Program-made: the position numbers and the translations under genes | Source: Candidatus Poribacteria bacterium | GTDB taxonomy: Bacteria > Poribacteria > WGA-4E > WGA-3G | Length of the DNA: 64,000 nt | Direction: 5' to 3' | Assembly: GCA_965205015.1 (NCBI GenBank) | Contig: OZ242029.1 | Span: 3,424,001 to 3,488,000, forward strand | The notes under the pieces: generated by a model | Databases searched by the model: none | The model's input: only the letters and a program-made list of their open reading frames with translations | Told to the model about the DNA's origin: nothing | In this document: piece after piece, positions 1 through 64,000 of the stretch | How positions within the stretch are numbered: position 1 is the first letter of the stretch | Layout: the number at the start of each line of letters is the position of its first letter

Positions 1-1115
1 TCTCCTGTGTAGCGCGGATCCTTCCACGGATACCCAGAAGCGTCAGGCGAATGCTTGAAGAGAATGGAATCCCAATAGGTATAGATATGCCGATCGGGGA
101 ACCCTTCATTGTAAGCGGTGCCTGCGTTCAGTCCTTCTGCTTTGAGCGCATCAGCGTACTTTTTGGCGAGTTCCACATCACGCACGATAATCGCGGCACT
201 AATACCGCACTCACCGGTCGGATCATCCACGTGTTGCGGGATATAACCTTTCGGTTTTTCATTGAGTTCCGCTGTGAACGCTTTTTTGAGTCGGCGTGTA
301 TGTCCCAAGATATCCTCTAATTTTGAGAGTTGCACGCGTGCAATCGCCCCCAAAATTTCGCTCGTTCGGTAGCACTGCCGGGAAAAAGGTTTGTTTTGCC
401 ACTCAGAATCGCTCATCCACATCGGTAAACCGGGTTCCGCTGCGAAGGCTGCGCGTTCATAGACATCATAGTCATCGGTAAAAACGAGTCCGCCTTCCCC
501 ACAAGAGATGACCTTGTAGTAATTGAGGCTCCACGCGCCTGCATGTCCCCACATTCCAGCGTATTTCCCTTTATATTGTCCGCCGACACACTGACAGCAA
601 TCCTCAACAACCAGGAGATTGTGCTGCTGGGCGAGGTCGACAATCGCCTCAAGCCGGCAGGGTACGCCTTGCATGTGTACTGGTAAGATCGCTTTCGTAT
701 GGGGTGTAATTTTCCGTTCCACATCAGCGATATCTAAGCCGAGTGAATCGTCGATTTCTGCTATGACGGGAATCGCACCGACGCCAACAATAGCAGCTGC
801 GGTCGCGATAAAGGTGTAGCCTGGAACTATCACCTCGTCTCCGGGTCCGATACCGACCGCAGTCAGGGCGCAGATGATTGCGGAGGTGCCGGAGTTCACC
901 ATCAAGGCGTGTTTTGCCCCGAGGTGCGCCGCTGCCTCCTTTTCAAAACTGGCTACATTTGAATCCTCAACGAACCGAAAAAGTTTCCCACTTCGCAAGA
1001 CCTCAGTCACAGCAGTGATCTCACGCTCATCTATCACACTGGGCCCGTGCATTCCGCCGGGTATAGCATCGGCAATAACCGGCGTTCCGCCCTCTATTGC
1101 TAAACGTTCTGGCAT
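1..1115 (-). CDS. DegT/DnrJ/EryC1/StrS PLP-dependent aminotransferase (3' end runs off the window)
   Basis: Not in the ORF track because it has no stop in the window. Manual translation from ATG 1115 (GGAG RBS upstream) gives MPERLAIEGG...VNSGTSA...GPGDEVIVPGYTFIATAAA...VEDCCQ...SLNYYKVISCGEGG, matching DegT family motifs. Confidence 0.9.
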   Translation of the reverse strand, partial: MPERLAIEGGTPVIADAIPGGMHGPSVIDEREITAVTEVLRSGKLFRFVEDSNVASFEKEAAAHLGAKHALMVNSGTSAIICALTAVGIGPGDEVIVPGYTFIATAAAIVGVGAIPVIAEIDDSLGLDIADVERKITPHTKAILPVHMQGVPCRLEAIVDLAQQHNLLVVEDCCQCVGGQYKGKYAGMWGHAGAWSLNYYKVISCGEGGLVFTDDYDVYERAAFAAEPGLPMWMSDSEWQNKPFSRQCYRTSEILGAIARVQLSKLEDILGHTRRLKKAFTAELNEKPKGYIPQHVDDPTGECGISAAIIVRDVELAKKYADALKAEGLNAGTAYNEGFPDRHIYTYWDSILFKHSPDASGYPWKDPRYTG

Positions 1116-1183
1116 TTTTTCTCCTCCACAGCTCTTCGGACGTAGTTTGAAACCTCACCAAGAAAAATGCGAAATATGGTGAT

Positions 1184-1212
1184 ACTGTACCAGATGCATC
1201 CGTTTTTGTCAA
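1184..1212 (-). promoter_or_regulatory. sigma70-type promoter for the DegT gene
   Basis: Minus strand reads TTGACA-N17-TACAGT. Confidence 0.6.
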
Positions 1213-1261
1213 GTATTCTTTTACAACATAGGTCATTTAAGGATGACTCGCCAATCCCACT

Positions 1262-1533
1262 ATGACTTCCCTGGACCAACACTCACCGCTACTCTACACC
1301 AGTATTCTCACCGCGGATATGAAAATTTTTCGTCTCAGATGCACCCTTTTCCATGTAACGAACAAGCGCACGGGTGTGACCGCTACTGATGTCGTCCAGC
1401 GTGATTATTTCGCCGCTGCTTTCGGTGATTTGACCCGGAAGTCAGTCGTTCAGGATGGCGATGTTATCGCAGTTAGCATTCTTGACGCAGCCGGTCGTAT
1501 CATCGGTGAACCGACGACGTATACCGTTTTCAT
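1262..1533 (+). pseudogene. Remnant of a Poribacteria-type secreted-protein C-terminal module, truncated by an insertion
   Basis: VTNKRTGVTATDVVQRDYFAAAFGDLTRKSVVQDGDVIAVSILDAAG..GEPTTYTV resembles, from memory, the Ig-like module preceding the NYPNPF domain in such proteins. Similarity stops at an IS left end. Confidence 0.45.
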
Positions 1534-1584
1534 CAAAATCTTCTGCGTGGAAACCTCGTGCTTTAGCCCGGGGTGGAAACGCAG
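1534..1584 (+). mobile_element. IS200/IS605-family left end (subterminal hairpin)
   Basis: TTCAT|CAAAATCTT-CTGCGT-GGAAA-CCTCGTGC-TTTA-GCCCGGGG-TGGAA-ACGCAG. Same architecture and same upstream TTCAT|CAAA as the tnpB element left end ending at 26199. Confidence 0.7.
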
Positions 1585-2267
1585 TTTTCTTTTGTCAATT
1601 ACCGTAGGTTTTGTAAATATAATTTGCTTTTTACCTGGAAATTTTGTATAATAGTTACCTATGCCATTTATATTTTATATGATGAATAATGAAAAAGTGA
1701 CCTAAGTAACTATAGAGTATTAGAAAGAGGATACGTTTGAGTTGCGATTTTCGCAACCGACACAACGACAAAAGAGAAAACATTGAGATATTTCATGGAT
1801 TTACAACTACTGACTTAAAAGCGATGGTGCCGTTTGAAAAACAACACCTTCGCCAACCGAAAAAAACCTTGATAGACTTGAACATTTTACCTGAGGAACG
1901 CTCATGACGAAGTGCAGTTTACCCTTTGAATTAAAAAGATCCCTGAAGATGCGTGCGGATGTGCGCGCCCCGATGAGAGGGAGTGGCTGCTGCGTTCTGA
2001 GACGTTCTGTCGATCCTCAAATAGCTAAAAACCCCCCCCGAATTCTCCACAAACGATAAGTGTTTTATTTCATAAGACGATCCTGACGGTCCTGCATCGG
2101 ACTGTCTTCGCGCCCGCAGGTGGTTCTGTTTTACACAGAGTCCCCATTGCGGGCTATTTTTGTTGCATCGGGTCTCTCCCGATGTGTTGGACACTCCAAT
2201 ACAACCACAGGCACGACCTCTTGTCAATATGGCTGTGTAAGTCGTGTTAAAAAGGAGATTTAGAAAA

Positions 2268-3566
2268 ATGTTTTCAAGAATACTGACTTTTAGCATCTTA
2301 TCCGTTTTTTGCGTATTCACTGCCATTTCTTATGTATACGCGCACGAGGCTACTGGTGAGGGTAGTAGTAATCCTCATTGGCACAATCTTTGTCATGATC
2401 ATGGTGGATATAGCCATTGTCATTTGGCTGTAGTGCACGGAAAAGTAGAGAATGGTGTTTATTCTGAGGTTTACAAGCCTGGCTTTAACCACGCTGATGA
2501 ACATAACAATAATCCCAGTAAGATTCTGCGGGTCGGTAGGCCACCCGAAGAAAACGTGCATACGCATACCTTTGTTGAGTCCCACCAACATGACAACTAC
2601 GAGTGGCACGCACATGAAGATACACACGATCACCCAGATTCGGAGCACCCGCACCCGCCTAACCACCCTTTTCATGTCACCCACGCTGATGTAGGTATTC
2701 GCACAGATACTACTGTGGATGAGCAACCTGTGAACCAGCCTACAGGGAATCAACCTACAGGGAATCAACCTACAGGGAATCAACCTACAGGGAATCAACC
2801 TACGGGTACTCAACCCACAACGGTAGTGGAGAGTGGAACATCTGAAGGGACATCCGAAGCAGGTGATAGCGGAACCCCTGTTGACACAAGCACAGAACAA
2901 AATTTCCTCAGAGCCCAACAAAAATACGGAACACCACTTGAGGGGACACCAGAAACACAACCCAAGCCTCAACCTTTATTACCCATACGCATCACAGAGT
3001 ATATGGTCAGAGATTGGTCTGCTGGAATTGGTGGATTACCACAGTGGATTGAGGTGTATAACCCCAACACCGAGGCAGTCAACCTCAAAGGTTGGACGTT
3101 CCAATATGCCACCCGACGGTCAGCCAACGCTCCCCATAAAGTCCACACACTGACGCTCGCTGGAACACAGGACGGGTTCAGCATAGCGGGAGGCGGCGTC
3201 GCGATCCTATCAACCCGAAAAGTTCCGGCATGGCGATTTTCCGGTATTGGAGCCTCCCAGGTCTACAACTTGAGCATAGACAACGTCCTCAAACGCGGGT
3301 GGGTGTTGACGGATGCCGATGGCAAGGAGATTCAGCGTCTCGGTAGGGAGGCTTTTAGTGCGTTCGGGGATCCGGTGGCACCGCTCCATCAGAACAAGGC
3401 GCGTGTCTCGCATCAGGTGCTCCCGAGCGAGTCGCCTCCGGAGGTTTATTACTATGGACATCGGGAAGACATCGGGTCTCCCGGGTTCTACGAGCAACCG
3501 GCGCCGGCGGCACCAAGCGCGGTCAGACGGAAACAGATCGGCACTTGGGCAGCCTTGAAAAAATAA
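2268..3566 (+). CDS. Secreted His-rich protein with QPTGN repeats, lamin-tail-like domain and C-terminal TWAALK motif
   Basis: AAGGAG RBS, signal peptide, very His-rich N-terminal region, ITEYM..QWIEVYNPNTEAVNLKGW (LTD-like), ends GTWAALKK. Confidence 0.8.
   Translation: MFSRILTFSILSVFCVFTAISYVYAHEATGEGSSNPHWHNLCHDHGGYSHCHLAVVHGKVENGVYSEVYKPGFNHADEHNNNPSKILRVGRPPEENVHTHTFVESHQHDNYEWHAHEDTHDHPDSEHPHPPNHPFHVTHADVGIRTDTTVDEQPVNQPTGNQPTGNQPTGNQPTGNQPTGTQPTTVVESGTSEGTSEAGDSGTPVDTSTEQNFLRAQQKYGTPLEGTPETQPKPQPLLPIRITEYMVRDWSAGIGGLPQWIEVYNPNTEAVNLKGWTFQYATRRSANAPHKVHTLTLAGTQDGFSIAGGGVAILSTRKVPAWRFSGIGASQVYNLSIDNVLKRGWVLTDADGKEIQRLGREAFSAFGDPVAPLHQNKARVSHQVLPSESPPEVYYYGHREDIGSPGFYEQPAPAAPSAVRRKQIGTWAALKK
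2736..2819 (+). repeat. 15-bp coding tandem repeat (CAACCTACAGGGAAT, about 5.5 copies) encoding QPTGN
   Basis: Three perfect units at 2751-2795 with degenerate flanking units. Confidence 0.95.
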
Positions 3567-3917
3567 GGTTTCATTATCATCAACTTCTGGGGGTGTGGTA
3601 AGAAGCCCGACACCCCCCACAAGCGTGATTCAGCCGCTTTGCGTGTGTTCTCGTTCAACCTTGGGGACACACCAAAGCAAAACCCCTCACAAGAAACCGT
3701 TTCTTTTATCAAACTCACATTATTTCAGCGCATAAATCAGTAGATTTGGCATAAACCGATAGACATCCGTGGAACGGCGGAGTCGTAACATCGTGCGGCT
3801 CTCAATCTCTGCGGTTTCCATTGCACATAGGTAATCCTTACGGTTGTAAACCACTGCCAATCGGTGAAAACAAACCCTGTAAGTCCTACGTAATTATAGG
3901 AGCTACCATAAGTAATC

Positions 3918-4865
3918 CTACCGACGCCACCAACTTTTTTTACCCTGATATGACGCAAGCAGTTTTGAAATGTCTCTTGCCTTTTTGTCCAGACGCAATA
4001 CTGTCTCGCACGCTTCGATCACTTTTTGTTTGGTATCTTCATCTTGGGTTGCCTGATAGGCATGGTGATAACTCTGTGCGACAGCGGAATGGTACGCTAC
4101 AAGGTCTATGCCTTCTGGGACATCTGTCGGAAGGTGCGCAAGCATCCCGAGTGCCGTGTCCCATGCCGCTGCTTCGGTGTGACAGATAACCTGTTGGTAG
4201 CGTAGGTGATGTTGCGACGGATCTAACCCATACGCCTCCTCATAACACGTCACCGCCTCCGAGTAAGCGGCATTGGCGACGTGCAGCTGCGCAAGTTCCG
4301 TATAAAAGGCAGACAATCCACTTTCCGCTATTGTGTAAAGCGATACGCCGGTACTGATGAGCCAATCTCTCTCCAACAGGAAATCGATCGCTGAGTTCCG
4401 TTCTTCCTCTGTGATCTGGATATCGGTGAGGAGATGCTTTGCGACGGCGGCGTTCGGAAAAATCTTGGTGCGGCTCTTCAGTAACGGATACGCCTGAACC
4501 GCCTTATCCATCGTGATGAGCTTAATCCCGGTCGCAATACGGAAGAGAGATACAATCTGATCGCTATTTTTACGGGACATCTCGTCAGCAATTACCTCTC
4601 GATTCTCTGAAAAATGCTGATTCAGTTCTTCGATCGCCTCTCGGATCTCGGGATCGCTTGGCGCGAGCTGATGTGCTTTGGCTAAAAACCGTTGTGCCGT
4701 GAAGAGTTCCGTCCACGTCCGATAGATGGTTCCTAACCGAAAATTCGCAAGTGCCAGGGTCGATGTATCATCTGTTGTGCTGAGGATATCATCGTAGACT
4801 TGGATGGCTTCGGCAAGTTTGCCTGCGGTTTCCAGTGCTTGTGCATCGGCGATTGGATTTGACAT
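3918..4865 (-). CDS. Tetratricopeptide repeat protein
   Basis: TPR-like helices (AEAIQVYDDIL, AQRFLAKAHQLAPSD, AVTCYEEAYGLDP). Start placed at MSNPIAD. Confidence 0.8.
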   Translation of the reverse strand: MSNPIADAQALETAGKLAEAIQVYDDILSTTDDTSTLALANFRLGTIYRTWTELFTAQRFLAKAHQLAPSDPEIREAIEELNQHFSENREVIADEMSRKNSDQIVSLFRIATGIKLITMDKAVQAYPLLKSRTKIFPNAAVAKHLLTDIQITEEERNSAIDFLLERDWLISTGVSLYTIAESGLSAFYTELAQLHVANAAYSEAVTCYEEAYGLDPSQHHLRYQQVICHTEAAAWDTALGMLAHLPTDVPEGIDLVAYHSAVAQSYHHAYQATQDEDTKQKVIEACETVLRLDKKARDISKLLASYQGKKSWWRR

Positions 4866-4983
4866 AAGGGGCGTGGTTTCCTTGTATGGCTTTATCGATT
4901 GTTTTTCGGAGATGAGCATACAATGCCTGTCAGGAAAAGTCAAGAAAAAGATTCTGCTGTAGGAGTGAGTTTCACTTTCTCTT

Positions 4984-5012
4984 TTGACAAAAAGCCCGAA
5001 AACGACTATACT
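4984..5012 (+). promoter_or_regulatory. sigma70 promoter
   Basis: TTGACA-N17-TATACT upstream of the 5115 gene. Confidence 0.7.
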
Positions 5013-5114
5013 ATCTCTATCGCGTTGGCAGACATATCGAGCGTAGGCGCTTGGAAACCACGTGTCTGCCTCCCACTCGATAGGGGATAAAAGCGTGATG
5101 GCGTGAGGTTTCCC

Positions 5115-5525
5115 ATGAAAGCGATTTTTCTTTTTTCAATACTATTGTGTGGTATCGCGCTTCCGGTACTCGGTGAAACTTCCGAGAATGCTATTGAAAC
5201 GGACATTGCAGTCATAAAAACAGAAATTAAAAATCTAAATGAAAAGATTGACAGCAAATTTGAGGGCATTAACAACAAATTTGAGAGCATCGAAAAGAAT
5301 TTTGACAGACAAAATAACACCATCATCATCGCTTGCATCGGTATACCTTTGGGGATTCTTGCAATATGTGTAACTGTGTGGGGCATATTCGTAAACAGAC
5401 GAAGGCCTAACGTCAACGAACAGCGGGAACAGATTGAACAACTCATACGCGACCAAGAACAAAAAATCGAAGCACTTACCCAAGAAATCGAAGCACTCAA
5501 ACAACAACGAACCGTCACTCCATAA
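5115..5525 (+). CDS. Small membrane protein with coiled coils
   Basis: Signal peptide, heptad region, one TM helix, C-terminal coiled coil. Confidence 0.75.
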   Translation: MKAIFLFSILLCGIALPVLGETSENAIETDIAVIKTEIKNLNEKIDSKFEGINNKFESIEKNFDRQNNTIIIACIGIPLGILAICVTVWGIFVNRRRPNVNEQREQIEQLIRDQEQKIEALTQEIEALKQQRTVTP

Positions 5526-5576
5526 CGCCTTGTTATTATGTTCACCGCCCCTATTTCGGAAGGAGAAAATTCCAGG

Positions 5577-8546
5577 ATGAAGAGCACGTTGTTAGCGATT
5601 ATTTTGACCCTACTTTTTGTTTCAACCCTTTATCTACCCAACACCTTTGCCCAAGATTCCCCGCAATGGAACTTGCCAGAGGGTGCCAAAGCCCGTTTAG
5701 GCATAGTCAAAGGTCGTTTAACTGGGATAGCGTATTCCCCGGATGGCAGTCGGCTTGCGGTGGGAAGTAGCGTCGGTGTTTGGATGTATGATGCGCGAAC
5801 CGGTGCGGAAGGGACACTGATTGGCGGATACACCGATTGGGTCTATAGTGTTGCGTTTAGTCCCGATGGAAACACGCTCGCAGGTGGGGGTAGAGACTAT
5901 GCAGAGACTACACTGTTCGGTGTTCGGTTATGGGACCCAGAAACTGGAAACATCAGAAACATACTCACGGGACACACCGACCAGGTCCATAGTGTTGCGT
6001 TTAGTCCCAATGGCACCACGCTCGCAACTGGGGGTAGAGACCACACTGTTCGGCTATGGGACCCAGCAACGGGAAACAGCATAAATACACTCACGGGACA
6101 CACCGACCAGGTCCATAGTGTTGCGTTTAGTCCCAATGGAAATACGCTCGCAACTGGGGGTAGAGACCACACTGTTCGGCTATGGGACCCAGCAACGGGA
6201 AACAGCATAAATACACTCACGGGACACACCGACTTTGTCAATAGTATAGCGTTTAGTCCCAATGGAAATACGCTCGCAAGTGCGAGTAATGGGGAAGTGC
6301 GGTTATGGGACCTAGCAACGGGAAACAGCATAAACACACTTAGACACACCTCCTGGGTTTATAGTGTTGCGTTTAGTCCCGATGGCACCACGCTCGCAAG
6401 TGGGAGTGGCGACGAGACCGTACGGCTATGGGACACAGAAACAGGAAAACTCATAAACACACTCACCGAACACACCGACCTTGTTCGTAGTGTTGCGTTT
6501 AGCCCCGATGGCACCATGCTCGCAAGTGGGAGTGATGACAACACCATTCGGGTATGGGACCCAGAAACTGGAAACAGCATAAACACACTTAGACACACCA
6601 GGGGGGTCTATAGTGTCGCGTTTGGTCCCGATGGAAATACACTCGCAAGTGGGAGTCTCTCAGCAGAGGTGCGGCTATGGGACACAGAAACAAGAAACAG
6701 CATAAACACATTCACGGGACACACCAGGGAGGTCTATAGTGTCGCGTTTGGTCCCGATGGAAATACACTCGCAAGTGGGAGTGGCGACGAGACCGTTCGG
6801 ATATGGGACACAGAAACAGGAGACAGCATACATACACTCACAGGACACACCCAGGAGGTCTTTAGGGTCGCGTATAGTCCGAATGGCACCACACTCGCAA
6901 GTGGGAGTGGCGACAAGACCGTGCGGGTATGGGATACAGAAACAGGAGACAGCATACATACACTCACGGGACACACCAGGGGGGTCTATAGTGTCGCGTT
7001 TGGTCCCGATGGAAATACAATCGCAAGTACGGGTCTGGACAACACCGTTCGGGTATGGGACACAAAAACTGGAAACAGCATACATACACTCACAGGACGC
7101 ATCAACTTTTTCAAGAGTGTCGCGTTTAGCCCCGATGGAAACACACTCGCAGCTGGGGGTTACTCAGCAGAGGTATGGTTATGGGACACAGCTACAGGAA
7201 AACTCATAAACACACTCCTAATCCAGGGCTTTGTCAATAGTGTCGCGTATAGTCCAGATGGAAATACACTCGCAATTGGGCATGATGGTCGTAAGGGATG
7301 GGCCGTTGAGTTATGGGACACAAAAACTGGAAACAGCATACATACATTCGCGGGACAACACACCCGTGGGATCGCGAGTGTCGCGTATAGTCCGGATGGA
7401 AATACACTCGCAGCTGGGTATGGGGCCGGCACGATCCTTCTATGGGATGCCACACCTTACACCTTACAACCGTTCGCCGCTGAGACAGATAGCATAACAA
7501 AGGAGCCGGAGGTGCCTGTTGATGGAAATGTTGCGCGCGTGAGTCTCTCCCCCGCATCCGTATGGTCTGGGAATGTAGGGGATCAGTTGACGGTAAACAC
7601 CATCATCGCAGATGGCGTAGATGTTCGGGGATATCAGGTGGAACTCACTTTTGATACGGCTGCGTTGCGGTTCGACTCAGTTGCAGATGGTGGGTACCTG
7701 CCAGTGGATGCTTTCCAATTGGCACCTGTGGAGAACGGCAATCGCGTCACGGTTGGTGCGACATCGCTGCAAGCAAGCAGCGAAGGCGATGGGACACTTG
7801 CAGCGTTCACATTTGAAGTGCTGACTGCTTCGCCTGCGATGCCGACCTTATCCGATGTGAAACTGACTGACAGCGATGCAAACTTTTTAGCCGTACGGAT
7901 TGAGACCGAGGCGGGAACGGATCCCCCGCCCCTCGCTGGAGACGTAAACGAAGATGGTGTGGTGAGTCTTGAGGATTTGGAGGCGGCTGTGGCGCGTCGG
8001 GGGCAAACGGGTGAGAACACAGCGGATATGAACGGCGATGGTGTTGTGGATGCCGCGGATATCGTGTTAATCGCAGCAGCGATAGAAGCCGCGGCAGCCG
8101 CTCCATCCCTGCATCCATCAGTTATTATTGAAATGTTCACTGCAACAGAGGTGCGTCAGTGGCTGTCGTTTGCGCGGGCAGAGGGTCTCACAGGTCCGAT
8201 GTATCAGCGAGGCTTTCTGCTTCTGGAGCAACTCCTTGCGGTGCTAACGCCAGAGGAAACACTGCTCTTAGCGAACTATCCCAACCCGTTCAACCCGGAG
8301 ACGTGGATCCCATATCACCTCTCTGAACCTGCGGATGTCTGCATTTCGATTTATGCTGCGGACGGTCGCTTGGTTCGGGTGCTAACCTTAGGGCATCAGG
8401 GTGCGGGTATCTACGAGTCTCGTGGGCGTGCGGCGTATTGGGATGGTAGGAACGCCTTCGGGGAGCCTGTGGCAAGCGGTGTGTATTTCTATACGTTCAC
8501 CACAGGCGACTTCACGGCAACCCGGAAAATGCTCATCAGGAAGTAA
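5577..8546 (+). CDS. Secreted WD40-repeat protein with cohesin-like, dockerin/EF-hand and FlgD/T9SS-like C-terminal domains
   Basis: About 14 GH...SVAFSPDG...LWD repeats, GYQVELTFD (cohesin-like), GDVNEDG/ADMNGDG (dockerin-like), LLANYPNPFNPETWIPY...TRKMLIRK. Confidence 0.92.
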   Translation: MKSTLLAIILTLLFVSTLYLPNTFAQDSPQWNLPEGAKARLGIVKGRLTGIAYSPDGSRLAVGSSVGVWMYDARTGAEGTLIGGYTDWVYSVAFSPDGNTLAGGGRDYAETTLFGVRLWDPETGNIRNILTGHTDQVHSVAFSPNGTTLATGGRDHTVRLWDPATGNSINTLTGHTDQVHSVAFSPNGNTLATGGRDHTVRLWDPATGNSINTLTGHTDFVNSIAFSPNGNTLASASNGEVRLWDLATGNSINTLRHTSWVYSVAFSPDGTTLASGSGDETVRLWDTETGKLINTLTEHTDLVRSVAFSPDGTMLASGSDDNTIRVWDPETGNSINTLRHTRGVYSVAFGPDGNTLASGSLSAEVRLWDTETRNSINTFTGHTREVYSVAFGPDGNTLASGSGDETVRIWDTETGDSIHTLTGHTQEVFRVAYSPNGTTLASGSGDKTVRVWDTETGDSIHTLTGHTRGVYSVAFGPDGNTIASTGLDNTVRVWDTKTGNSIHTLTGRINFFKSVAFSPDGNTLAAGGYSAEVWLWDTATGKLINTLLIQGFVNSVAYSPDGNTLAIGHDGRKGWAVELWDTKTGNSIHTFAGQHTRGIASVAYSPDGNTLAAGYGAGTILLWDATPYTLQPFAAETDSITKEPEVPVDGNVARVSLSPASVWSGNVGDQLTVNTIIADGVDVRGYQVELTFDTAALRFDSVADGGYLPVDAFQLAPVENGNRVTVGATSLQASSEGDGTLAAFTFEVLTASPAMPTLSDVKLTDSDANFLAVRIETEAGTDPPPLAGDVNEDGVVSLEDLEAAVARRGQTGENTADMNGDGVVDAADIVLIAAAIEAAAAAPSLHPSVIIEMFTATEVRQWLSFARAEGLTGPMYQRGFLLLEQLLAVLTPEETLLLANYPNPFNPETWIPYHLSEPADVCISIYAADGRLVRVLTLGHQGAGIYESRGRAAYWDGRNAFGEPVASGVYFYTFTTGDFTATRKMLIRK

Positions 8547-8644
8547 CCCCAGTTGCTACTCACAAGATTTAGCGATGAGATTTCCTGCGTTTTTGGACTG
8601 TAGTTTGTTCGTTCAAAAAACTCGTCTTTTAACGGAGAAAAGCC

Positions 8645-9828
8645 ATGCAAGAACTGATCCAAGGGACTGTGGATACCTATTACAACAGCGATTTTACCGA
8701 CATGAAAAGAGAAAACGCTGCAGCGGTACATAACACCCAAGGCATCGCTTATAGCAAAACGGTGCGTATACGCGGGCAATTGTAGCCTTCAGCAAGGCAA
8801 TAGAACTGGATCCGTATTTTGCTGAAGCCTATTACAATCGCGGCACTGATTCCCTCAAAGAGGGTTCCTATTATAGGGCAATTGAAGACTATGGTAAAGC
8901 AATAGAATGCGATCCAAAGTGTCCCCAGTTCTATAATGCTCGCGGTGTAACTTACGAAAAGTACAGCGAAATTCTGGCTGTTCTTTCACGCCATAAGATA
9001 GCGGTAGGACTGGAGGCAAAAGTCCCGAAAGTCTCTACGTATTGCGGAGAAGGACACTACAGTGAAGCGGAACTCTGTAAGGCTGTTGAAAACTATAGCA
9101 CAGCGATTGATTTGAAATCCGATTATGCTGAGGCGTATAGCAATCGTGGCAGAGCACACTTCAAAAAAGGCGAGAACGGCCCCGCTATCAAAGACTATAG
9201 CACAGCGATTGATTTGAAATCCGATTACACTGAGGCCTATCTCAACCTTGGTGTGGTTTATCACAGCAGAGGCGAGTTTGGCGCTGCACTCGAAAACTAT
9301 AATATAACCATATCCCTCACATCCGATCTCCCTATTGTCTATAGTCATCGGGGGACTATTTATCTTTCTAAGGAGAAAGTCAAACCAGCGATTGAAGACT
9401 ATAACACAGTGTTATCCCTCGACCCCGATTACACAGAGGTATATTACAAACGCGGGATAGCATGGTTCTATGCAAGCGAGTGGAAAAAAGCCAAAACCGA
9501 CCTGATTGCCGCCAAAGATATGGGGATGGCTATCATGCAGGCGTTTCGTGACGACTACAGAAATGTTGAAGTGTTTAAACAGAAAACGGATATTCGTTTG
9601 CCCGAAGATGTAGCAGGATTGCTGATGCCACAAAAAGGACTTGCCGAACTTGAAAAGGAAACTCGACTGGCGTTGGCGTTGAAATATTACAAAAGTGGTG
9701 CGATTAGTACGGGACTCGCTGCCCAATTGGTGGGTATATCCCGCGAAGCGTTCTGGTATCTTATGGGGGATTACGGGCTCTCTCTGTTTGAGCTAACTGA
9801 AGATCTTTTAGCAGATGAGATGTCGTAG
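8645..9828 (+). pseudogene. TPR protein fused to a C-terminal UPF0175-like domain, frameshifted near its 5' end
   Basis: GGAG then ATG 8645 (MQELIQG..HNTQGIAYSK). Adding one A to the A4 run at 8756-8759 joins it to NGAYTRAIVAFSKAIELDP..., which is continuous with the 9112-9828 ORF. C-terminus LALKYYKSGAISTGLAAQLVGISREAF. Confidence 0.7.
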
Positions 9829-9869
9829 CGAGCCCGCTTGCAAAGCAAACCAGCGAAAAACAGCCGACC

Positions 9870-10076
9870 CTAACCCTCCGCACGCCAGTCCTCCGTCGCT
9901 GCCGCGAATGCTTTGGAGAGTTCCTCAGAAATTGTTTGCTCTAAGAGTTCAATCAGATCTTCACGGAATTTAACCCAATCGTCGCCGCGACGGGTAAACC
10001 GGTGCCGATCCTCAATTTCAACAAACATGGTATCGTTCGGTTCAGACAGGGATTCAAAATAACGTCTAACGTTCAT
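9870..10076 (-). CDS. Small acidic hypothetical protein
   Basis: GGAG RBS, 68 aa, co-oriented downstream of the HAD gene. Confidence 0.7.
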   Translation of the reverse strand: MNVRRYFESLSEPNDTMFVEIEDRHRFTRRGDDWVKFREDLIELLEQTISEELSKAFAAATEDWRAEG

Positions 10077-10165
10077 AATTATTCTCCATTGTATAGTTGT
10101 CGGTTAAAAGAGGGTTTTGTTTAACGCAGTGTCTCTTTAAGTGACAATTGATAACTGATAACCAT

Positions 10166-10846
10166 TCAAAGCCATTCGTGCATTTCCCAGCCGGATGCGA
10201 GTGCCTTCTCACGAAGTGCTTTCCCCGGATTCACAACAACCGGATTCCCAACACATTCCAACATCGGTAGATCGGATTGACTGTCGCCGTAAGCGTAACT
10301 CTCTTCCAGTGAAATGCCGTGTTGCTCGGCATACGCTTGCACGGCTTTTGCCTTTTCCTCGCCAATGAGGGGTAGGGTTGTAAGTTTACCCGTGAACTGC
10401 CCGTTTTGTTCATGAAGTTGCGGTGCCAATACAGAATCAACAGCGAGATGGTTCGCTATCGGTTGGGCAATAAAATCGAGCGATCCGGTTACGAGAACTA
10501 TGGTTATGCCTTGCTCCTTGTGTTCCTGAATTTGGGACATCGCGGCAGGGAAGATCTTCGGACGAAGATACGTCTCGAACATTTCGGTAGCCAAGTCCTT
10601 AGTATCGGCAACACCCATCCCGCGGTAGTTACGATAAAACACCTCATTGAAACGGGGACGACTGACGCTGTCCAAAATTAGGTAGTAAACAATCTTTGGC
10701 AGAAACCCAACAAGCCACAAGTGTTTTAGGAGGAAGGGTATCTGGGCAGCGCGCATCCAGATGTAGTAATGTACAATCGTGGACTTCAATAAGGTGCCAT
10801 CCACATCAAAAAATGCAGCGGCTTTTTTCATGGTCGGATCCGACAT
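10166..10846 (-). CDS. HAD-superfamily subfamily IB phosphatase (SerB-like; ElbB-like by context)
   Basis: FFDVDGTL, VTGS, K, YGDSQSDLPML motifs. Confidence 0.9.
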   Translation of the reverse strand: MSDPTMKKAAAFFDVDGTLLKSTIVHYYIWMRAAQIPFLLKHLWLVGFLPKIVYYLILDSVSRPRFNEVFYRNYRGMGVADTKDLATEMFETYLRPKIFPAAMSQIQEHKEQGITIVLVTGSLDFIAQPIANHLAVDSVLAPQLHEQNGQFTGKLTTLPLIGEEKAKAVQAYAEQHGISLEESYAYGDSQSDLPMLECVGNPVVVNPGKALREKALASGWEMHEWL

Positions 10847-10855
10847 GATAGTATC

Positions 10856-13800
10856 CTAAGAACCTTCCTGTTGTCTCAGTATGTCTCCAAGTTCTGCCAC
10901 CCGATTTTGTGCTAATTCCAAGAATTCTTGGTATTTGTCAGGGTCAATCGGTGTTTTGTCCTGTTTCCCCCAATCCTCGGGTGGGAAGGTAAACGGTTCA
11001 CCAAAAATGATACGAACGGGGTGTTTCTTAGGGAAGTTCTGTCCCTTCGGCAAGGCGTGGTAGGTCCCTTCAATGTAAGCCGGTATAACCGGGACGTTAG
11101 GCGTGTAGATGAGCAAACTCAGCACCCCCGGTTTGAAGGGTTGAAGTTTACCATCAAGTGAGCGTGTCCCTTCAGAAAAGATGAGCAAGCCGTTATTTTC
11201 TGACATCACCTCGTTTGCTGCCCTGAGATCCTGTAGAAACTCCGTAAAATTACCCTCCCGCTCTATCGGCAGTGCGTTAAGGCACGTCCGAGCAAACCAA
11301 CCTTGAAAACGTGTGGCAAACCAATAGTCCCGTGCAGCGAGCGTCCAGAGTCGGTACGCCTTCGTACCGAGCGCAGTGATCACCGTTAACGTATCAAGGT
11401 GGCTCGTGTGATTCGGCATAATAATGTAAGGTTTGTCCTGCGGAATATGCTCAAGCCCATAGCATTTCAATGAAAAGTAGTTTCGGTAGATGCCGGTAAT
11501 CACCGTGCGGAAGGCGCGCGCGTACCACGGCGGGACCTGCCTGAACGCAAGCTTCCCATCCTTGCGAAGTTCATCTTTCTCTTTCACAGTGTCTGTGGGA
11601 AACGTCTCGATTAATGTGACAACATCACCGACCGTCTCCAAATTAGCGAGTAGCGCATCGGGAATAGTTTCACCGAGTCTGGATTCAAGAACCAACAGGA
11701 GATCAAGGCGCGTGAGTGAATCAAGCCCTAAATCGGTATCCAAACGACTCTCCCGTTGGATTTGCTGTGCGGGCATGCGCGCCAATCGTGCGAGGGTAGA
11801 AAGGATTTCTGCGGGTATGTCCGATTTTGGTGCGACACTATCCACAGCCGCGGTAGAGCCCTTCTGAAGGTCTACCATATTTTTAATATGTGTCTCCACA
11901 CTACGCCTTAGACTTTGTCGATCTACGCTCCCATCCGCAGTCTTTGGTAGCGGATCCTCCCAGAAATGGGATTTGTGGAATTGTTGGTAACTCGGTAGTT
12001 GCTTTGCTCGTGTTTGAAGGTAGTGCTGAATCTCCGCTTTCGTTGCTTCATCTGGCGATTTCGGCACGATCACGGCATGTATAGCCGTATCCGATCCGTC
12101 TTCGTAGGGAATGCCGAGGACACACATTTCAGAGATGGTTTCCGAGCTGTCCCGATAGAGTGCTTCCAATTCAACGGGATAGATATTTTTCCCTGATGCG
12201 GGGACAATAATGTTCTTGCAATGCCCAGTGAGATAGAGGTAGCCCTCCGCGTCCATGTAGCCTAAATCCCCTGTGTAGAGCCATCCATTGCGAATAGCCT
12301 TTTCTGTAGCATCCGCGTTCTGATAGTAGCCCTTCATTGTACTCGGTCCCTTCGCGATAATCTCCCCGACCCCATGGCTATCCGGATTCTCAATCTGAAG
12401 TTCCACGCCTTCCACCGCTGGACCCACCGAGCCCCGTTTACTTTTTCGATACGGATTGACACTGAGAACGGGTGCTGTTTCGGTCATACCGTAGCCTTGG
12501 TAAAGCGTCATACCGAATTTTTGGAATCCGTCGTAAATCGCATCCGACAGCGGCGCACCTCCACTCACAAGGACGCGTATTTCACCACCCATGACGGCTT
12601 GGGCTTTTTCTACCAATGTTTCACCGGGGGTGTCTGCTCGCGATGCTTGTCGTTCGATGGTGCCTTGGAGCATCTGAAAAAGGCGGGGAACACCGATAAA
12701 AGCCGTGGTCTTTGCCTCACGCATTGTCTTCAGAAGCGTTGTCGGACGAAGTGCATTGACGTAAGTCGCAGTCGTGCCGCTGTAAAGTGCCATTAATAAA
12801 CTACACGAAAAACTCAATGCGTGATACAACGGAAGTGCTGACAGGATCCGCTCTGTGTCTGTCGGTGGGAGTGCTTTTGCCACTGCTTGGACATTAGAAA
12901 TAAAACCCCCGTGTGTAAGCATCGCGCCTTTCGCTTCAACAGTGGTCCCCATCGTAAAGATAATCGAGGCAACCGTGTCTGGAGAAACTGTCACATTCGG
13001 AAAATCGGCGGGAATCTCGGCGGTAGCGGTTTTGCCCTCCGTCCCATCGGACGCCCCCACAATTTCGCAGTTCTTGTTGATGTTTTGTAACATCGTCCCT
13101 GGTAGTGATAGGGTCTCAACATCGGATTTTTCTAATACACTTTCGGAGGCTAAAATTGATTTCGCAGCGGTGAACTCGGCGATTGCCAAGATTTCATGAG
13201 CAGGCGTTTGCGCGTCAAGCGGAACAACAGCGATACCTATCTGAACAGCCGCGAGGTAAGCGATACACCATTCCGGTTGGTTTTCAGAAACCAACACCAC
13301 CCGGTCGTCTTTTCGCAAACCGCTTTCCCATAGCTGCCATGCGACGTGGCGCGACAAGGTATACGTCTCGGCATAGGTATACGCTTCCCACCCGCTTTCG
13401 TTTGCCATCTGCAGCGCGATTCTATCTGGGATTCGCGCGGCTTGTATTTTAATCAGGTCTACGATCGTTTTTGGGACAATCCATTCGGGGACCGTAGCGG
13501 ACTCCTCGGACTCATCTTGTGAACTTGCTTTCTCCTGTTTGGCAGCGGAAGATGCTTCTGTATCGTTTGCTGTGTTATCTTCAATCTTCAATACATGTCT
13601 CTTTATACCGGGGATATGAATCTCTTGGAAATACTGCTTCCAGTGGATCCGTGAAACATCGAAGTTAAAGCGCTGCTGTTCTGTAGGGGAAAGTGCCTCA
13701 TAAAGTCCTTGTGTCTTCTCCGTTTCAAATTCAAAGTTGGTTCGCGTATAAGGCGCATAGATTCTGATGTAATGCAGGAGTGCTTTGATACCGCTCTGCT

Positions 13801-15166
13801 TCAGGACAAGTTGGCGGCGTTTGCGTTTGGCGGCACGTATCGGAAGTTTACCGAGTGTCTGAACGGCAAGGTCAACCAGACGCATACGACTATCCAATTT
13901 CTGCTGAAATTCTTCTAAACTCGGATATTTCCAGATGGGTACCGTAACGGGTTTTCCATCCTCTATCATTGGATATTTCATAAAATATTCGTAGGTTGCC
14001 TCAAAGATACCTCGAAAATAGAGCGGATTCTGCGTCCCCGTCGCGACATGATACACTTCAATGCCGCCGCGTCTTGCCGTCGCCTCAGCGGCTGCCAAGA
14101 TAGCGTTCACTACGAAATCGACGGGAATAATATCAAGAATTATATTCGGGTCTGCCGGGAAATCCGGAAGGCGCCCTTTCCCAAAACCGACGATCAGAGG
14201 TTCGCACATCCGAAATCCGCCGAGCCATCCGGGTTCAGGCTCATCAAAACTACTCTCAATAATTGAGGGACGTACGATAGCAGTCGGGAGTTCGCCGCGC
14301 AATTCCATAACCATCTGCTCAGCGAGAAATTTCATATAGGTGTAAGTGTCATTCCATCCGCGTGAGCGAGCGTGCTTCAACCCTTCCTCAACCAAGCGTT
14401 CCTCAAGCCATTCTGCCTTCAACTCCTCGATCTGTGCCTCGAGTCCCTTACGCGTTCCTTTTATTTGCGCCGCCGCTTCTTGCTGAAGGTTCGCGAGATT
14501 TTCAGGCGATTCGGTTTCAGCACGGATAGCAGCACTCCGGGACAGCAACTCTTCGATTTCCTCAGAGAGCGTTTCGGGGATAGCCATTCCTGTCTTTTCG
14601 CGGTGTTGTATTGCGTAGTCTTCATAGGGCGGTGGAAGTTCTTCAAGCACACGTCCGGGTTTATCGCCGCAGACGTATGCTGTTGAGATATGGAGGAACA
14701 CGGCATCCTGGCAGCCTCTTGCGAAGTTGACAACGTGTTTAGCGGCGAGGGCATTTCCCCACAAAGAATCATCGACGGGTGGATCAAAATCCACAAGACC
14801 CGCTATATTAATAAAAACGTCGACTTCGTGCTGGAGTCTTTGGTATTCCGTATCGCTAAATCCAAGATGCTCGTGGGTGAGATCCCCTTCAACAGCCGTC
14901 AGTTTCTGCTGCGCCCATGCCTCAAAATTTTCGCCGTGTAGTCGACGAAGAGATGCGAAAACATCTGAGGCGAGAAGTTCATTTTCTAAGCGTTCTTGGG
15001 CGGAAGTGTGCTTCCCAGTGGTATCGGTGCGACTCCGAATGAGGAGATAAATCTTTTGGATATCGGGAAGTGCAGTTAAAATTTTTGCGACCATCGGTTG
15101 CCCCAAAAAAGCGGTGCCACCGGTAATGAGCAGAATTTTTCCCCGAAAAAAATCAGTTATTGACAT
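10856..15166 (-). CDS. elbD: Multidomain fatty acyl reductase / acyl-AMP ligase / ACP / acyltransferase (ElbD-like ether-lipid enzyme)
   Basis: TGGTAFLG, YTYMK and RPSII (FAR); GYGMTE and TGDLG (AMP-binding); LGLDSL (ACP); NHTSHLD and EGTRS (PlsC). Domain order matches myxobacterial ElbD. Confidence 0.85.
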   Translation of the reverse strand: MSITDFFRGKILLITGGTAFLGQPMVAKILTALPDIQKIYLLIRSRTDTTGKHTSAQERLENELLASDVFASLRRLHGENFEAWAQQKLTAVEGDLTHEHLGFSDTEYQRLQHEVDVFINIAGLVDFDPPVDDSLWGNALAAKHVVNFARGCQDAVFLHISTAYVCGDKPGRVLEELPPPYEDYAIQHREKTGMAIPETLSEEIEELLSRSAAIRAETESPENLANLQQEAAAQIKGTRKGLEAQIEELKAEWLEERLVEEGLKHARSRGWNDTYTYMKFLAEQMVMELRGELPTAIVRPSIIESSFDEPEPGWLGGFRMCEPLIVGFGKGRLPDFPADPNIILDIIPVDFVVNAILAAAEATARRGGIEVYHVATGTQNPLYFRGIFEATYEYFMKYPMIEDGKPVTVPIWKYPSLEEFQQKLDSRMRLVDLAVQTLGKLPIRAAKRKRRQLVLKQSGIKALLHYIRIYAPYTRTNFEFETEKTQGLYEALSPTEQQRFNFDVSRIHWKQYFQEIHIPGIKRHVLKIEDNTANDTEASSAAKQEKASSQDESEESATVPEWIVPKTIVDLIKIQAARIPDRIALQMANESGWEAYTYAETYTLSRHVAWQLWESGLRKDDRVVLVSENQPEWCIAYLAAVQIGIAVVPLDAQTPAHEILAIAEFTAAKSILASESVLEKSDVETLSLPGTMLQNINKNCEIVGASDGTEGKTATAEIPADFPNVTVSPDTVASIIFTMGTTVEAKGAMLTHGGFISNVQAVAKALPPTDTERILSALPLYHALSFSCSLLMALYSGTTATYVNALRPTTLLKTMREAKTTAFIGVPRLFQMLQGTIERQASRADTPGETLVEKAQAVMGGEIRVLVSGGAPLSDAIYDGFQKFGMTLYQGYGMTETAPVLSVNPYRKSKRGSVGPAVEGVELQIENPDSHGVGEIIAKGPSTMKGYYQNADATEKAIRNGWLYTGDLGYMDAEGYLYLTGHCKNIIVPASGKNIYPVELEALYRDSSETISEMCVLGIPYEDGSDTAIHAVIVPKSPDEATKAEIQHYLQTRAKQLPSYQQFHKSHFWEDPLPKTADGSVDRQSLRRSVETHIKNMVDLQKGSTAAVDSVAPKSDIPAEILSTLARLARMPAQQIQRESRLDTDLGLDSLTRLDLLLVLESRLGETIPDALLANLETVGDVVTLIETFPTDTVKEKDELRKDGKLAFRQVPPWYARAFRTVITGIYRNYFSLKCYGLEHIPQDKPYIIMPNHTSHLDTLTVITALGTKAYRLWTLAARDYWFATRFQGWFARTCLNALPIEREGNFTEFLQDLRAANEVMSENNGLLIFSEGTRSLDGKLQPFKPGVLSLLIYTPNVPVIPAYIEGTYHALPKGQNFPKKHPVRIIFGEPFTFPPEDWGKQDKTPIDPDKYQEFLELAQNRVAELGDILRQQEGS

Positions 15167-15366
15167 AATTTTCTTTTCTTGTCATGATAGATATGTAAAC
15201 ATTTTTAATTGTACCTGGCGATTAAAAGCCTTGCATTGTTCTCAACTTATATTCGTAAATTGCGTCTAATCTTTCGGTAAATCGCCCACAACGCAGCTTA
15301 CAAGCCAAAACATCCTATTAAAAATAACACATTTTCTATAAAAAGTCAAAGGGAACCGAATAGAGA

Positions 15367-16566
15367 ATGCTACCAGAAGAAGAGAAGTTACAATTTTTAC
15401 AAAAGACGGAACTTTTCGCAGAACTCCCGCAAACCGAATTAAAAGCGATCTGTCATATTGCAAACGAAGTCGCGTACCCAGCCCATTCAACGCTTTTTGA
15501 GGAGGGGGATGAAGGCGATTCGCTCTACTTATTGGTTGATGGTGAAGTCAGCATCATCAAGGCGGGAACGGAAGTATTGTTCTTCAATGAGAAGGGATAC
15601 TGCCTTGGGGAAATCGCCCTGATTGACAATAAACCGCGGAGTGCCACAGTTAAGACGGTGAAACCCACACAATTTTTAAGGATCACGAGAAGCGATTTTT
15701 ACAACGCTATGGCACGAGAACCGCGAATTGGGAGTGGGATGTTCCGAGTCTTGAACGAGAAGATCCGACGCGACCTCGAGATTCAGATGAGTGCTATCCG
15801 TAAGGAAATCGCCCAGGAAGAATCAATGCGGCTTGCCGCTGAAGTCCAAAAGTCTCTCCTCCCAAATGAAGAAATCGCGCATCCATGTGTGAGTTCCGCC
15901 GGATATTGCAGACCCGCAAATAGCGTCGGCGGCGATTATTACGACTATCTGGAACTTGCCGACAACAGCGTCGCCATTTTCCTCGGCGATGTCATGGGGC
16001 ACGGCTATCACTCGGCAATGGTTGCAGCGATGACGAAAAGTTGCTTACAAACACAGATCCGCTTTGATGCTTCTGTACCGGAAGTCATGAACGCCATTAC
16101 CCGTGTCACGGAAGAGGATGCCCAAACTTTTATCTACATGACCTGCTGCTATCTTATCATTCACCCGGACAATCGGTTAGAATTCGCCAATGCCGGTCAT
16201 CCGCAGATGCTCCTCTATCGTGCCGAACAGGACCGCACCAACGGTGAAAATGGGAGTTTCATTGAGTTAAAATCCTCCTTTCTGCCGGTCGGTATCTCGA
16301 TGTCCGACACACCGACGCAATACTACAGCACTGAAGTCAAGTGGTATCCGGGTGACCTGTTGGTACTTTATTCAGATGGGATCACAGAAGCGTTCAATCC
16401 TAACCAAGAAATGTATGGATTCGACAGGTTCAAAACACTCATTTCACAAAAACAGCATCTGTCCCCAGAAGAGATAAAGGCAGAGATTCTGTCCGACCTT
16501 CAGGTGCATCAACAGGATGAAAGCACCAATGATGACATTACATTGGTTGTGGCAAAGTTTCTGTAA
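15367..16566 (+). CDS. Cyclic-nucleotide-binding domain fused to a SpoIIE/PP2C phosphatase
   Basis: LGEIALIDNKPRSATV (cNMP); GGDYYD, GDVMGHG, YSDGITE, DDIT (PP2C). Confidence 0.92.
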   Translation: MLPEEEKLQFLQKTELFAELPQTELKAICHIANEVAYPAHSTLFEEGDEGDSLYLLVDGEVSIIKAGTEVLFFNEKGYCLGEIALIDNKPRSATVKTVKPTQFLRITRSDFYNAMAREPRIGSGMFRVLNEKIRRDLEIQMSAIRKEIAQEESMRLAAEVQKSLLPNEEIAHPCVSSAGYCRPANSVGGDYYDYLELADNSVAIFLGDVMGHGYHSAMVAAMTKSCLQTQIRFDASVPEVMNAITRVTEEDAQTFIYMTCCYLIIHPDNRLEFANAGHPQMLLYRAEQDRTNGENGSFIELKSSFLPVGISMSDTPTQYYSTEVKWYPGDLLVLYSDGITEAFNPNQEMYGFDRFKTLISQKQHLSPEEIKAEILSDLQVHQQDESTNDDITLVVAKFL

Positions 16567-16571
16567 GTACT

Positions 16572-17768
16572 CTACTTGAGTTGGCTGACGGCATAATACA
16601 TGATATTTTCCATGAGGGCTTTGTTCACGGAAGTGGTGTATTGGCTATCGTTACGAAGGCTGGTAATAATGTATAATCCCTTGCCATACCTTCTTGCCCC
16701 GGCAACGAGTTCCTTATTGTCCTCGGTCGTCGCAAAAATTTCATCGCCTCGGCTCCAGTCTACCCATGCGTCATCAACAAAGATTTTGCCAGACTCAATT
16801 TTGTTGGGGGTCGAGAAAAGGGAAATGCCTTTTTCTTTAACAGCGAAATGTTGGGTGGGTGGGCTTTCAACGCCTTTCAACTTACCTTGTAGCCACCCGA
16901 CACCGCACGGCTTCTCAACACTACTGTCCTGCCCCGTAACGACGACAATGCCACCCTTTTTCACAAATGTTTTAATCTTCTTTTCTACTTCACTGGAAAG
17001 GAGGTAGTGTCCATAACTCGAAATTTCTTCGTATCCGATCCATAGAATATCGGCTTTTTCTAATTGCGGCAACTTCTGTTCTCTGGTGGATTCATGTGCA
17101 ATGGAACGTTTGCCGACTTTTTTCACAGCGCGCAGTGCCATATATTCGTACGTGGCAGCATTCGTATAAACTGGGACTTGACTCCATGTTGGGTGCGTGC
17201 TATTTCCTGTGAGCACCAGAACTTTGACGGCATCTTTCGGCGCGGCAACCCACATTTTACCCTTTAACATGTCGAGAACTATCGATTGGAATGCCTTTGT
17301 CTTGCCATCATAAGTCCGGGACATCATCGGATCAATGTGCGTGAATGTCCACCATGAGCCACTGTAGCCACCGCGATAGGCGCGCATCTGAAACCATGTA
17401 TTGTCAATGAAACACATACTATCTATGCCGTAATGCTCACGATAGAAAACGATGATAGGCATGCCCTGTTTGAGCAGTTTTACCATCTTCTCCGGCGAGG
17501 TGCCTCGCTTGTAATGACCCGTGGCAAAGTTCATCTTAATTTCCTTGAGTCCGCTTTTCCCTTTGACATCTTTTTTGACGGTAACAACGCCTCGCAAACG
17601 TTTTTGATCAACACTCTTTACTTCGCCAAAGACGATGTTCGTACAAGCATCAAGGACTTCCCGAATCGTATACTCGCGCTCAATAAACGCTGGTGCCGTT
17701 GGCACGAAAAGTAACCCGAGAAAACAGAATCCTAACGATAAAGCAATGAGATTATATGTAAAGCGCAT
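16572..17768 (-). CDS. Secreted hypothetical protein
   Basis: 398-aa ORF with a signal peptide. The C-terminal half is loosely class I GATase-like. Confidence 0.7.
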   Translation of the reverse strand: MRFTYNLIALSLGFCFLGLLFVPTAPAFIEREYTIREVLDACTNIVFGEVKSVDQKRLRGVVTVKKDVKGKSGLKEIKMNFATGHYKRGTSPEKMVKLLKQGMPIIVFYREHYGIDSMCFIDNTWFQMRAYRGGYSGSWWTFTHIDPMMSRTYDGKTKAFQSIVLDMLKGKMWVAAPKDAVKVLVLTGNSTHPTWSQVPVYTNAATYEYMALRAVKKVGKRSIAHESTREQKLPQLEKADILWIGYEEISSYGHYLLSSEVEKKIKTFVKKGGIVVVTGQDSSVEKPCGVGWLQGKLKGVESPPTQHFAVKEKGISLFSTPNKIESGKIFVDDAWVDWSRGDEIFATTEDNKELVAGARRYGKGLYIITSLRNDSQYTTSVNKALMENIMYYAVSQLK

Positions 17769-17867
17769 GGTGGAATCCCCTTCTATACATGCCAGATTTT
17801 CTAATTAATGGATATTGTATTATATCTGCGTTGAATTTTCAACTATTTTCCGTCTCGTTCACAAGTT

Positions 17868-19514
17868 ATGCCAGAATTAAGACTTTCTCTTTTAATGGAG
17901 CGCGCGATCCAAAATCTCCAGCCAAAAGACACACGGTTTACGTCAGCACACATCTATGACGCTGCCACTTACATCGGATTCCTAATTTTTGTCCTCGCCT
18001 TACCGTTTGGCTATTCGACAGCGTTCCTCAACATCGGACTTTCGTTTGTGTTATTCGGATGGGTAGGACGCATCATTGTAGAGGTGAGGTCACCTCGCCC
18101 CTACAATTGGCAGCGCACGCCCCTTGACGTTCCTATTTTGCTGTTTCTCGGATTGGGTTTAATCGCCTCACTTCTTGCGCCGCACCCTGCCACCAGTAGC
18201 CTCGGCTATTTTTGGAAACATCTCCGGGCAATTTTGCTATTTTATGCGGTTATTCACAGTCGATTCGGCACTCGATGGCGACATATTGTCATTGCCTTCA
18301 TCGCCGCGGCTGGGGTCTCTTCTGCACTTGGACTCTATTATTACGCGAATGACACCCGGTTAGCGATTGATTTTATGGGGAGGATTGGGTTACAATTTCA
18401 GGAGGAACTCTCTGTGGGTGAGGGCCCAAATTTACAAATGTCGGATGAATTACGCGCTGAGTTGCGAAGTTGTAATGTACCGCTCTCTCAAACCGCAACG
18501 TTTGTAACTTCAAAGCACCCCGACGAGTGGCGCATTGACGATCCAGCAAGAGATAGACGCTATACCGTCCGTAAGAGTGAGACGCATCTGATGGTGTACA
18601 TGATCGAGCAACGGCTCACCGGAACCTTCAAGATGCCGAATGACTTGGGGGCATATCTCGCCCTTGCCCTTCCGTTTGTTATGGGCTACTTTGTGGTTGG
18701 GTGTAGTGGTTTGGCTTGGGCAGGTACAAGACCTGCCCCTACACCGGAACAGAGGGAAGCCCATCGAAAATCACAACGCGTCTTGATGTGGGCGACCGTG
18801 GGGCTCGGTGTCGTTTTAGTGCTAATGGGGGCAAATTTGGCATTGACGCTGACGCGCGCCGCATGGGTGAGCGTCGCTGTAGCAGCATCTTGCATCGGCG
18901 GCTATTGTGTTGTCAGGACCTTATTAACGCGTGTATCATGGAAAAAAAGCGTGCTCGGGGTAGCGTTCATAAGTATTGTGTGCTGTGTGTTAATTGTGAA
19001 TACGAGTTCTCGTCAGGCGATAATTGGTATCGTCCCTGGACACATCACGGAACGCTTACAAACGCTGATTGCGCAACCGGCGGGGTTCATGAGTGAACGT
19101 CCACAATGGTGGCGTACCTCGCTTCAAATGATCCAGAAATATCCACTGACCGGCATTGGCTTGGGTAGGTTTCGTTATGCGTATCAACACAACGGACCGG
19201 ATGAGCAGTACTATACACCCTATCACGCCCACAACATCTACCTACACATTGCCGTTGAACAAGGCATCCCATCGCTCTTTGTATTCTTGTGGATAGTGGC
19301 AATTATCTGTCGGCAGGTTTTCGGCATGCGAAAGACGAACGATCTTTGGAAAATGGGAACCTTCATCGGGGCAAGCGGGTTTCTAATCTCTGCGCTTGTT
19401 TATGGACTCGCAGATAATATTCTACATCAGCGTACAGTGTTGCTTTTCTATTTTATTCTCGGCATAATTTTTTATACACAACAGGATGGACATAGCAGCA
19501 ATCGATATCTGTAG
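17868..19514 (+). CDS. O-antigen ligase (Wzy_C) family membrane protein
   Basis: Many TM helices, PNDLGAYL, LTRAAW, PLTGIGLG, HAHNIYL. Confidence 0.88.
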   Translation: MPELRLSLLMERAIQNLQPKDTRFTSAHIYDAATYIGFLIFVLALPFGYSTAFLNIGLSFVLFGWVGRIIVEVRSPRPYNWQRTPLDVPILLFLGLGLIASLLAPHPATSSLGYFWKHLRAILLFYAVIHSRFGTRWRHIVIAFIAAAGVSSALGLYYYANDTRLAIDFMGRIGLQFQEELSVGEGPNLQMSDELRAELRSCNVPLSQTATFVTSKHPDEWRIDDPARDRRYTVRKSETHLMVYMIEQRLTGTFKMPNDLGAYLALALPFVMGYFVVGCSGLAWAGTRPAPTPEQREAHRKSQRVLMWATVGLGVVLVLMGANLALTLTRAAWVSVAVAASCIGGYCVVRTLLTRVSWKKSVLGVAFISIVCCVLIVNTSSRQAIIGIVPGHITERLQTLIAQPAGFMSERPQWWRTSLQMIQKYPLTGIGLGRFRYAYQHNGPDEQYYTPYHAHNIYLHIAVEQGIPSLFVFLWIVAIICRQVFGMRKTNDLWKMGTFIGASGFLISALVYGLADNILHQRTVLLFYFILGIIFYTQQDGHSSNRYL

Positions 19515-19522
19515 GAATGAAA

Positions 19523-19613
19523 CGCAAGCCTGCAACAACGGAGCAGGCGACTCTTGAGGAAAGCAAGTCAAAGTTCTAACTCACGTTACTCATCCGCAAG
19601 GAAAATTAGAAAA
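19523..19613 (+). repeat. About 90-nt dispersed element, copy A (others at 28573-28662 and about 49115-49200)
   Basis: CGCAAGCCTG...AGGCGACTC, variable core, then CCGCAAGGAAAATTA. End spacing is identical in copies A and B. Confidence 0.7.
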
Positions 19614-20561
19614 ATGAAACGTCGGAACCCGATTGACATATCATCTGTGACAACCTATCCACTTCAGGACCGTGTTAGCAAGGTCTCCGTCCGCGATTTC
19701 GCGACGCTACCGGAATTAGAAGTAGACCTATCCCCATTTTTAGCAACGCTGCCGAACATCCTCAAAGGACAGGATTTTTTGGCACTCGTCGACGATATTG
19801 TTGGTGCCTATCAGAACAAAAAACCTGTCATCGTGATGATGGGCGGACATGTCATCAAATGCGGATTGAGTCCGTTCTTAATTGACTTAGCAAAGCGTGG
19901 CGTGGTTACTGGGTTCGCCTTTAACGGCGCAAGCAGCATTCACGATTTCGAGATCGCGCTTATTGGAGAGACCTCAGAGGATGTCGCTGTCTATCTACAG
20001 AGTGGTCAATTCGGGATGTGGGAGGAAACAGGACGCTTGATGAACGCAGCGACGCAGCACGCCGCAGATACAGGGATCGGAATGGGCGAAGCACTCGGCA
20101 GGCAACTGATTGAGCTGGACGCGCCCTATAACGCGTATAGTCTTCTGGCTTCCGCGGGTATCCGATGCGATGTCCCAATCACAGTGCATGTCGCGATCGG
20201 CACGGATATTATCCATCAGCATCCGTCTGCGAACGGCGCCGCTATCGGTGCCGCGAGTTTCACCGATTTCCGACTCTTAACGACGTTAGTGACGGATCTG
20301 GAAGGCGGTGGTGTTGTCTTGAATTTGGGTTCGGCGGTCATATTGCCTGAGGTGTTTCTGAAGGCGTTGACAATCGCCCGAAATTTAGGGCATACGGTGT
20401 CCCAGTTTACCGCCGCTAACTTCGACATGAATCAACAATACCGTCCCGTAGAGAATGTCGTCAAACGTCCAACAGAGACGGGCGGTAAAGGGTATACATT
20501 CACAGGACATCATGAGTTGATGATTCCGCTTTTAGTGCAAGCGGTTTTGTCTCGGTTGTAG
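19614..20561 (+). CDS. Conserved protein, deoxyhypusine-synthase-like fold
   Basis: MGGHVIKCGL, HDFEIA..GETSEDV, GTDIIHQHP, GSAVILPEVFLK. Function not certain. Confidence 0.6.
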   Translation: MKRRNPIDISSVTTYPLQDRVSKVSVRDFATLPELEVDLSPFLATLPNILKGQDFLALVDDIVGAYQNKKPVIVMMGGHVIKCGLSPFLIDLAKRGVVTGFAFNGASSIHDFEIALIGETSEDVAVYLQSGQFGMWEETGRLMNAATQHAADTGIGMGEALGRQLIELDAPYNAYSLLASAGIRCDVPITVHVAIGTDIIHQHPSANGAAIGAASFTDFRLLTTLVTDLEGGGVVLNLGSAVILPEVFLKALTIARNLGHTVSQFTAANFDMNQQYRPVENVVKRPTETGGKGYTFTGHHELMIPLLVQAVLSRL

Positions 20562-20736
20562 ATGGTACGGTGTGTTTTTATTACTGTCTTCGAGAATGAA
20601 AAACAGTTTACATTTGGGATAAAAATATGGTACAATTAGAGGGGTGTGTAAAGTTTTTGGCATTAGACCTCCGCCGCCTTTTCTGGGTAGGGAAACACCC
20701 AGGCAAAAATACACGATTTTGACATGTTTCGTCTTC

Positions 20737-20807
20737 AACCCCGTAGGGGTGACATCTCTGTAGAACGTTTATAGACCTTAACAGCAAACCCCGTAGGGGT
20801 GACATCT
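20737..20807. repeat. Two direct copies of the palindromic REP AACCCCGTAGGGGTGACATCT
   Basis: Identical 21-mers at 20737 and 20787 (50-bp period). Confidence 0.9.
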
Positions 20808-20809
20808 AC

Positions 20810-20992
20810 AGTCTCGCTCTCAAAGAAGAAAGAAAAATCAAAGAACAGGGTCGCCAAGAAGCTTACCAAGAAGTGTCCGACTGGAACAGTCGCCGTCTTG
20901 AAGCCGAAGCCCGTGGCGAAACTTTTACAGAGCCACCACCGGGACACGATTCCCTAAAACCCAGAAAGAAAAAACGCTTCATCTTTTTCTGA
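20810..20992 (+). pseudogene. 3' fragment of a small protein (...EQGRQEAYQEVSDWNSRRLEAEARGETFTEPPPG...)
   Basis: Protein-like reading frame with no start codon, abutting the REP pair. Confidence 0.45.
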
Positions 20993-21018
20993 TTTCTCTT
21001 GATCATCGGAACATCGCA

Positions 21019-22434
21019 ATGACTTCAAATATTAAGCCCAAGACGATATTTACGGGTGATAATCTGCCTATCATGCGCGGGATGAACAGTGCATCGGTGG
21101 ATTTAATCTACCTTGACCCCCCTTTTAATAGCAATGCCAACTATGCAGCACCCATCGGTTCTGAGGCTGCAGGTGCTGAGTTCAAAGACACTTGGACGCT
21201 CCGAGATGTTGACATCGCATGGCTTGACCTCATTGAGGCAAAACATCCTGCCCTGAACCGAGTAATCCACGCTGCGATGACAAATAGTGATAAATCTTAC
21301 CTTGTTTACATGGCGGTTCGGTTGTTGGAGATGAAGCGTATTCTCAAGTCAACGGGTTCTATCTATCTGCATTGTGACCCTACTATGTCTCACTATTTAA
21401 AGCTCGTTATGGATGCTATTTTTGGCAAAGAGAACTATCGTGCGGAGATTATATGGAATAGACAGAGTTCTCATAACGATAAATTGTATGGTGCCACTCA
21501 TGAGACAATCTTCTACTATAGTTATGGTGAGAAAGCTATCCCTGATGAAGTACTAATTCCTTTAACTGATAAACGCAAAAAAAACTTTAATAAAAGCGAC
21601 AAACATGGCAAATATGAAGGTGATAATCTAACGGCTTCAGGGAGCAGTGGTGGAGAATCAGGACAACCTTGGCAAGGTATTTCTCCAGGAAATAGGCACT
21701 GGTCACCTCCACGGGTAGGTAGAGGTAGATATGCTGAATACATTGTTAAAAAATTCATTCCAAATTATGGGGAGATAGAAGGTGTGCATGCCCGTTTAGA
21801 TGCTTTAGATGAGGCAGGACTAATTTTTTGGAACAGTCGTGGAAATCCACGTCTCAAGCGTTATCTCACACCAGATGCTGGAATGCCTCCTCAAAGTCTT
21901 TGGAATGATATTTCATACGAAGAAGGTGAAGATACTGGTTATCCTACACAAAAACCTCTGGCACTCCTTGATCGCATCATCAAAGCATCATTAAGCAAAG
22001 ATGGGGTTGTTCTCGATCCGTTTTGTGGGTGTGCTACAACCCTTGTCGCAGCAGATAGGCTTCAACGTCATTGGATTGGTATTGACGTATCTGCCAAAGC
22101 CATTGAATTGGTTGTTGAACGTATCAAAGAGGATCAGGGCTTATTTCGGGACATCATCGCACGCACAGACATTCCAAAACGCACAGATTTAGGAGACATA
22201 TCCCCATACAACGCACCTGAAAACAAAACTCAGTTATATGGAGAACAAAGTGGATATTGTAATGGGTGTGGCACACATTTTCAGAAACAACACCTTGAAG
22301 TTGACCATATTATCGCAGAAAATGTTGGAGGAACTGACCATATTGAGAATCTTCAACTGCTTTGTAGTAACTGCAACAGAATTAAAGGTGACCGCGGGCA
22401 AGAATATCTTGTCTCAAGACTGAACAAAGATTGA
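21019..22434 (+). CDS. N6/N4 DNA methyltransferase (beta class) fused to a C-terminal HNH endonuclease
   Basis: YLDPPF, YPTQKP, LDPFCGCATT; then CNGC..LEVDHII..ENLQLLCSNCNRIK. Confidence 0.9.
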   Translation: MTSNIKPKTIFTGDNLPIMRGMNSASVDLIYLDPPFNSNANYAAPIGSEAAGAEFKDTWTLRDVDIAWLDLIEAKHPALNRVIHAAMTNSDKSYLVYMAVRLLEMKRILKSTGSIYLHCDPTMSHYLKLVMDAIFGKENYRAEIIWNRQSSHNDKLYGATHETIFYYSYGEKAIPDEVLIPLTDKRKKNFNKSDKHGKYEGDNLTASGSSGGESGQPWQGISPGNRHWSPPRVGRGRYAEYIVKKFIPNYGEIEGVHARLDALDEAGLIFWNSRGNPRLKRYLTPDAGMPPQSLWNDISYEEGEDTGYPTQKPLALLDRIIKASLSKDGVVLDPFCGCATTLVAADRLQRHWIGIDVSAKAIELVVERIKEDQGLFRDIIARTDIPKRTDLGDISPYNAPENKTQLYGEQSGYCNGCGTHFQKQHLEVDHIIAENVGGTDHIENLQLLCSNCNRIKGDRGQEYLVSRLNKD

Positions 22435-22482
22435 AATGTGAAAACTACTAATTGCGAATAAGAAAAATACGAGGTGATATTT

Positions 22483-23457
22483 ATGATACTTGATGATAAA
22501 TCTTACATAAGAACTCCTAAAAAGAATGTGTCACTGATGCATTATTTAGGATTAACTGAATTAATCTCAATATTCAAAAACAAGTCTATATTCTTCTCAA
22601 CCTGCCAACTATATCAAGACCAACGCGAGGGTGCTTTGACCGAGCCTTCCTACAATGAAACATTAAAAAATTTGCTATGGGAAGATAATACGCCAGTAAA
22701 AAAAGATGATAGTTATTCTAATTACAAAGAAGATGTCATTAATAAAATGTATAGTGCTGGCGAGATACGCTGGATAGACAGTTTTGGATATTTAATACAA
22801 GAGTTCGTCAGATATTTTATGTTCACACATTGCTGGTCACTTTCAGATGAAGAAGATATATTAATGTGGGATAGATATAAATTTCATAAACCCACATTAG
22901 CAATAAAAACAACATTAGAGAGTCTTCAAGATGCTATCAATATACCAATATATATTGGAGAAATAAACTATGTAGATTACGAAAATGAACACATAATAGG
23001 GTATGAAAGGTTTACTGAAAAGAATCTTACAGATAAAGAAACCATAGAAGAACTCTTTTATCAACCCTTTTTTCACAAACAAAAGTGTTACCAGAACGAA
23101 AATGAAGTCCGTTTAATAATATCCTATGAAACCATAACAAAACATTTCACAGAAGAAACATATATAACGGATATTCCATTCTATAATAAAAATGGGTTTA
23201 GTTACAGGGATTTTGGTTTCGACGCAATTTTCCATCTGAAGTCAACTAATCCTAAGAGGTTTACCAAAGAGGACGGGAAAGATATAGATATACCACAAAG
23301 AGTATGTGTAGAAATCAATACTGATATTCTTATAGAACAAATCATAATTTCACCCTATGCCGAAAACTACAATTTTAGTATTGTACGAGATATAGCAGAG
23401 AAGTACGATTTTGATCCAAATAAAATCGTGGACTCTCCAATTAATATCAAGGCATAA
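22483..23457 (+). CDS. AT-rich DUF2971-like protein
   Basis: HCWS...LMWDRY, IGEINYVDY, K..YQNENEVR. Visibly lower GC than the core genes. Confidence 0.65.
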   Translation: MILDDKSYIRTPKKNVSLMHYLGLTELISIFKNKSIFFSTCQLYQDQREGALTEPSYNETLKNLLWEDNTPVKKDDSYSNYKEDVINKMYSAGEIRWIDSFGYLIQEFVRYFMFTHCWSLSDEEDILMWDRYKFHKPTLAIKTTLESLQDAINIPIYIGEINYVDYENEHIIGYERFTEKNLTDKETIEELFYQPFFHKQKCYQNENEVRLIISYETITKHFTEETYITDIPFYNKNGFSYRDFGFDAIFHLKSTNPKRFTKEDGKDIDIPQRVCVEINTDILIEQIIISPYAENYNFSIVRDIAEKYDFDPNKIVDSPINIKA

Positions 23458-23574
23458 TGACATATCATGAATCTCCTATATTTTTACGAACCGCACAAAT
23501 AATGTGAAATGTACTGCCCCCCTAAATTCGGGCCACTCCCTAAACCAAGATTGTGGTATAATCTCCACGACTTG

Positions 23575-24302
23575 GTGCGTTTCAGCGAATAATGATGGAA
23601 TGTAAGTTCAATTCTTACTCGGTAAACCCAACATCCGCATATCTTACTCTAACTGCGTTGCTGGAAACAGCAAGGTGGAAAGCAAGAGGAAATGGCGCAT
23701 GTCTGCGGACAGAGGCGAAACTCATAAGAGCGTCCAAAAGTGACACGTCCGATAGAGGACGGACATGGATAAACGAAAGTTGAATATCCGTAAGCCTCGT
23801 TAGGATAGACATAGATACCGCCTTGAAAAACTATGGTATTCTAAGATACCTCTTTATAGTAGGTGTCTGAAAGTTGCTATTCAAGTCTTAGCAACTCTAT
23901 TGGGTTCATAGAATACAGGAGTGGGTGGTTTCCCACTGTATCGGGGTATAGGATACTTCTAAATCCGTCTGAGAAGTCTATCATTAGGGAGTTGAAAAGA
24001 ACCTAAGTAGACTCCCCGAGTCTATAAGGTTGAGGAGATTAGGTAGCGTCATTGACGCGAGCATAATCAGGTTGAGTGCTTTGAAACATTTCTGAAAACA
24101 TTTTATCTATAGTCTTGAAATCGTGTGAAAACATGCAGTCTATAGAAGTCGATGACTTATGAATAAGGAAGAAAGTAAAAGTGGTTATCATGACCTAAAG
24201 CGTTTATCGCCACACTCAACTGGAAGGTCTCCATGTGCGGTGAAAGTCGCACGCATGGTTTGGAGGGGGCTGTTAGAGGGCGACCTCTAATGGCTACCCT
24301 AC
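23575..24302 (+). ncRNA. ORF-less group II intron (728 nt)
   Basis: Starts GTGCG, ends CCCTAC. Domain V at 24228-24261 has a GAAA loop and AC bulge. Domain VI has a bulged A at 24296. EBS1 CAAGTC (23882-23887, in a hairpin loop) is complementary to exon end GACTTG (23569-23574). Confidence 0.9.
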
Positions 24303-24315
24303 AAAGGAGGTCCCG

Positions 24316-24675
24316 ATGGAGGACCCAACGAAAACAAAGAACCTTCACCCCTGAGTTTAAAGGCCAAATTGTTCTTGAGGCACTTAGCGGTGAAACTTCG
24401 CAAGCGGAACTGGGTCGTCGACACAACCTGAGTGAAGATCAACTCTCGAAGTGGAAGCAGCAAGTCGTTGAAAACGTAGGATCTTTGTTTGCTTCCACAG
24501 AGCAGCAGTCCAGCGAGGCAGCTGAGCGGATCGCACACCTTGAACAGCTCGTTGGGCGGTTGACTGTGGCACTCGACATTCAAAAAAAAGCAGCGACGTG
24601 GTTAGACCAAAACTGACGGAGCAGCAAGAAATAGTTGAGGCACTCCGGACGGATTATTCGGTTCGACAGATATGT
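24316..24675 (+). pseudogene. IS3 transposase orfA/orfB remnant
   Basis: AAAGGAGG then ATG 24316 is one base out of frame with RTQRKQRTFTPEFKGQIVLEAL...QLSKWK. OrfB is truncated. Confidence 0.8.
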
Positions 24676-24850
24676 AAGGAGGATATACGCGTCAAGGCAC
24701 CCAAACCTAAAGGATTGGGCTTGTGCTTCGTAGCAGTCAGCCTTCCGAGGAAGGGACTTACATCTGCTCCACAGAGGGACCCAAGGCAGCCCTCAAGATG
24801 TTTATCGCAGCGTTTACGTCCCTATCGTGGTGTGAACCACACTCACGACA
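24671..24850 (-). ncRNA. Predicted TnpB omega/reRNA (scaffold over the tnpB 3' end and right end; guide is the flank 24690-24671)
   Basis: Established TnpB architecture; hairpins CTTCC-TC-GGAAG and CCCAA-TCCTTTAGGT-TTGGG. The 5' boundary is approximate. Confidence 0.55.
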
Positions 24851-25978
24851 CGTCCACTGCCGATCCGAAAGTGAAAGATTTTCGGTGTGATGCCCGCAAT
24901 CGGAGCAAGGTTTTGTAGTAGGCGTCCACTGCCCAACTTGAGAGAACTCACGATTATGTTTAAAACACTTGAACCTCAGTATCTCAACAAACTGGTAAAA
25001 AGCAAGGTCAGAGACTTTGCGTCCCCACAGACGTTTCATCCCATCAAGGTTCAGCGTCTCGGTGACAATGTGGTCAAACCGACGGCAGAGGTCGGTCGCA
25101 CGTTTGTAGTGCCAATCCCTGCGTTGGTTGGCGATCTTACGATAAAGCCGTGCGAGTTCACGGACAGCACGCCACCAATTGTTAGAACCTTTCTGCTTTC
25201 GGCTGACTGCCTTGTTAAGTTTTCGGAGTTGGTTCAAGGCGTTTTTCAAAGGTTGCGGATGGTGGATCTTCTCACCGGTGCTCAGGGTCAGATAGGTGTC
25301 CATACCGAAGTCTATCCCTACGCTCTTACCTGTAGCGGACATCACTTCTTTGGATTTACTATCTGTCACAACATAGAGCCACAATGTTCCGACAGCATCC
25401 TGACCGATTTGAATATACTTGACGTTCCCCTCCCACTCGCGATGGTGGTGATACAAGATATTTCTGCGGACAAACACAAACTTCTGTTTCTCTATATCCC
25501 ACTCTTTGAAGGAGAGACAGACAGTGCCTCTCGGAACTTTAGACGGTTTATCGTCATCCTTAGGGGGGACTTCAAAGACCTTGTACCCTGTTTGGAACTT
25601 CGCAGAGCGGTATTTGCTACGTTTTTTGAACTTCGGAGGTCCCACGCGCCTGCCACGTCTGCCGTTTTCAATCCAATCAAAGAACCGCTCATACCCGATA
25701 TGGATACGGATAATCACAGCGTCAAGCGTATCACGGGGGATCCATGCCCAATGCTTATGGGTGCGTTCGAGCAACTTCGTCAGATGCGGTTGCAGGCGAA
25801 AACGACCCGCGTATTTTCCATAGATACGGTAATATCGCTTCTCCAAAGCAAGGAAGTGGTTATGCACATCACCCAAGTCATCAAGCATGTTGCCGACGCG
25901 CATGTTTTGCGAGTGTTCGCGTATTTGGTATTTGTAGGTGCGACGCACACGCTTTTGTTTTCGCTTTCGTTTTTTCAT
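24758..25978 (-). CDS. tnpB: RNA-guided endonuclease TnpB
   Basis: RuvC-I GIDFG, RuvC-II VTETLN, zinc finger CSDC/CREC, RuvC-III DRDVNAAINI. Catalytic D/E/D residues are intact. Confidence 0.95.
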   Translation of the reverse strand: MKKRKRKQKRVRRTYKYQIREHSQNMRVGNMLDDLGDVHNHFLALEKRYYRIYGKYAGRFRLQPHLTKLLERTHKHWAWIPRDTLDAVIIRIHIGYERFFDWIENGRRGRRVGPPKFKKRSKYRSAKFQTGYKVFEVPPKDDDKPSKVPRGTVCLSFKEWDIEKQKFVFVRRNILYHHHREWEGNVKYIQIGQDAVGTLWLYVVTDSKSKEVMSATGKSVGIDFGMDTYLTLSTGEKIHHPQPLKNALNQLRKLNKAVSRKQKGSNNWWRAVRELARLYRKIANQRRDWHYKRATDLCRRFDHIVTETLNLDGMKRLWGRKVSDLAFYQFVEILRFKCFKHNREFSQVGQWTPTTKPCSDCGHHTENLSLSDRQWTCRECGSHHDRDVNAAINILRAALGPSVEQM

Positions 25979-25980
25979 AG

Positions 25981-26077
25981 GATGTCACGTATCACGCCTT
26001 TAACCCCTGATAAGTGGGTGGGACCGACACGTAACCTTGCGGTTACGCTTATCATGTCGGTCCAACGTGATACATCT
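25981..26077 (-). ncRNA. Structured 5' leader of tnpB with a predicted kissing/pseudoknot pairing
   Basis: GTATCACGTT/GGCGTGATAC, GGACCGACAT/GTGTCGGTCC, GTAACC-GCAA-GGTTAC, and TGATAAG/CTTATCA. Confidence 0.65.
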
Positions 26078-26106
26078 ATCAAACCATAATTTATTGAAAA
26101 TGTCAA
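26078..26106 (-). promoter_or_regulatory. tnpB promoter
   Basis: TTGACA-N17-TTTGAT with an extended TG. Confidence 0.6.
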
Positions 26107-26199
26107 GTGTTTTTTCAAAAAAAAACGCTATGGTCTAACACATGAGGGCGGATTTTCCTCCCAAGTCTAAAGACTTGGGTTTCCAATCCGTAAACTTTG

Positions 26200-26799
26200 A
26201 TGAAATATGTGCGGTTGTTATTGATTCAATGTGTACTGCTTGTATTGGGATTGGTCGGTTATTGCATTGCTACTGAGATTGGCTTTGAAGCCGAAGACGC
26301 AGATGAAATTGTAGCAATCATGGAAATTTATGAAGATAAGAAAGCTTCAGGCGGTATGTATATATCGGCGGGAAAGGGCGGGGGAGGGCGCCACCCCGGT
26401 AAAGCCGATTTCGTGATTAACGTTAGAACACCCGGTCAGTACACGATGTGGGGGCGGGTGATTGCCCAAGATACGGCGAAGGACTCTTTCCATGTCACAG
26501 TCGATCAGAAGAAAAGTCCACAACCGGGTGATGCCAACATGATCTGGGATACAGGTCAGCATCAGGAGTGGACGTGGTCAAAAGTAAAATGGCGCGAAAA
26601 GAATCCGTTGACCTTTGATCTGAAACCGGGGAAACATACCGTTACATTTTGGTCTAGGGAAGGCGATACCCGTTTGGATGCCGTTTACATGGCAATAGAT
26701 CCCGGCGCTGTCCCCAAACTACCGAATGAAATTGAGGGTTTTGCTGTGCATCCCCGGAATCGCTTAACGACAACTTGGGCGGCGCTAAAAAATCGGTGA
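26200..26799 (+). CDS. Secreted carbohydrate-binding-like beta-sandwich protein with C-terminal LTTTWAALK
   Basis: Signal peptide, FEAED, YTMWGRV, DSFHV, REGDTRLD. Its RBS (24676-24682) is separated from it by the tnpB element. Confidence 0.8.
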   Translation: MKYVRLLLIQCVLLVLGLVGYCIATEIGFEAEDADEIVAIMEIYEDKKASGGMYISAGKGGGGRHPGKADFVINVRTPGQYTMWGRVIAQDTAKDSFHVTVDQKKSPQPGDANMIWDTGQHQEWTWSKVKWREKNPLTFDLKPGKHTVTFWSREGDTRLDAVYMAIDPGAVPKLPNEIEGFAVHPRNRLTTTWAALKNR

Positions 26800-27228
26800 T
26801 GAAGGTCAACACATGATAGGTTACCATTGGTTCGCCTATCCTAACGCGGCAGAAGGGCTATACGCCAAAGTGTTCGCACGTGTCAACATGTTCGGTAGCG
26901 ACGAGGAGACCTGTCTGGTGTGTATCAAGCAAGGCAGGCTTTCGGTAACGCGCCAAGTCTGGGACGATGTCGTCTCGGTTCATGATAAACAGTTGCTGGT
27001 GTGTTTATAGTGGGAACCATTTCTGAGTCTCGATGTTCTTTTCAGCTCTACCAACGATGCCTGTATAGCCCGCAATTTCGGCAGGGACGGGATGTGCAAA
27101 TAGATCCGTAGGAGTTTACCTCGCCTGACGCTATCCACGTCCTCACAACCTTCCAAAATTTCTCGATATGTCAAGTAAGTCATGTTGAATTTTCCTAATC
27201 TGTATGAGGTAAGTATCCCTGAAACCGG

Positions 27229-27777
27229 TTATGGCTTTTGCATAACGAGATCGCTGTAGGAAACAGCAATTGGGGCCACAACATCTAAATGAAGTACGTC
27301 TTTGACGTGTTGATGCTCATCTATCGCCTCGGCTTCGGTTTGTCCCTGAAACACCGTCTCCAATTCGATAAATTGTCCTAAATTAGCAACCGTATCGAGG
27401 TGGATGCGGGTGTGATTGAACATCCAGACGTCCCGTTGTTTTTTTACAATTGTTTTGACCCCGAGTGCAACAGTTAGCAAGCCTTTGAGGGACCCCGGAT
27501 CGGCAATTTCACAGAGTTGGTATTGACTGTAGCGGGAGCCATCTTGGTTTGGACGCTCATAATAAATGAGCCATCCCTCAGACCATCCTTTCGCTTCGCG
27601 CAACTTGAGCCGCGGCTCAGATGTTTCTGATCCCAAAGCGTCTTTTACGTGCGTCACATGGAAATACGTATCAATTTGGTGTACGGTTTCATGATGTGTC
27701 GCATTTAAGGTAGCCAACCGTGGGTACAGTCCGTCAAGCGACTGAAACTGTGCTTTGAATTCTAAATTTTTTGCCAT
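27229..27777 (-). CDS. CYTH-domain class IV adenylate cyclase (CyaB-like)
   Basis: NLEFK (ExK), QIDTYF, RLKLRE, RIHLDTV..LGQFIELE, SYSDL. Confidence 0.85.
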   Translation of the reverse strand: MAKNLEFKAQFQSLDGLYPRLATLNATHHETVHQIDTYFHVTHVKDALGSETSEPRLKLREAKGWSEGWLIYYERPNQDGSRYSQYQLCEIADPGSLKGLLTVALGVKTIVKKQRDVWMFNHTRIHLDTVANLGQFIELETVFQGQTEAEAIDEHQHVKDVLHLDVVAPIAVSYSDLVMQKP

Positions 27778-27778
27778 G

Positions 27779-28378
27779 TCATTCGATTTCTCCGAAGTCT
27801 TCATCGGACTGGAAACTATCGACACACGATCGGTTGCAGGGCTCTCCATGTGCTAACAACCAGCAGACGCTATGCTTCAATTTAAGCGAGCTGATGAGAC
27901 AGGTGCGCAACTGTTCTGGATCAAAATCGCGCCCTACCAAAAAACTGTAACTGCCCCAACGCATTGCTTCTCGGCCCCTGCTATTGTTCGGAAGAATCGG
28001 AACGATCTTAACGTAAGGTTGATATCTGTTAACATATTCAAATAGTCGCGACCGCGAACGACGGGTGCAGTCCGCAATGATCATCCGATATTTGCGGAGC
28101 TTCAGTAAACCGATGGCTTCCGAGGTCCGCTCAGGAATATCGCACCCGTAGCCTTCGGAGCGGAGCAGATTTCTCACCTTGTCGTGTAAATCGTCGTTCC
28201 GCGAAACGAGCATCACATCGCCTTCCAGTTCAGAGACAGTGAAATCCTCCTGAATATCAAGAGGGATGAGTGCCTCTTCTACTTGTCGGTCAAGCCGCCT
28301 ACGTGCCTGTCGCATCCGATCCTCTACGCGATCAAGTCTATCATCTAAGTCTGGGAGTGGATTAAAAAATTTTCTCAT
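27779..28378 (-). CDS. Coiled-coil plus receiver-like (CheY-fold) protein with a Cys-rich tail
   Basis: NDDLHDKVRNLLRSEGY..EAIGLL..MIIAD..EAMRWG resembles a degenerate REC domain. Confidence 0.55.
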   Translation of the reverse strand: MRKFFNPLPDLDDRLDRVEDRMRQARRRLDRQVEEALIPLDIQEDFTVSELEGDVMLVSRNDDLHDKVRNLLRSEGYGCDIPERTSEAIGLLKLRKYRMIIADCTRRSRSRLFEYVNRYQPYVKIVPILPNNSRGREAMRWGSYSFLVGRDFDPEQLRTCLISSLKLKHSVCWLLAHGEPCNRSCVDSFQSDEDFGEIE

Positions 28379-28457
28379 TTCATTTATTTTTCATTTTTCG
28401 TTGGGACCAATATCTACACGCAAAAGATACTAATTGGAAAACATATAAGTAATTTTA

Positions 28458-28472
28458 GCGCACTTTATGCCA
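28458..28472 (-). promoter_or_regulatory. Possible sigma-54 promoter
   Basis: TGGCATAAAGTGCGC fits GG-N10-GC, with an imperfect -12 box. Confidence 0.35.
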
Positions 28473-28572
28473 TATATCAAGGGATTTTTGTTGATAAAAA
28501 CTGCGGGATCCTCTAAAATCTCAATAACAGTTGTCAGTTATCGGCAGTCAGTCTTTCTTCTTAGCCAAAGAT

Positions 28573-28662
28573 CGCAAGCCTGAAACGTAGTGGAAGGCGA
28601 CTCTATGGAAATAACTATCAATGCTCAAACCGACTTCATTAAACCGCAAGGAAAATTAAAAA
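28573..28662 (+). repeat. About 90-nt dispersed element, copy B
   Basis: Same ends and spacing as 19523-19613; ends directly at the GTG start. Confidence 0.7.
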
Positions 28663-29712
28663 GTGTCTATACCACAACTGCCCGTTCCTTCACATTTCGA
28701 TGTTGATCAGGTGAGCCAAGTCTGGCGGATTCCGTATCAAGAACGCCAAGGTGAGGCACAGGCATGGGCACAGGAGCATGCAATCCGTCCCGCATTCGAG
28801 GATAACTTTCGGACCTGCTTGCTGCTTGTTGATGTCCAAAATACATTCTGTATCCCCGATTATGAGCTCTTCGTCGGGGGTAGGTCAGGAAATGGTGCGG
28901 TAGAAGACAATATCCGTTTGTGTCAATTTATCTATCGTAACCTCTCGCGTATCACCAAAATCGCTTGCACGCTGGACACACATACAGCGATGCAGATATT
29001 CCACGAGGTCTTCTGGATTAACGATGCCGGTGAGCACCCAGCCCCTCTACAGACACTGATGACACAGGCTGATATTGAGGCAGGCAAATGGCGCGTCAAT
29101 CCGGCTGTCGTCGGTAGTCTAAATCTCCCGCCCCAAGTTCCGGAATCCAATCCATACGCATGGTTAAAGGCGTACGGTGAACACTACGTTAAAACCCTCA
29201 CCGCCGATGGCAAGTATCCACTCGCGATATGGCCCTACCATGCAATGCTCGGCGGGATTGGGCATGCGGTTGTCTCTGCGGTTGACGAAGCCTGCTTTTT
29301 CCACGCCATCGCTCGCAGGACGCAAATACATTATGAGATCAAAGGGCAGAATCCATTGACTGAAAACTATTCCGTCTTGCGTCCGGAAGTCTTGGATGAT
29401 CCTGATGGAATGCCGATTGATCGAAAAAACAGTGCCTTTCTCCAAACGCTTCTCGGATACGACCGCGTAATTATCGCTGGACAGGCAAAGAGCCACTGTG
29501 TCGCTTGGACGGTTAGCGATCTGCTTACAGAAATTCAGCAAACGGACACGGAATTAGCCAAGAAAATCTATCTGGTAGAGGACCTGACTTCACCCGTTGT
29601 TGTGCCTGGGATCGTGGACTACACAGAACCTGCAGACGAAGTTTTCGCCAAGGTTTCAGATGCCGGAATGCACGTGGTGCAATCAACTGAACCGATTGAG
29701 CGTTGGACTTAG
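28663..29712 (+). CDS. Isochorismatase/nicotinamidase-like cysteine hydrolase
   Basis: LLLVDVQNTF, LDTH, WPYHAM, KG..LTENYS, GQAKSHCV. Confidence 0.85.
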   Translation: MSIPQLPVPSHFDVDQVSQVWRIPYQERQGEAQAWAQEHAIRPAFEDNFRTCLLLVDVQNTFCIPDYELFVGGRSGNGAVEDNIRLCQFIYRNLSRITKIACTLDTHTAMQIFHEVFWINDAGEHPAPLQTLMTQADIEAGKWRVNPAVVGSLNLPPQVPESNPYAWLKAYGEHYVKTLTADGKYPLAIWPYHAMLGGIGHAVVSAVDEACFFHAIARRTQIHYEIKGQNPLTENYSVLRPEVLDDPDGMPIDRKNSAFLQTLLGYDRVIIAGQAKSHCVAWTVSDLLTEIQQTDTELAKKIYLVEDLTSPVVVPGIVDYTEPADEVFAKVSDAGMHVVQSTEPIERWT

Positions 29713-29770
29713 ACAAACAGTCGCGAAGCACCACGCGCGACGCCAGAACAAAATAGGGAGGAGATCCGCT

Positions 29771-31033
29771 ATGGAGAATAGACAGACAGAATTGGGAACC
29801 TTCGCGCGATTGTCAGGGATGATGTTTCTGCAGTTCGCGATATGGGGCGCGTGGGCAGTGCTCATTGCGGGGCACATGCAAAATCTTGGATTCTCCGGTA
29901 AACAGATTAGTTACGTCTTCGGGACGACTGCTATCGGTTCGATAATTTCTCCGATCATCGCGGGCTGGGTTGCCGATCGACTCATGCCGGCGCAAGTCTT
30001 TGCCGCGATCTCGCACCTCCTTGGCGGTGTCTGCTTGCTTTTCGCGTGGAAGCAGACAAGTTTCCCGATGATGTGGGGCGCAATTTTCCTGCACGCCGTT
30101 CTCTATATGCCAACGATCGCGCTGACGAACGCAATCGCTTTCCATCACATGGGACAGTCGGATAAGTTCGGAAACATACGCGTCTTCGGGACCCTCGGCT
30201 GGATCGCGATTAATTGGATATTGAGTCTATATCTCCGATTCTGGGAAGGACAAGAGACAACGCTGCCGCACGTTGGGGATTGCCTTCTCTTTGGAGCCGT
30301 CCTTTCGTTTATTATGGGCGCCTACTGCCTGACGCTGCCGAATACGCCGCCGAGCAAAGCGGCAAAAAATCCTTACGCCTTTCTTGAAGCGTTCTCCCTT
30401 GTTTCAAACCGAAACTTCGCCGTGCTACTGATTATCTCCTTTGTTGTTGCTATTGAACTCCCCTTCTATTACAATTTGACGTATCTGTTTCTAATCGAGG
30501 TAGAACACGGGGTTGGGTTAGCAGATAGTACTGCCAATTTAGCGATGAGCCTCGGTCAAGTCGCCGAAGTTCTCCTGATGATCCTTCTATTTCCGTGTCT
30601 GCGGCGGTTTGGCATGCGGTTCACTATCTTTCTGGGTATCCTCGCGTGGCCCGTTCGTTATGCCATCTTCGCCATTGGGCATCCGGTATGGTTGGTCGTC
30701 GGGGCGCAAACATTACACGGTATCTGTTACTCATTCTTCTTCGTCGGTGGGATGATCGCTGTGGAGCGGCTAAGTCCAAAAGATATCCGGGCGAGTTCGC
30801 AATCACTACTCCTCTTCGTCACGAATGGATTCGGGATGTTAGTAGGACATATTGTCAGCGGACGTGTTCATGACTTCTTTGCGTATGCCGAAGGTGGACA
30901 CGCGTGGGCAAAAATCTTTATGGTGCCGATCGTCGTAACAGTGCTTGCTGCAATCGTCTTCATTCTGCTATTCAACGAACAGAAATATCAGTCGGATGCA
31001 GATGCAATCGAACAAGACACTGCCAGCACGTAA
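29771..31033 (+). CDS. MFS nucleoside:H+ symporter (NupG/XapB/YegT-like)
   Basis: MMFLQFAIWGAW, YMPTIALTN, IRVFGTLGW; about 12 TM helices. Confidence 0.88.
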   Translation: MENRQTELGTFARLSGMMFLQFAIWGAWAVLIAGHMQNLGFSGKQISYVFGTTAIGSIISPIIAGWVADRLMPAQVFAAISHLLGGVCLLFAWKQTSFPMMWGAIFLHAVLYMPTIALTNAIAFHHMGQSDKFGNIRVFGTLGWIAINWILSLYLRFWEGQETTLPHVGDCLLFGAVLSFIMGAYCLTLPNTPPSKAAKNPYAFLEAFSLVSNRNFAVLLIISFVVAIELPFYYNLTYLFLIEVEHGVGLADSTANLAMSLGQVAEVLLMILLFPCLRRFGMRFTIFLGILAWPVRYAIFAIGHPVWLVVGAQTLHGICYSFFFVGGMIAVERLSPKDIRASSQSLLLFVTNGFGMLVGHIVSGRVHDFFAYAEGGHAWAKIFMVPIVVTVLAAIVFILLFNEQKYQSDADAIEQDTAST

Positions 31034-31046
31034 TTGAGGTGACGTT

Positions 31047-32735
31047 ATGACAACTCACAAAACGCTCGAGTTTCATCCCACTGGGAGCCGCTTAACGGTG
31101 TCAGCACATCAGAATTGGCGCATCACCGTCTCCACTCATGCTACCGCTTCTGAAAAATACGCCGCCGAAGAGTTCCAAAAATGGTTTAACCAAGCAACCC
31201 GGTTGGCGTTACCTTTAGATACCACGGACAAGGGCGGGCAAATCACAATCGGCGCCTCCCCTACGCTGGGCGCTGAAGCCCTCGAAATCACTGTGGATGA
31301 CAGTCGGATTCAGATTAGGGGGGGCAAACCGCGGGGGGTACTCTACGCTGTGTATCAGTTTCTTGAAGAATTGGTCGGCATCCGGTTCTTAACTGCTGAT
31401 CATGCTTATATCCCCGATGCATCTACCCTGCGAATACCGTGTGGAAGTTACGTCTACTCCCCACCTTTTTCGTTCCGGTGGAGTTACTACCGAGAGAACT
31501 CGGAAGTCCCGGCATTCGCGGCGAAACGAAAAATTAACACCGTCACGGATGCAGAGAACCTCGGTGGGAAAACCCAACAGCAGCTGATCAACCATTCATT
31601 TCATGCATTAGTGCCTTACAACACGTATGGCAAAAGTCATCCTGAGTATTACGCCCTCGTAGACGGAAAACGGGATACGGATACACACGGCGGCGGACCC
31701 CAGTTGTGCGTAACGAATCCGGATGTTATTGAAATTGCTGCGGAATCCGCAATTCAGCAACTCACAGAACGTCCGGAAGCCACGAATATCAGTGTGAGTC
31801 AAGCCGATACGGCGGCCTATTGTCGGTGTGAACCGTGTGAGGCACTCAATGAAGCGGAAGGCTCGCCAATGGGATCACAGTTGACATTTGTCAATGCCGT
31901 CGCAGCGCGGATTGAGAAAGTGCATCCGCAGGTCAAGGTCGGTACCTTGGCGTATTGGTACACCCGCAAACCCCCGAAGACGGTGACACCCCGACACAAC
32001 GTGCAAGTTCAACTCTGTAGTATTGAATGTTGTACCCTTCATGCTATTGACAACCCCGACTGTGAGCAAAATCAAGCCTTCTGTCAAGATACGATTGCGT
32101 GGGGAAAAATCTGTGACGACATCTGGATCTGGAATTATAACACCAATTTCCGAGCCTACGATTTGCCGTTTCCAAATCTGCGGAGTATTGCTCCCAATGT
32201 CCGTTATTTTTTACGGAACAACGCCAAAGGCGTCTTCATGCAGGCAAACGGCAATGGGTTAACAGGTGAATTTTCCGATCTACGGAATTACCTAATCTCA
32301 CACCTCATCTGGAACCCATACCTTGATGCTGATGCGCTCTTAACCGAATTTGTAAATCTCCATTACGAAGCCGCTGCACCTCCGATCTTGGCGTATATCA
32401 CCTTCCTTCACGAGAACGTTGAGGCGAGAGGTCTTCATCCGCGGTGCTTCCCAACGCCGGAAGACGTTGGTTTAGACGCGGAAAGCACACGGGTTATTTT
32501 TGACCATTTTCAGCAGGCGTTAGCACTTGCTGAGAAGCCAGAAATCCGGGCGCGTGTGGAAAAAGCCTCCATCCCTGCCTACAAAGCGATGCTTGTTGCT
32601 GGCGGCGAGATGCCATCTCAGAAACGGCAAACGCTGATTGAGGACTATATCGTGTTGTGCGAACGCTACAACATGTCGCACGCTGCAGAAACGCAAACGG
32701 CAGAAGCGTATTTCGAGGAACTCCGCAACCAGTGA
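31047..32735 (+). CDS. DUF4838-family glycoside-hydrolase-like protein
   Basis: RGVLYAVYQFLE..GIRFL, HPEYYAL, QLCVTNP, LAYWYTRKPP. Confidence 0.75.
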   Translation: MTTHKTLEFHPTGSRLTVSAHQNWRITVSTHATASEKYAAEEFQKWFNQATRLALPLDTTDKGGQITIGASPTLGAEALEITVDDSRIQIRGGKPRGVLYAVYQFLEELVGIRFLTADHAYIPDASTLRIPCGSYVYSPPFSFRWSYYRENSEVPAFAAKRKINTVTDAENLGGKTQQQLINHSFHALVPYNTYGKSHPEYYALVDGKRDTDTHGGGPQLCVTNPDVIEIAAESAIQQLTERPEATNISVSQADTAAYCRCEPCEALNEAEGSPMGSQLTFVNAVAARIEKVHPQVKVGTLAYWYTRKPPKTVTPRHNVQVQLCSIECCTLHAIDNPDCEQNQAFCQDTIAWGKICDDIWIWNYNTNFRAYDLPFPNLRSIAPNVRYFLRNNAKGVFMQANGNGLTGEFSDLRNYLISHLIWNPYLDADALLTEFVNLHYEAAAPPILAYITFLHENVEARGLHPRCFPTPEDVGLDAESTRVIFDHFQQALALAEKPEIRARVEKASIPAYKAMLVAGGEMPSQKRQTLIEDYIVLCERYNMSHAAETQTAEAYFEELRNQ

Positions 32736-32818
32736 TATCATTTCATCGGACTGCTTTGCAGTGAGAACCTTCCATCCCCTGCTGATTGCTGATCGCTGAT
32801 TGCCGACTGCCATTAAAA

Positions 32819-35647
32819 ATGTTTGATTTCCGAACTCCACTCTTCCTAATTCTACTTGTGGCGATTCCTGTGCTAATCTTTGTGCAGCGGGGCGCGCACC
32901 TCAGCACAGCAAAGTGGCGAAAGCGCGCAACCTTCTTTCTTAGGGGCGCTGCCCTTTTCTGCGCCATCCTCGCCTTAGCCAACCTACACCGGACGCACAC
33001 GCAACAACAGCTCACTGTTGTCTTCCTCATTGACATTTCCGAAAGCATCCGGCCCACACAGTACGAAAAAGTACTCACACAGATAGACACCACTGTCGCA
33101 CACTTAAAACCGACTGACACATTCGGTATTATCAGTTTTGCAAGAGAAGTTAGGGTCCTACTGGAAATCCGTCAGAAGCAAGATCAACCGACGGAAATCG
33201 CGCCTATACTATCTTTGGAAACACTTGCAGAACAGACGATCCGGCGAGATGGCACCGATGTACTGACCGCACTCAAGCGCGCAATCGCCCTATTACCGGA
33301 CACCTATCATCGACGGGTCGTCCTATTTAGCGATGGGATCCACAACACCGGTGGAACATCCCTCAGAGACTATCTGCCGTTGCTCTCGGCAAGCGGTGCC
33401 GAAATATTAACGATACCGTTTAGCACTGTTAACGATGCCGTCCGGGTAGTGCAGTTGCAGGTACCGTCTCAGGTCCGCAAAGGACAAAGCTTTGAAATTG
33501 GTGCGGTCATTGAAACCGATGGCAGTATCCCTACCTTAACCGCCACCCTCTATCACGATGGCAAGTCAGCTGAGGCGTTTGAATGGACATTGCCAAGCGG
33601 TATACATTCCCTTTCCTTAACCAGGGGGCAGCTTTTAGAGGAGAGAAACCATCGATATACGTTGAGACTGCACATAACCGATGAAATCCCCGAAAATAAT
33701 CAGGGGCATGGGATTGTGGCAATTCAGGGCAAACCGCACGCCCTATACGTAGAAGGAGATCTGGCACCCGCTGCAGTTTCCCCAGCCCCGGTCGGTGCGG
33801 TTTCTAACCGAAAGCTGAAGCCATCCCACCCGTTACTGGGAAGGGGCACCGGACATAGTGCTGAAGTGAAGACTGTCCTTGAAGAGAACGGCTTCATCGT
33901 CGAAGCGATATCTCCGGCAGAGATGCCAGCGGAACTCGTAGAACTCCAACGCAGCCATGTCCTGATTCTGAGCAATGTGTCTGCAGAGACACTCTCATCT
34001 GAACAGTTGCAGAGCATCGAAAATTACGTCCGGGACCTCGGACATGGATTAGTGGTTATCGGTGGGGAACGCGCATACGGACCCGGCGGCTATACCGATA
34101 CGGCGTTGGCGCGCGCGTTACCCGTGGAAATGACACCTCGTGAACGCAAAGACGCCGTCGCAATTGTTTTCGTGCTTGATACATCGGGGAGTATGGCAAA
34201 CTACGTTGAGGCGCGGCAGAAGATTGGACTCGCAATTGAAGGGGTTCGCGCCGGCATCCGGAATCTTGATGCGGAAGATGCGGCAGGAATTCTCGGTTTC
34301 AATGTCGCTGTTCACACTATTTCCGACCTTACCTCTGATCACGAGGCACTCCGCCAAACCGTGAGTCGGCTGAGACCGACAGGCGGCACCACGAAGATGG
34401 AAGCGGCTACAGAACACGCCTACGAGATGCTCAAAGCAAACAGTGCGAAACGGAAGCACATCGTTCTCTTATCAGACGGCAAATCTGATGGGGACGCCTC
34501 CGCTTTCTTTGACTTAGCCGAACAGATTGCTGAAGCACAGATCGGCATCACAACGATCGCGATAGGTGATGCAAACAGGGAACGCCTCACGCGGTTCGCG
34601 GAGAACGGTGGCGGACGTGCAGTCTTTGTGGAAAATATTCAGCAATTGCCAGCGATTTTAACGGAAGCCGTCCGAAAGACGCAGCGTTACATCGTTCAAG
34701 AACCCTTTCAACCCGTTATTAAGGCGACAAATGAATCAATTGTAGCGGGTATCGAGGTGCTACCACCGCTTCATGGGTATGTTGCGACGAGTGAAAAGGA
34801 GACTGCACAGGTGTTCATCCAGTCGCATAAAGATGAACCGATCCTTGCGGGTTGGAATGTGGGTTTGGGGAAGGCGATCGCGTGGACATCGGACGCGAAA
34901 CCGGCATGGGCAAAGGAGTGGATTCCGTGGCGCAACTTCGGAAAATTTTGGGGACAGGTTATCAATTGGACACTCCCCGCAGCAGACGCCGGCTCCGACT
35001 TCGATCTCAGGGTATCCATGCACCACGGCGTGGCGGAAGTTAACATTGATACACGCACCGCATCAGAAGCGTCTTACAGGGTACAGGTCGTAGGTCCAGA
35101 TCTCGCAAACCAGCGTGTTGAAATCCGACAGGTTACACCGACACGTTATAACGGCACATTTCGGACGCAGGACAGTGGATCCTATATCATCACGGCTGAG
35201 CGTGAGGGTGATGGACGTAGAAGCGTTGAAACCGTATCGCTCCCTTATCCAGCAGAATACGCCGAGTTTCAGGTCGATACCGCCTCGCTCAGGATGCTCG
35301 CCGCTGGCACCGCTGGTATTTATGAACCGACACCCGTCCAAATAGCAGCACCGGCTGGAACACCAATGGAAAGTCAGGCTTCACTTGCCCAAGCACTGCT
35401 GGTTGTCGCCGCCATTCTGTTCGTGTTGGAGATGATCCTCCGCCGTTTCAGCGTAACAAATCGGTATCTCACAGCGTTTCTCACTCGGTTCCACGGAAAG
35501 CCAGATGATCTCGTAGGGGCGGGGTTACCCCACCCACCAGCAGCGGCGATGTCTTCAACCGAACGTGATACAGAAAACACAGCTCCTCTACAGCCAACAG
35601 AGACTTCAATGACGCGACTCTTAGCCGCAAAAAGACGGGCGCGTTGA
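32819..35647 (+). CDS. Membrane protein with two VWA domains and a GATase-like (DUF1355-like) domain
   Basis: DISES and DTSGS MIDAS motifs, LFSDG/LLSDG, GLVVIGG..YGPGGY, GLGKAIAWTSD. Confidence 0.85.
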   Translation: MFDFRTPLFLILLVAIPVLIFVQRGAHLSTAKWRKRATFFLRGAALFCAILALANLHRTHTQQQLTVVFLIDISESIRPTQYEKVLTQIDTTVAHLKPTDTFGIISFAREVRVLLEIRQKQDQPTEIAPILSLETLAEQTIRRDGTDVLTALKRAIALLPDTYHRRVVLFSDGIHNTGGTSLRDYLPLLSASGAEILTIPFSTVNDAVRVVQLQVPSQVRKGQSFEIGAVIETDGSIPTLTATLYHDGKSAEAFEWTLPSGIHSLSLTRGQLLEERNHRYTLRLHITDEIPENNQGHGIVAIQGKPHALYVEGDLAPAAVSPAPVGAVSNRKLKPSHPLLGRGTGHSAEVKTVLEENGFIVEAISPAEMPAELVELQRSHVLILSNVSAETLSSEQLQSIENYVRDLGHGLVVIGGERAYGPGGYTDTALARALPVEMTPRERKDAVAIVFVLDTSGSMANYVEARQKIGLAIEGVRAGIRNLDAEDAAGILGFNVAVHTISDLTSDHEALRQTVSRLRPTGGTTKMEAATEHAYEMLKANSAKRKHIVLLSDGKSDGDASAFFDLAEQIAEAQIGITTIAIGDANRERLTRFAENGGGRAVFVENIQQLPAILTEAVRKTQRYIVQEPFQPVIKATNESIVAGIEVLPPLHGYVATSEKETAQVFIQSHKDEPILAGWNVGLGKAIAWTSDAKPAWAKEWIPWRNFGKFWGQVINWTLPAADAGSDFDLRVSMHHGVAEVNIDTRTASEASYRVQVVGPDLANQRVEIRQVTPTRYNGTFRTQDSGSYIITAEREGDGRRSVETVSLPYPAEYAEFQVDTASLRMLAAGTAGIYEPTPVQIAAPAGTPMESQASLAQALLVVAAILFVLEMILRRFSVTNRYLTAFLTRFHGKPDDLVGAGLPHPPAAAMSSTERDTENTAPLQPTETSMTRLLAAKRRAR

Positions 35648-35727
35648 TGCTGTTGTCAGTTGATAATACTGCGGTAAAATTTCGATGCCAGCATTTCCAA
35701 TTGAGTCTCATCTGCATCGGTAAATAT

Positions 35728-36627
35728 TCAAGGTGTGTATGTCATTGCACAACGAAACCCTACGCTGAAGTATGCTTCTGAGGGAGACATTGTGACGCGA
35801 GAGGCACAACGCACAGACGCTGCTTTACTTGCCCAAGAACCACCGCGAAACACGCGGTTGCCGTCGACATTTGTGAAATTATCCATGAGCCAATCTGGCA
35901 CGTTTACACTGCTGTTAACAGGAAAAGAATCATAGGGACCGAATTCGTGTTCATCTAAACACCACTCCCACACATTACCTGCCATATCATATAAGCCATA
36001 AGCGTTCGGGCCATCGTTTGAGAAGCTACCAATAATCGTGGTATCGCCAATATTATTATTGTAGTTAGCATCTCTATCAGTAATCTTATTACCCCACGGA
36101 TACTTCTTTCCTTTTAAGCCTCCGCGTGCAGCGCGTTCCCATTCAGCCTCTGTCGGCAAACGCTTTCCTGCCCACTTCGCGTAAGCCATTGCTGCGTACC
36201 AACTGACATAAGTTACAGGATGATTATTTTTTCCGTCGGGATAGTTGGTTCCATTCCAGTTTGTTAGGTAATTGCCGTTATCTAATCTGTCATCAATATG
36301 TTCTTTTTGCCACTGAGAATTTTCAATGATAAATTGCTTGTATTCTGCATTAGTAATCTCGTTCCTGTCTATAAAAAAAGCATTAACATAAACAGTATAC
36401 ACTGGCTGTTCATCATTATGTGATGCATCTACGTAGTTAATTCCCATCTCAAATTCACCTGCGGGAATTAGCACCATGCCTTCTGGCACGAAGAGCGTAG
36501 TAGATTCATGATTATAGACGGTTTTCTTCTGCAAGGCATCGTTCTGGGAAAAGATGAATAATGCACTTGTGCCAAGAGCGGCGAATGCTATAACAATAAG
36601 GAGCCTATTTTTTTGTATAAGTGCCAT
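35728..36627 (-). CDS. FGE/SUMF1 (formylglycine-generating enzyme-like) domain protein, membrane-anchored
   Basis: IPAGEFEMG, RLPTEAEWERAARGG, GLYDMAGNVWEW, RGGSW, GFRCA. Confidence 0.9.
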   Translation of the reverse strand: MALIQKNRLLIVIAFAALGTSALFIFSQNDALQKKTVYNHESTTLFVPEGMVLIPAGEFEMGINYVDASHNDEQPVYTVYVNAFFIDRNEITNAEYKQFIIENSQWQKEHIDDRLDNGNYLTNWNGTNYPDGKNNHPVTYVSWYAAMAYAKWAGKRLPTEAEWERAARGGLKGKKYPWGNKITDRDANYNNNIGDTTIIGSFSNDGPNAYGLYDMAGNVWEWCLDEHEFGPYDSFPVNSSVNVPDWLMDNFTNVDGNRVFRGGSWASKAASVRCASRVTMSPSEAYFSVGFRCAMTYTP

Positions 36628-36848
36628 ATTCCGTCTTCTCTTACTTCTTTGTGTCCTGCTAACCTGCGTTGCCGAGCGTTGGAATTGGTTTTTAGGATGT
36701 GGTCTCTGACGAATTAAATTTGACGATTTCTTCCCAAAGCATGTTCCCCTCAGCATCGCAAAATTTCCTGAAATCTGCCTCTATGTAAGTAGTTATCAAG
36801 ATGATACCATACTTACGAGGAAAAAATTAAGTAAAAAGGTGTGAGCAG

Positions 36849-36916
36849 ACAGAGCCATTCAATTCTCTGGTAGGGGGGAACTCCGATTCCCGAACCCTCA
36901 AACTGAATGGCTCTGT
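36849..36916. repeat. Miniature inverted-repeat element with an internal GTAG REP
   Basis: ACAGAGCCATTCA ... TGAATGGCTCTGT, a 13-bp perfect inverted repeat. Confidence 0.7.
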
Positions 36917-36940
36917 GTAATTAGGAAAATGCCGCTCATT

Positions 36941-37294
36941 TCAATACCACGTATCGGTTGAGAGCGAGGCAACTGCAGTATCTTCATTCTCAAAATGCTC
37001 GAAGAGATGAATCAGCCGACTCCGGACGACCAGATTTCTGATGTTTCCGCCAACATTAATGATACCGATACGTCCCTTCTTCTGCTTTGCCTCGATATAC
37101 GCACGGACTAAGGCACCGAGACCGGAACTGTCTATCTTGTGAACGTGCGCGAAATTAATCAGAATACGCGCTGTATCCGTCGCGTTTACGCGTGAAATGA
37201 GTTCTTCTTGTAATTCTGACGCTGCGGTTCCTAAAATGTTCCCAGTGGGTTCCACGATAGGAATGCCGCCTTTCATTTGCATTAGAGTCGTCAT
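36941..37294 (-). CDS. STAS-domain anti-sigma factor antagonist
   Basis: INFAHVHKIDSSGLGALV motif; AAGGAG RBS. Confidence 0.9.
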   Translation of the reverse strand: MTTLMQMKGGIPIVEPTGNILGTAASELQEELISRVNATDTARILINFAHVHKIDSSGLGALVRAYIEAKQKKGRIGIINVGGNIRNLVVRSRLIHLFEHFENEDTAVASLSTDTWY

Positions 37295-37484
37295 AGGTTT
37301 TCTCCTTTAATTCGTATAATTCTTCGGTGTAATCCCAAAGATTCGGATGTGGATACCCGGGTGACACTTCGGGATACGGACACCGCTGAGCGGTAAGACG
37401 CGGTCTACTTTGGCGGGTGCCGCTGCTGTTATTTCATCGCCTAAGAACGCCGCCAGCATACCAAGATAATCAGAAACTTCACCG

Positions 37485-37766
37485 CTATGGTAACGCTTCT
37501 GTTTCTTCAGGCATCCTTTGTGTGTCATCGTTAGATAGGGGCATTTGCAATGTTTCAAACACTGCGATCTCTGTTAGGGGGTCAACTGCCTCCGCGGTGT
37601 GCTGCGCTTTCCTGTTCTCGAGCCGCTGCATCGCTGCGGCTCTCCGCGCCAATTCTTCTGTAATTTCCTGGCGGATGTACCAACGACAAAATTGGGCACC
37701 GACGACCAGTACAAAGAAAGTAACACCCACAAAAATCAATCGGTTTAAGAGAGCCTCACGGAACAT
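37485..37766 (-). CDS. Small membrane protein, possibly a truncated longer gene
   Basis: GGAGG RBS and an N-terminal TM helix. Downstream frames contain protein-like PYPEVSPGYP. Confidence 0.55.
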   Translation of the reverse strand: MFREALLNRLIFVGVTFFVLVVGAQFCRWYIRQEITEELARRAAAMQRLENRKAQHTAEAVDPLTEIAVFETLQMPLSNDDTQRMPEETEALP

Positions 37767-37805
37767 ACGTCACCTCCAGGTTCATATTCATTACCAACGT
37801 CTTAG

Positions 37806-37821
37806 GCAAGTTTTATGCCAA
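37806..37821 (-). promoter_or_regulatory. sigma-54 (-24/-12) promoter
   Basis: TTGGCATAAAACTTGC, a close match to TGGCAC-N5-TTGC. Confidence 0.8.
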
Positions 37822-38008
37822 TACCCTGAAAAATAGTATTTTCTGAGCCAAAACCGCTGACATCCCAAAGATATTTTCGCGATAGAGCGTCCCTAAACCC
37901 CGCGTATTCACAAGGTTTATCAACCCCCAAGCATAACCCTCTGACTTTCAATTTAAAATCTTGTTTTGCTGAAAAAAGTAGATAACTCTGGAATCCTCTG
38001 GCTATCGT

Positions 38009-38071
38009 TGACACGCAAAAATTGTAGGGTGACACGCAAAAATTGTAGGGTGACACGCAAAAATTGCGTCA
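38009..38071. repeat. Three 21-bp tandem units, likely enhancer (UAS) sites
   Basis: TGACACGCAAAAATTGTAGGG twice, then TGACACGCAAAAATTGCGTCA (palindromic ACGCAA-N3-TTGCGT). Confidence 0.8.
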
Positions 38072-38177
38072 CTGGGAACCCTCGCGCATATTGCGCGCGT
38101 TTTTTTCTTGTGGAAAAGAATGGGATGTGGTATTATCTTCTAACGTCGGATTCCGTTAGAGGAGTGAGGAGCGCCTT

Positions 38178-39323
38178 ATGAACATACAACCAACATTTAT
38201 CGAATTGCCATCAGCACCGATGCAGGAGATTTATCGCACGGTTCAGCAGGTTGCGGAATCAGACCTTCCGTTTTTCATTATGGGCGAAACGGGTGTGGGT
38301 AAGGAGGGGATCGCACGATACATCCACAAAAAGGGTCCCCGACGGGACAAACCTTTCATCGCTATCAACTGTGGGAGATTCACCTCCGAACTCCTACAAA
38401 GTGAGCTCTTTGGACATGAAGCAGGGGCGTTTACCGGGGCAGACCACCCGCGGCAGGGAGTATTTGAAAGGGCAGACGGTGGCACACTCTTTTTAGATGA
38501 GGTTATTGAGATGCCCTTGGAGGCACAGAAGATGCTCCTCCGTGTTTTGGATACGCGGACTTTCACACGCCTCGGCGGAAATGAGGACCTCACGACGGAT
38601 ATTCAGATTATCGCAGCGACAAATCGGAATATTGGAGAAACGGTTTTGAAAGCAGAGTTTAGAGCCGACCTTTTCTATCGCCTGATGGGCATGATGCTCG
38701 ATGTCCCACCGCTGCGGGATCGGCCCGAAGACATCGCTCCCTTAGTGACCACTTTTATTCACGACTTCAGCCCTGAACCTGGAAAAGGGGTGACGGGGAT
38801 TACACCAGAGGCACTCACTCGCCTTGAAAAAGCGGCCTGGCCCGGCAATATCCGCCAACTGAGAACGACGGTTCGAACAGCCATCTCGCTGGCGACCACC
38901 GATACACTTGAAGTTAAAGACTTCCCCTATAATTTTTTCACCGCCCCAGGCTTGGAAAACCCCCTCTCCGCGCTGGACATAAAAGGCAACACATCTACCT
39001 TCCCAGAATTTGTTCAGATACTCCTCTCTATATGGAAGACGCTTCCATCGGAGACACGACAGACGATTATTGGTGAACTCTCAACATATCTACCGGAGTT
39101 TTGGCGGAACTTCCAAACTTCCAATATCGCAACGCCAGACGAAAACGGAGAGCTTCTGAACATAAAAGATATGGATCAGCATGAAATTTTACGTGAGGTT
39201 GCTCAGAGGCGTATTGAGGCATACGCCTCCCTCAATAAGGCGGCACGCTCCTTAGGTATCGATATCCGGACCCTTCAAAAACATGCCCACTACGAAGATC
39301 ACGACGCTGCCTCAGAGAAATAA
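38178..39323 (+). CDS. Sigma-54 enhancer-binding protein lacking a sensory domain
   Basis: GETGVGKE, SELFGH, GAFTGA, LFLDEV, FRADLFYRL, WPGNIRQL, C-terminal HTH (NKAARSLGI). Confidence 0.92.
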   Translation: MNIQPTFIELPSAPMQEIYRTVQQVAESDLPFFIMGETGVGKEGIARYIHKKGPRRDKPFIAINCGRFTSELLQSELFGHEAGAFTGADHPRQGVFERADGGTLFLDEVIEMPLEAQKMLLRVLDTRTFTRLGGNEDLTTDIQIIAATNRNIGETVLKAEFRADLFYRLMGMMLDVPPLRDRPEDIAPLVTTFIHDFSPEPGKGVTGITPEALTRLEKAAWPGNIRQLRTTVRTAISLATTDTLEVKDFPYNFFTAPGLENPLSALDIKGNTSTFPEFVQILLSIWKTLPSETRQTIIGELSTYLPEFWRNFQTSNIATPDENGELLNIKDMDQHEILREVAQRRIEAYASLNKAARSLGIDIRTLQKHAHYEDHDAASEK

Positions 39324-39363
39324 AGGTATATTCTCAACCAAAATCCCTGACAGCCCGAGGCGA

Positions 39364-40869
39364 TTACGCCAGAGTTCGTTGTCGAATCTCATGCCAGGGA
39401 CCTGTAATCGCCAGCGTAATCCCGTGACTCTGAATGTTCACAAAAAGAGTCGTGCCATCGGGTGAGAACGTTGCCCCTGCAAGTTCAGACATGTTACCAG
39501 CGTTGCGAGCAAACCGATAGAGATGGCCTTCAGGCGTTATGCCAATTAAAAACTCCTCTTCTGGACCATCTTCGCAGATGATTAGATCACCCCACGGTGT
39601 GACAGTCAGGTTATCGGCGTTTTCCATGAGATTCCTGTCATTTGGCTCAACGAAGAGTTGAAGCGTGCCGGGTTCCTGTTCCTCGCGGCTTGTGCCTTCA
39701 TGCGGACTCGGCATGTATTTCCAAATCTGTCCTTTGTATGCAATGCCCCCATTCGTACAGGCAATATAGAATTCTCCGTGTTCTTGATTACTGCCGTACC
39801 AAATTCCTTCTCCGCGTGCGAACTTCGCCGCGTCTTTGCCTTCGGCACCCTGTATGCGGAGATCGTCGTTCGGCGATTCCACATTCTCAATATCTACCCA
39901 TTCGACTGCGAATGTTTCACCGACTGGAATCGGGTTGTACGTCCACGGAAAAATCTTCTGCGTTCGGCTTTTCCAATTTCGGGTATCTACGCTCTTCATA
40001 TCCCGAATCTTCAATGCCTGAAGTTTGCCGCCTGCCGCGAGTTCAGCCGCCCGGCCAGTGAAACGGTCTGGGATAAACCGATAGATTAAACCATCCCCTC
40101 TGTCTTCAGTTTCATAGACAATCCCGGTTTTCGGATCGACAGCGACTGCCTCATGATTGAAACGTCCCATCGCTTTCAGCGGGATCGGATCGGCCAATCC
40201 TATATCAGTGGAAACCGGCACCTCAAAATTGTACCCGTGGTCAACCTCGTAGGTCTCCTCCGCCTTTTGCATAGTTTCTTCACAGGTGATCCACGTATTC
40301 CAAGGCGTTAAGCCACCGGCACAATTCCGGATTGTCCCTATCAGACTCAAGAAGTGTTTCTCCAGCGTCTGTGTCCGTGTGTCGTAGACGAGTGTCGTCG
40401 TTCCACCGATACACGGCAGTTCCCCAGATCCTGCGTCATACAGTTTATCAGCGGCGGAGCGTTCAAGTTTTTCGTTATTCCATCCAAAGGGACCGACGTT
40501 TTTAGCGGTGGCGGTCAATTCGTGGTTTCGGACGAGGATAGTTTTGCCATTAGGACCTGGATATGCCGCCATGCCATCGTGTCCGCCCGGCACCCAGAGT
40601 CCATCGTCCATGATTTCACCTGTTCTCGAAAAAGCGTGTGCGGTAAACCCTTCCGGGAGGTCAAGCAGGCGATTCGGCGTCGGTGCAAACTCGAAAGGGG
40701 GTTCAGGTCCAAAACCCGGCACCTTTTGAATTAATGCGTTGCCACACCCTAAAAATCCCAGACTGACTGCTGTCGATGCAGCCGAGAGGGTGCCATACCG
40801 TAGAAATTGTCGTCGAGATAGTTTATGTCTGTGCTGCTTGCGAGCAGAAACTTGTTGTGTAGAAGTCAT
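39364..40869 (-). CDS. phoX: Tat-exported PhoX (DUF839) alkaline phosphatase
   Basis: SRRQFL Tat motif, RNHE, NCAGG.TPW.TW.TCEE, GRFNHEA, DNLTV..GDLIICED, FVNIQ. Confidence 0.88.
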   Translation of the reverse strand: MTSTQQVSARKQHRHKLSRRQFLRYGTLSAASTAVSLGFLGCGNALIQKVPGFGPEPPFEFAPTPNRLLDLPEGFTAHAFSRTGEIMDDGLWVPGGHDGMAAYPGPNGKTILVRNHELTATAKNVGPFGWNNEKLERSAADKLYDAGSGELPCIGGTTTLVYDTRTQTLEKHFLSLIGTIRNCAGGLTPWNTWITCEETMQKAEETYEVDHGYNFEVPVSTDIGLADPIPLKAMGRFNHEAVAVDPKTGIVYETEDRGDGLIYRFIPDRFTGRAAELAAGGKLQALKIRDMKSVDTRNWKSRTQKIFPWTYNPIPVGETFAVEWVDIENVESPNDDLRIQGAEGKDAAKFARGEGIWYGSNQEHGEFYIACTNGGIAYKGQIWKYMPSPHEGTSREEQEPGTLQLFVEPNDRNLMENADNLTVTPWGDLIICEDGPEEEFLIGITPEGHLYRFARNAGNMSELAGATFSPDGTTLFVNIQSHGITLAITGPWHEIRQRTLA

Positions 40870-41016
40870 AAAGTGCCCTCACCAAGCGTCAGAGTGGTAA
40901 TTGAGATCATTATACTGTAGACGATACGCACTGTTTTCACTTACATCATAAAGTATAGCATTAAAATTTTACAATATTATTTATTTTTTTTCAAAAGTTT
41001 GTGGCAAATAATCAAG

Positions 41017-41046
41017 TTGACAGTGATTCGCTAATTGGATTATAAT
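41017..41046 (+). promoter_or_regulatory. Consensus sigma70 promoter
   Basis: TTGACA-N18-TATAAT. Confidence 0.7.
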
Positions 41047-41071
41047 ATGTTGTGAAAGGAATTAACCAGAT

Positions 41072-43462
41072 ATGCGATTCACCTATTTTGTGCCAGGGTG
41101 GGGGGTTGTGCTCGGTATCGGTGTTGTCATCGGTATAACGGTATTCGTTTATTTCCGGATAGCGCGTCCATTACACCCGAGGTATAGATTATTGCTCATT
41201 CTGCTGCGGGTCGCTGCAGCGTCGATTCTGCTCGGTTGTCTCTTAGCCCCTGTTGTCATAGAAAAGAAAGACATCACACCACCGACGCACCTCTCCATTT
41301 TGGTGGATACCTCGCGAAGTATGCAACTCGTCGATACATCCATGAGCGAGATACCTATATCAAGACTCAATCAGGTGAATCAACAGCTTTTCAATGGTAC
41401 AGGGCAATTTCTGCAGACCTTACGAGATAGGTTTGAAGTTCATCTCTATCCCTTTAATACGCGATTGCAACGAAGTGTCCTATTGGCACAAGAGGGGGAT
41501 TCTCCACTGCCACCCTTTGAGGTGGAAGGAACCCTTACGGATATTGGAGGGGCTATACGGGAAACCGTGGCAGCATGGAAAGGACAACAAACTGCTGGGA
41601 TTGTCCTTATTACGGACGGTGCACACAATTCTGGGCAATTCCCTTTGGAGACAATCACCGCATTGGAGGTGCCGATCTACCCAATAGGTGTCGGTTCTGT
41701 GGAACCGCCAAAAGACGTTCAGGTTCAGCGTGTCGATTACACCCCCGTCGCTTACACAAACCATGAGAGTGTTATTCGTGTGAGTGTTGTGCAAACGGGG
41801 TACACCGGTAAAACGACACAGTTGTCGCTACGGGAAGTAGAAAGTAACACCCTTGTGGATGCTGTAACGTTCACCTTCAACGCTCATCAGGACGTAAACG
41901 CTATCGAGACCCGTACAAAACAGCGGATTGAACTGAAGTTAACACCGCAGTCAGAAGGTAACTTTCAATACACAGTTACACTTCCGACGCTTGATGGTGA
42001 ACTTACGGAGGCGAACAATCAAAAGACGTTTTCGGTGAAGGTTGTGAAGGCAAGGCTGAACGTTTTCTATCTCGAAGGCAGACCCAGATGGGACTACACC
42101 TTTTTGAAACGAACATTGGAACGAGATCCGGATATTGAGGCTACCTGTGCGATTTTATCGTCTAATAGATTAAAGCAGCTGCCTGTAGATAACGTCCTCA
42201 AGCGTTTAGATGGATATTATCCGCAAGCGACGCCAGTATCGGAGACGCCGCAGTTCCCCGAAACGCTCACTGAGCTTTCTAACTACGATGTGTTAATTTT
42301 GGGTGATTTAGGGGCTGAGCATCTTACCAAAACCCAACAACGCGCAATCGTCGATTTTGTTGAGACGCAGGGAAAGCCGGTTATCTTTCTACCCTCTCGG
42401 AACATGCTCGGCGTGAATGGGTTCCAAAATACAGAATTAGCATCTCTTTTACCGATTGACATTCCCAGGAATGGATGTCGTGTAGAAGATGCGGAATTTA
42501 CGCTACAATTAACCCAATCTGGGGCGTTTCATCCAATGTTACAACTTTCGGAAACCTCGTCACCGACGGAGACCGATAGCCGGCAACTGATAGCCAATAT
42601 GCCAGCGTTGCCACGATTCTTCAGTGGGTTTCGTCTCAGGGGTGGCGCGACGGCTTTGATGGACAATGGGAAAGGCATGCCTATTCTGATTCTCCAGAGA
42701 GCCGGTTTAGGCAAAAGTCTACTGATTGCCACCGAGGGCTTCTATAATTGGGATTTTGGTGTTAAAACCTTTAAAGATAGACGTTATCACACAATCTATC
42801 CTCGTTTTTGGGCACAGGTGCTGCGGTGGATGGCAACGAATACCGATGACAAAAACGTATATCTTACGACAGATGCTTCTACTTATGCGATAGGAGATAC
42901 CGTGAAGGTTACAGCGTATCTCTATTCTGAAACCTATCAACCACAAGCGGGAGCAACAGTCGAGATCGAAGTGGTGCCGCCTGATGGGGTTCCCTTCCAA
43001 GTGAATAGTTCTCGGTCATCGGTTGTCAGTTCTCAGTTAGGAGGTGAGTCTGCCATACCAGATTCTTCCTTAACCGACGACCGGGAACCGGCAACTGACA
43101 GCCACTTTACTGCCCGATTTGTGCTTCTACAAAAGGGGAAGTACCGTATTCGCGCAACGGGTCGGAATGCCAATCTGAAATTAGGTGAGGATCAAATAGA
43201 TATTTATGCGCATCCGCAGCTTGCCGAATTGGAGAATCCGCAGCTCAATGAAGACTTATTGAAGCAACTTGCAGGACAAACGGGCGGTGCCTATTTTACA
43301 ATCGCTGACGTTGAATCGGTCCCTGAAAACATTGCGAATGTCCAAAACCCAATATTCGTTGATGCAGAACGTGATCTCTGGGCACACCCTTTAGTTCTTA
43401 TCACAGTTGTCGGGTTATTGGGGGCTGAATGGTTTTTGCGTAAACGGGTTGGACTCACTTAG
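41072..43462 (+). CDS. Membrane VWA-like plus GATase-like protein
   Basis: DTSRSM, LITDG, EGRPRWDYTFLKR..LERD, FWAQVLRW, EWFLRKRVGL. Confidence 0.82.
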   Translation: MRFTYFVPGWGVVLGIGVVIGITVFVYFRIARPLHPRYRLLLILLRVAAASILLGCLLAPVVIEKKDITPPTHLSILVDTSRSMQLVDTSMSEIPISRLNQVNQQLFNGTGQFLQTLRDRFEVHLYPFNTRLQRSVLLAQEGDSPLPPFEVEGTLTDIGGAIRETVAAWKGQQTAGIVLITDGAHNSGQFPLETITALEVPIYPIGVGSVEPPKDVQVQRVDYTPVAYTNHESVIRVSVVQTGYTGKTTQLSLREVESNTLVDAVTFTFNAHQDVNAIETRTKQRIELKLTPQSEGNFQYTVTLPTLDGELTEANNQKTFSVKVVKARLNVFYLEGRPRWDYTFLKRTLERDPDIEATCAILSSNRLKQLPVDNVLKRLDGYYPQATPVSETPQFPETLTELSNYDVLILGDLGAEHLTKTQQRAIVDFVETQGKPVIFLPSRNMLGVNGFQNTELASLLPIDIPRNGCRVEDAEFTLQLTQSGAFHPMLQLSETSSPTETDSRQLIANMPALPRFFSGFRLRGGATALMDNGKGMPILILQRAGLGKSLLIATEGFYNWDFGVKTFKDRRYHTIYPRFWAQVLRWMATNTDDKNVYLTTDASTYAIGDTVKVTAYLYSETYQPQAGATVEIEVVPPDGVPFQVNSSRSSVVSSQLGGESAIPDSSLTDDREPATDSHFTARFVLLQKGKYRIRATGRNANLKLGEDQIDIYAHPQLAELENPQLNEDLLKQLAGQTGGAYFTIADVESVPENIANVQNPIFVDAERDLWAHPLVLITVVGLLGAEWFLRKRVGLT

Positions 43463-43558
43463 GAGGACCCTTGAATTATGATAAACCCGAAAAATAAACA
43501 GACACCTCGTAGGGTCAGGTCTTGTACCTGCCCGTCAATGCCCTGAAAGAGTAGAACG

Positions 43559-44251
43559 ATGCGCAAAAACTTGATAGGTAAAAAAATTTGGATATGTTGT
43601 TTCCTTTTCTGCGCCGTGATCGGGGTACAGGTGAAACGGAATTTGCAGGCTTCGGGGGTTCCCATAACTATTGCCCAGGTTCACTATAGTGGGGGTGGTG
43701 ATTGGTACGGTGATGCAACGGTTATCAAAAACTGGCTCCAACTCCTCCGAAACCGGACAGATATTGAAACCGATACGGACAGGGTCATTATTAAGTTGAC
43801 CGATCATACCCTTTACCAATATCCGATACTCTATCTCGTAGGGCACGGGAATATCCGATTGACTGAAAGTGAGGTCGAGGCATTACGGGATTATCTCAAG
43901 AACGGGGGTTTTCTGTTCGCGAATGATGATTACGGACTTGACAAAAGTTTTCGTCGTGAAATGCGGCGCGTATTTCCAGAGCAGGAACTACAACCTATCC
44001 CAAGCACGCATCTGATTTATCGCTGTTTCTACGAATTGAAAGGACTCCCTAAGATTCATGAACACGACGCTGAACCCGCACAAGGGTTTGGACTTTTTCA
44101 TGATGGACGTATGGTCGTTTACTATGCCTACAGTGCTGATATCGGTGATGGACTCGAGGATGCCGGTGTACATCCGGATGATACACCTCAGGTCCGAGAA
44201 TTCGCTGCGAAAATGGCGGTAAATATTGCTGTATATGCGCTAACTCACTAA
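43559..44251 (+). CDS. DUF4159 domain protein
   Basis: GGGDWY, YPILYLVGHG, LRDYL.NGGFLFANDDYG, PKIHEHD, DIGDG. Confidence 0.85.
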   Translation: MRKNLIGKKIWICCFLFCAVIGVQVKRNLQASGVPITIAQVHYSGGGDWYGDATVIKNWLQLLRNRTDIETDTDRVIIKLTDHTLYQYPILYLVGHGNIRLTESEVEALRDYLKNGGFLFANDDYGLDKSFRREMRRVFPEQELQPIPSTHLIYRCFYELKGLPKIHEHDAEPAQGFGLFHDGRMVVYYAYSADIGDGLEDAGVHPDDTPQVREFAAKMAVNIAVYALTH

Positions 44252-44264
44252 AGGACGCGATGAA

Positions 44265-47200
44265 ATGGACAGACAAAATGTGAATGCGGCTTATGAAAAT
44301 GTTGTTGGTCGGTTGCGTACGATTCGACGACAGTGGCGGTGGCTCACTTTCTCTGAAGGACTCCTGAAGTGCCTCGGTATTCTTGCCCTTGTGATGGCGG
44401 GGACACTTATCGTTTTAGCGGTGAGTGTCCAGTTATGGCAGTCCCCGTTCTCACGCTGGATACGCATTGCGATCCTCCTATTATCAATAGGAGCGGCGGT
44501 CTATGCAGTCATTCGAAGCTTCGTCCTGCCTCTCCGTCAGAAACTGACGGACGCCGCTGTCGCGTCGCGCCTTGAATCGGCGCAAACAGAGGCAGCCTTT
44601 GCCGCTGAAAACCGGATTCTCAGTGCTGTCCAGCTGTGGAAGACTTTGGAGGATAATCGACTTGGGTATGCCCCAGAATTCGTTGAGCATCTGATTGTAC
44701 AAGCCAGTCGGGATATAGAGCAGGTGCAACATAAACAGGTATTTCAACCCGAATTTCGGAAGATTCGGCGGAATGCAGGTGTTGCTGTCGGCGGAATCGT
44801 CCTACTCCTCGCGACACATTTTCTTTTACCGACCGCGTTTACAGGCTTTGCACAGGCGTTTCAGACCTTACCAAGAACGCTGCAGGACGATCAGGTATAT
44901 CTGAAGAAGTCCATTCAGATTACGAACATCCAACCCGGTGATATCCAAATTGAACGGGGTGCCGATGTTAACGTAACTGCTGAAATAGGCGGACATCTTG
45001 GGACTCCTGTCTCACTTTACTACCGCGTTAGCGATGAAAATGAAGGACAGTCTTCAGTTAAGAGCGGGACGTTAGATGAAACCCCCTTGGTTGACCGACA
45101 ACTGACAACCGATAACCGTACTTCAGCAGAATGGCAATCGTTGCCGATGCACCCTACACCCATGGATGTCGGTCGTGGCTTTCAAGGTGCCGAGATGTTG
45201 ACACCCTACCGCGCGACGCTTGAAAATGTGGTACGTCCGCTGCAATACTATATTTCCGTCAACGGGGTAACATCGGAACAGTATCAAATAACGATCAGTA
45301 ATGAACCGATTGTCACGCAATTCCAGTATCGACTCAATTATCCTTCCTACACGCAGCTGCAGTCCCAGACCCTCCCAGCAAACATCGGGGACATCCAAGT
45401 GCTTTTCGGAACAGAGGTTGTGTTCACTGGAGAGAGTAATAAATCGCTTCAAAAGGCACACATCGCTTTTGAAGCGTCAGGTAATGTCCCGTTGGAGATT
45501 ACGGAACGGCAGTTACAAGAGACGATTACACAGGATAGAGAAATGGAAGAATGGAAGAATGGAAGGGGGGATGCCTCTAATCTTCCAGCCTTCCAACCTT
45601 CCAACCCTCCGACCGCCGTATCCCAAATAATACAAGGATCTTTTATTGCTCGACAGAGTGAAAATTATCGTATCCACATTACCGACGTTGATGGGTTCAC
45701 GAATCGAAACCCCGTTAACCGGACGATGACCGTTTTTGAAGATGCTGTGCCTGAAGTCAATATTGTCGCACCGGCACGGGACACCGTTTTAGACGATGCG
45801 ATGTTGGTTGCGCTAAAGGTGGAGGCTACAGACGATTACGGCATACAGGAACTTCAATTGGTATATCGCGTTGAGAGTGAAGGCGTTGAGGCGGTAAATG
45901 TGCCTTTAAAGCGTTGGGACGTAGCGGACGCGCCCTCACACAGATCGGTCTTTGTGGCATACACGTGGGATGTCGATCGGATCGGTATGTTCCCCGGCGA
46001 AACACTCGCGTATTACGTTCAAGCCTTAGATATCGACGACGTCTCAGGACCGAATATCGGTAAATCTCATACCTATACACTCCGTTTTCCTTCTCTCTCG
46101 GAGTTATACGATGCTGTTGCTGCAGAACAGGAAACCGAACAGCGAGGACTTGAAGAACTCGTTGACGAGCAAGCAGACGCGACCGGTCTGGTTGACACGC
46201 TCCTCGATAAAATTAGGAAGCGCCACGAGCTGACTCTTAATGACGAAAACCTGATGCAACAGGTGCTTGAGAATCAGAAAGAGATTGAGGAGACAGCGAA
46301 GCAACTCATCGAAAACATGAAGGAAACGGCAGAAGAGATGGAACAGAACCAACTCTTCGATGCTGAGACGATTGAGAAGTATCAAGAACTGCAAGATCTG
46401 ATGGAGAAAGCACTGTCTGAAGAACATAAAGAACTCCTGCGAAAGTTATCAGAAGCACTCGCGAACCAGCAGGTGGACGAGCAGGAGAGTTCAATGGCGG
46501 AAGCGAATCTCAGTCAGGAGCAGTTCTTGCAACAATTGGAACGTGCCAAATCGCTCTATGAGCAGATTCTCCTCGAACAGGAACTCGAAGCGGCAGCAAA
46601 ACAAGCAAAGGCACTCGCCGAGCGCCAGAAGCAGTTGATGGATACGTTGGAGGCGTTGGAACAGTCCGCCCCTACAACGGATATCGCGGAAAAAGAGGAC
46701 CGAGTGTCGGATGAATTCAACCAGCTCAGCGAGAAGTTGGAGGAACTCGGCACAAAAATGGGGGAACTTGCCCGAAATCAGGAGAACGCGCCGCCACAGA
46801 TAGAACGCCTCGCCGATGAAATCATACGACTCAATCAATTTGCGCACGAGCATCACCTGTCTGAAATGCTCAAGGCGACCAGTGAGAACCTCCGAGGTGG
46901 ACAGAACAGGGAAGCTCTCGAATCCGGACGAGGCGCAGAACAGACGCTCGTAGAACTCGCACAGGGTTTGGATAACGCCTTGGCGTTCATGGAAGGTGCG
47001 AACGCCAACGAAACTTTGACCGCACTACAGGAAGCCGTTGAAAGTGGACTCTACCTTTCACATCTTCACGAGGCGGTCCTCACGCAGACGAACGACATCC
47101 TCGTCGCTGGGCAGGCTAATGCTTACATTTCAAGTGAGATTGTGCGATTGCAAGGACTTGCCGCGGATGAACTCAGCACAGCAGAGAGTATCACGCAGCT

Positions 47201-47987
47201 TTCCAGTAAACTTTGGGAGTTGGGGAACCGGCAGATACAGGTGCCACCTGAAGCCATATTCCATCTTAACGCCTCTAACGATGCCCTCTCCCGTGCGGCG
47301 CGTGCTTTAGAGGATAGGCAGCCAAGCCTCGCAGTGCCGATCCAAAAAGCCGCCCTCGCTGATCTGAATCAGGCAGTCTTTGAACTCCTTGAGGCGATGG
47401 GACAGATGAACCAACAGATGGGGTCCAGTGGGTTTGAAAACATGATGGAGCAGCTGCAGCAGCTCGCCGAGAGTCAAGAGCAGCTGAACCAGATGGCACA
47501 GAATCTGAATCAGCAGATGCGAGAACAGGGACGGACGCCAGGACTTGAACAGATGATGCGTCAACTCGCTGCGCAACAGCAGTTAATCCGAGAGGCAACC
47601 GAACGGATTGCTGAACGCGCAGAGCAGATGGCACAGATGCTCGGCAGTCTTGAGGATGTCGCTGAGGAGATGACTGAGGTTGAGAAGGCACTCCGTCAAG
47701 GTGAACTCGATGAGGAGGTCCTCGATAGACAAGCACAAATTCTGACGCGGATGCTTGACAGTCTAAAATCGTTGCAGAAACGGGATGTCGGCAAACAGCG
47801 CAAAGCCGAGGTAGCGGAGAGACCTGAAACACCTGCCCAGGAAGTACCGCCTTTGCATCCTGAACTCCTCGAAGTCGTTCGGAAATTAGAAACCACGCCT
47901 TATGCAAAGGAATTTGAAGATATTCCGTTCCAGTATCGGAAACAGCTGCTTCAGTATTTCAAGGCACTTTCACAGAAGACGCAGTAA
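44265..47987 (+). CDS. DUF4175-like large membrane/coiled-coil protein
   Basis: N-terminal TM helices, YPSYT, ATDDYGI, long Gln/Glu coiled coil, IP.QYRKQL.QYFKAL. Confidence 0.8.
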   Translation: MDRQNVNAAYENVVGRLRTIRRQWRWLTFSEGLLKCLGILALVMAGTLIVLAVSVQLWQSPFSRWIRIAILLLSIGAAVYAVIRSFVLPLRQKLTDAAVASRLESAQTEAAFAAENRILSAVQLWKTLEDNRLGYAPEFVEHLIVQASRDIEQVQHKQVFQPEFRKIRRNAGVAVGGIVLLLATHFLLPTAFTGFAQAFQTLPRTLQDDQVYLKKSIQITNIQPGDIQIERGADVNVTAEIGGHLGTPVSLYYRVSDENEGQSSVKSGTLDETPLVDRQLTTDNRTSAEWQSLPMHPTPMDVGRGFQGAEMLTPYRATLENVVRPLQYYISVNGVTSEQYQITISNEPIVTQFQYRLNYPSYTQLQSQTLPANIGDIQVLFGTEVVFTGESNKSLQKAHIAFEASGNVPLEITERQLQETITQDREMEEWKNGRGDASNLPAFQPSNPPTAVSQIIQGSFIARQSENYRIHITDVDGFTNRNPVNRTMTVFEDAVPEVNIVAPARDTVLDDAMLVALKVEATDDYGIQELQLVYRVESEGVEAVNVPLKRWDVADAPSHRSVFVAYTWDVDRIGMFPGETLAYYVQALDIDDVSGPNIGKSHTYTLRFPSLSELYDAVAAEQETEQRGLEELVDEQADATGLVDTLLDKIRKRHELTLNDENLMQQVLENQKEIEETAKQLIENMKETAEEMEQNQLFDAETIEKYQELQDLMEKALSEEHKELLRKLSEALANQQVDEQESSMAEANLSQEQFLQQLERAKSLYEQILLEQELEAAAKQAKALAERQKQLMDTLEALEQSAPTTDIAEKEDRVSDEFNQLSEKLEELGTKMGELARNQENAPPQIERLADEIIRLNQFAHEHHLSEMLKATSENLRGGQNREALESGRGAEQTLVELAQGLDNALAFMEGANANETLTALQEAVESGLYLSHLHEAVLTQTNDILVAGQANAYISSEIVRLQGLAADELSTAESITQLSSKLWELGNRQIQVPPEAIFHLNASNDALSRAARALEDRQPSLAVPIQKAALADLNQAVFELLEAMGQMNQQMGSSGFENMMEQLQQLAESQEQLNQMAQNLNQQMREQGRTPGLEQMMRQLAAQQQLIREATERIAERAEQMAQMLGSLEDVAEEMTEVEKALRQGELDEEVLDRQAQILTRMLDSLKSLQKRDVGKQRKAEVAERPETPAQEVPPLHPELLEVVRKLETTPYAKEFEDIPFQYRKQLLQYFKALSQKTQ

Positions 47988-48028
47988 CCACATTCATGTC
48001 TGTATGCGTGTGAACGAAAGGGAAAAAA

Positions 48029-49045
48029 ATGAGAACAGTCGTTAGCATCGTTGACGATGCGTTTTACATCAATGGAGAAATTACCTATCCGGGACGTGCC
48101 TACCAAGGGAACAAGATTGAGGGATTGCTTCTCAACACCCGTATGGTGCAAGGCATCTTTGATGACCGGAATCCTGAAACAGTACATCTCTGGAAATATC
48201 CAGATACAGGTGAATGGGATCCAGAGCGCAATACGCGTGAATTTCTATCGGCAATGCCGACATGGCGCGCACATGGCGTATTGGCGTTCACCCTTAACCT
48301 CCAAGGCGGCAGTCCCGAAGGGTACTCCAAAGCACAGCCGTGGCACAACTCCGGTATAGAAGCCGACGGTAGTCTGAATGCGGATTACCTATCGCGACTT
48401 GAACGGATCATCGACTTTGCTGATGCACTCGGTATGGTTGTGATCCTCGGCTATTTCTACTTTGGACAGGACCATCGGATCGCTGATGAAAATGCTGTCA
48501 AAAACGCCGTTGACAACGCAACGGGTTGGCTCTTTGACAAAGGATATACCAACGTTATCGTTGAGGTAAACAACGAGTGCAACGTGAGATACTCACACGA
48601 AATTCTGCAGCCGCAACGGGTGCATGAGTTAATCGAACGCGTGAAAGCAACGACACGTAATGGCGATAGATTCCTCGTCGGGACGAGTTACGGTGGGGGT
48701 AGAGTGCCGCTTGAGAACGTCGTCCGTGCTTCTGATTTCCTGCTTGTCCACGGAAACGGCGTGAGTGATCCCAACCGCATCATTGAGATGGTGCAACAGA
48801 CGCGTGAGGTGCCGGGTTATCGTCCGATGCCGATCCTTTTCAACGAAGACGACCATTTCGATTTCGATAAACCTTTGAACAACTGCGTCGCTGCTGTCAG
48901 CCAATATGCGTCATGGGGTTACTTCGACCCGGGCGAGAACGACTATTGCAACGGCTACCAATCCGTGCCAGTGCAATGGCAGATTAACACACCGCGTAAA
49001 CGCGCCTTTTTTCACAAAATTCGCGACATCACGGAAAACATCTGA
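48029..49045 (+). CDS. Glycoside-hydrolase-like TIM-barrel protein (GH5-like)
   Basis: FYINGE, VNNE (acid/base-like), ILFNED, SWGYFD. Confidence 0.6.
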   Translation: MRTVVSIVDDAFYINGEITYPGRAYQGNKIEGLLLNTRMVQGIFDDRNPETVHLWKYPDTGEWDPERNTREFLSAMPTWRAHGVLAFTLNLQGGSPEGYSKAQPWHNSGIEADGSLNADYLSRLERIIDFADALGMVVILGYFYFGQDHRIADENAVKNAVDNATGWLFDKGYTNVIVEVNNECNVRYSHEILQPQRVHELIERVKATTRNGDRFLVGTSYGGGRVPLENVVRASDFLLVHGNGVSDPNRIIEMVQQTREVPGYRPMPILFNEDDHFDFDKPLNNCVAAVSQYASWGYFDPGENDYCNGYQSVPVQWQINTPRKRAFFHKIRDITENI

Positions 49046-49228
49046 ATCAGGATTTTCAGGATTCAAAGATTTTCAGGATAACCTCATCTATAAAAGGAGT
49101 CGGTAATCAGTGGTCAGTAGCCCGTAATGTAATGGCGGGCGGCTCGAACACGAACGATGCCAAAGCACAGATCCCATCGTTTCTCCGCAAGGAAAAATTA
49201 TAGTAAAACCGAAAAATAAGTGAACATT

Positions 49229-49288
49229 CGTAGCACAAACTGTCCAGTTTGTGCAGGGGAGGCACACAAACTAACAGTTTGCGCTACA
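49229..49288. repeat. Inverted pair of GTAG-type REP palindromes
   Basis: GTAGCACAAACTGTCCAGTTTGTGC ... CACAAACTAACAGTTTGCGCTAC. Confidence 0.75.
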
Positions 49289-49342
49289 ATCGGGGTGCCC
49301 AAGTAATTATTGACTCTACTATAAAAAAGGAAAATTAAAAAT

Positions 49343-50113
49343 ATGCCACAAGTTGATCCAATTTATTTTGCCATTGTTATTGCTGTTGTCATTATGCTTG
49401 GGACGAGCATTCGGATTCTCAAGGAGTACGAGCGCGCCGTTATTTTCCGTCTCGGACGATTGGTTTCGACCCGGGGTCCCGGGCTTGTGTTTATGATACC
49501 GTTCTGGATAGAACGGATGCAGCGGATTAGCCTTCGGGTGATCGTCAACGATGTCACCCCGCAAGATGTGATTACGAAAGACAACGTCTCCGTGAGTGTT
49601 AACGCCGTGCTCACGTTCAGAGTGACCGAAGCGGATAGAGCCGTGATCGAGGTTGAAGATTTCGGTTTTGCGATTGCACAGGTCGCACAGACGACGCTCC
49701 GGAGTGTGCTTGGACGTGCTGAATTAGATGATCTGCTCTCAGAGCGCGAGAAGTTAAATCAGGACTTGGAGGAGATCATCAAGAAACATTGTGAACCGTG
49801 GGGCGTCGAGGTGCTTGCGATGGAGATTAAGCACGTGGATCTCCCTGTTGAGATGCAGCGCGCCATGGCGAAACAGGCGGAAGCGGAGCGGGAGCGGCGT
49901 GCGAAGGTTACACACGCCGAGGGTGAATTCGAGTCTGCCGAGGTGCTAACCAATGCCGCTGAAATCCTCAGCCGGATTCCAACGGCTGTGCAGCTCCGGT
50001 TCCTTCAAGCGTTAGTGGAAGTCAGTGCCGAGAAAAACTCGACCATGGTTTTCCCAATTCCGATCGATCTGCTCAGTCCGTTCCTTGACAAAATGAAAGG
50101 GAAAGAAGAATAG
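49343..50113 (+). CDS. SPFH/stomatin-like (slipin) protein
   Basis: [42 protein letters not shown]. Confidence 0.93.
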
Positions 50114-50131
50114 ACTTTCCCTCTAACCAAG

Positions 50132-50271
50132 GTAGGTGCGGTTTCCTAACCGCACCGAGCAACCTGCCAGCCCTTGCCGAGGTTTCCCAACCTCGCCTAC
50201 CAATAATAACTAATAACTGAAACTGATGACGGATAGCCCCTGTAACACTTGTAGGAGGGGTTTCTAACCCT
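50132..50271. repeat. Cluster of GTAG REPs and heptamer repeats
   Basis: GTAGGTGCGGTTTCCTAACCGCACC, CGAGGTTTCCCAACCTCGCCTAC, GTAGGAGGGGTTTCTAACCC. Confidence 0.7.
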
Positions 50272-50316
50272 CACAATTGACCTATCATCCATTCCATAGG
50301 TATTTCAATCTCACTC

Positions 50317-51051
50317 TCAATACCGCCAATCTTCATGCGCCAGCGGTGCCTGATTCAGGGCGTCGCGATACGCATGCCACTGTGGCAGAAACTTGTCCAT
50401 CAAGGCGCGAAACCGGTCGTTATGTGCACGCTCCAGAAGATGCACCATCTCATGCACCAGGATATACACCACGCAGGATTCCGGTTTCTTTGCGAGTTCG
50501 AGATTCAGCCAAATCCGTTTGGCTTCGATGTTGCAAGACCCCCAGAGCGTTTTCATCTTCTTAATCCGTACTTCGTTGACGGACACACCTAACTTCACTT
50601 CCCATTTCTCAAGGAGCGGCGGCAGTTGCGCTCGGAGATTCTGGCGATACCAGCGATAAAGTACTGCTTCGCGCGTGTCCCGATCCGACCCCGGACGCAC
50701 ACTCAGAATGATCTTTGTGTTATTGGGTAGCCAGACCTTCGCTGGACAGTCTTGTTCTACGACATCCAGTCGGTAGCGTCTGCCTGCAAAATAGTGGCTC
50801 TCACCTGTCACAAATTCGCGTTGAGATTGCCGATCCTGCTTTGTAAACACCTCTTGTTTCCGGCGAATCCAGCCCAATCGTGAGATAACCGCTATCCGAA
50901 TAGTATCATCATCAAAGTATAAGGGTGCCGATACCCGCACGCGCCCGTTTGGCGGATGAACACTTACATGGAAGTTCTTGATCTCCTTGCGGATCACCTC
51001 TACAGAGATCCCGCGGATATCAATATAATACCTATCAATTTTAGTATTCAC
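50317..51051 (-). CDS. YgjP/DUF45 (M48/SprT-like) metalloprotein associated with type I R-M
   Basis: GESHYF.GRRY, MKTLWGSC, YILVHEMVHL..H (HExxH). Confidence 0.9.
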   Translation of the reverse strand: MNTKIDRYYIDIRGISVEVIRKEIKNFHVSVHPPNGRVRVSAPLYFDDDTIRIAVISRLGWIRRKQEVFTKQDRQSQREFVTGESHYFAGRRYRLDVVEQDCPAKVWLPNNTKIILSVRPGSDRDTREAVLYRWYRQNLRAQLPPLLEKWEVKLGVSVNEVRIKKMKTLWGSCNIEAKRIWLNLELAKKPESCVVYILVHEMVHLLERAHNDRFRALMDKFLPQWHAYRDALNQAPLAHEDWRY

Positions 51052-54000
51052 GCTGATTCACCGCCAGTTCGAGAAGTGAATTGACATCCAGGTCATAGTC
51101 CCTAAATTCCTGTTGAATTACCCGTGCGATAGCGTTCTGTACCTGCCGCTTCTTGCGTCTGTTACCGCGCCAGTCGTCCTGTTTCGTTCTGCGGATAGCG
51201 GTATCTATTGCGAGTGCCGCCGCTTCCCTACGGTCTTCAGGAAGCGTGTCTAAGTTGTCAAACAGAGCGTGTAATGCGCCGGTATTGATATTGGCGGGAT
51301 AGCGATCTGGGTTTTCGTGTTCTGCTATCCGCCCACTGAGTCCTTCGATTTCGGATAGATATTCACGATAATCCAAAGCCCCGCGTCGGCGTTGGCGAAT
51401 GATGTCATCGAGGAGATGTGAGATCTCCTCGTAATACCTCGGATTGACCTCCGACCTGTCAACGATAAGCCGACGGACGTTGTTTTCGATGGTTGATGCT
51501 CTTGCGATTTCGTTGGTGCGAATGCCCTCCGGTAGCAGATTCAGTGCTTCGGCACCGTTTTGAACAATCAGTTCCACTAAGGGAATATCGCCGAGCGTTG
51601 AAAGGATTTCGCTCTCCTCAGCTCGGATGTATGTATCAATGAGATGCCGCATATCAGGTTCATAGGCTTTCAGATCAACGTAATCGCCGCTGGCAAGTTT
51701 GATCTCTCGGCTGACGTTTTCGTAGTGCGTCACCTCTTCCTTAATCTCCCGTGCCGCATCGGCACTGTAACCCGCCTCGCGCATATCGTTGGCGAGATTG
51801 GCATAAGCACGCACAAAGGCTGCTGTGAATTTATAGAGTTTCTCGCGTTTCGGCTCATTTGCTTTGAGTTGTTCGAGATTCCCAGCTTCTTCACCACAGA
51901 AGAAACGGATGTAATCGGCGGTGTCGTGTGGTGGTGCCACGGGTTCGCACAGTGCTTTAACCGCCTCACGCGTTTCCTCTAAACGTTCTCGCCCTTTTTC
52001 GAGTCTATCCTTCAATAATCCTTGGACATCTTCTGCATCGAAATTTTCAAAGGCTTCGCCGGTGTAGTCGGTAATAGCTTGCTCCAGAGACCGGAATAGG
52101 TCTTGATAATCGACGATGTAGCCGAATTCCTTGTCCTCACCGTCGAGACGGTTGACCCTACAGATCGCTTGGAAAAGCCCGTGATCTTGCATATTCTTGT
52201 CGATATAGAGATAGGTCGCGGGAGGCGCGTCGAAACCCGTAAGGAGCTTATCCACAACGATGAGGAGTTTCATCTCGTCTGGCTTTTCAATGAAACTTTT
52301 CTTCACCTCCTGTTCAAACCGATCGGCTTTGGACATTGCAGTGTTTGCGGGTTCGTCAAAGTGTTCCGCGAGCATCTCGCGATAGGTATAATACTCTGTC
52401 TGTCTATCTGTCATCCCTTCTCCGGTTTCTTCCCGTGCGACATCATCGGCGGAAGGTCTATAGGAAGTTACAATAGCACATTTCCCTTTTAAGGGTGTTT
52501 CCTGAAACATCTGAAAAAATCGGCAGGCGGAAAAGATACTATCGGCGACGAGCATAGCGTTGCCGCGTCCGCTTTTAAGTCTGTCTCGATTTTCCATATC
52601 AAGGACAATATCGGCGACGATTTTACCCAACCGCTCCCGCGAACTGAGAACATTCTGCAACGTGCTCCAACGCTGTCGGAGCTGCGCCCTTGCTGTATCG
52701 GTGAGTCCACTGGTTCTATCGTCAAACCATTGATCGATCTCTTCCTGAGAGGAGAGGGTTTGGTTAATGTCGCGCGCCTCATACCGCAGATCTAACACGA
52801 CACTGTCTTCAACGGCTTTGTCATACGTATAGGTATGGATGTAGGGACCGAAGGTTTCAATGCTCCGTTTCTTGTCGCTTTTCAACAGGGGGGTGCCTGT
52901 GAAACCGATCAACATGGCATTTGGCAGGAGCGTCTTCATCGCGCTGTGGAGTTTTCCTGACTGCGTGCGGTGGCATTCGTCGACAAAGACGAAGAATTCA
53001 CCCTTCGCTTGGAAACCGTCCGATAGATGTTGCTGAAGGTCGTCAAGATAGTCGTCATAATCGTCAGTATCGCTATCTTCATCTTCTCTTTCATCCGATC
53101 TGCCGAACTTGTGGACGAGTGAACAGATTAACCGCTCCGCAGGATTCGTGAGGACCTGCAGGAGATGTGCTCCGCTCTGTGTCCGCCGAATGTCCTCGTT
53201 GACACCCCTAAAAACACCTTCAATTTGTTCGTCGAGTTCGGTGCGGTCAGTGATAATGAGCACACGCCCATTAGGGATGGTTTCGAGGATTGATTTTGCG
53301 AGCCAGACCATTGTAAGGCTCTTACCGCTGCCTTGGGTGTGCCAGATGATACCGCCTTCTCTACGTTTCACACGTTCTTGCGCGGCTTCCACACCGAAGA
53401 ATTGGTTGTGTCGGCAAATCTTCTTGGTTCCGGCATCGAAGACGATGAAGTTGTGCAGGATGTCAAGCAATCGGGTTTTGTTGCAGACTTGACTGAGTTC
53501 TCGGAGCAGGAAATTATCGCCTACCTCGGGATGGGCATCTGTTTCCTTCCATCGTAACCAGTGTTTCTCTGGTGTTTTGATAACGCCGTAGTGTAGTCCT
53601 TGGGTTTCACTGCCTGCCATGACGAGCTGCACAGTGCTAAAAAACCATTCGATGAAATCCTCGCGTTGGTTGGTAAGGTTCTGGCGGATGCCTTCGGAAA
53701 CGGAGACGATGGAACGTTTGAGTTCGAGGACACCGATGGCGATACCGTTGATGTATAGCACTAAATCAGGGCGTTTGTTGCCGTCCTCGCCTTTGAGAGT
53801 TACCTCTTCAGCGATACCGAAATCGTTATTGAACGGATGCTCCCAGTCAATGAGCTTAACGGCGATCCGGTGCTCACCCGTGCTGGGTTGGACGTTCACA
53901 CCGTAGCGCAGGAGTTCATAGACCTCTCGGTTTGCTTCATAGAGTTTTCTACTACCACCGAGTGCCGCCGCCTTCTCCAGTTCATACAGCACTTTGGTGA

Positions 54001-54175
54001 TGATGGGGTCGTCGTGCCCGCTGCTGCTCAACCAATCGGTAAGCAACTCTTTCTCAATATTGCTATTATCCTGACGTCCTTGCCAGTTGCGGAGGTAGGT
54101 ATACCCCAACGTCTTCTGGAAGAATGTGACGACACGTTCTTGGGTGCGTATTTCCCTGTCACCAACGGTACTCAT
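51041..54175 (-). CDS. hsdR: Type I restriction endonuclease subunit R
   Basis: RPDLVLYING..ELK, WHTQGSGKS, DECHR, GFTGTP, LLTGFDAP, QAICRVNR. Confidence 0.96.
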   Translation of the reverse strand: MSTVGDREIRTQERVVTFFQKTLGYTYLRNWQGRQDNSNIEKELLTDWLSSSGHDDPIITKVLYELEKAAALGGSRKLYEANREVYELLRYGVNVQPSTGEHRIAVKLIDWEHPFNNDFGIAEEVTLKGEDGNKRPDLVLYINGIAIGVLELKRSIVSVSEGIRQNLTNQREDFIEWFFSTVQLVMAGSETQGLHYGVIKTPEKHWLRWKETDAHPEVGDNFLLRELSQVCNKTRLLDILHNFIVFDAGTKKICRHNQFFGVEAAQERVKRREGGIIWHTQGSGKSLTMVWLAKSILETIPNGRVLIITDRTELDEQIEGVFRGVNEDIRRTQSGAHLLQVLTNPAERLICSLVHKFGRSDEREDEDSDTDDYDDYLDDLQQHLSDGFQAKGEFFVFVDECHRTQSGKLHSAMKTLLPNAMLIGFTGTPLLKSDKKRSIETFGPYIHTYTYDKAVEDSVVLDLRYEARDINQTLSSQEEIDQWFDDRTSGLTDTARAQLRQRWSTLQNVLSSRERLGKIVADIVLDMENRDRLKSGRGNAMLVADSIFSACRFFQMFQETPLKGKCAIVTSYRPSADDVAREETGEGMTDRQTEYYTYREMLAEHFDEPANTAMSKADRFEQEVKKSFIEKPDEMKLLIVVDKLLTGFDAPPATYLYIDKNMQDHGLFQAICRVNRLDGEDKEFGYIVDYQDLFRSLEQAITDYTGEAFENFDAEDVQGLLKDRLEKGRERLEETREAVKALCEPVAPPHDTADYIRFFCGEEAGNLEQLKANEPKREKLYKFTAAFVRAYANLANDMREAGYSADAAREIKEEVTHYENVSREIKLASGDYVDLKAYEPDMRHLIDTYIRAEESEILSTLGDIPLVELIVQNGAEALNLLPEGIRTNEIARASTIENNVRRLIVDRSEVNPRYYEEISHLLDDIIRQRRRGALDYREYLSEIEGLSGRIAEHENPDRYPANINTGALHALFDNLDTLPEDRREAAALAIDTAIRRTKQDDWRGNRRKKRQVQNAIARVIQQEFRDYDLDVNSLLELAVNQREY

Positions 54176-54193
54176 ATCACTATTCCCTTAGGA

Positions 54194-55747
54194 TTACTCC
54201 CGCCACTGTCTTAAAATGCCCTGCAGCTCATCCGCAAGGGGTCGAATGTCACTCTCTCTTTGATTCGCCTCTAAGCGAGCAACGATCCGGCAGATCTCCG
54301 ATGCCTCTCTACGTAAGTTTTCGGAGAGGCTCCGAAATTTGTTTTTGGCGATCTCTGAAGGCGAATCGGATGCTGAGCTGTATATGGCATCCAGCTGCTG
54401 AATCAAGTTAGACAGACCTGCACGCGTGTTTCCGAGTCGTCCGATTTCTACGTCAGGGATGTATTTTAACCGATCCCACACCCAACTTTCGGGGGATCCA
54501 TTACCGGGGAGAAATAGTATGGACACAGTGCTTTTTGCAGCATCTTGTATTTTAAGCGAGATTTCGCCATCTCTCTGGTCACCATCAAGAATGAAAACAG
54601 TATTTTGAATCTGACCGAATTTTCTTAAAGTCTCAGCATGCATTGGAAATTGACTTGCCCCTGTGTCACGTCCAATGCGGATCGCTTCCCTGTTCATTCC
54701 CTCTTCTGGGAGTAGAAAGTCAAATATACCCTCCAAGATACCTTCAGCGATGTCATCTTCACAGAGTAGTTTGAGCATCTCACTGGAGCGTCCGTAGAGT
54801 GCATTCTGAATTAAGTCGCGATATGCCGGGCGGACCACAACTTCACCTGACGTGTCGGATCGATCAAGAAAAATCCTACCATTGAGCGGCACTGAGTCGA
54901 GAACGACTGGACTATGGGAGGTTACAATAATTTGGAGGTCGTTGCGAAGGGCAAGTTGCTGTAGATGCAACATGAGTAGTTGCTGCACCCAAGGATGCAG
55001 TCCAGCTTCCACTTCGTCAATTAGAACGAGTGCCCCGTCGAGTTGCGTGATCTCTTTTGACAACCGCAAGATCGCACGTTCCCCAGCTGCCATGTGTAGT
55101 TCTGAGTAAGCCGCCCCCCCTTCTTGGGCGGCAAAGAGCAGATTTTTGTTACCACTTGATAAATCAACGACCTCCGAATATCTAAAAGGGAGCATCTGAT
55201 GTGCAAACTCAATCTGTGATGCCGTTAGAGGTGTTTCTTCCGGTGGTTCAGATTTCAGACGTGACAGGCTGAGCACACCACGCACCTCCGATGGGTTCCT
55301 CAGATTGCTGAGCGTTCTGAGATAGACCGGCCGCTCAGGTTGACTGGCGTTTTGACGACCGAAGAAACTCCGATTCCACCCTTTGGTGCGTCGCCATCGC
55401 ATGGAGGCCTCACCTTCTGGAGTCTGGTAATAGAACTCCATTGTGACCGTTTGCTGCATATCTTGGTGCCTCCCAAGTTTAGGGCGATAATCAGGAAAGA
55501 GTGTGGACGGAACGAATTCCTTAACCCCCGCACCCGGCACCTTATAAGCGCATGCTGTGGCAAAAAGGATCGTTGACTTGCCAGTAGTATTTCCACCTGC
55601 GATTACACTTACCGGATAATCAAATGGGACTCTTAAGTTATTGAATCCACGGATACCATCTAAGCGGATTGCCGATAGAAAATGTGATAGATGCGGTTTT
55701 TTGCCTTGTAAATTTCTCCCAAGTTCTTCTAAGCGTCTCTCAATCAT
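54194..55747 (-). CDS. ABC-type (AAA_21) ATPase fused to a TOPRIM-like domain
   Basis: GGNTTGKST, MAAGE, LIDEVEAGLHP, TSHS; then LCEDDIA and ILDGD. Confidence 0.8.
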   Translation of the reverse strand: MIERRLEELGRNLQGKKPHLSHFLSAIRLDGIRGFNNLRVPFDYPVSVIAGGNTTGKSTILFATACAYKVPGAGVKEFVPSTLFPDYRPKLGRHQDMQQTVTMEFYYQTPEGEASMRWRRTKGWNRSFFGRQNASQPERPVYLRTLSNLRNPSEVRGVLSLSRLKSEPPEETPLTASQIEFAHQMLPFRYSEVVDLSSGNKNLLFAAQEGGAAYSELHMAAGERAILRLSKEITQLDGALVLIDEVEAGLHPWVQQLLMLHLQQLALRNDLQIIVTSHSPVVLDSVPLNGRIFLDRSDTSGEVVVRPAYRDLIQNALYGRSSEMLKLLCEDDIAEGILEGIFDFLLPEEGMNREAIRIGRDTGASQFPMHAETLRKFGQIQNTVFILDGDQRDGEISLKIQDAAKSTVSILFLPGNGSPESWVWDRLKYIPDVEIGRLGNTRAGLSNLIQQLDAIYSSASDSPSEIAKNKFRSLSENLRREASEICRIVARLEANQRESDIRPLADELQGILRQWRE

Positions 55748-55841
55748 AAGTTATCCCCTTCGTGCAAGTGCCTTTCTTTTCTTTAATCCTGGACATATTA
55801 CCGTCTCGATCTCAACCAGAAGTTACGACTCTGGCTGTATC

Positions 55842-57359
55842 TTAATCCACTTTTTCTGATTTCAGACGCGTCAAGGCAGTCTTCCCTTTATGCGTCAGGC
55901 GGTATTTCTGTAGGCGACTATTGGGTTTATCTGGCAGTGTATATTCAATCATCTGATCAGCCAAGAGTGTCCGCACAACCTTATTCAGTGGTCCAGAGAT
56001 TGCCCTTTGCCCTAAGTTTCTGGACAATTCGGATTTTTGCATTGGCCCCTTGGTAAGTAAGTTTAGTACTCTCGACTTGAGTTCTCTGGGCTGTGACTCT
56101 GGCTGTGACTCTGGCTGTGACTCTGGCTGCCCCGTAATCTGCTTCGGAGGCGTGGCACGCCAGATCGTTATCTTGAATCCGCTGCTGTCAGTGAATTCCG
56201 GTTCGCGTAAGTTAACATCCTTACATCGACGGATCATGTCTAATGTCCCTGTCCCCATCTCTTCAATGTATTGAGTGAGGTATAAGGACCGAGCAAGCAA
56301 CCGGTTGTTGGGCACCGATGGATGCGTGTCTCGCAACTGTTCCAGAGTCAAGGAGGGTGGCAATCTACCAGGATTCAATATCTCAAGCCGATCCGAGAAC
56401 AGCATCACTTGGACGCTGGCATTACTGGTATAGTCTCGATGTGCTACGGCATTGACGATCGCCTCCCTTACAACTTCTTTTGGGATTTCATAGGCGATAG
56501 GGGCTTGCACGCTTTCTGCGCGTGTGCCTACCGACAGTGCGATCTTGCTAAGCACAAAATCCACGGCTTGATCGACGAGTTGAAATGCTGTGCCTTTGTA
56601 GACTTGATAGGATGGGATGGGCTTCGCGACCTCTGTTCCGTGAAAGTGGGCACATTTAACCTCCGAGGAAATTAGAAACCGCTGTGGGACTTTCCCAAAT
56701 ACCAGCACTGCCGCGTTCGTGGGGCGTCCATCGTTTAGCAGATTGAGATGAACCAATAACTCTTCGGTTGATGCCCTTTCAGTTAACGGAAACTCCCTGG
56801 CACTCCGTGCCGTTCGGATAAACCAGCCTATCTGCTCGGGGTCGAGATCGTCCAGCGATGCTTTTGAACAGGGTGCCGCATCAAAAGGTTCAGAACGGAC
56901 GAGGTCTTGATTGTCTAAGTATTCGACTAACGCTGCGTAGAGTGCCGTTATTAACTCTTCCGACGTGTTGAAACGTTTTCGGATGAGTCCAGCTTGTGCT
57001 TTACGGATGAGTGTCTGCATCTTCGAATGCCGATCATTATCATCCGTTCCTTTCACGAAAATCAGCCGGTGTATACCGGAAGCGGTTGCCTGATCGAACT
57101 CCCGTTCTGTCGGTGATATACCGTCTGTATCTTCCCATCCGTAGTCGTTACCGAACAATCCTATATAGACATCCGACTGCTTAACCTCATCCAGATAGAG
57201 GTCATCCGGACGGCGATCTGATGCTGGAACATCTTCAAACAGAAAAACATCAAAAAACCTTCGCATCAAGGGATCGTCGCGCAGATAGTCGCGTAGTGCT
57301 GCACGTTCTTGTGCGAATTCTCTTTGGACGCTGCTGATAAAAATACGGATAGGGTTCAT
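55842..57359 (-). CDS. DUF4062 + RecG-C/HATPase_c_4-like + wHTH protein
   Basis: RIFISSVQREF..ER (DUF4062), REAIVNAVAHRDY, GTG, PDKPNSRLQKYRLT. Confidence 0.82.
   Translation of the reverse strand: MNPIRIFISSVQREFAQERAALRDYLRDDPLMRRFFDVFLFEDVPASDRRPDDLYLDEVKQSDVYIGLFGNDYGWEDTDGISPTEREFDQATASGIHRLIFVKGTDDNDRHSKMQTLIRKAQAGLIRKRFNTSEELITALYAALVEYLDNQDLVRSEPFDAAPCSKASLDDLDPEQIGWFIRTARSAREFPLTERASTEELLVHLNLLNDGRPTNAAVLVFGKVPQRFLISSEVKCAHFHGTEVAKPIPSYQVYKGTAFQLVDQAVDFVLSKIALSVGTRAESVQAPIAYEIPKEVVREAIVNAVAHRDYTSNASVQVMLFSDRLEILNPGRLPPSLTLEQLRDTHPSVPNNRLLARSLYLTQYIEEMGTGTLDMIRRCKDVNLREPEFTDSSGFKITIWRATPPKQITGQPESQPESQPESQPRELKSRVLNLLTKGPMQKSELSRNLGQRAISGPLNKVVRTLLADQMIEYTLPDKPNSRLQKYRLTHKGKTALTRLKSEKVD
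56088..56129 (-). repeat. 12-bp coding tandem repeat (QPES x3)
   Basis: GGCTGTGACTCT three times. Confidence 0.9.
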
Positions 57360-57440
57360 TGTTCAGTTCTTACCTTCTGGTATAACGCGAGTTCGACTTA
57401 TGATGGATTATGAATGTAAGTGGACATTCGAGATTAATTG

Positions 57441-58071
57441 ACATAGCACTCCGCTGGAGTGCAGCTGAATGACACTCAATATTCTATAGACATGTTGCTC
57501 CGCTGGAGCAAGGAGACCGATTTTTGAGCCTCCACTTTCAAATCTTGCACGTATATTAGGACTTACACATTTCCTCTTAAAGTCCCCCTGATAAGGAGGA
57601 TTTAGGGGGTTAGATAAGATGAAATAACGAGTTTTGAGCGAAATATATTCTTTTTTGTTCAATTTGCGAAAGTCCTGTATGTGTTCATACGTCCGTTTCA
57701 GTGCTCCCTCCTCACGTCGAATGAAGATTAAGAATTTAATCAGGTAATTTCTCAACGTGCGATAAATCGCACTACTACGAGCCGACCCGTTTGTAGTAGG
57801 GCAATTCATTGCCCGTCAATTACCCAATTTATTTGTTAAACTTCATAAGGCGTGATATGTCTATAGAAAAATATATTGCGAACCACCGCACTCCCGGGGG
57901 ATGCCATACGGAGAACCTTCATACCGTTGATTCCGGCGTGCCATGTCTACAAGATGTTTTATCAGTATAGAATTCCATTGATTTCCCAAGGTATCCTCTT
58001 TGCTCCAGCGGAGCAACATGTCTATAGAAAAATGTCCCGAAAGATGCCGCACTCCAGCGGAGTGCTATATC
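57441..58071. repeat. Mosaic of nested REP/MITE-like elements between hsdS and the DUF4062 gene
   Basis: About 70-bp outer inverted arms with CTCCGCTGGAG palindromes; inner AGGACTTAC...AAGTCCT element; ATGAAG.TTAA...TTAAACTTCAT element containing a GTAG REP pair. Confidence 0.75.
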
Positions 58072-58157
58072 TGTAGAATTGGCTGCGGACGCCAAGGTAT
58101 CCTATAAAGTCTGGTTCAGGAAAAGACGCGACAGACACCAAGCATCCCCAATCCGCG

Positions 58158-59411
58158 TTAATCCGTATCATCCGTGCAAATCCGCGATTCAGACAACCGC
58201 ACCCGTCCGGTGAGGAGTTGCTGCATCATCCCTTGCTTGATGGCACGCGTCTTGTCCCGACGCTGCTCCAATGCGGCAATCTCAGCATCCATATCGGAGA
58301 GGACGGAGGCGATGGCGGTCTGTTCGTCAAGTAGAGGAACTTCAAAAACCAAATTACTAAACGTAGATTTTGAAACAATGTTTGTTGCGGTAATCCCTGC
58401 ATTTGCTAAAAGAAAGTTTGCGTTGAATTCAAAAAGATAATACAAAAATTCTGCGTTATACGCGGCGTTTGGAATTACAGCGTTAATTTGTTGATTGCAG
58501 CTGCCTTTAGTCTTAAGTATTGCGTTCTTTCCAATACTTGCTATACACGTAACCAACACAGTATTCGGCGGTAGCGTTCTTATTGCTTTCAAACCTTCTT
58601 GTGTAATCATCCTTTCGGAAACAGTCATATCTCGTTCAGAGGTGATGTCAGTAGGTGTAATCCATGGATATGGTCCATCCCAAAAAGCGTTAACTTTAGT
58701 ACTTGGAGTAGCACCAGTAACTATATCTCCGAATTCTGATACTCGCTTCGTCTCCCACGCCCCGCTAAACCCGGGCAGGCGCGTCCTACCCGTCAGCAGT
58801 TGCTGCATAGTGGCTTGTTTAATCGCCTGCTTCTTCGCGATGAGTGCCTCCAAGGCATCGATCAACCCATCCACATCGGACAACGTTTCAGCGATGGCGC
58901 GTTGTTCGTCAATATCTTGTGGAATGGCCACAACGAATTTGGCAATCCGTCCGAGTGCTAATTTCGGTTGTGCACCGGTGGTTTGTATTAACTTTATTGT
59001 ATTTTGTATTGGGTGTGACATCAGCCAATATTTCAAATAGTCCCGGTCACACTGTAGGTCTGTAATATAATTGGCGTTCTCAGTGAGATTTGCTCCACTA
59101 AGTTCAGGTGGAACAACACCGACAATTCCTAATGAGCCAGCGACACTGATGAAGATATCTTCGCTGTAGATGCGATAATTTTGAATCACTGGAAATGCCT
59201 GTTCTGGCACGTACTTAATATCCGATTGATTTACCCCGCCAGGATGCATATCTACAACCCGCAGATACGGATAGGGTGTGGGTGTGTCAACAACATAAAA
59301 GCCAGATGGTAGTCTTTTACCTCCTTTGACTTTAGCTATATCACCGACATAAACCTGATTCCAGTCATCCGGAACCTGCAACTTCTGAGATTGAGCCATA
59401 GTTTCTTTCAT
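58158..59411 (-). CDS. hsdS: Type I R-M specificity subunit S
   Basis: Two AT-richer TRDs; EQRAIAETLSDVD and EQTAIASVLSDMD conserved helices; ATGA overlap with hsdM. Confidence 0.95.
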   Translation of the reverse strand: MKETMAQSQKLQVPDDWNQVYVGDIAKVKGGKRLPSGFYVVDTPTPYPYLRVVDMHPGGVNQSDIKYVPEQAFPVIQNYRIYSEDIFISVAGSLGIVGVVPPELSGANLTENANYITDLQCDRDYLKYWLMSHPIQNTIKLIQTTGAQPKLALGRIAKFVVAIPQDIDEQRAIAETLSDVDGLIDALEALIAKKQAIKQATMQQLLTGRTRLPGFSGAWETKRVSEFGDIVTGATPSTKVNAFWDGPYPWITPTDITSERDMTVSERMITQEGLKAIRTLPPNTVLVTCIASIGKNAILKTKGSCNQQINAVIPNAAYNAEFLYYLFEFNANFLLANAGITATNIVSKSTFSNLVFEVPLLDEQTAIASVLSDMDAEIAALEQRRDKTRAIKQGMMQQLLTGRVRLSESRICTDDTD

Positions 59412-61864
59412 AGCACTTTTATCCCCATCATTTTCAAATGTGCCGCAACTTTTGTGCTATAGCCATCTACTGCCTGCTCCAAAGCCGACAACGGATTCGC
59501 GTAACGTTCTTCCAACTCCTTCACGCGTTCTGTGAGCACCTGAGTCAACCGCTGGACTTCCCCCTTAATCGCTGCGTGAATACTGGCGAACCACTTATCC
59601 GCAACCACAAGTATCTTGATGTCATTCTCAGTGAGCGTAGCGTAGCGCGCCAGCACCTGTTCATCGAGCGCGAGTTGAACATCTTTTATCGCTTTGTCTA
59701 CTTTCGACTTTGCATCGAGTAGCGATAGGCAGTGCTCAAGGGCATCCCGTTCATCGTCGTTGTCTTGTGTCTCGTGAAGAGTGAGCATATCGAGAGCAAG
59801 TGTCTTGAGTCGTGCCTTCACACTGCTGGCGGTGATATTATCACTATTGTTAGTTGCATCTGTGAGCAATCCCTCATCACCGGTGTGTTCCTCGATGTAT
59901 TCCTCTAACGCACTCACAGCCGCCGCTTGCCTCGCTTGCAACATCTCAATAGCTTCCTGCTCAGCCGGGAAATAGCGTGCTGCGATCAAGGCAGGCGGAA
60001 TCAGGTCCATCTTATATTTCTTTTTTTTAATGACAAGGTCGGGAGTCTCCTTCACCTGTCTGTCCTGAATCACTTCGCGCGGTTTTGCAGCTTCAACCCA
60101 TCCATCCGCAGCGATGAGATAAACGTCATCTTGCATCACCTCGTCCCAATAGTCCATCAGTTTCTGATAGACATCATAAGGATCGAGCAGCGGCAGTTCT
60201 GTGAACCTCTCTAACAGATCCTCTGAGAGCGTTTGAATGATTTCTCTCGGAGAAGCGTCAACCGCAATACCTGTCAGGAGAGGTTCGTGTAACTCGCGCC
60301 ACACCTGAAAGATAGTATCGACCTGCTGTTGATAAGTGTTGAATTCGGGATGCGTGAGGATAGTCGTTTTTACGTGCTGTGTTTCTACGAGTGGATCGCT
60401 ATAGCCGGGTCTACCGTTGGACCTGAACAAGGCGTTACGCAGTGTCGGAAAGACCTTCCAATAGTCGTTGAGTGCGTCGATATCGGTATCGGGAATACCA
60501 CCGTTGAGGTGTGCACCGAGGTCGTGCAAGTCTTCAGGTTCACTCGCATCAATATAGCGTGGGATATTCAGGTTATAGGCGTTGGCGGCATCAGCGATTT
60601 CAGAGAGTGGGACCATACGCGCGTAGCGCGGTAATTCCGTCTGTGCATTAAACACGGAAACGATTTTATGGATGTCCTGTGCGCGGAGTCGGTTTTTGTT
60701 GCCATCCTTAAGGAACCCTTTACTTGCATCAATCATAAAGAGACCAGTGCGATGTGTGGCGTTCTCCTTGTCAATAACAAGAATACAGGCAGGAATCCCA
60801 GTGCCGTAGAACAGGTTCGCGGGTAGACCGATGATGCCCTTGATATAACCGCGGCGGATAAGCTCCCTGCGAATGTCTGCCTCTCGGTTGCCGCGGAATA
60901 GCACGCCATGGGGTAAGATGATGGCACCTTTGCCCCTGCTTTTGAGGGACATAATGAAGTGGAGCAAAAAGGCATAATCGCCATTTTTCGCGGGCGGAAC
61001 CCCGTATTCAAAACGGTTGTAAACGTCATTCTCAGGGGTGAGTCCGTTGGTCCACGCTTTGTCCGAGAAAGGTGGATTGGCGACAGCGAAGTCGAAGGTT
61101 TTGAGACTATTATCCTCCGTAAAATCGGGTGTGGCGAGTGTGTTCCCGTGCCGTAGGTCCGCGGTGGCGTTGTCGTGGAGGATCATGTTCATACAGGCGA
61201 GTGCGTATGTGGCATTGTCCTTTTCTTGTCCGTAGATACTCAACCCGCGGGGTGCGGCATCAGCAGCCCGGAGCAGGAGTGAGCCGGAGCCGCAGGCAGG
61301 GTCGTAAATCGTTTCATCCTGCTGGGTGTTGGGACCGATACCGATGACCTGTGCCATGATACGGGAGACCTCAGCCGGTGTATAGAACTGCCCTTTGCTC
61401 TTACCGGATTCGGTGGCGAAGTGCTGCATGAGGTATTCGTAAGCATCGCCTAAGAGGTCGTCGCCTTCCACCCGATTCGCACGGAAATCGAGGCTCTCGA
61501 AGATGGCGACGAGTTTTGAGAGCCGATCCTGCATCTCTTTGCCTCTGCCGAGTTTACTGTCGTCGTTGAAATCCGCCTGATCGATGATGCCTTTGAGTTC
61601 GTTCTCCTCGGCGAGTCTTCCGATGATTTTGTTAATTTTGTCTCCGATCTCTTTATCGCCTTTGAGGTTGACCATATCGGCGAATCCACCGCCTTCGGGG
61701 ACAAAGATGAGCGAGTCGGGATCGCTGGCGGCTTTGTCGGAGACGTATTTCATGAAAAGAAGAGTCAAGATGTAATCTTTGTATTGGGAGGCATCCATCC
61801 CGCCGCGGAGTTCGTCGCAGCTTTGCCAAAGCGAAGCATAGAGTTGTGATTTCTTTATCGCCAT
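59408..61864 (-). CDS. hsdM: Type I R-M methyltransferase subunit M
   Basis: LWQSCDELRG, GQFYTP, YDPACGSGSLL, ANPPF, LPHGVLFRG. Confidence 0.96.
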   Translation of the reverse strand: MAIKKSQLYASLWQSCDELRGGMDASQYKDYILTLLFMKYVSDKAASDPDSLIFVPEGGGFADMVNLKGDKEIGDKINKIIGRLAEENELKGIIDQADFNDDSKLGRGKEMQDRLSKLVAIFESLDFRANRVEGDDLLGDAYEYLMQHFATESGKSKGQFYTPAEVSRIMAQVIGIGPNTQQDETIYDPACGSGSLLLRAADAAPRGLSIYGQEKDNATYALACMNMILHDNATADLRHGNTLATPDFTEDNSLKTFDFAVANPPFSDKAWTNGLTPENDVYNRFEYGVPPAKNGDYAFLLHFIMSLKSRGKGAIILPHGVLFRGNREADIRRELIRRGYIKGIIGLPANLFYGTGIPACILVIDKENATHRTGLFMIDASKGFLKDGNKNRLRAQDIHKIVSVFNAQTELPRYARMVPLSEIADAANAYNLNIPRYIDASEPEDLHDLGAHLNGGIPDTDIDALNDYWKVFPTLRNALFRSNGRPGYSDPLVETQHVKTTILTHPEFNTYQQQVDTIFQVWRELHEPLLTGIAVDASPREIIQTLSEDLLERFTELPLLDPYDVYQKLMDYWDEVMQDDVYLIAADGWVEAAKPREVIQDRQVKETPDLVIKKKKYKMDLIPPALIAARYFPAEQEAIEMLQARQAAAVSALEEYIEEHTGDEGLLTDATNNSDNITASSVKARLKTLALDMLTLHETQDNDDERDALEHCLSLLDAKSKVDKAIKDVQLALDEQVLARYATLTENDIKILVVADKWFASIHAAIKGEVQRLTQVLTERVKELEERYANPLSALEQAVDGYSTKVAAHLKMMGIKVL

Positions 61865-61894
61865 ACCTGAATCCTTTCTTGGGGTATTGGGGGA

Positions 61895-61923
61895 AGTATA
61901 CCAAAGGCGACTGATTAAGTCAA
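61895..61923 (-). promoter_or_regulatory. hsdM promoter
   Basis: TTGACT-N17-TATACT. Confidence 0.65.
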
Positions 61924-62060
61924 CGGGTTTAGGTGGGTGTTAGGGAGTCATTCAGTTTTCGGTTTTCTGGTTGTTTTGGGCAGAGTATCGCGACCGGGAG
62001 GTCACTCCTACAGCAGAGGACTCAAGCAGAGTCGTGTATGATTATCTCTGCCCGTCTTTT

Positions 62061-62375
62061 TTAGAGGTTTAGCCATTGACGCACAGCATCTTCAACTGTG
62101 GATAATTGCGCAGGCTGAAGATTTCCCAATTTTCTCAAGAACTTTGCTTCTGATACTGTGACCAGACTTTGTGCATCGAAAACACCGGTATCCAGAAATC
62201 TCGTTTTTATAGGGATTTCAAATCTTGAACCACGCGCGCTCGTTGTATGCGTGACAACGGTGACGAGCGCGCGATCTTGGAGACGAGCAGGGATGCTAAT
62301 GACGAGGCAAGGTCTGACCTTGGCTACCATTCCGAGATCAACTCACCAGACTTCCCCTCGATTTTGCTTCGGCAT
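62061..62375 (-). pseudogene. mazF: PemK/MazF toxin with a premature TGA at codon 11
   Basis: MPKQNRGEVW*VDLGMVAKVRPCLVIS...; TGA at 62345-62343. Confidence 0.8.
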
Positions 62376-62559
62376 CCTCTGTCTCCATTTTGTCGTGTTC
62401 AGCGAAAAGTGCGTCAGCAATTTCCGTGAGTGCCTCGTCTGTCAAGGGTGGAATCTCCAGCAAAGCTACTTGCTTTATGATTTCAGAGGCGATCGCATGT
62501 TTTTCAATCTCAGGAAGTTGATTGAATGCTTCTAATATGTTCTGTGAGGTTGCATGCAT
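62338..62559 (-). CDS. Putative antitoxin
   Basis: Small acidic ORF upstream of and overlapping the toxin; GGAGG RBS. Confidence 0.7.
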   Translation of the reverse strand: MHATSQNILEAFNQLPEIEKHAIASEIIKQVALLEIPPLTDEALTEIADALFAEHDKMETEDAEAKSRGSLVS

Positions 62560-62579
62560 CCGGGACCTCCATAAATCCG

Positions 62580-63635
62580 CTACCAGTCCTCATCAAAGAA
62601 CGGAGTGCTGGGGTAGCTATAGACGTTGCCTTCGTAGTTGCGGAGTTGAATCTCGTCGTCATCGAAGGCGACAATTGGATCCGGGATCAGCGCAATTTTT
62701 CCGCCGCCACCGGGGGCATCCACAACGTAATGCGGCACACCGAGCCCAGAGATATGTCCGCGCAACGCCGCGACGATATCTAAACCCGCCTGGACCGCCG
62801 TCCGGAAATGGTCGGTACCCACGATAAGATCCGCTTGATAGATATAGTAGGGCTTGACTCGGATACGCAACAACCCTTTCATCAGTTCCACCATCACGTC
62901 GGGATCGTCGTTCACACCTTTCAGGAGTACTGCCTGGTTACCGAGGGGGATGCCTGCATCGGCTAACATGCCGCACGCCTTCTCGGTTTCAGGTGTAATC
63001 TCGCGGGGATGGTTGAAATGGGTGTTGATATAGAAGGGATGATACTGTTTCAGGATCGCACACAGCTCGGGCGTGATACGTTGCGGCAGCGTTACCGGAA
63101 CACGCGAACCGATCCGAATGATTTCCAAATGTTTAATCGCTCGGAGTCCCCCGACAATCATGTCAATTTTCTTATCCGTCAACATGAGCGGATCGCCACC
63201 GGAGATGATGACATCACGGATCTCTGGATGCGCCTGAATATAGGCGAGTCCTGTCTCAATGTTATCTTCGGAAATGGAGTGTGGGTCCCCGACTTTCCGT
63301 TTCCGAGTGCAGAAACGGCAATAGATGGGACACATGTAATTGACATAGAAGAGTGCGCGATCGGGGTATCGATGCGTTACGTTTGGCACTTCGCTGTCGT
63401 CTTCTTCGTGAAGTGGGTCCTCTACACCGGTACTTATCAATTCTCTTGGGTCGGGAACGACCTGCTTCCAAATCGGATCACCGGGTTCTTCTATGAGACT
63501 CAGGTAATACGGATTGATGCGGATCGGGAACTCTTTGTGAATCCGCCGCATCTCCTCTAAGTCAACATCGAATGCGGCGGCAAGTTTTTCTGGGGTGTTG
63601 ACAGTATCTCTAACAAGACGTTTCCATTCTTCCAT
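62580..63635 (-). CDS. KamA-family radical SAM enzyme (lysine 2,3-aminomutase-like)
   Basis: HRYPDR, CPIYCRFCTRKR, SGGDPL, NQAVLLKGVND, DAPGGGGK. Confidence 0.92.
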   Translation of the reverse strand: MEEWKRLVRDTVNTPEKLAAAFDVDLEEMRRIHKEFPIRINPYYLSLIEEPGDPIWKQVVPDPRELISTGVEDPLHEEDDSEVPNVTHRYPDRALFYVNYMCPIYCRFCTRKRKVGDPHSISEDNIETGLAYIQAHPEIRDVIISGGDPLMLTDKKIDMIVGGLRAIKHLEIIRIGSRVPVTLPQRITPELCAILKQYHPFYINTHFNHPREITPETEKACGMLADAGIPLGNQAVLLKGVNDDPDVMVELMKGLLRIRVKPYYIYQADLIVGTDHFRTAVQAGLDIVAALRGHISGLGVPHYVVDAPGGGGKIALIPDPIVAFDDDEIQLRNYEGNVYSYPSTPFFDEDW

Positions 63636-63711
63636 ATATGATGTCCATCCTTTCCAAATTTCCACTTAAAGGTACTACTACTGTTTCAAGTTTGCGTTTG
63701 AGGGTAGGTTC

Positions 63712-63765
63712 GTAGTCGTGCGATTTATCGCACGGCCTGAAAGCGCAATGAATTGCGCGACTACA
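63712..63765. repeat. Inverted GTAG REP pair
   Basis: GTAGTCGTGCGATTTATCGCACG ... GCGCAATGAATTGCGCGACTAC; same family as 57755-57815. Confidence 0.8.
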
Positions 63766-63802
63766 AACCAGATTTACCTTCAATTTAAAACTGGATAAAG
63801 TC

Positions 63803-64000
63803 TTACGGTGCTACTGCGTAATTTTCGATCGTCACTCTGTCCATAACATCACGTTCACGGAGTGCGTCTACTACATCCAGTCCTTCAATAACTTTGCCAA
63901 ACGTGGTGTAGCTGCCGTTTAGATGTGCATAAGGTGTTGGATCTGAACTGATGCAAATATAAAATTGGCTTCCAGCGGAGTCAGGGTTCTGTGTCCGTGC
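63803..64000 (-). CDS. Cyclophilin-type peptidyl-prolyl isomerase (3' part)
   Basis: Manual translation: ART..PDSAGSQFYIC...HLNGSYTTFGKVIEGLDVV. Confidence 0.88.
   Translation of the reverse strand, partial: ARTQNPDSAGSQFYICISSDPTPYAHLNGSYTTFGKVIEGLDVVDALRERDVMDRVTIENYAVAP

Follow-up and report, generated by a model that had tools for sequence, protein, structure and literature searches.

An ORF-less IIB-type group II intron, plausibly moved in trans, in the leader of an IS3-family remnant from Poribacteria

What separates the -10-like box of an IS3-family transposase gene from its RBS in this Poribacteria genome? A first-pass annotation, made from the letters alone, had placed an ORF-less group II intron at 23575..24302, in the leader of the transposase gene, and this assignment is borne out by an Rfam match, by covariation among relatives and by empty sites. 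In the window, by which we mean the whole 64-kb stretch of DNA that was analysed, the sole gathering-level Rfam match is that of RF00029 (domains V/VI), which covers 24222-24302 with 48.3 bits (E 2e-06) against a gathering threshold of 40 bits. The Rfam model for domains I-IV, RF02012, also matches in domain I, at a sub-threshold level (26.5 bits, E 0.003, gathering 34). The covariance-model check proposed with the annotation thus succeeded for domains V/VI and fell below gathering for domains I-IV, which were recovered by covariation instead. Very probably, the segment 23575-24302 represents a full group II intron of IIB type that lacks an RT/maturase gene of its own, lies at a retrohoming site in an IS3-family element and was plausibly moved in trans.

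The intron and its host element comprise the following features.

23510..23574, + strand: 5' exon, the left end of an IS3-family element, starting TGTACTGCC; 98.5% identical over 65 nt to positions 338-402 of the intron-less locus L031
23554-23562, + strand: TGgTATAAT box, from sequence reading
23575..24302, + strand: predicted group II intron (IIB-type), ORF-less, 728 nt, from Rfam, empty sites, a DNA contig joint and covariation
24303..24679, + strand: 3' exon with the RBS AAAGGAGG (24303-24310), ATG at 24316, frameshifted orfA and the start of orfB; 91% identical to L031 403-775
24582-24589, + strand: A8 slippery run in the 3' exon of the IS
24758..25978, - strand: TnpB (IS605-family) gene replacing the rest of the IS3 copy (OrfB_IS605 9.2e-25, Cas12f1-like_TNB 6.5e-20)

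The insertion lies 64 nt inside the left end of the IS (23510), and the TGgTATAAT box and the transposase RBS flank it as the annotation had described; the box is not flagged by a promoter scan because it lacks an adequate -35. The annotation had also stated in advance that intron-less IS copies joined at other coordinates would count against it, and such copies join at exactly the predicted ones. In L031 both exons are contiguous (65 nt and 377 nt), and the 20-nt junction occurs uninterrupted nine times, in three of five related Poribacteria genomes, with none for the reversed control. Four of these nine junctions read CTCCACGACTTG joined to AAAGGAGG (CTCCACGACTTGAAAGGAGG), like the flanks in the window, and a contig of the sponge DNA run X4 joins 23574 to 24303, skipping exactly 728 nt. 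The predicted intron boundaries are exact. For a spliced allele of the window, which is marked by SNPs such as C at 23563 and the variant at 24319-24340, the expected joint is CACGACTTG followed by AAAGGAGG, and contigs of the RNA runs X15 and X17 do join the exons, with 23574 followed by AAAGGAG. However, all four runs were compared as contigs, and an identical junction is present in DNA (X4 and the genomic empty sites); since intron-less IS copies explain the joints in X15 and X17 equally well, these are no proof of splicing.

The IS copy is a dead remnant, its orfA frameshifted just after the start codon and its sequence truncated at 24679 by the TnpB element. The frame from ATG 24316 stops after 12 codons, OrfA retains an HTH_Tnp_1 match (2e-12), the orfB remnant consists of approximately the first 27 codons, and the profile scan finds no rve/DDE domain in this copy, while an intact relative (L108) encodes OrfA together with an OrfB that carries HTH_21 and rve. 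IS homology stops at 24679, there is no other IS3 sequence anywhere in the window, and when intron and IS are compared with the window by BLAST, each matches only itself. The intron still looks structurally intact. It is conceivable that it serves as a regulatory device, either because splicing gates the transposase or because in this copy the sole start codon in frame with OrfA is one that the retained intron supplies (ATG 24290, in domain VI, read across the 3' splice site). With the RBS starting right at base +1 of the 3' exon, unspliced RNA could have it masked by domain VI and by the EBS3 pairing described below. Moreover, translation from ATG 24290 yields a 108-aa product that shares, across its residues 13-108, 92% identity with the intact OrfA of L108, and once the intron is spliced out the frame offers no start codon downstream of its in-frame TAA at 23559-23561. 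However, with no orfB/DDE domain remaining, nothing is left to be regulated. Moreover, the closest copy (L008) lacks the intronic ATG, comparison with L031 and L108 makes the shift out of the ATG 24316 frame look like ordinary decay, and the TGnTATAAT box is itself interrupted by related introns inserted ~20 nt farther upstream (L009, L072). Since the host IS is dead, any effect on transposase expression is irrelevant at the window copy, and a regulatory role strikes us as very improbable.

The reading as a mobile intron finds its structural basis in a consensus derived from a 12-sequence family alignment, whose elements map onto the window as follows.

23580..23997, + strand: domain I, consensus helices 2-21, mostly with compensatory changes
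24000..24031, + strand: domain II, a short hairpin, helices 22-23
24034, + strand: gamma, the J2/3 G whose partner is the final intron base, C24302
24037..24068, + strand: domain III, a GATTA...TAATC stem around a GCGTC/GACGC hairpin, helix 24 (inner hairpin)
24067..24224, + strand: domain IV stub without an ORF, 158 nt, helices 25-33
24225..24261, + strand: domain V, its triad G and C separated by a TCT bulge (24228-24230); Rfam alignment and helices 34-35
24264..24300, + strand: domain VI, with a bulged branch A at 24296, helix 36

All terminal features named in the annotation are present where it had put them. The 5' end GTGCG (23575-23579) and the 3' end TAC (24300-24302) were read from the sequence, and all 12 relatives in the alignment keep GTGCG together with an AY-type terminus, which in one case is TAT. 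The branch-point candidate A24296 is the seventh base from the 3' end and occupies an unpaired column (751) between the pairs 723-750 and 722-752. The consensus holds 193 pairs, 80 of them with compensatory changes on both sides, compared with 36.6 in shuffles and 13-18 when the partners are slid; 97.7% of its paired cells can pair, against 89.5% in shuffles, and none of 500 shuffles scored as high. The six-domain secondary structure, including the domains I-IV for which the Rfam model stays sub-threshold, is thus recovered through covariation. Helix 36 of domain VI carries compensatory changes in 11 of its 16 pairs and the inner hairpin of domain III (helix 24) has three covarying pairs, while the outer stem of domain III is invariant and was assigned by eye. 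The domain IV stub is the most sequence-conserved part of the ORF-less lineage, and its first ~25 nt resemble, by eye, the start of domain IV in an RT-bearing relative (L088).

How the intron might choose its site can be followed through the elements that face the exons.

23562..23566, + strand: IBS2 TCTCC (TATCC in some empty sites), pairing with EBS2
23569..23574, + strand: IBS1 GACTTG, the last six bases of the 5' exon, 6/6 Watson-Crick with EBS1
23803..23807, + strand: EBS2 GGATA, a variable segment at alignment columns about 243-249
23843..23867, + strand: hairpin H1 with loop TCTTTATAGTA, a spare twin of the EBS1 hairpin, from loop comparison across the family
23872..23896, + strand: hairpin H2, AGTTGCTA-TTCAAGTCT-TAGCAACT, presenting EBS1 CAAGTC (23882-23887) and covarying with the target
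23949, + strand: EBS3 T, alignment column 394, pairing with the first 3'-exon base A24303

The pairing of EBS1 CAAGTC with the exon end GACTTG, which the annotation had pointed out, recurs as 6-7 Watson-Crick pairs in 12 of 12 family members over eight different targets, and it extends to exon position -1 in 11 members, stopping at -2 in L074. It covaries: the intron of L008, which is 91% identical and sits in a diverged IS3 relative, has the EBS1 loop AGTGAG opposite the exon CTCACT. The loop of H1 mismatches the exon in the window and acts as EBS1 in L072, L073, L074 and L009. H1 was also weighed as EBS2, a role that fits L008, but for the family columns 243-249 were preferred to it. In 8 of 12 members that segment pairs with exon bases lying 5' of IBS1 (about -14 to -8); in the window, EBS2 GGATA has one mismatch with the exon, and it pairs 5/5 with the TATCC of the empty site L031 (ATCCAC variant). 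The IBS2 variant CTCCAC also occurs among the empty sites of the related genomes G001 and G152. Column 394 agrees with the +1 exon base better than any other column (10 of 12 Watson-Crick, one G-U, one with a rearranged exon). As shown by covariation, the site would be chosen by three pairings, EBS2-IBS2, EBS1 with the last six exon bases, and EBS3 with the first base of the 3' exon.

This arrangement bears on the class of the intron. The annotation had suggested an IIA-like delta pairing through the bases preceding EBS1; that suggestion finds no support, as a U precedes EBS1 in every member, whatever the 3' exon. The predicted intron is of IIB type, since EBS3 at 23949 covaries with the +1 exon base and the nearest RT relative is T.el4h-like. 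The latter point concerns a relative's IEP, that of G001, which matches 6me0_C (T.el4h-type) with an E of 8e-97 as opposed to 2e-38 for LtrA (IIA) and also matches TIGR04416 (327.6 bits); 6me0 is the closest solved IEP, being the best PDB match to the Poribacteria IEP.

Where, then, would the protein come from? The annotation had found no room for an RT ORF in 728 nt and had called the intron non-autonomous, and both points stand: the longest ORF lying wholly within the intron has 65 aa, the domain IV stub holds no recognisable ORF remnant, and no RT family was matched by any of the 36 ORFs scanned among the 45 window ORFs of 150 aa or more. The RT-encoding relatives that it had proposed to look for are present in related genomes. 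The complete genome of the relative G001, in which a 501-aa test protein is 92% identical at the aa level, encodes a single RT/IEP. It also carries 66 empty target sites, with none in the control, and 16 near-identical copies of an ORF-less intron of 692 nt, of which 12 do not differ at all. Across the phylum, 51 of 175 Poribacteria genomes contain a match to the intron lineage, which targets DNA present in many copies, both IS leaders and a short repeat that is dispersed. ORF-less copies without any RT match occur in G155, and the closest RT-bearing introns are no more than ~65-75% identical in domain I. Two candidates for an RT-bearing version of the ORF-less lineage were rejected on inspection: the 1.5-kb insert in domain IV of a copy in G116 turned out to be a TnpB gene, and the 1.2-kb insert of a copy in G002 carries an inverted IS orfA. 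Nor is monophyly of the ORF-less introns shown: the tree requires two changes, and a single clade receives p 0.059 in the AU test.

It is plausible that the lineage is mobile in trans. Judging by the family and by what is established for group II introns, we envisage that a maturase/RT from a related intron elsewhere in the genome would bind the conserved domain IV stub, that it would aid splicing of the intron RNA as a lariat, and that the lariat particle would then reverse-splice into matching DNA sites, there to be copied into DNA. For the organism of the window a trans-acting RT is hypothetical; the 64-kb window shows no IEP. A wider and more tentative proposal, which may well need revision, is that of an old, phylum-wide, non-autonomous ("SINE-like") Poribacteria lineage that would tolerate a pyrimidine bulge of 1-3 nt in its catalytic triad and yet remain retromobile, that would retarget through its duplicated EBS1 hairpin, and that would draw on the maturase/RTs of related introns anchored in essential tRNA genes (tRNA-Sec, tRNA-Arg-CCU). 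These tRNA hosts are read from one Rfam match and from the flanks; ARAGORN calls no tRNA in 11 loci with RT-bearing introns because the tRNA genes are split.

The triad bulge invites a different conclusion. Domain V of the window intron has the GAAA loop and the 2-nt bulge, and its triad reads G-G-[UCU]-C instead of A-G-C; the TCT bulge and the G as first triad base account for an Rfam score of 48 bits, compared with 63-70 bits for canonical relatives. Perhaps, then, the intron is an inert fossil of the same origin, with a disrupted triad and/or no maturase/RT left to serve it, decaying together with its dead IS. The frameshifted and truncated host would fit such a fate, as would the absence of an RT from the window and the state of the closest relative, G144 (93% aa identity), in which a truncated form of the intron and a stop-containing piece of an RT (54.8 bits) are all that is left. 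However, the same triad variant, AAGGTCT-CCATG, is common to all 16 recently multiplied copies of G001, and in 15 of these 16 introns the gamma-gamma' pair has changed in compensatory fashion from G-C to A-U. A TTT bulge similar to the TCT of the window is found in domain V of the RT-bearing L088, and many family copies have a pyrimidine bulge of 1-3 nt at this place. A domain V pattern gave 11 canonical and 9 bulged introns, a split that describes a sample and is no census, the strict pattern having missed the 16 copies of G001. In addition, the window intron breaks just 4 of the 193 consensus pairs, no more than its relatives (2-8), and its EBS1 and EBS3 match the window flanks perfectly. 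We therefore consider a fossil unlikely, albeit a serious alternative to a tolerated bulge in a lineage that still moves.

Retromobility must also be weighed against spread at the level of DNA, be it IS transposition carrying the intron along or gene conversion between repeated targets. The annotation had spoken of an intron hitch-hiking on its IS. This is correct insofar as the intron resides in an IS, and an intron so placed can travel passively; multicopy targets, such as the IS leaders and the repeat with its 66 empty copies in G001, also provide the homologous flanks that conversion would use. Co-inheritance is the part of the claim that finds less support. The introns of the window and of L008 are far more alike (the 91% given above) than the orfA genes of their hosts (~71%) and each EBS1 loop fits its own exon, which points to independent retrohoming into two IS relatives. 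The 16 G001 copies, moreover, occupy 16 different places, with flanks that diverge within 4-8 nt of both junctions, and every insertion is exactly bounded by GTGCG...TA(C/T) with a matching IBS. Spread at the DNA level is therefore improbable, and retrohoming in trans remains the more appealing scenario.

The window intron is another case of an already known kind, with some unusual details. The main worked example of ORF-less intron multiplication is the Thermosynechococcus case. RmInt1 of Sinorhizobium meliloti, whose natural homing site lies in the insertion sequence ISRm2011-2, likewise rides on multicopy IS DNA, but it is autonomous, having its own RT/maturase without an En domain, and it inserts in the transposase gene, whereas the window intron is ORF-less and sits in the leader. 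Archaeal ORF-less introns, described by Dai and Zimmerly in 2003, reportedly home into the ORFs of related introns and coexist with RT-encoding relatives; the coexistence and the choice of other mobile elements as targets are shared with the window lineage, which differs in targeting an IS leader or a short repeat rather than an intron ORF. In a review, ORF-less bacterial introns are described as rare and nearly always found beside related IEP-encoding introns (Zimmerly and Semper, 2015, PMC4424553), the sole case cited there without an IEP in the genome being the self-splicing C.te.I1 of Clostridium tetani. The Poribacteria introns resemble C.te.I1 in being ORF-less bacterial group II introns and differ from that picture in that the family is not rare within its phylum.

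The closest parallel is with the TeI3 introns of Thermosynechococcus elongatus, which are ORF-less, of IIB type and multiplied within the genome, fall into families split by diverged EBS, lie in some cases at a conserved IS site and owe their mobility to the IEP that related introns encode (Mohr et al., 2010, PMC2882425). The Poribacteria lineage shares the ORF-less IIB format, the EBS-diverged families, the IS targets and a T.el4h-type structure, 6me0, as best PDB match. It differs in belonging to another, sponge-associated phylum and in being spread over 51 of 175 genomes rather than one, in a domain IV stub without a recognisable remnant of ORF termini, in the frequent 1-3-nt pyrimidine bulge of domain V, in the duplicated EBS1 hairpin and, in the one complete genome examined (G001), in a single IEP for at least 16 ORF-less copies. 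Our literature search returned no relevant report of group II introns in Poribacteria and, at record level, nothing relevant on domain V triad insertions or on group II introns in bacterial tRNA genes. A second Thermosynechococcus-like system, present in many species of sponge-symbiont Poribacteria, offers natural replicates that bear on the drift of target specificity, with EBS changes tracking the exons, on how one RT may drive many dependent copies, and on the variation that the catalytic core tolerates, as in the triad bulge. For annotation, the intron accounts for the 728-nt "non-coding" gap in the IS leader, and the IS copy is to be labelled a remnant.

The element at 23575-24302 (728 nt), which lies in the leader of an IS3-family element, is a IIB-type group II intron ribozyme that looks structurally intact and lacks an ORF. 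Its insertion site fits EBS1, EBS2 and EBS3 (the segments that pair with the exons) and is found empty elsewhere. It begins with GTGCG and ends with TAC. The Rfam model of domains V and VI (RF00029) matches 24222-24302 with 48.3 bits (gathering threshold 40, E 2e-06), the sole gathering-level Rfam match within the 64-kb window, and the domain I-IV model RF02012 (group-II-D1D4-7) matches 23632-23760 with 26.5 bits (E 0.003), which is below its gathering threshold of 34 and was obtained with permissive filters. The longest ORF wholly within the intron is 65 aa. The first-pass annotation had described the GTGCG start, the 3' TAC, domains V and VI and an EBS1 hairpin in an element without an RT ORF; the sequence, RF00029 and the ORF limit confirm that observation, and its interpretation is partly supported. 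When the intron is aligned with 11 full-length relatives from 9 genomes (alignment A2, mean column identity 81%), RNAalifold yields 193 pairs, 80 of them with compensatory changes. Standard pairs occupy 97.7% of the cells, against 89.5% in 500 shuffles, none of which reaches the observed value, and 36-42% when partners are slid by 1-3 columns, a control that somewhat flatters the structure because the structure was derived from the very sequences counted. Independent of that bias, pairs changed on both sides number 80, against 36.6 in the shuffles (0 of 500 reach the observed number) and 13-18 with slid partners. Non-standard pairs amount to 4 of 193 in the window intron, compared with 2-8 in its relatives.

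Features of the intron, its exons and the adjoining gene
23510-23574: left end of the IS3-family element (5' exon)
23580-23997: domain I
24000-24031: domain II
24037-24068: domain III, outer stem placed by eye
24067-24224: domain IV stub
24225-24261: domain V
24264-24300: domain VI, with bulged A24296
24303-24679: 3' exon, with RBS AAAGGAGG (24303-24310), ATG (24316), OrfA, an A8 run (24582-24589) and the first orfB codons
24758-25978, minus strand: TnpB gene (406 aa, IS605-family; OrfB_IS605, Cas12f1-like_TNB), adjoining the broken IS3 end

The hairpin named in the first-pass annotation lies at 23872-23896, and its loop CAAGTC (23882-23887) is complementary to GACTTG (23569-23574), the last six exon bases. 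EBS1 and IBS1 form 6-7 Watson-Crick pairs in 12 of 12 introns, reaching exon position -1 in all but L074, where they stop at -2, over eight different targets (GACTTG, CTCACT, ATTGTGA, ATTGTGC, CTTTGA, AACTATA, CAAATG and AATCAG). Covariation is sharpest in L008, an intron of the closely related complete chromosome G001 that is 91% identical to the window intron and lies at the corresponding place in the leader of an IS3 relative with only ~71% identity in orfA: here the loop AGTGAG faces the exon CTCACT. Some members possess two similar hairpins (H1 and H2) in this region, with H2 in use in the window intron and L008, and H1 in L072 and L074, where both are present, and in L009 and L073, which have H1 only. 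A IIA-like delta pairing by the bases preceding EBS1 had also been proposed. It is not supported, since a U precedes EBS1 in all members and column 394 (window T23949) pairs with the 3' exon instead. No other A2 column pairs as well with the base that opens the 3' exon: 10 of 12 members form a Watson-Crick pair and one a G-U pair, and the remaining one, L074, has a non-IS 3' exon. As EBS3, this column represents IIB-type recognition. EBS2 is a variable segment (columns ~243-249; GGATA at 23803-23807 in the window) that pairs with the exon upstream of IBS1 (~-14 to -8) in 8 of 12 members; its pairing is 5/5 with the ATCCAC variant of the empty site and has one mismatch with the window's CTCCAC variant.

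Intron-less copies of the IS join exactly where the first-pass annotation had predicted. In L031, such a copy in G001, the stretches matching the 5' exon (338-402, 98.5%) and the 3' exon (403-775, 91%) directly adjoin each other. The uninterrupted 20-nt junction occurs nine times in three of the five related genomes searched (three times each in G001, G139 and G152, and not in G144 or G123; reversed-pattern control 0), and four of the nine read CTCCACGACTTGAAAGGAGG, the window flanks joined exactly. In a contig of the DNA run X4, too, 23574 is followed directly by 24303, and the 728 bases left out have the ends GT..AC. Segments of the intron and exons appear in contigs of the RNA runs X15, X17 and X18, and X15 and X17 include contigs that pass from 23574 directly into AAAGGAG... 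of a related 3' exon. This joint is no proof of splicing, because the identical joint exists as DNA.

Canonical relatives read ...AAAG-CCATG... in domain V, with an AGC triad. In the window intron, L008, L074 and the L011/L013-type copies (the 16 multicopy introns of G001), TCT stands between the triad G and C; shorter insertions occur at the same point in L075 (TT) and in L076 and L078 (T), and the RT-bearing relative L088 has TTT. With a strict domain V pattern, 13 of 175 genomes yield 20 instances, of which 11 are canonical and 9 (in 8 genomes) have an insertion, a count that misses the 16 G001 copies. Since all 16 of these recently multiplied copies carry the bulge, 15 of the 16 also show a compensatory gamma-gamma' change from G-C to A-U, and an RT-bearing intron has a similar bulge, the comparison suggests that the bulge may be tolerated. 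A literature search at listing level found no report of this triad-insertion variant.

The window comes from a Poribacteria species close to G001 and G144, because its 501-aa PhoX-like protein is 93% identical to the G144 match and 92% to the G001 match, and because related loci lie in Poribacteria: a degenerate domain V pattern found seven loci in species-representative genomes, six in Candidatus Poribacteria MAGs, and four of those six on one complete 5.89-Mb chromosome (G001). Public runs containing the window stretch are mostly labelled sponge metagenomes. With the top three candidates scored per genome, the window intron is matched in 51 of 175 phylum genomes at E 1e-10 or better, and at least 10 genomes have ORF-less copies of nearly full length. 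In a tree of the first ~470 nt, the 13 ORF-less rows fall in one starred clade (99/98) together with the RT-bearing L087 and L088 and with L090, so that the tree does not demonstrate that the ORF was lost only once (AU p 0.059). L090 (G156:C1:3831600-3833100), a ~930-nt intron that retains both ends of the L088-type IEP (intron-encoded RT/maturase) ORF, namely the first ~40 codons and a last portion, is an independent, recent ORF deletion, separate from the main ORF-less lineage. G001 alone has 24 BLAST matches to the window intron and 22 to RF00029. Its 16 copies of a 692-nt ORF-less intron (12 identical, the others differing by 1-2 bases) are all inserted between TTGTCTGAATCAG and GATT in a dispersed repeat that is uninterrupted 66 times (at most one mismatch; control 0). 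Because the flanks of these copies diverge within a few bases of the junctions, they fit site-specific retrohoming rather than duplication or conversion. The repeat, which continues with CAGGATT-like units, lies mostly on the forward strand at ~0.8-3.2 Mb and mostly on the reverse strand elsewhere on the chromosome, with several exceptions, and the intron copies share this pattern, as if oriented with replication.

The RT-encoding relative that the first-pass annotation called for exists in G001, but G144 has only a fragment and G155 none; the IEP is patchy, and none was detected in the incomplete MAGs G002 and G003. G001 has exactly one RT by protein search and Pfam RVT_1, a 564-aa RT-maturase with an HNH end within a 2334-nt intron (TIGR04416 327.6 bits; best solved relative 6me0, T.el4h-type, E 8e-97). 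It can be inferred, from established group II biology and the Thermosynechococcus precedent for supply by a related intron's IEP and for multicopy safe-haven targets (Mohr 2010, PMC2882425), that splicing and retrohoming of the window intron would depend on the IEP of a related intron, and that multicopy targets may act as safe havens. Bacterial ORF-less introns are described as rare and usually co-resident with related IEPs (Zimmerly and Semper, PMC4424553), a pattern that G001 fits, whereas G144 and G155 do not obviously do so. The only RT-encoding group II intron of G001 (L037, G001:C1:410300-414700, minus strand, intron ~991-3324) splits a tRNA-Sec gene in the T-stem, between GGTGGGTTCGACTCCCA and CCCTCTCCCGCCA; the 5' part scores 59.5 bits with Rfam tRNA-Sec, and the gene lies between SelB-like and lipoyl-synthase-like ORFs (names read from the translations). 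Four other RT-bearing relatives (L081, L082, L083 and L089, in G131, G175, G150 and G172), 72-76% identical to the G001 one, share the 5' flank GCGCCTGTAGCTCAGGGGA(T/C)AG, by its sequence the D-arm of a putative tRNA gene. Their 3' flank, read at two loci (L081 and L083), has the anticodon loop CTTCCTAAG, by eye that of a probable tRNA-Arg(CCU); ARAGORN did not call the split gene of this group. We found no literature report of group II introns in tRNA genes of bacteria (at listing level) or of group II introns in Poribacteria; the window intron itself is a known kind of element. At the level of the family, specialist attention is deserved by the bulge in the triad, the duplication of the EBS1 hairpin, the spread across the phylum and the location of RT-bearing relatives in tRNA genes.

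The window's OrfA frame matches HTH_Tnp_1 (E 2e-12) and is 92% identical to residues 3-98 of the OrfA of an intact relative (L108, in G139), whose 98-aa OrfA overlaps a 282-aa OrfB that contains HTH_21 and rve. ATG 24316 does not share the OrfA frame, its own frame stopping after 12 codons, four extra bases directly follow this ATG relative to L031, and IS homology ends at 24679; the host copy is therefore a frameshifted, truncated remnant. No further pieces of the IS were found elsewhere in the 64-kb window. Domain VI contains an ATG (24290) whose reading frame crosses the 3' splice site and continues as that of OrfA (24290-24616). Since the normal ATG is out of frame and the spliced frame is without a start codon, only unspliced RNA could yield an OrfA-like product here. 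The intronic ATG is most likely a coincidence, and the suggested gating of the IS by the intron cannot apply to the window's dead copy.

TAG and TAA codons interrupt the reading frame of L031, itself a pseudogene, and at 1499-1806 it carries a 5'-truncated intron fragment (the 3' ~300 nt) antisense in orfB, as expected of an abortive reverse-transcription event. Related introns in L009, L072 and L074 (G002, G123 and G139) occupy a position of the same IS leader that is ~20 nt further upstream than the window's; it falls between GATTGTG(C/A) and TA(C/T)AAT inside the -10-like box, where they would split any promoter. An IS-leader intron copy in G002 (L001/L012/L014, G002:C64 ~136.5-138.5 kb) is interrupted after intron position ~400: an insert of 1.2 kb lies there and carries the IS orfA in inverted orientation, a nesting of mobile elements. 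A TnpB element abuts the IS3 remnant in the window (24680-26190), and domain IV of a related intron in L091 (G116) is also interrupted by a TnpB element, with a 421-aa ORF. The surroundings of the IS remnant and a more distant part of the window (21019-23457 and 51044-61864) hold defence-type genes, including an N6_N4 DNA methylase-HNH nuclease fusion (471 aa) followed by a 327-aa ORF without a Pfam match. They also include HsdR, HsdS and HsdM of a type I restriction-modification set, with genes for an AAA_15/AAA_21 ATPase and a DUF4062 protein interspersed.

Follow-up and report, generated by a model that had tools for sequence, protein, structure and literature searches.

Why does a transposon with a tnpB gene lie precisely in front of the ATG of a gene for a secreted protein, parting it from the ribosome-binding site, and does this position reflect how the element finds its targets or a role in switching the gene off? 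The locus belongs to a Candidatus Poribacteria sponge symbiont and was analysed within a stretch of 64,000 nucleotides (the window), whose positions are used throughout. Its minus strand holds a complete TnpB-only IS200/IS605-type element of 1509 bp (Table 1). On the plus strand, the Shine-Dalgarno sequence AAGGAGG (24676–24682) and an 8-nt spacer, ATATACGC (24683–24690), lie on one side of the element and the ATG at 26200 on the other, which leaves the Shine-Dalgarno sequence of this gene 1.5 kb from its ATG.

Table 1. Features of the element and its surroundings in the window.
Feature	Positions	Strand	Basis or remark
TnpB-only IS200/IS605-type element, non-autonomous	24691..26199	-	Conserved ends; empty sites in four genomes fixing both boundaries
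Left end, nested subterminal hairpin	26137..26199	-	Fold, covariance model, stem covariation over 69 copies
tnpB, 406 aa, RuvC triad D223/E307/D387 intact, zinc ribbon	24758..25978	-	Pfam and PDB matches
Right end and predicted omega-RNA scaffold (tnpB 3' end to boundary)	24691..24920	-	Consensus fold, covariation
Right-end flank, inferred 16-nt guide GCGUAUAUCCUCCUUA	24675..24690	-	Contains the Shine-Dalgarno sequence AAGGAGG of the gene (24676–24682, +)
Target and candidate TAM, 5'-TTCAT	26200..26204	-	Flank, not element; equals ATGAA (Met-Lys) of the adjoining gene
Gene of a secreted protein of 199 aa, intact, without assigned function, separated from its ribosome-binding site	26200..26799	+	Homologues
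Truncated IS3-family copy: orfA with HTH_Tnp_1, A-run slippery site, first ~25 orfB codons	24303..24679	+	Pfam
Solo left end, same family as the element	1535..1600	+	After TTCAT (1530–1534); covariance model R1

The two flanks of the element were joined and aligned to loci of other genomes. In four related Poribacteria genomes the alignment runs without gaps through the junction, with identities of 98.2% over 614 nt (L081), 97.6% (L082), 97.2% (L083) and, up to the contig end, 97.8% over 321 nt (L084), and all four loci read CCTAAGGAGGATATACGCATGAAATAT at this point. The same uninterrupted site, TAAGGAGGATATACGC followed directly by ATGAAATAT with no target duplication, was also found in one metagenome run (X6), where a contig ends with CAAACCTAAGGAGGATATACGC immediately ahead of the equivalent of position 26200. 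These exact empty sites fix both boundaries of the element and, since they contain TTCAT, this motif was counted as flank and not as element. They also confirm what the earlier note had read from the window alone: an insertion exactly between ribosome-binding site and ATG, whose removal restores AAGGAGG, 8 nt and ATG, and whose predicted empty junction is the one present in the related MAGs and in the metagenome contig. The element inserted 3' of TTCAT without duplicating its target, and it sits directly before the start codon because TTCAT reads ATGAA on the other strand. Another member of the family (L040) represents an independent start-codon insertion, with exact empty sites in two genomes and again no duplication. 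Upstream, only the 16 nt at 24675–24690 are common with the empty sites. Here the IS3 remnant is joined to the upstream region of the gene, 11–16 nt from the right end of the element, and the junction falls in the microhomology T(G/A)AGG; such IS3 copies are multi-copy in related genomes, where full copies run on from CAGATCTG into CGAGACG.

A search for relatives found 112, of which the best 80 were kept (67–94% amino-acid identity; 79 of the 80 titled Poribacteria MAGs), and both ends are common to the window element and the related loci among these best 80 of 112. A strict pattern for the right end, GGGTGCCTTGAC, matched 79 of 81 sequences, and L007 has it as well with one mismatch; the left end was recognised in 74 sequences having both ends. 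Seven of the 81 were excluded for lack of one recognisable end (L004, L006, L007, L022, L030, L039 and L066). L074, which is the same insertion as L069, and L002 and L057, which have short flanks, were also left out; the class counts given below, made over 69 copies, further omit loci whose flank falls short of 600 nt. The right end of the family always terminates in TGAC, and the flanks past that point are unrelated among copies. At the left end of the window element, CGGATT..AATCCG encloses CCCAAGTC-TTTA-GACTTGGG, with GGAAA 5' of the inner stem, and a right-end hairpin at 24698–24719 scores 19.8 bits with the left-end covariance model. Both hairpins follow a common CCCAA..TTTA..TTGGG design that covaries across copies, and there are no terminal inverted repeats. 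Insertion takes place 3' of a conserved 4–5 nt motif without target-site duplication, as is characteristic of IS200/IS605. The assignment to this type made in the earlier note is borne out by the TnpB domains, the subterminal hairpins and the TCAT target without duplication. The element is an ordinary IS200/IS605 member of a known transposon type, IS1341, whose elements likewise carry tnpB alone between IS200/IS605-type ends.

The encoded protein matches OrfB_IS605 (PF01385; 9.2e-25, 87.6 bits) and Cas12f1-like_TNB (PF07282; 6.5e-20, 71.5 bits), both above cut-off, and aligns over residues 215–399 to structures of ISDra2 TnpB from Deinococcus radiodurans (8bf8, 8exa and 8h1j; E about 9e-39). 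The two proteins belong to the same family, with RuvC triad and zinc ribbon aligned, but only the C-terminal half aligns well. D223, E307 and D387 align to D191, E278 and D361 of ISDra2 TnpB. The intact RuvC D-E-D triad sets the window protein apart from nuclease-dead TldR-type repressors, and by prediction it is apparently an active nuclease. ISDra2 carries tnpA and uses the motif TTGAT, whereas the Poribacteria element has no tnpA and a (T)TCAT motif. For ISDra2-type elements, Karvelis and Altae-Tran are said to have described in 2021 a logic in which the 5-nt target motif equals the TAM and the omega-RNA comes from the right end, with a guide derived from the flank.

Such an RNA can also be predicted here. 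A consensus fold of 37 copies has 38 pairs, 12 of them with compensatory changes, and the structure stops at the right-end boundary; no Rfam family matched 24500–26400 with E values up to 1. If it resembles those of ISDra2 and the ISGst elements, the omega-RNA would run about 16 nt into the flank, and GCGUAUAUCCUCCUUA is a sound prediction for the guide, given established TnpB biology and a conserved scaffold, with covarying pairs, that stops at the boundary. TnpB would then be guided to cut TTCAT followed by GCGUAUAUCCUCCUUA, that is, the empty site, and the element could be copied back after its loss. The prediction of (T)TCAT as TAM for the window TnpB is sound as well, and both predictions draw on the preserved RuvC triad and the covarying 3' RNA scaffold.

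The flanks of the family agree with this motif. Over 72 other copies the 5' flank is almost always TCAT, with TTCAT in 41 and TTTAT in 2. In a logo of 71 flanks, positions -1 to -5 are T (71/71), A (71/71), C (68/71), T (67/71) and T (42/71), TCAT is complete at -4 to -1 in 64, and -6 and -7 are A/T-rich. TTCAT, put forward as the target motif in the earlier note, precedes both left ends in the window, and for the family its core is TCAT, with the fifth base less constant. According to a preprint on Geobacillus elements by Meers et al. (bioRxiv 10.1101/2023.03.14.532601), TTCAT is the experimentally shown TAM of ISGst5 (IscB) and TTTAT that of ISGst2 (TnpB), each matching the native flank of its element. 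ISGst5 of Geobacillus stearothermophilus thus has the same pentanucleotide as TAM and native left flank, and the TAM of the ISGst2 nuclease, TnpB2, is the TTTAT that also precedes two Poribacteria copies; however, the ISGst5 nuclease is IscB and not TnpB, the host is a Firmicute, and the likeness concerns the motif and not a sequence comparison.

Target and left end vary together. All four copies with a GGGGA left end follow CCAT, as against none of the 68 others, and CTCAT flanks are confined to GGAGA left ends (8/48 versus 0/12 for GGAAA). IS608 of Helicobacter pylori is the model of an element that finds its target through DNA-DNA pairing, and by analogy the Poribacteria target is probably recognised through pairing of its bases with the left-end motif GG(A/G)(A/G)A. 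IS608 likewise has subterminal hairpins at both ends and, 5' of the foot of the hairpin, a short motif that is tied to the target. In the Poribacteria element the cleavage sites are about 20 nt from the left hairpin, on its 5' side, and 9 nt from the right hairpin, on its 3' side; in IS608 the distances are 19 and 10. IS608 targets TTAC and encodes TnpA, whereas for the Poribacteria element the pairing is suggested by covariation in four copies.

The second left end of the window lies in a separate place. In a BLAST search of the element against the window its match was weak (71% over 52 nt, E 1.2), so a covariance model was required to establish it. With 69 left ends from other genomes as input and the window excluded, the model scored 74.1 bits at 26137–26198 (-) and 54.1 bits (E 6.5e-18) at 1535–1596 (+), and the next full-length match in the window was below 10 bits. 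The left end at 1535–1596 is real, far beyond chance, as had been proposed for the sequence following TTCAT at this place. No second tnpB or right-end motif occurs in the 64-kb window, and neither lies downstream of this solo left end. A 73-nt copy of it, 99% identical, follows TTTCAT in another genome and another context. The 66-nt solo end resembles a protein-less derivative such as the PATEs but has one hairpin only; PATEs, reportedly described by Dyall-Smith in 2011, are said to carry both ends.

How often the family lands at start codons was counted over the 69 copies, of which 15 lie at a start-like ATG, 31 are intergenic and 23 lie within long open frames. Among 2478 control TCAT sites the corresponding numbers are 163, 399 and 1916. 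The start-like share exceeds that of the controls (odds ratio 3.9), and start-like sites are retained about 6–8 times better than intragenic ones. The ratio of start-like to intergenic copies, however, follows the available sites (15:31 versus 163:399, odds ratio 1.18, p 0.62), and across tests the odds ratios of 1.18–1.9 were all non-significant. Start-codon insertions are common, yet no commoner than the supply of non-coding TCAT predicts. Literature searches found no paper on TnpB in Poribacteria and, among the matches listed for TnpB/IS605 insertion sites and peel and paste, none on start-codon bias. The reading that we favour, with a probability of roughly 0.85, is a TnpB-only IS1341-type element of a family abundant in Candidatus Poribacteria, which targets TTCAT and whose placement at a start codon is incidental. 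Start-codon insertions would be a by-product of the target sequence and of purifying selection against insertions within genes, with no dedicated targeting. The 6–8-fold retention is left unexplained by a pure by-product model if such insertions abolish expression.

We also considered an immobile relic, in which the transposase of the family is gone and a fixed insertion has permanently inactivated a dispensable gene. IS200/IS605 elements are mobilised by a Y1 (HUH) TnpA, which a TnpB-only element would need in trans, and no TnpA was found in the 64-kb window or inside any related copy among the best 80 of 112. The region is moreover a patchwork of IS fragments, and in some copies the left end is damaged or inverted, seven of the 81 sequences having been excluded for lack of one end. 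On the other hand, the tnpB frame is open with its catalytic triad, and the element is complete at either end. The flanking gene has likewise stayed intact, at 97% identity to 199-aa homologues. Pfam gave no match for the 199-aa protein; 15 homologues were found, and those 94–97% identical have 199 aa, start at the same Met and have an N-terminus that resembles a signal peptide. Several genomes contain many near-identical copies at different sites, which requires recent mobility, and PF01797 (Y1) genes occur in nine of nine related genomes searched, with 2–15 matches each. The 36 Y1 loci of these nine genomes include none with the left end of the window element. Eight adjoin a TnpB 45–47% identical to that of the window, with a similar right-end design but TTTAAC/TTAAC-like left flanks and a different left end, and one genome (G005) has at least 10 near-identical element copies but just two Y1 matches, weak or partial. 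Taken together, we regard a relic as unlikely.

Less probable is a reversible off-switch, by which the family would prefer the start codons of dispensable surface or secreted proteins, TnpA-dependent excision would restore ribosome-binding site and ATG, and TnpB homing would re-install the element, with an anti-Shine-Dalgarno guide in the omega-RNA policing the restored site. About one-fifth of the copies are at start-like sites, nine of these 15 having a right flank that contains a Shine-Dalgarno motif, and they persist like intergenic ones and much better than intragenic ones; the A/T-rich -6 and -7 positions fit ATGAAAA (Met-Lys) starts, and excision is known to be seamless throughout IS200/IS605. 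Nevertheless, the start-like share is that of the available sites, and a third of the copies (23/69) lie within long open frames. Under a loose definition, hydrophobic N-termini are in excess at start-site genes (9/15 versus 48/163 control TCAT starts, p 0.02), but under a strict signal-peptide definition the bias is gone (4/9 versus 33/68). Evidence for a bias towards secreted-protein genes is weak, and the preferential silencing of such genes suggested in the earlier note is not supported as stated, even though the start-codon insertions that it had proposed counting do occur. Reversible silencing would also require TnpA, and none was found with the ends of this element in the window or in the best 80 of 112 relatives, which leaves reversibility hypothetical. 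Finally, in four runs of short contigs none runs directly from 24690 into 26200 with the remnant of IS3 at its left, skipping 24691–26199 in this strain background, but contigs are blind to rare variants, and this result does not speak against excision; one from run X4 (24541–24720) has just 30 nt on the element side and was not counted as bridging.

That the insertion is nearly neutral, the gene being still expressed, for instance from a transcript that emerges from or crosses the left end and is translated without need of a Shine-Dalgarno sequence, is very doubtful: insertions at start sites persist no less than intergenic ones and all start-site genes keep long open frames (not independent evidence, as the site definition itself required an open frame), but AAGGAGG at the native site is strong, no Shine-Dalgarno-like motif occurs in the 12 left-end nt now before the ATG, and a consensus scan of both strands of 24500–26400 gave 0 promoter-like sites. 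With the element in place, the gene at 26200 is most likely poorly translated or untranslated.

The known workings of such elements are unchanged by this case. As a natural example it is very clean, since sister genomes with exact empty sites allow target and TAM, both boundaries and guide to be read off directly. The locus also provides a candidate compact TnpB of 406 aa with a predicted TTCAT/TCAT TAM from an uncultured phylum, and a family-wide set of 72 flanks that includes a subfamily whose target (CCAT) shifted together with its left-end motif. More generally, it indicates that the sites at which a transposon does harm can be biased by its TAM, a point relevant to gene inactivation in the IS-rich genomes of symbionts.

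We joined the two flanks of the element by script and aligned them to the corresponding loci of other genomes. The joined flanks ran ungapped across the junction of three empty sites for 614 nt (L081, 98.2% identity; L082, 97.6%; L083, 97.2%) and, in a fourth genome (L084), for 321 nt at 97.8%, as far as the contig end. In all four the junction reads ...CAAACCTAAGGAGGATATACGCATGAAATAT..., and the gene to the right of the element matches four related genomes from its first base. These four ungapped sites establish that TTCAT/ATGAA belongs to the target, that nothing was duplicated and that the boundaries and empty junction proposed in the earlier note are exact. One sponge-metagenome run (X6) has a contig with the same empty allele, and a contig of another run (X1) spans the occupied left junction with 0 mismatches. 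As a second case, CCATAAGGAGACTGAATTA and ATGAAAAAACCC, on either side of the insertion L040, are contiguous in two other genomes. Orthologues of the L040 target in two genomes (L139 and L140) start with ATGCAA, not ATGAAA, and so lack the TCAT target at the start codon.

Features of the window discussed in the text
Feature	Position	Strand	Remark
TnpB element	24691-26199	minus	between RBS and ATG
tnpB, 406-aa open frame	24758-25978	minus	within element
Hairpin in tnpB leader	26020-26075	minus	between left end and tnpB ATG
Gene for 199-aa protein	26200-26799		C-terminus ...TTTWAALKNR (26770-26796)
Second secreted protein, C-terminus	3540-3563		...IGTWAALKK
Second left end	1535-1596	plus	solo left end, 1535-1600
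Truncated IS3-family copy	24303-24679		
Microhomology T(G/A)AGG, 4-5 nt	24674-24679		
DNA neighbouring the 199-aa gene	27012-27700		

The tnpB product matches Pfam OrfB_IS605 (9.2e-25) and Cas12f1-like_TNB (6.5e-20). Its top-ranked solved relative is an AI-designed nuclease (9yyg, E 1.5e-41), and its nearest natural one is ISDra2 TnpB (8bf8/8exa/8h1j, E about 9e-39). D223, E307 and D387 align with D191, E278 and D361 of ISDra2 TnpB and a CxxC...CxxC ribbon is present, from which the nuclease looks intact. The tnpB ATG is preceded by a 221-nt stretch that begins with a nested hairpin, and the stop codon is followed by 67 nt containing a terminal hairpin of the same design and then TGCCTTGAC. 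A second long hairpin in the leader, GGACCGACA...TGTCGGTCC, is conserved, with changed stems, at the same place in L026, L001 and other copies, and may be a regulatory structure.

With each prokaryote species represented by one genome, a search recovered 112 relatives, the best 80 of which (67-94% amino acid identity) all lie in Poribacteria-titled MAGs except one, labelled 'uncultured bacterium'. The right end, ...GGGTGC(C/T)(T/A)TGAC, was found by a strict pattern at a constant distance from tnpB in 79/81 sequences; L007 has one mismatch and L006 is truncated. Since this end is common to the copies and the sequences past it are all unlike, the right boundary is fixed at 24691. The left end was found in 74 sequences that also have the right end, leaving out seven loci without one end, and hairpin stems carry compensatory substitutions across copies. 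In four of about 74 copies (L013, L018, L058 and L078; left ends at about 2300) the inner left-end hairpin is inverted, as an exact reverse complement including its GGAGA/AGGAA shoulders, flipped between the outer-stem arms. The element encodes a TnpB, has subterminal hairpins, follows a fixed motif on its 5' side and did not duplicate its target; on these tested features it belongs among the IS200/IS605 TnpB-only elements.

In 71 copies, positions -1 to -5 of the 5' flank of the left end are T (71), A (71), C (68), T (67) and T (42). Position -5 and those further out vary even between near-identical copies of one genome, and are therefore flank. The pentamers were TTCAT (41/72), ATCAT (10), CTCAT (8), GTCAT (6), CCCAT (3), TTTAT (2), GCCAT (1) and GTTAT (1). 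TCAT is thus the invariant core of the target, while -5 is preferentially T and both -6 and -7 are preferentially A/T. The proposal that other copies follow TTCAT held for the nearly constant core, but the full motif precedes only 41/72. The pentamer that adjoins the left hairpin on its 5' side varies together with the target: CCAT occurred with 4/4 GGGGA copies and 0/68 others, and CTCAT only with GGAGA (8/48, versus 0/12 GGAAA). The window element is of the GGAAA type and lies after ATATTTCAT. Read antiparallel, G-A/G-A/G-A is complementary to target positions -3 to -6. In the IS608 model, the target is chosen by DNA-DNA pairing; the covariation resembles this target choice, and we infer that the pentamer pairs with the target as that model predicts.

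A covariance model made from 69 left ends, all of other genomes, scored the window element at 74.1 bits and recovered the second left end at full length (54.1 bits, E 6.5e-18), located after GTTTTCAT. Past it, neither tnpB nor the right-end motif was found in the window. A 99% identical one-hairpin copy (L136, 1501-1573; 73 nt, versus 66 in the window) occurs in another genome, after TTTCAT in an unrelated context. With both solo copies after TTCAT, this left end is an independent witness for the target motif; it may itself be a very small mobile derivative, or else a remnant. Boundaries, empty sites and second left end together bear out the initial observation in full.

Over the last 230 nt an RNA-like structure is conserved (38 pairs, 12 with compensatory changes) and ends at the boundary. 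By analogy with ISDra2 and ISGst elements, like which the element would work, this structure would be the omega-RNA scaffold, the transcript would extend about 16 nt into the flank to give the guide GCGUAUAUCCUCCUUA, and TnpB would cleave TTCAT plus guide-matching sequence, that is, the empty site of sister genomes. The guide would contain CCUCC because the flank is the Shine-Dalgarno region of the gene. The motif equals the TAM of ISGst5, and a study of Geobacillus elements gives TTCAT and TTTAT as experimentally shown TAMs equal to native flanks (bioRxiv 10.1101/2023.03.14.532601); on this analogy, the TAM and guide reading appears well founded. Neither TnpB in Poribacteria nor a start-codon bias of such elements was the subject of any paper that the literature searches listed.

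Leftward of the ATG, homology to the four empty-site genomes extends for just 16 nt; farther left lies a truncated IS3-family copy, joined via microhomology. Its breakpoint is 11-16 nt from the element's right end, a distance similar to the length of a TnpB guide and close to where TnpB is reported to cut. As a single case, this position may be due to chance or may reflect a repair scar.

Excision requires the Y1 transposase TnpA. A tblastn search with 34 Poribacteria TnpA proteins detected none in the window, and none was found inside the best 80 of 112 copies (0/80). Y1 genes were present in 9/9 related genomes searched, with 2-15 matches each, and eight of them adjoin a TnpB 45-47% identical to that of the window. 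These eight share the right-end design (GAAGCACAAGCCCC-hairpin-GGGTACC..TGAC) but have different left ends, preceded by TTTAAC/TTAAC-like flanks. No contig among four runs skipped the element in the window strain's background, although contigs cannot exclude excision. The related genome G005, with copies L067-L080, has at least 10 near-identical elements and two weak or partial Y1 matches (80.6 and 43.7 bits).

Homologues of the interrupted 199-aa protein share its length, first Met and signal-peptide-like N-terminus. This identifies the ATG at 26200 as the true start, with AAGGAGG-8 nt as its RBS. Neither a Shine-Dalgarno-like motif, in the 12 nt of left end now preceding this ATG, nor, by scan, a promoter-like site was found, so translation is probably lost or much reduced. 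Four other species-level genomes carry the gene and about 230 nt upstream of it at 97-98% identity; their neighbouring DNA is 87-89% identical, and the contexts differ, which suggests that a small cassette was recently transferred or hitch-hiked. Two secreted proteins of the window have similar C-termini, where the motif LxTTWAxLK is conserved in 10/10 aligned homologues, perhaps as a sorting signal.

Empty sites were rebuilt by script for the 69 copies whose flanks reached 600 nt or more, and were classed as start-like (an ATG that opens 100 codons or more, with no more than 50 open codons upstream), intragenic (within a frame open for 150 codons or more) or intergenic (neither). These classes numbered 15, 23 and 31; all remaining 2478 TCAT sites of the 380 kb examined gave 163, 1916 and 399.

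Start-like insertions compared with control TCAT sites
Comparison	Copies	Control	Odds ratio	p
Start-like vs all other sites	15/69	163/2478	3.9	5e-5
Start-like with Shine-Dalgarno motif	9/69	68/2478	5.3	1.7e-4
Start-like vs intergenic	15:31	163:399	1.18	0.62
Start-like vs intragenic, TCAT-flanked copies only	14:21	163:1916	7.8	2.4e-7

Start sites are therefore enriched against all sites, without enrichment against intergenic ones. Restricted to longer motifs, start-versus-intergenic odds ratios were 1.3-1.9, none significant; those against intragenic sites were 6-8 across motifs. A hydrophobic N-terminus (crude score) was seen in 9/15 start-like genes versus 48/163 control TCAT starts (p 0.02), and in 4/9 versus 33/68 under the strict start definition; visual inspection of the N-termini puts a sigma factor, a UvrD-like helicase and oxidoreductase-like proteins among the interrupted genes. 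A secreted-protein bias is thus weakly supported, and the idea in the earlier note that the family preferentially and reversibly silences such genes is unsupported beyond the sequence coincidence: insertions at start codons do recur, but in the ratio to intergenic insertions that available sites give, and the apparent excess of secreted proteins disappears under the strict definition. Copies at start sites are retained to the same degree as those between genes, the one point that a pure by-product model leaves open. The splitting of RBS from ATG in one copy of five is as predicted by the target sequence together with loss of intragenic insertions.

Follow-up and report, generated by a model that had tools for sequence, protein, structure and literature searches.

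The window, i.e. the whole 64,000-nucleotide stretch of Candidatus Poribacteria DNA that was analysed (contig OZ242029.1), carries on its minus strand a compact transposable element in which a structured leader lies between the promoter and the start codon of tnpB. The element and its parts are as follows.

24691-26205, minus strand: tnpB-only element of the IS200/IS605 type (IS1341-like), 1.5 kb, delimited by the limits of similarity among copies
26179-26160, minus strand: left-end subterminal hairpin, CCCAAGTC-TTTA-GACTTGGG, the presumed TnpA recognition hairpin, seen in the sequence
26078-26106, minus strand: promoter, with -35 TTGACA (26106-26101), a 17-nt spacer with TGn, and -10 TTTGAT (26083-26078), read from the sequence and from a fixed offset in the family
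25979-26073, minus strand: leader RNA, comprising the whole fold and the spacer to the ATG (covariance model R1, 114.1 bits, E = 7e-31)
24758-25978, minus strand: tnpB open reading frame of 406 aa, with Pfam matches to OrfB_IS605 (9e-25) and Cas12f1-like_TNB (6.5e-20)
24691-24800, minus strand: conserved structured 3′ region (ending ...GGGTGCCTTGAC), the expected omega (guide) RNA scaffold, from an 18-copy alignment
24719-24700, minus strand: right-end hairpin of the same design as the left-end one (CCCAA..TTTA..TTGGG), seen in the sequence

Similarity to other copies runs from ∼26205 (26191-26209) to 24691, and it is this stretch that defines the 1.5-kb element; most of the 40 alignments listed end at 24691, and copies inside one genome share ∼1450 bp. 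The encoded TnpB aligns to the ISDra2 TnpB (8bf8) at 8.8e-39, and D223, E307 and D387 of the window protein fall opposite the acidic residues of the RuvC motifs. The left end of the element lies ∼130 nt from the leader fold. The hairpins at 26179-26160 and 24719-24700 are presumably bound by TnpA, as such subterminal hairpins are in IS200/IS605 elements, and the leader, which is larger and folds differently, was rejected as a hairpin of this kind. At the other end of the gene, the 18 aligned copies of the 3′ region give 36 predicted pairs, 11 of them with compensatory changes, and similarity stops abruptly after TTGAC, the region ending at ...GCCTTGAC. As this separate conserved and structured stretch sits at the right end of the element, where the guide RNA is expected, the leader is a different RNA, just as the preliminary description of the locus, made from the sequence alone, had held. 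The leader was likewise discarded as a candidate for the omega RNA (reRNA) itself, being located 5′ of tnpB, whereas the 3′ structure runs to 24691 before similarity is lost.

The leader RNA of the window is composed of the following strands and helices.

26073-26064, minus strand: P1 5′ strand, GTATCACGTT, pairing with 25998-25989, with double changes in 6 of 10 pairs
25998-25989, minus strand: P1 3′ strand, proximal copy, GGCGTGATAC, from pairing and covariation
25985-25990, minus strand: distal tandem copy of the P1 3′ strand, ACGTGA, with the ATG 6 nt downstream; a second register in nearly all of 138 distinct leaders
26063-26055 with 26029-26021, minus strand: P2, GGACCGACA with TGTCGGTCC, 9 bp, enclosing the bulge and P3; 6 of 9 pairs double-changed, 98.6-98.8% paired
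26054-26048, minus strand: pseudoknot 5′ strand, TGATAAG, a 7-nt bulge between P2 and P3, with double changes in 5-6 of 7 pairs
26047-26030, minus strand: P3 hairpin, CGTAACC-GCAA-GGTTACG, with double changes in 7 of 7 pairs
26019-26003, minus strand: P4 hairpin, ACCC/GGGT (ACCC-A-CTTATCA-G-GGGT), its loop carrying the pseudoknot 3′ strand CTTATCA at 26014-26008

Along the minus strand the order is thus P1 5′ strand, P2 5′ strand, bulge, P3, P2 3′ strand, an unpaired C, P4, a TAAA junction and the P1 3′ strand, followed by ACGTGA, CATCCT and the ATG (25978-25976) of the 406-aa frame. The architecture is that of a three-way junction with junction strands of 0, 2 and 6 nt, which is closed by P1, with P2 and P3 forming a continuous arm interrupted by the 7-nt bulge, and P4 forming a short hairpin. 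The nested part of the fold has a minimum free energy of -44.3 kcal/mol against a shuffle mean of -25.5 (z = -5.95), and none of 200 shuffles is as stable. P1, P3, P4 and the pseudoknot are present where the preliminary description had placed them, and its P2 is also found, although with 9 bp and not 10, as the proposed tenth pair (U/G) competes with a covarying C-G pair that closes P3. Its further claim of a compact fold that fills the tnpB 5′ UTR is borne out by this z-score and by the covariation described below, and the fold does end a few nucleotides before the ATG, with no clear Shine-Dalgarno (SD) sequence: a search for an SD-like 4-mer at positions -16 to -4 of the window leader found none. 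Sequence-invariant positions of the leader fall in loops and junctions, i.e. the AG/CU beside P3, the C of the P3 loop, and GGGG-UUAAAG, and the P3 loop of some copies holds an insertion of ∼26 nt. A tRNA-like structure was set aside, as ARAGORN found no tRNA or tmRNA gene in 24000-27000, and so was a conserved upstream reading frame within the leader, since the ATG inside the window leader is, by our own reading of the alignment, not kept in relatives.

Homologous leaders, all from other assemblies, were used to examine covariation in two sets. In the first set of 50 distinct leaders, 94.4% of cells are paired, compared with 81.5% in shuffles, and double changes occur at 24 of the 37 pairs; the covariation score of 0.383 (0.141 in shuffles) is reached by 0 of 500 shuffles, and slid registers score at most 0.072. 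The second set, consisting of 78 distinct rows from whole-genome matches, gives 95.8% of cells paired and double changes at 27 of 37 pairs. The preliminary description had proposed an alignment of homologous leaders as a check on the fold, and both sets come out in its favour. The best-supported helix is the pseudoknot itself, with double changes at five of its seven pairs and 98.9% pairing in the 50 leaders, and with three or four different Watson-Crick types at each of its four central pairs. In 144 of 159 copies the P4 loop holds an exact 7-nt complement of the bulge; a search for another partner of these 7-mers throughout the elements found none. The P4 stem is conserved (double changes at 0/4 pairs in the 50 leaders and 2/4 in the 78-row set), and P2 and P4 are both conserved far beyond what pairing requires. 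Two distant subfamilies (L028-32 and L060-75) retain an identical architecture with almost wholly different sequence. As G-U pairs are common, whereas A-C pairs and non-pairs are rare, the sense strand is the folding strand. Taken as comparative evidence, these data confirm the leader as a real, conserved RNA-type structure with a pseudoknot.

The pseudoknot core is hypervariable and yet always complementary. Between leaders that diverge by 3-6% elsewhere, 41% of the sites in the four-central-pair core differ, compared with 9% in P3. In some pairs of leaders the core is wholly different, with <10% difference at third codon positions of the neighbouring tnpB, whereas other bins show the opposite. 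Pseudoknot change at a faster than neutral rate was therefore not retained as an explanation, the third-codon comparison being mixed across bins and the pairs few and non-independent. A hypervariable pseudoknot of this kind constitutes a good test case for the speed of compensatory evolution in multi-copy elements.

A search with the window TnpB against species-representative genomes gave 112 relatives, the best 80 of which all lie in titled Poribacteria metagenome-assembled genomes, often several per genome. A covariance model (R1) built from the 50-leader alignment and used for locus and genome scans places the fold directly upstream of tnpB at 69 of these 80 loci, the other 11, where the model has no match, being divergent subfamilies, one truncated locus and two leaderless forms. 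Five Poribacteria genomes, with 150 candidates scored per genome, contain at least 23-51 fold matches each, next to 24-94 TnpB C-terminal domains and 2-12 tnpA genes each; three tnpA-carrying loci are without the fold. Across the phylum, the fold is found in 81 of 150 sampled Poribacteria genomes at E up to 1e-5, with at least 1040 matches over the 150 (at most 25 scored per genome). The hosts of the transposon are sponge-associated Poribacteria.

The association with tnpB is close. Among 150 copies listed from the five genomes, 148 were examined and 143 of these are followed by tnpB or a tnpB fragment, a listed TnpB domain lying 0.8-1.45 kb downstream in 69 of the 148. Of 19 further copies (within L081-L110), 18 precede tnpB (L101 a fragment only) and one (L106) precedes none, and tnpB or a fragment follows in 56 of another 60. 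The four exceptions comprise two 224-234-aa reading frames (L128 and L159) with a weak N-terminal match to HTH_OrfB_IS605 (E = 0.002, below the cut-off), a copy with an unrelated membrane-protein frame downstream (L142), and L151, whose frame by our own reading has the appearance of a decayed version of that in L128 and L159. The rare contexts outside tnpB involve small membrane proteins and no known pathway. Downstream of the leader, TnpB identity to the protein of the window varies between 94% and ∼25%. Three loci (L087, L096 and L097) match the element of the window at 86% identity over ∼240 nt of left end, promoter and leader, whereas the TnpB is only 27% identical and similarity ends at the ATG. 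Such 5′ identity in front of divergent genes indicates that left end, promoter and leader form a module that moves between tnpB genes. The window itself contains a second copy that has lost the gene:

4984-5121, plus strand: second, solo promoter and leader copy without tnpB (leader 5017-5121; covariance model R1, 64.5 bits at 5010-5121)

The solo copy precedes an open reading frame at 5115-5525, has no left-end sequence upstream, and finds its best match in L142, which also lacks tnpB. That the promoter and leader of a transposon can be recruited to drive host genes is seen from the solo copies that precede such genes.

The promoter proposed in the preliminary description holds at the level of the family: in 128 of 150 copies the best -35/-10 pair occurs at one fixed offset that leaves 4 nt between the -10 and the G of P1. 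At this position the -10 reads TATAAT in 46 copies, TTTAAT in 37, TATACT in 17 and TATGAT in 12 of the 150, the -35 is TTGACA in 93, and TGn precedes the -10 in 96. In the window copy, a strict promoter scan of 24600-26300 gave 0 sites; the copy fails because the scan requires A at position 2 of the -10, whereas the copy has TTTGAT. Three terminator-like sites in 24600-26300 are not above the number in shuffles, and none of them is within the leader. Given the usual spacing, transcription would be expected to start in the first 1-3 bases of P1. Four metatranscriptome runs have contigs of related copies that include the leader; carry-over of DNA is possible, and the contigs, which reach beyond the predicted start and the left end, are uninformative on start, strand and level. 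In two relatives (L046 and L068) the leader is absent and only 6 nt separate the -10 box from the ATG, an arrangement suggestive of a leaderless mRNA, which indicates that the leader is an add-on that is not needed for translation as such.

A second feature of the leader concerns P1, the 3′ strand of which is duplicated in tandem, with each copy covarying with the P1 5′ strand. Nearly all of the 138 distinct leaders have two registers in which a run of 6 or more uninterrupted pairs forms with the P1 5′ strand; the registers are 7 nt apart, except for a few leaders at 8 nt and one distant subfamily at 19 nt. The core of P1 is specific to the lineage (CACG, CAAG, CUCG, CAGG, CGUG, CCAG, AGCG, CACAG and others), and both 3′ copies follow it. 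When the distal register is counted as the helix, 87.4% of it is paired, with double changes at 6 of 9 pairs and a covariation score of 0.329 against 0.130 in shuffles (reached by 0/500; slid registers at most 0.051), although this covariation is not fully independent of that of the proximal copy, as the two 3′ copies are direct repeats. Within the helix, the proximal and distal copies differ at 92 positions, and at 68 of these both still pair, retained by G/A opposite U or C/U opposite G, which argues for selection on pairing and not for repeat identity alone. The two P1 helices are mutually exclusive, as in an expression platform, and covariation backs both registers. An alternative in which the distal copy would pair with the tail of the 16S rRNA (that of E. 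coli) was dropped, since the segment covaries with the P1 5′ strand, and a third partner for the P1 3′ strand elsewhere in the element was not found.

In 102 of the 138 leaders the distal helix ends 4-7 nt upstream of the ATG, and in the distant subfamilies L028-32 and L060-75 the AUG lies inside the distal copy, with an SD sequence (GGAG or AAGGA) between the two copies. In the main family, an SD-like 4-mer is present in only 7 of 126 leaders, compared with 17 of 29 long host reading frames of the window and 11% of random sites. The predicted energies of the two registers are within 2 kcal/mol of each other in 44 of 138 leaders, the distal register (B) being the more stable in 29, and the median over the 138 is +2.35 kcal/mol in favour of the proximal register (A). 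In the window copy, register A is better by 7 kcal/mol and the distal helix has 6 bp only, so that a switch may hardly operate in this particular copy.

The reading that we favour, tentatively and at somewhat short of an even chance, is that the leader could act in cis as a two-register throttle on the translation of tnpB while also burying the 5′ end of the mRNA. Transcription beginning in the first 1-3 bases of P1 would place this end within the helix. In register A, P1 would form with the proximal copy and leave ∼11-14 unstructured nucleotides in front of an SD-less AUG that is open to the ribosome. In register B, P1 would form with the distal copy, and a helix 4-7 nt from the AUG, or over it in the distant subfamilies, would block the ribosome. 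The pseudoknotted core may serve as a rigid scaffold that fixes the junction, and the balance between A and B would set a low and tunable translation of TnpB from a strongly transcribed RNA, the 3′ end of which is the guide RNA; the paired 5′ end may also protect the RNA. The preliminary suggestion of translational control of TnpB hence appears plausible in that an SD-less AUG adjoins an alternative helix. A pseudoknotted core of this kind exceeds the needs of a simple occluding helix, which hints at a further partner or function.

A reading in which translation is not the main target, and in which the leader stabilizes the 5′ end of the mRNA or directs its processing, is unlikely. The compact fold would then guard the tnpB/guide-RNA precursor from 5′-end-dependent decay, or mark a processing site against read-through transcripts. 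In agreement with this, the -10 ends 4 nt before P1 in 128/150 copies, which should put the 5′ end in a helix, the stability of the fold is very high (-44 kcal/mol), and the 3′ guide RNA has to come from this transcript too, the guide RNA of such elements being derived from the tnpB transcript as precursor; the apparently leaderless relatives (-10 6 nt from the ATG) likewise make the leader an add-on. A simple hairpin would suffice for protection, however, and the second P1 3′ copy, with the AUG that abuts it or lies within it, is left unexplained. Rather doubtful is a protein-binding operator, whereby TnpB or a host protein would bind the pseudoknotted core and shift the P1 register in feedback control, for which the invariant loop and junction positions and the conservation of P2 and P4 beyond pairing needs may be quoted, as well as a slight resemblance, by our own reading, of P2-bulge-P3 to the stem-bulge-hairpin of the 3′ guide-RNA region. 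One leader, at 86% identity together with the left end, nevertheless serves TnpBs that are 27% identical to each other, and the guide-RNA region is not common to those elements: it is matched in 38 of 90 loci only, and for divergent tnpB families the match is confined to the terminal hairpin of 20-40 nt. A leader common to divergent TnpBs with unrelated 3′ regions makes TnpB-specific recognition unlikely, and on the same ground mimicry of the omega RNA for TnpB binding was rejected, as the 3′ regions are not common to the tnpB families that have the leader. We attach a similarly small chance to the broader proposal of a new class of transposon sensing RNA, in which the P1 register would be flipped by a signal or protein of the host, or by the abundance of sister copies as read through specific kissing of the hypervariable bulge and loop between leaders of like core sequence, so as to gate the synthesis of TnpB, an RNA-guided nuclease; were this so, diversifying selection would act on the pseudoknot, letting lineages avoid repression by one another. 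Sensing of copy number by intermolecular kissing, where the bulge of one leader would pair with the P4 loop of another with the same ‘barcode’, so that identical copies repress each other and variants escape, is improbable. The complementary hypervariable core and the tens of copies per genome speak for it, but many copies in one genome have the same core (L013, L014, L037, L052 and L069), the intramolecular partner is always nearer, and the fast change of the core may reflect weak sequence constraint or recombination of modules, the third-codon comparison being noisy.

A small-molecule riboswitch, which the preliminary description had entertained and to which we give only a slim chance, would bind a metabolite or signal in the junction and use the P1 registers as its expression platform; the three-way junction, the distal tertiary contact and the two mutually exclusive closing helices resemble the general design of several riboswitch classes. 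The suggestion is unsupported: 143/148 copies precede tnpB or its remnants in place of a set of metabolic genes or a pathway, there is no Rfam riboswitch match, and no ligand can be inferred. Still less probable is a single-stranded DNA structure of the transposon left end that TnpA would use in excision or integration. IS200/IS605 elements move as single-stranded DNA of the strand that has the mRNA sequence, and as this top-strand DNA has the sequence of the RNA, the strand asymmetry of the pairing is compatible with a role at the DNA level, while the fold lies inside the element and moves with the left end as a module. Against this, separate canonical subterminal hairpins of matching design are present at both ends, the spacing of the fold to promoter and start codon is fixed, with the distal copy overlapping the AUG in the distant subfamilies, solo copies without a left end persist before other reading frames, and three tnpA loci are without the fold. 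Least probable of all is trimming of the 5′ UTR by self-cleavage, with the leader as a ribozyme of an undescribed class; a ribozyme-like element was also suggested initially. A compact pseudoknotted fold with invariant junction nucleotides in a mobile element would suit a ribozyme, but the hammerhead, twister, pistol, hatchet and HDV-like models are unmatched at E up to 10 in the window leader and, at E up to 1, in 10 other copies, a conserved position that could serve as cleavage site did not emerge, and junction strands of 0, 2 and 6 nt misfit the core consensus of the hammerhead.

The search of Rfam that had been proposed at the outset found no known family. With Rfam 15 (4227 models, including IS605-orfB-I RF03065, RAGATH-18, HEARO, riboswitches and ribozymes), there is no leader match at E up to 10 in 24000-27000, none at the gathering score in the whole window, and none at E up to 1 in 10 diverse copies. 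Literature searches gave no description of a tnpB 5′ leader or of control of TnpB synthesis through the 5′ UTR. Among known systems, fold-back inhibition in IS10 is a similar case of control by the leader of an insertion sequence. Structured 5′ UTRs reportedly limit the translation of transposon genes in IS200, where the tnpA 5′ UTR stem-loop acts together with the antisense RNA art200, and in ISPpu9 (PMC4513863, PMC8450116). The likeness would be that a structured 5′ UTR limits translation by hiding the ribosome-binding region. The differences are that the gene in question is tnpB and not a transposase, that the structure is a 90-nt three-way junction with a pseudoknot, and that there is no SD sequence to hide and the occluding helix would be an alternative register of the closing helix. 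The preliminary interpretation is partly supported, as regards a structured leader that controls a transposon gene in cis, here of unusual architecture, but not as regards a riboswitch or ribozyme.

Two other groups of RNAs may be compared. The TnpB omega RNA is also structured and pseudoknotted, belongs to the same element and probably to the same primary transcript; its place is the 3′ end of the element (here expected at 24691-24800), where it takes in the last part of tnpB and continues into the guide from the flank, whereas the leader lies at the 5′ end with no adjacent variable guide and is common to elements with unrelated 3′ regions. The purine and THF riboswitch aptamers are three-way junctions with a distal loop contact, and share with the leader a closing P1 coupled to expression, two arms joined by distal pairing, and conserved junction nucleotides. 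They differ in that the leader has no sequence or model similarity to them and no metabolic genes, and in that its distal contact is hypervariable.

Cas12 descends from TnpB, which also serves as a genome-editing tool and whose guide RNA has been closely studied. The leader adds a large natural data set, i.e. more than 1000 matches in 81 of 150 sampled genomes with a well-defined pseudoknotted fold. If the two-register throttle that we favour is right, the transposon would uncouple high transcription (for the guide RNA) from low production of the nuclease, and the leader would represent a compact and portable module for the control of expression. Weinberg et al. 2017 reportedly listed a ‘Poribacteria-1’ candidate structured RNA motif, and this might be the same RNA as the leader; an RNA as abundant as the leader would be an obvious catch for a screen of that kind. 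The main text of PMC5737381 does not mention Poribacteria-1. The entries RF03040-RF03043, where an alphabetical batch would place the motif, are PGK, poplar-1, porB and Prevotella-2, so that it seems not to be in Rfam. If the two are identical, the fold would already be a listed candidate without a function, and what may be new beyond that listing is the linkage to tnpB, the two-register helix, the exchange of modules and the hypervariable pseudoknot. Relative to the preliminary description of the locus, the additional observations are the duplicated P1 3′ strand, the very large repeat family, the second copy without tnpB, the hypervariable core and the portable module.

The left end, promoter and leader of the element (window 25972-26209) are 86% identical to the corresponding region of three homologous tnpB loci from other Poribacteria assemblies (L087, L096 and L097), whereas the TnpB proteins of these loci are only ~27% identical to that of the window. 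The similarity ends at the ATG, a pattern that points to exchange of the left end, promoter and leader as a module between IS families. A second copy of the promoter and leader is found elsewhere in the window, with neither left end nor tnpB, and is followed on the same strand by two ORFs:

4984-5121, + strand: solo promoter and leader copy, 64.5 bits with the covariance model
5115-5525, + strand: ORF of 136 aa immediately 3' of the solo leader, with a signal/TM segment and a coiled coil
5538-8546, + strand: next ORF, a WD40-repeat protein of 1002 aa

The 136-aa protein matches no Pfam family above cut-off. The nearest relative of the solo copy, L142, likewise lacks tnpB and lies upstream of a membrane-protein ORF. 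In the solo copy, the promoter and leader of a transposon appear to have been co-opted to drive host genes.

The leader is missing from two related tnpB copies, at L046:1460-1505 and L068:1460-1505, where a TATACT box is located 6 nt upstream of the ATG, a spacing that would yield a leaderless mRNA. Leaderless or distant relatives have a TnpB that begins MRTYKY, and the window TnpB carries a Lys/Arg-rich N-terminal extension, MKKRKRKQKRVRR (25978-25940, - strand), ahead of the usual TYKY start. Two leader copies on one strand in L093 (1501-1609 and 2850-2957), 1.35 kb apart, indicate two tandem elements.

Among leader copies, the pseudoknot core (window 26053-26050/26012-26009 and homologous positions) is hypervariable, is compensated in every case and saturates ~4-5 times faster than P3. 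The P3 loop is lengthened by an insertion of ~26 nt in L015, L048, L049, L114, L126, L127, L139, L141, L146, L162 and L167, giving leader matches that span ~134-136 nt, and thus the tip of P3 tolerates added sequence.

Two further features overlap or adjoin the element:

24887-26089, + strand: open frame of 400 aa, antisense over the entire tnpB and leader
24222-24302, + strand: Intron_gpII (Rfam; group II intron domains V/VI), 48.3 bits, above the gathering score

The antisense frame is taken to be a putative by-product of coding-strand composition. The Intron_gpII match is located ~390 nt outside the element's right end (24691). It overlaps the + strand ORF 24233-24616, which encodes an HTH_Tnp_1 transposase domain. 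The 75% identity of window 24303-24636 to L021:3351-3680 indicates another repeat at this site.
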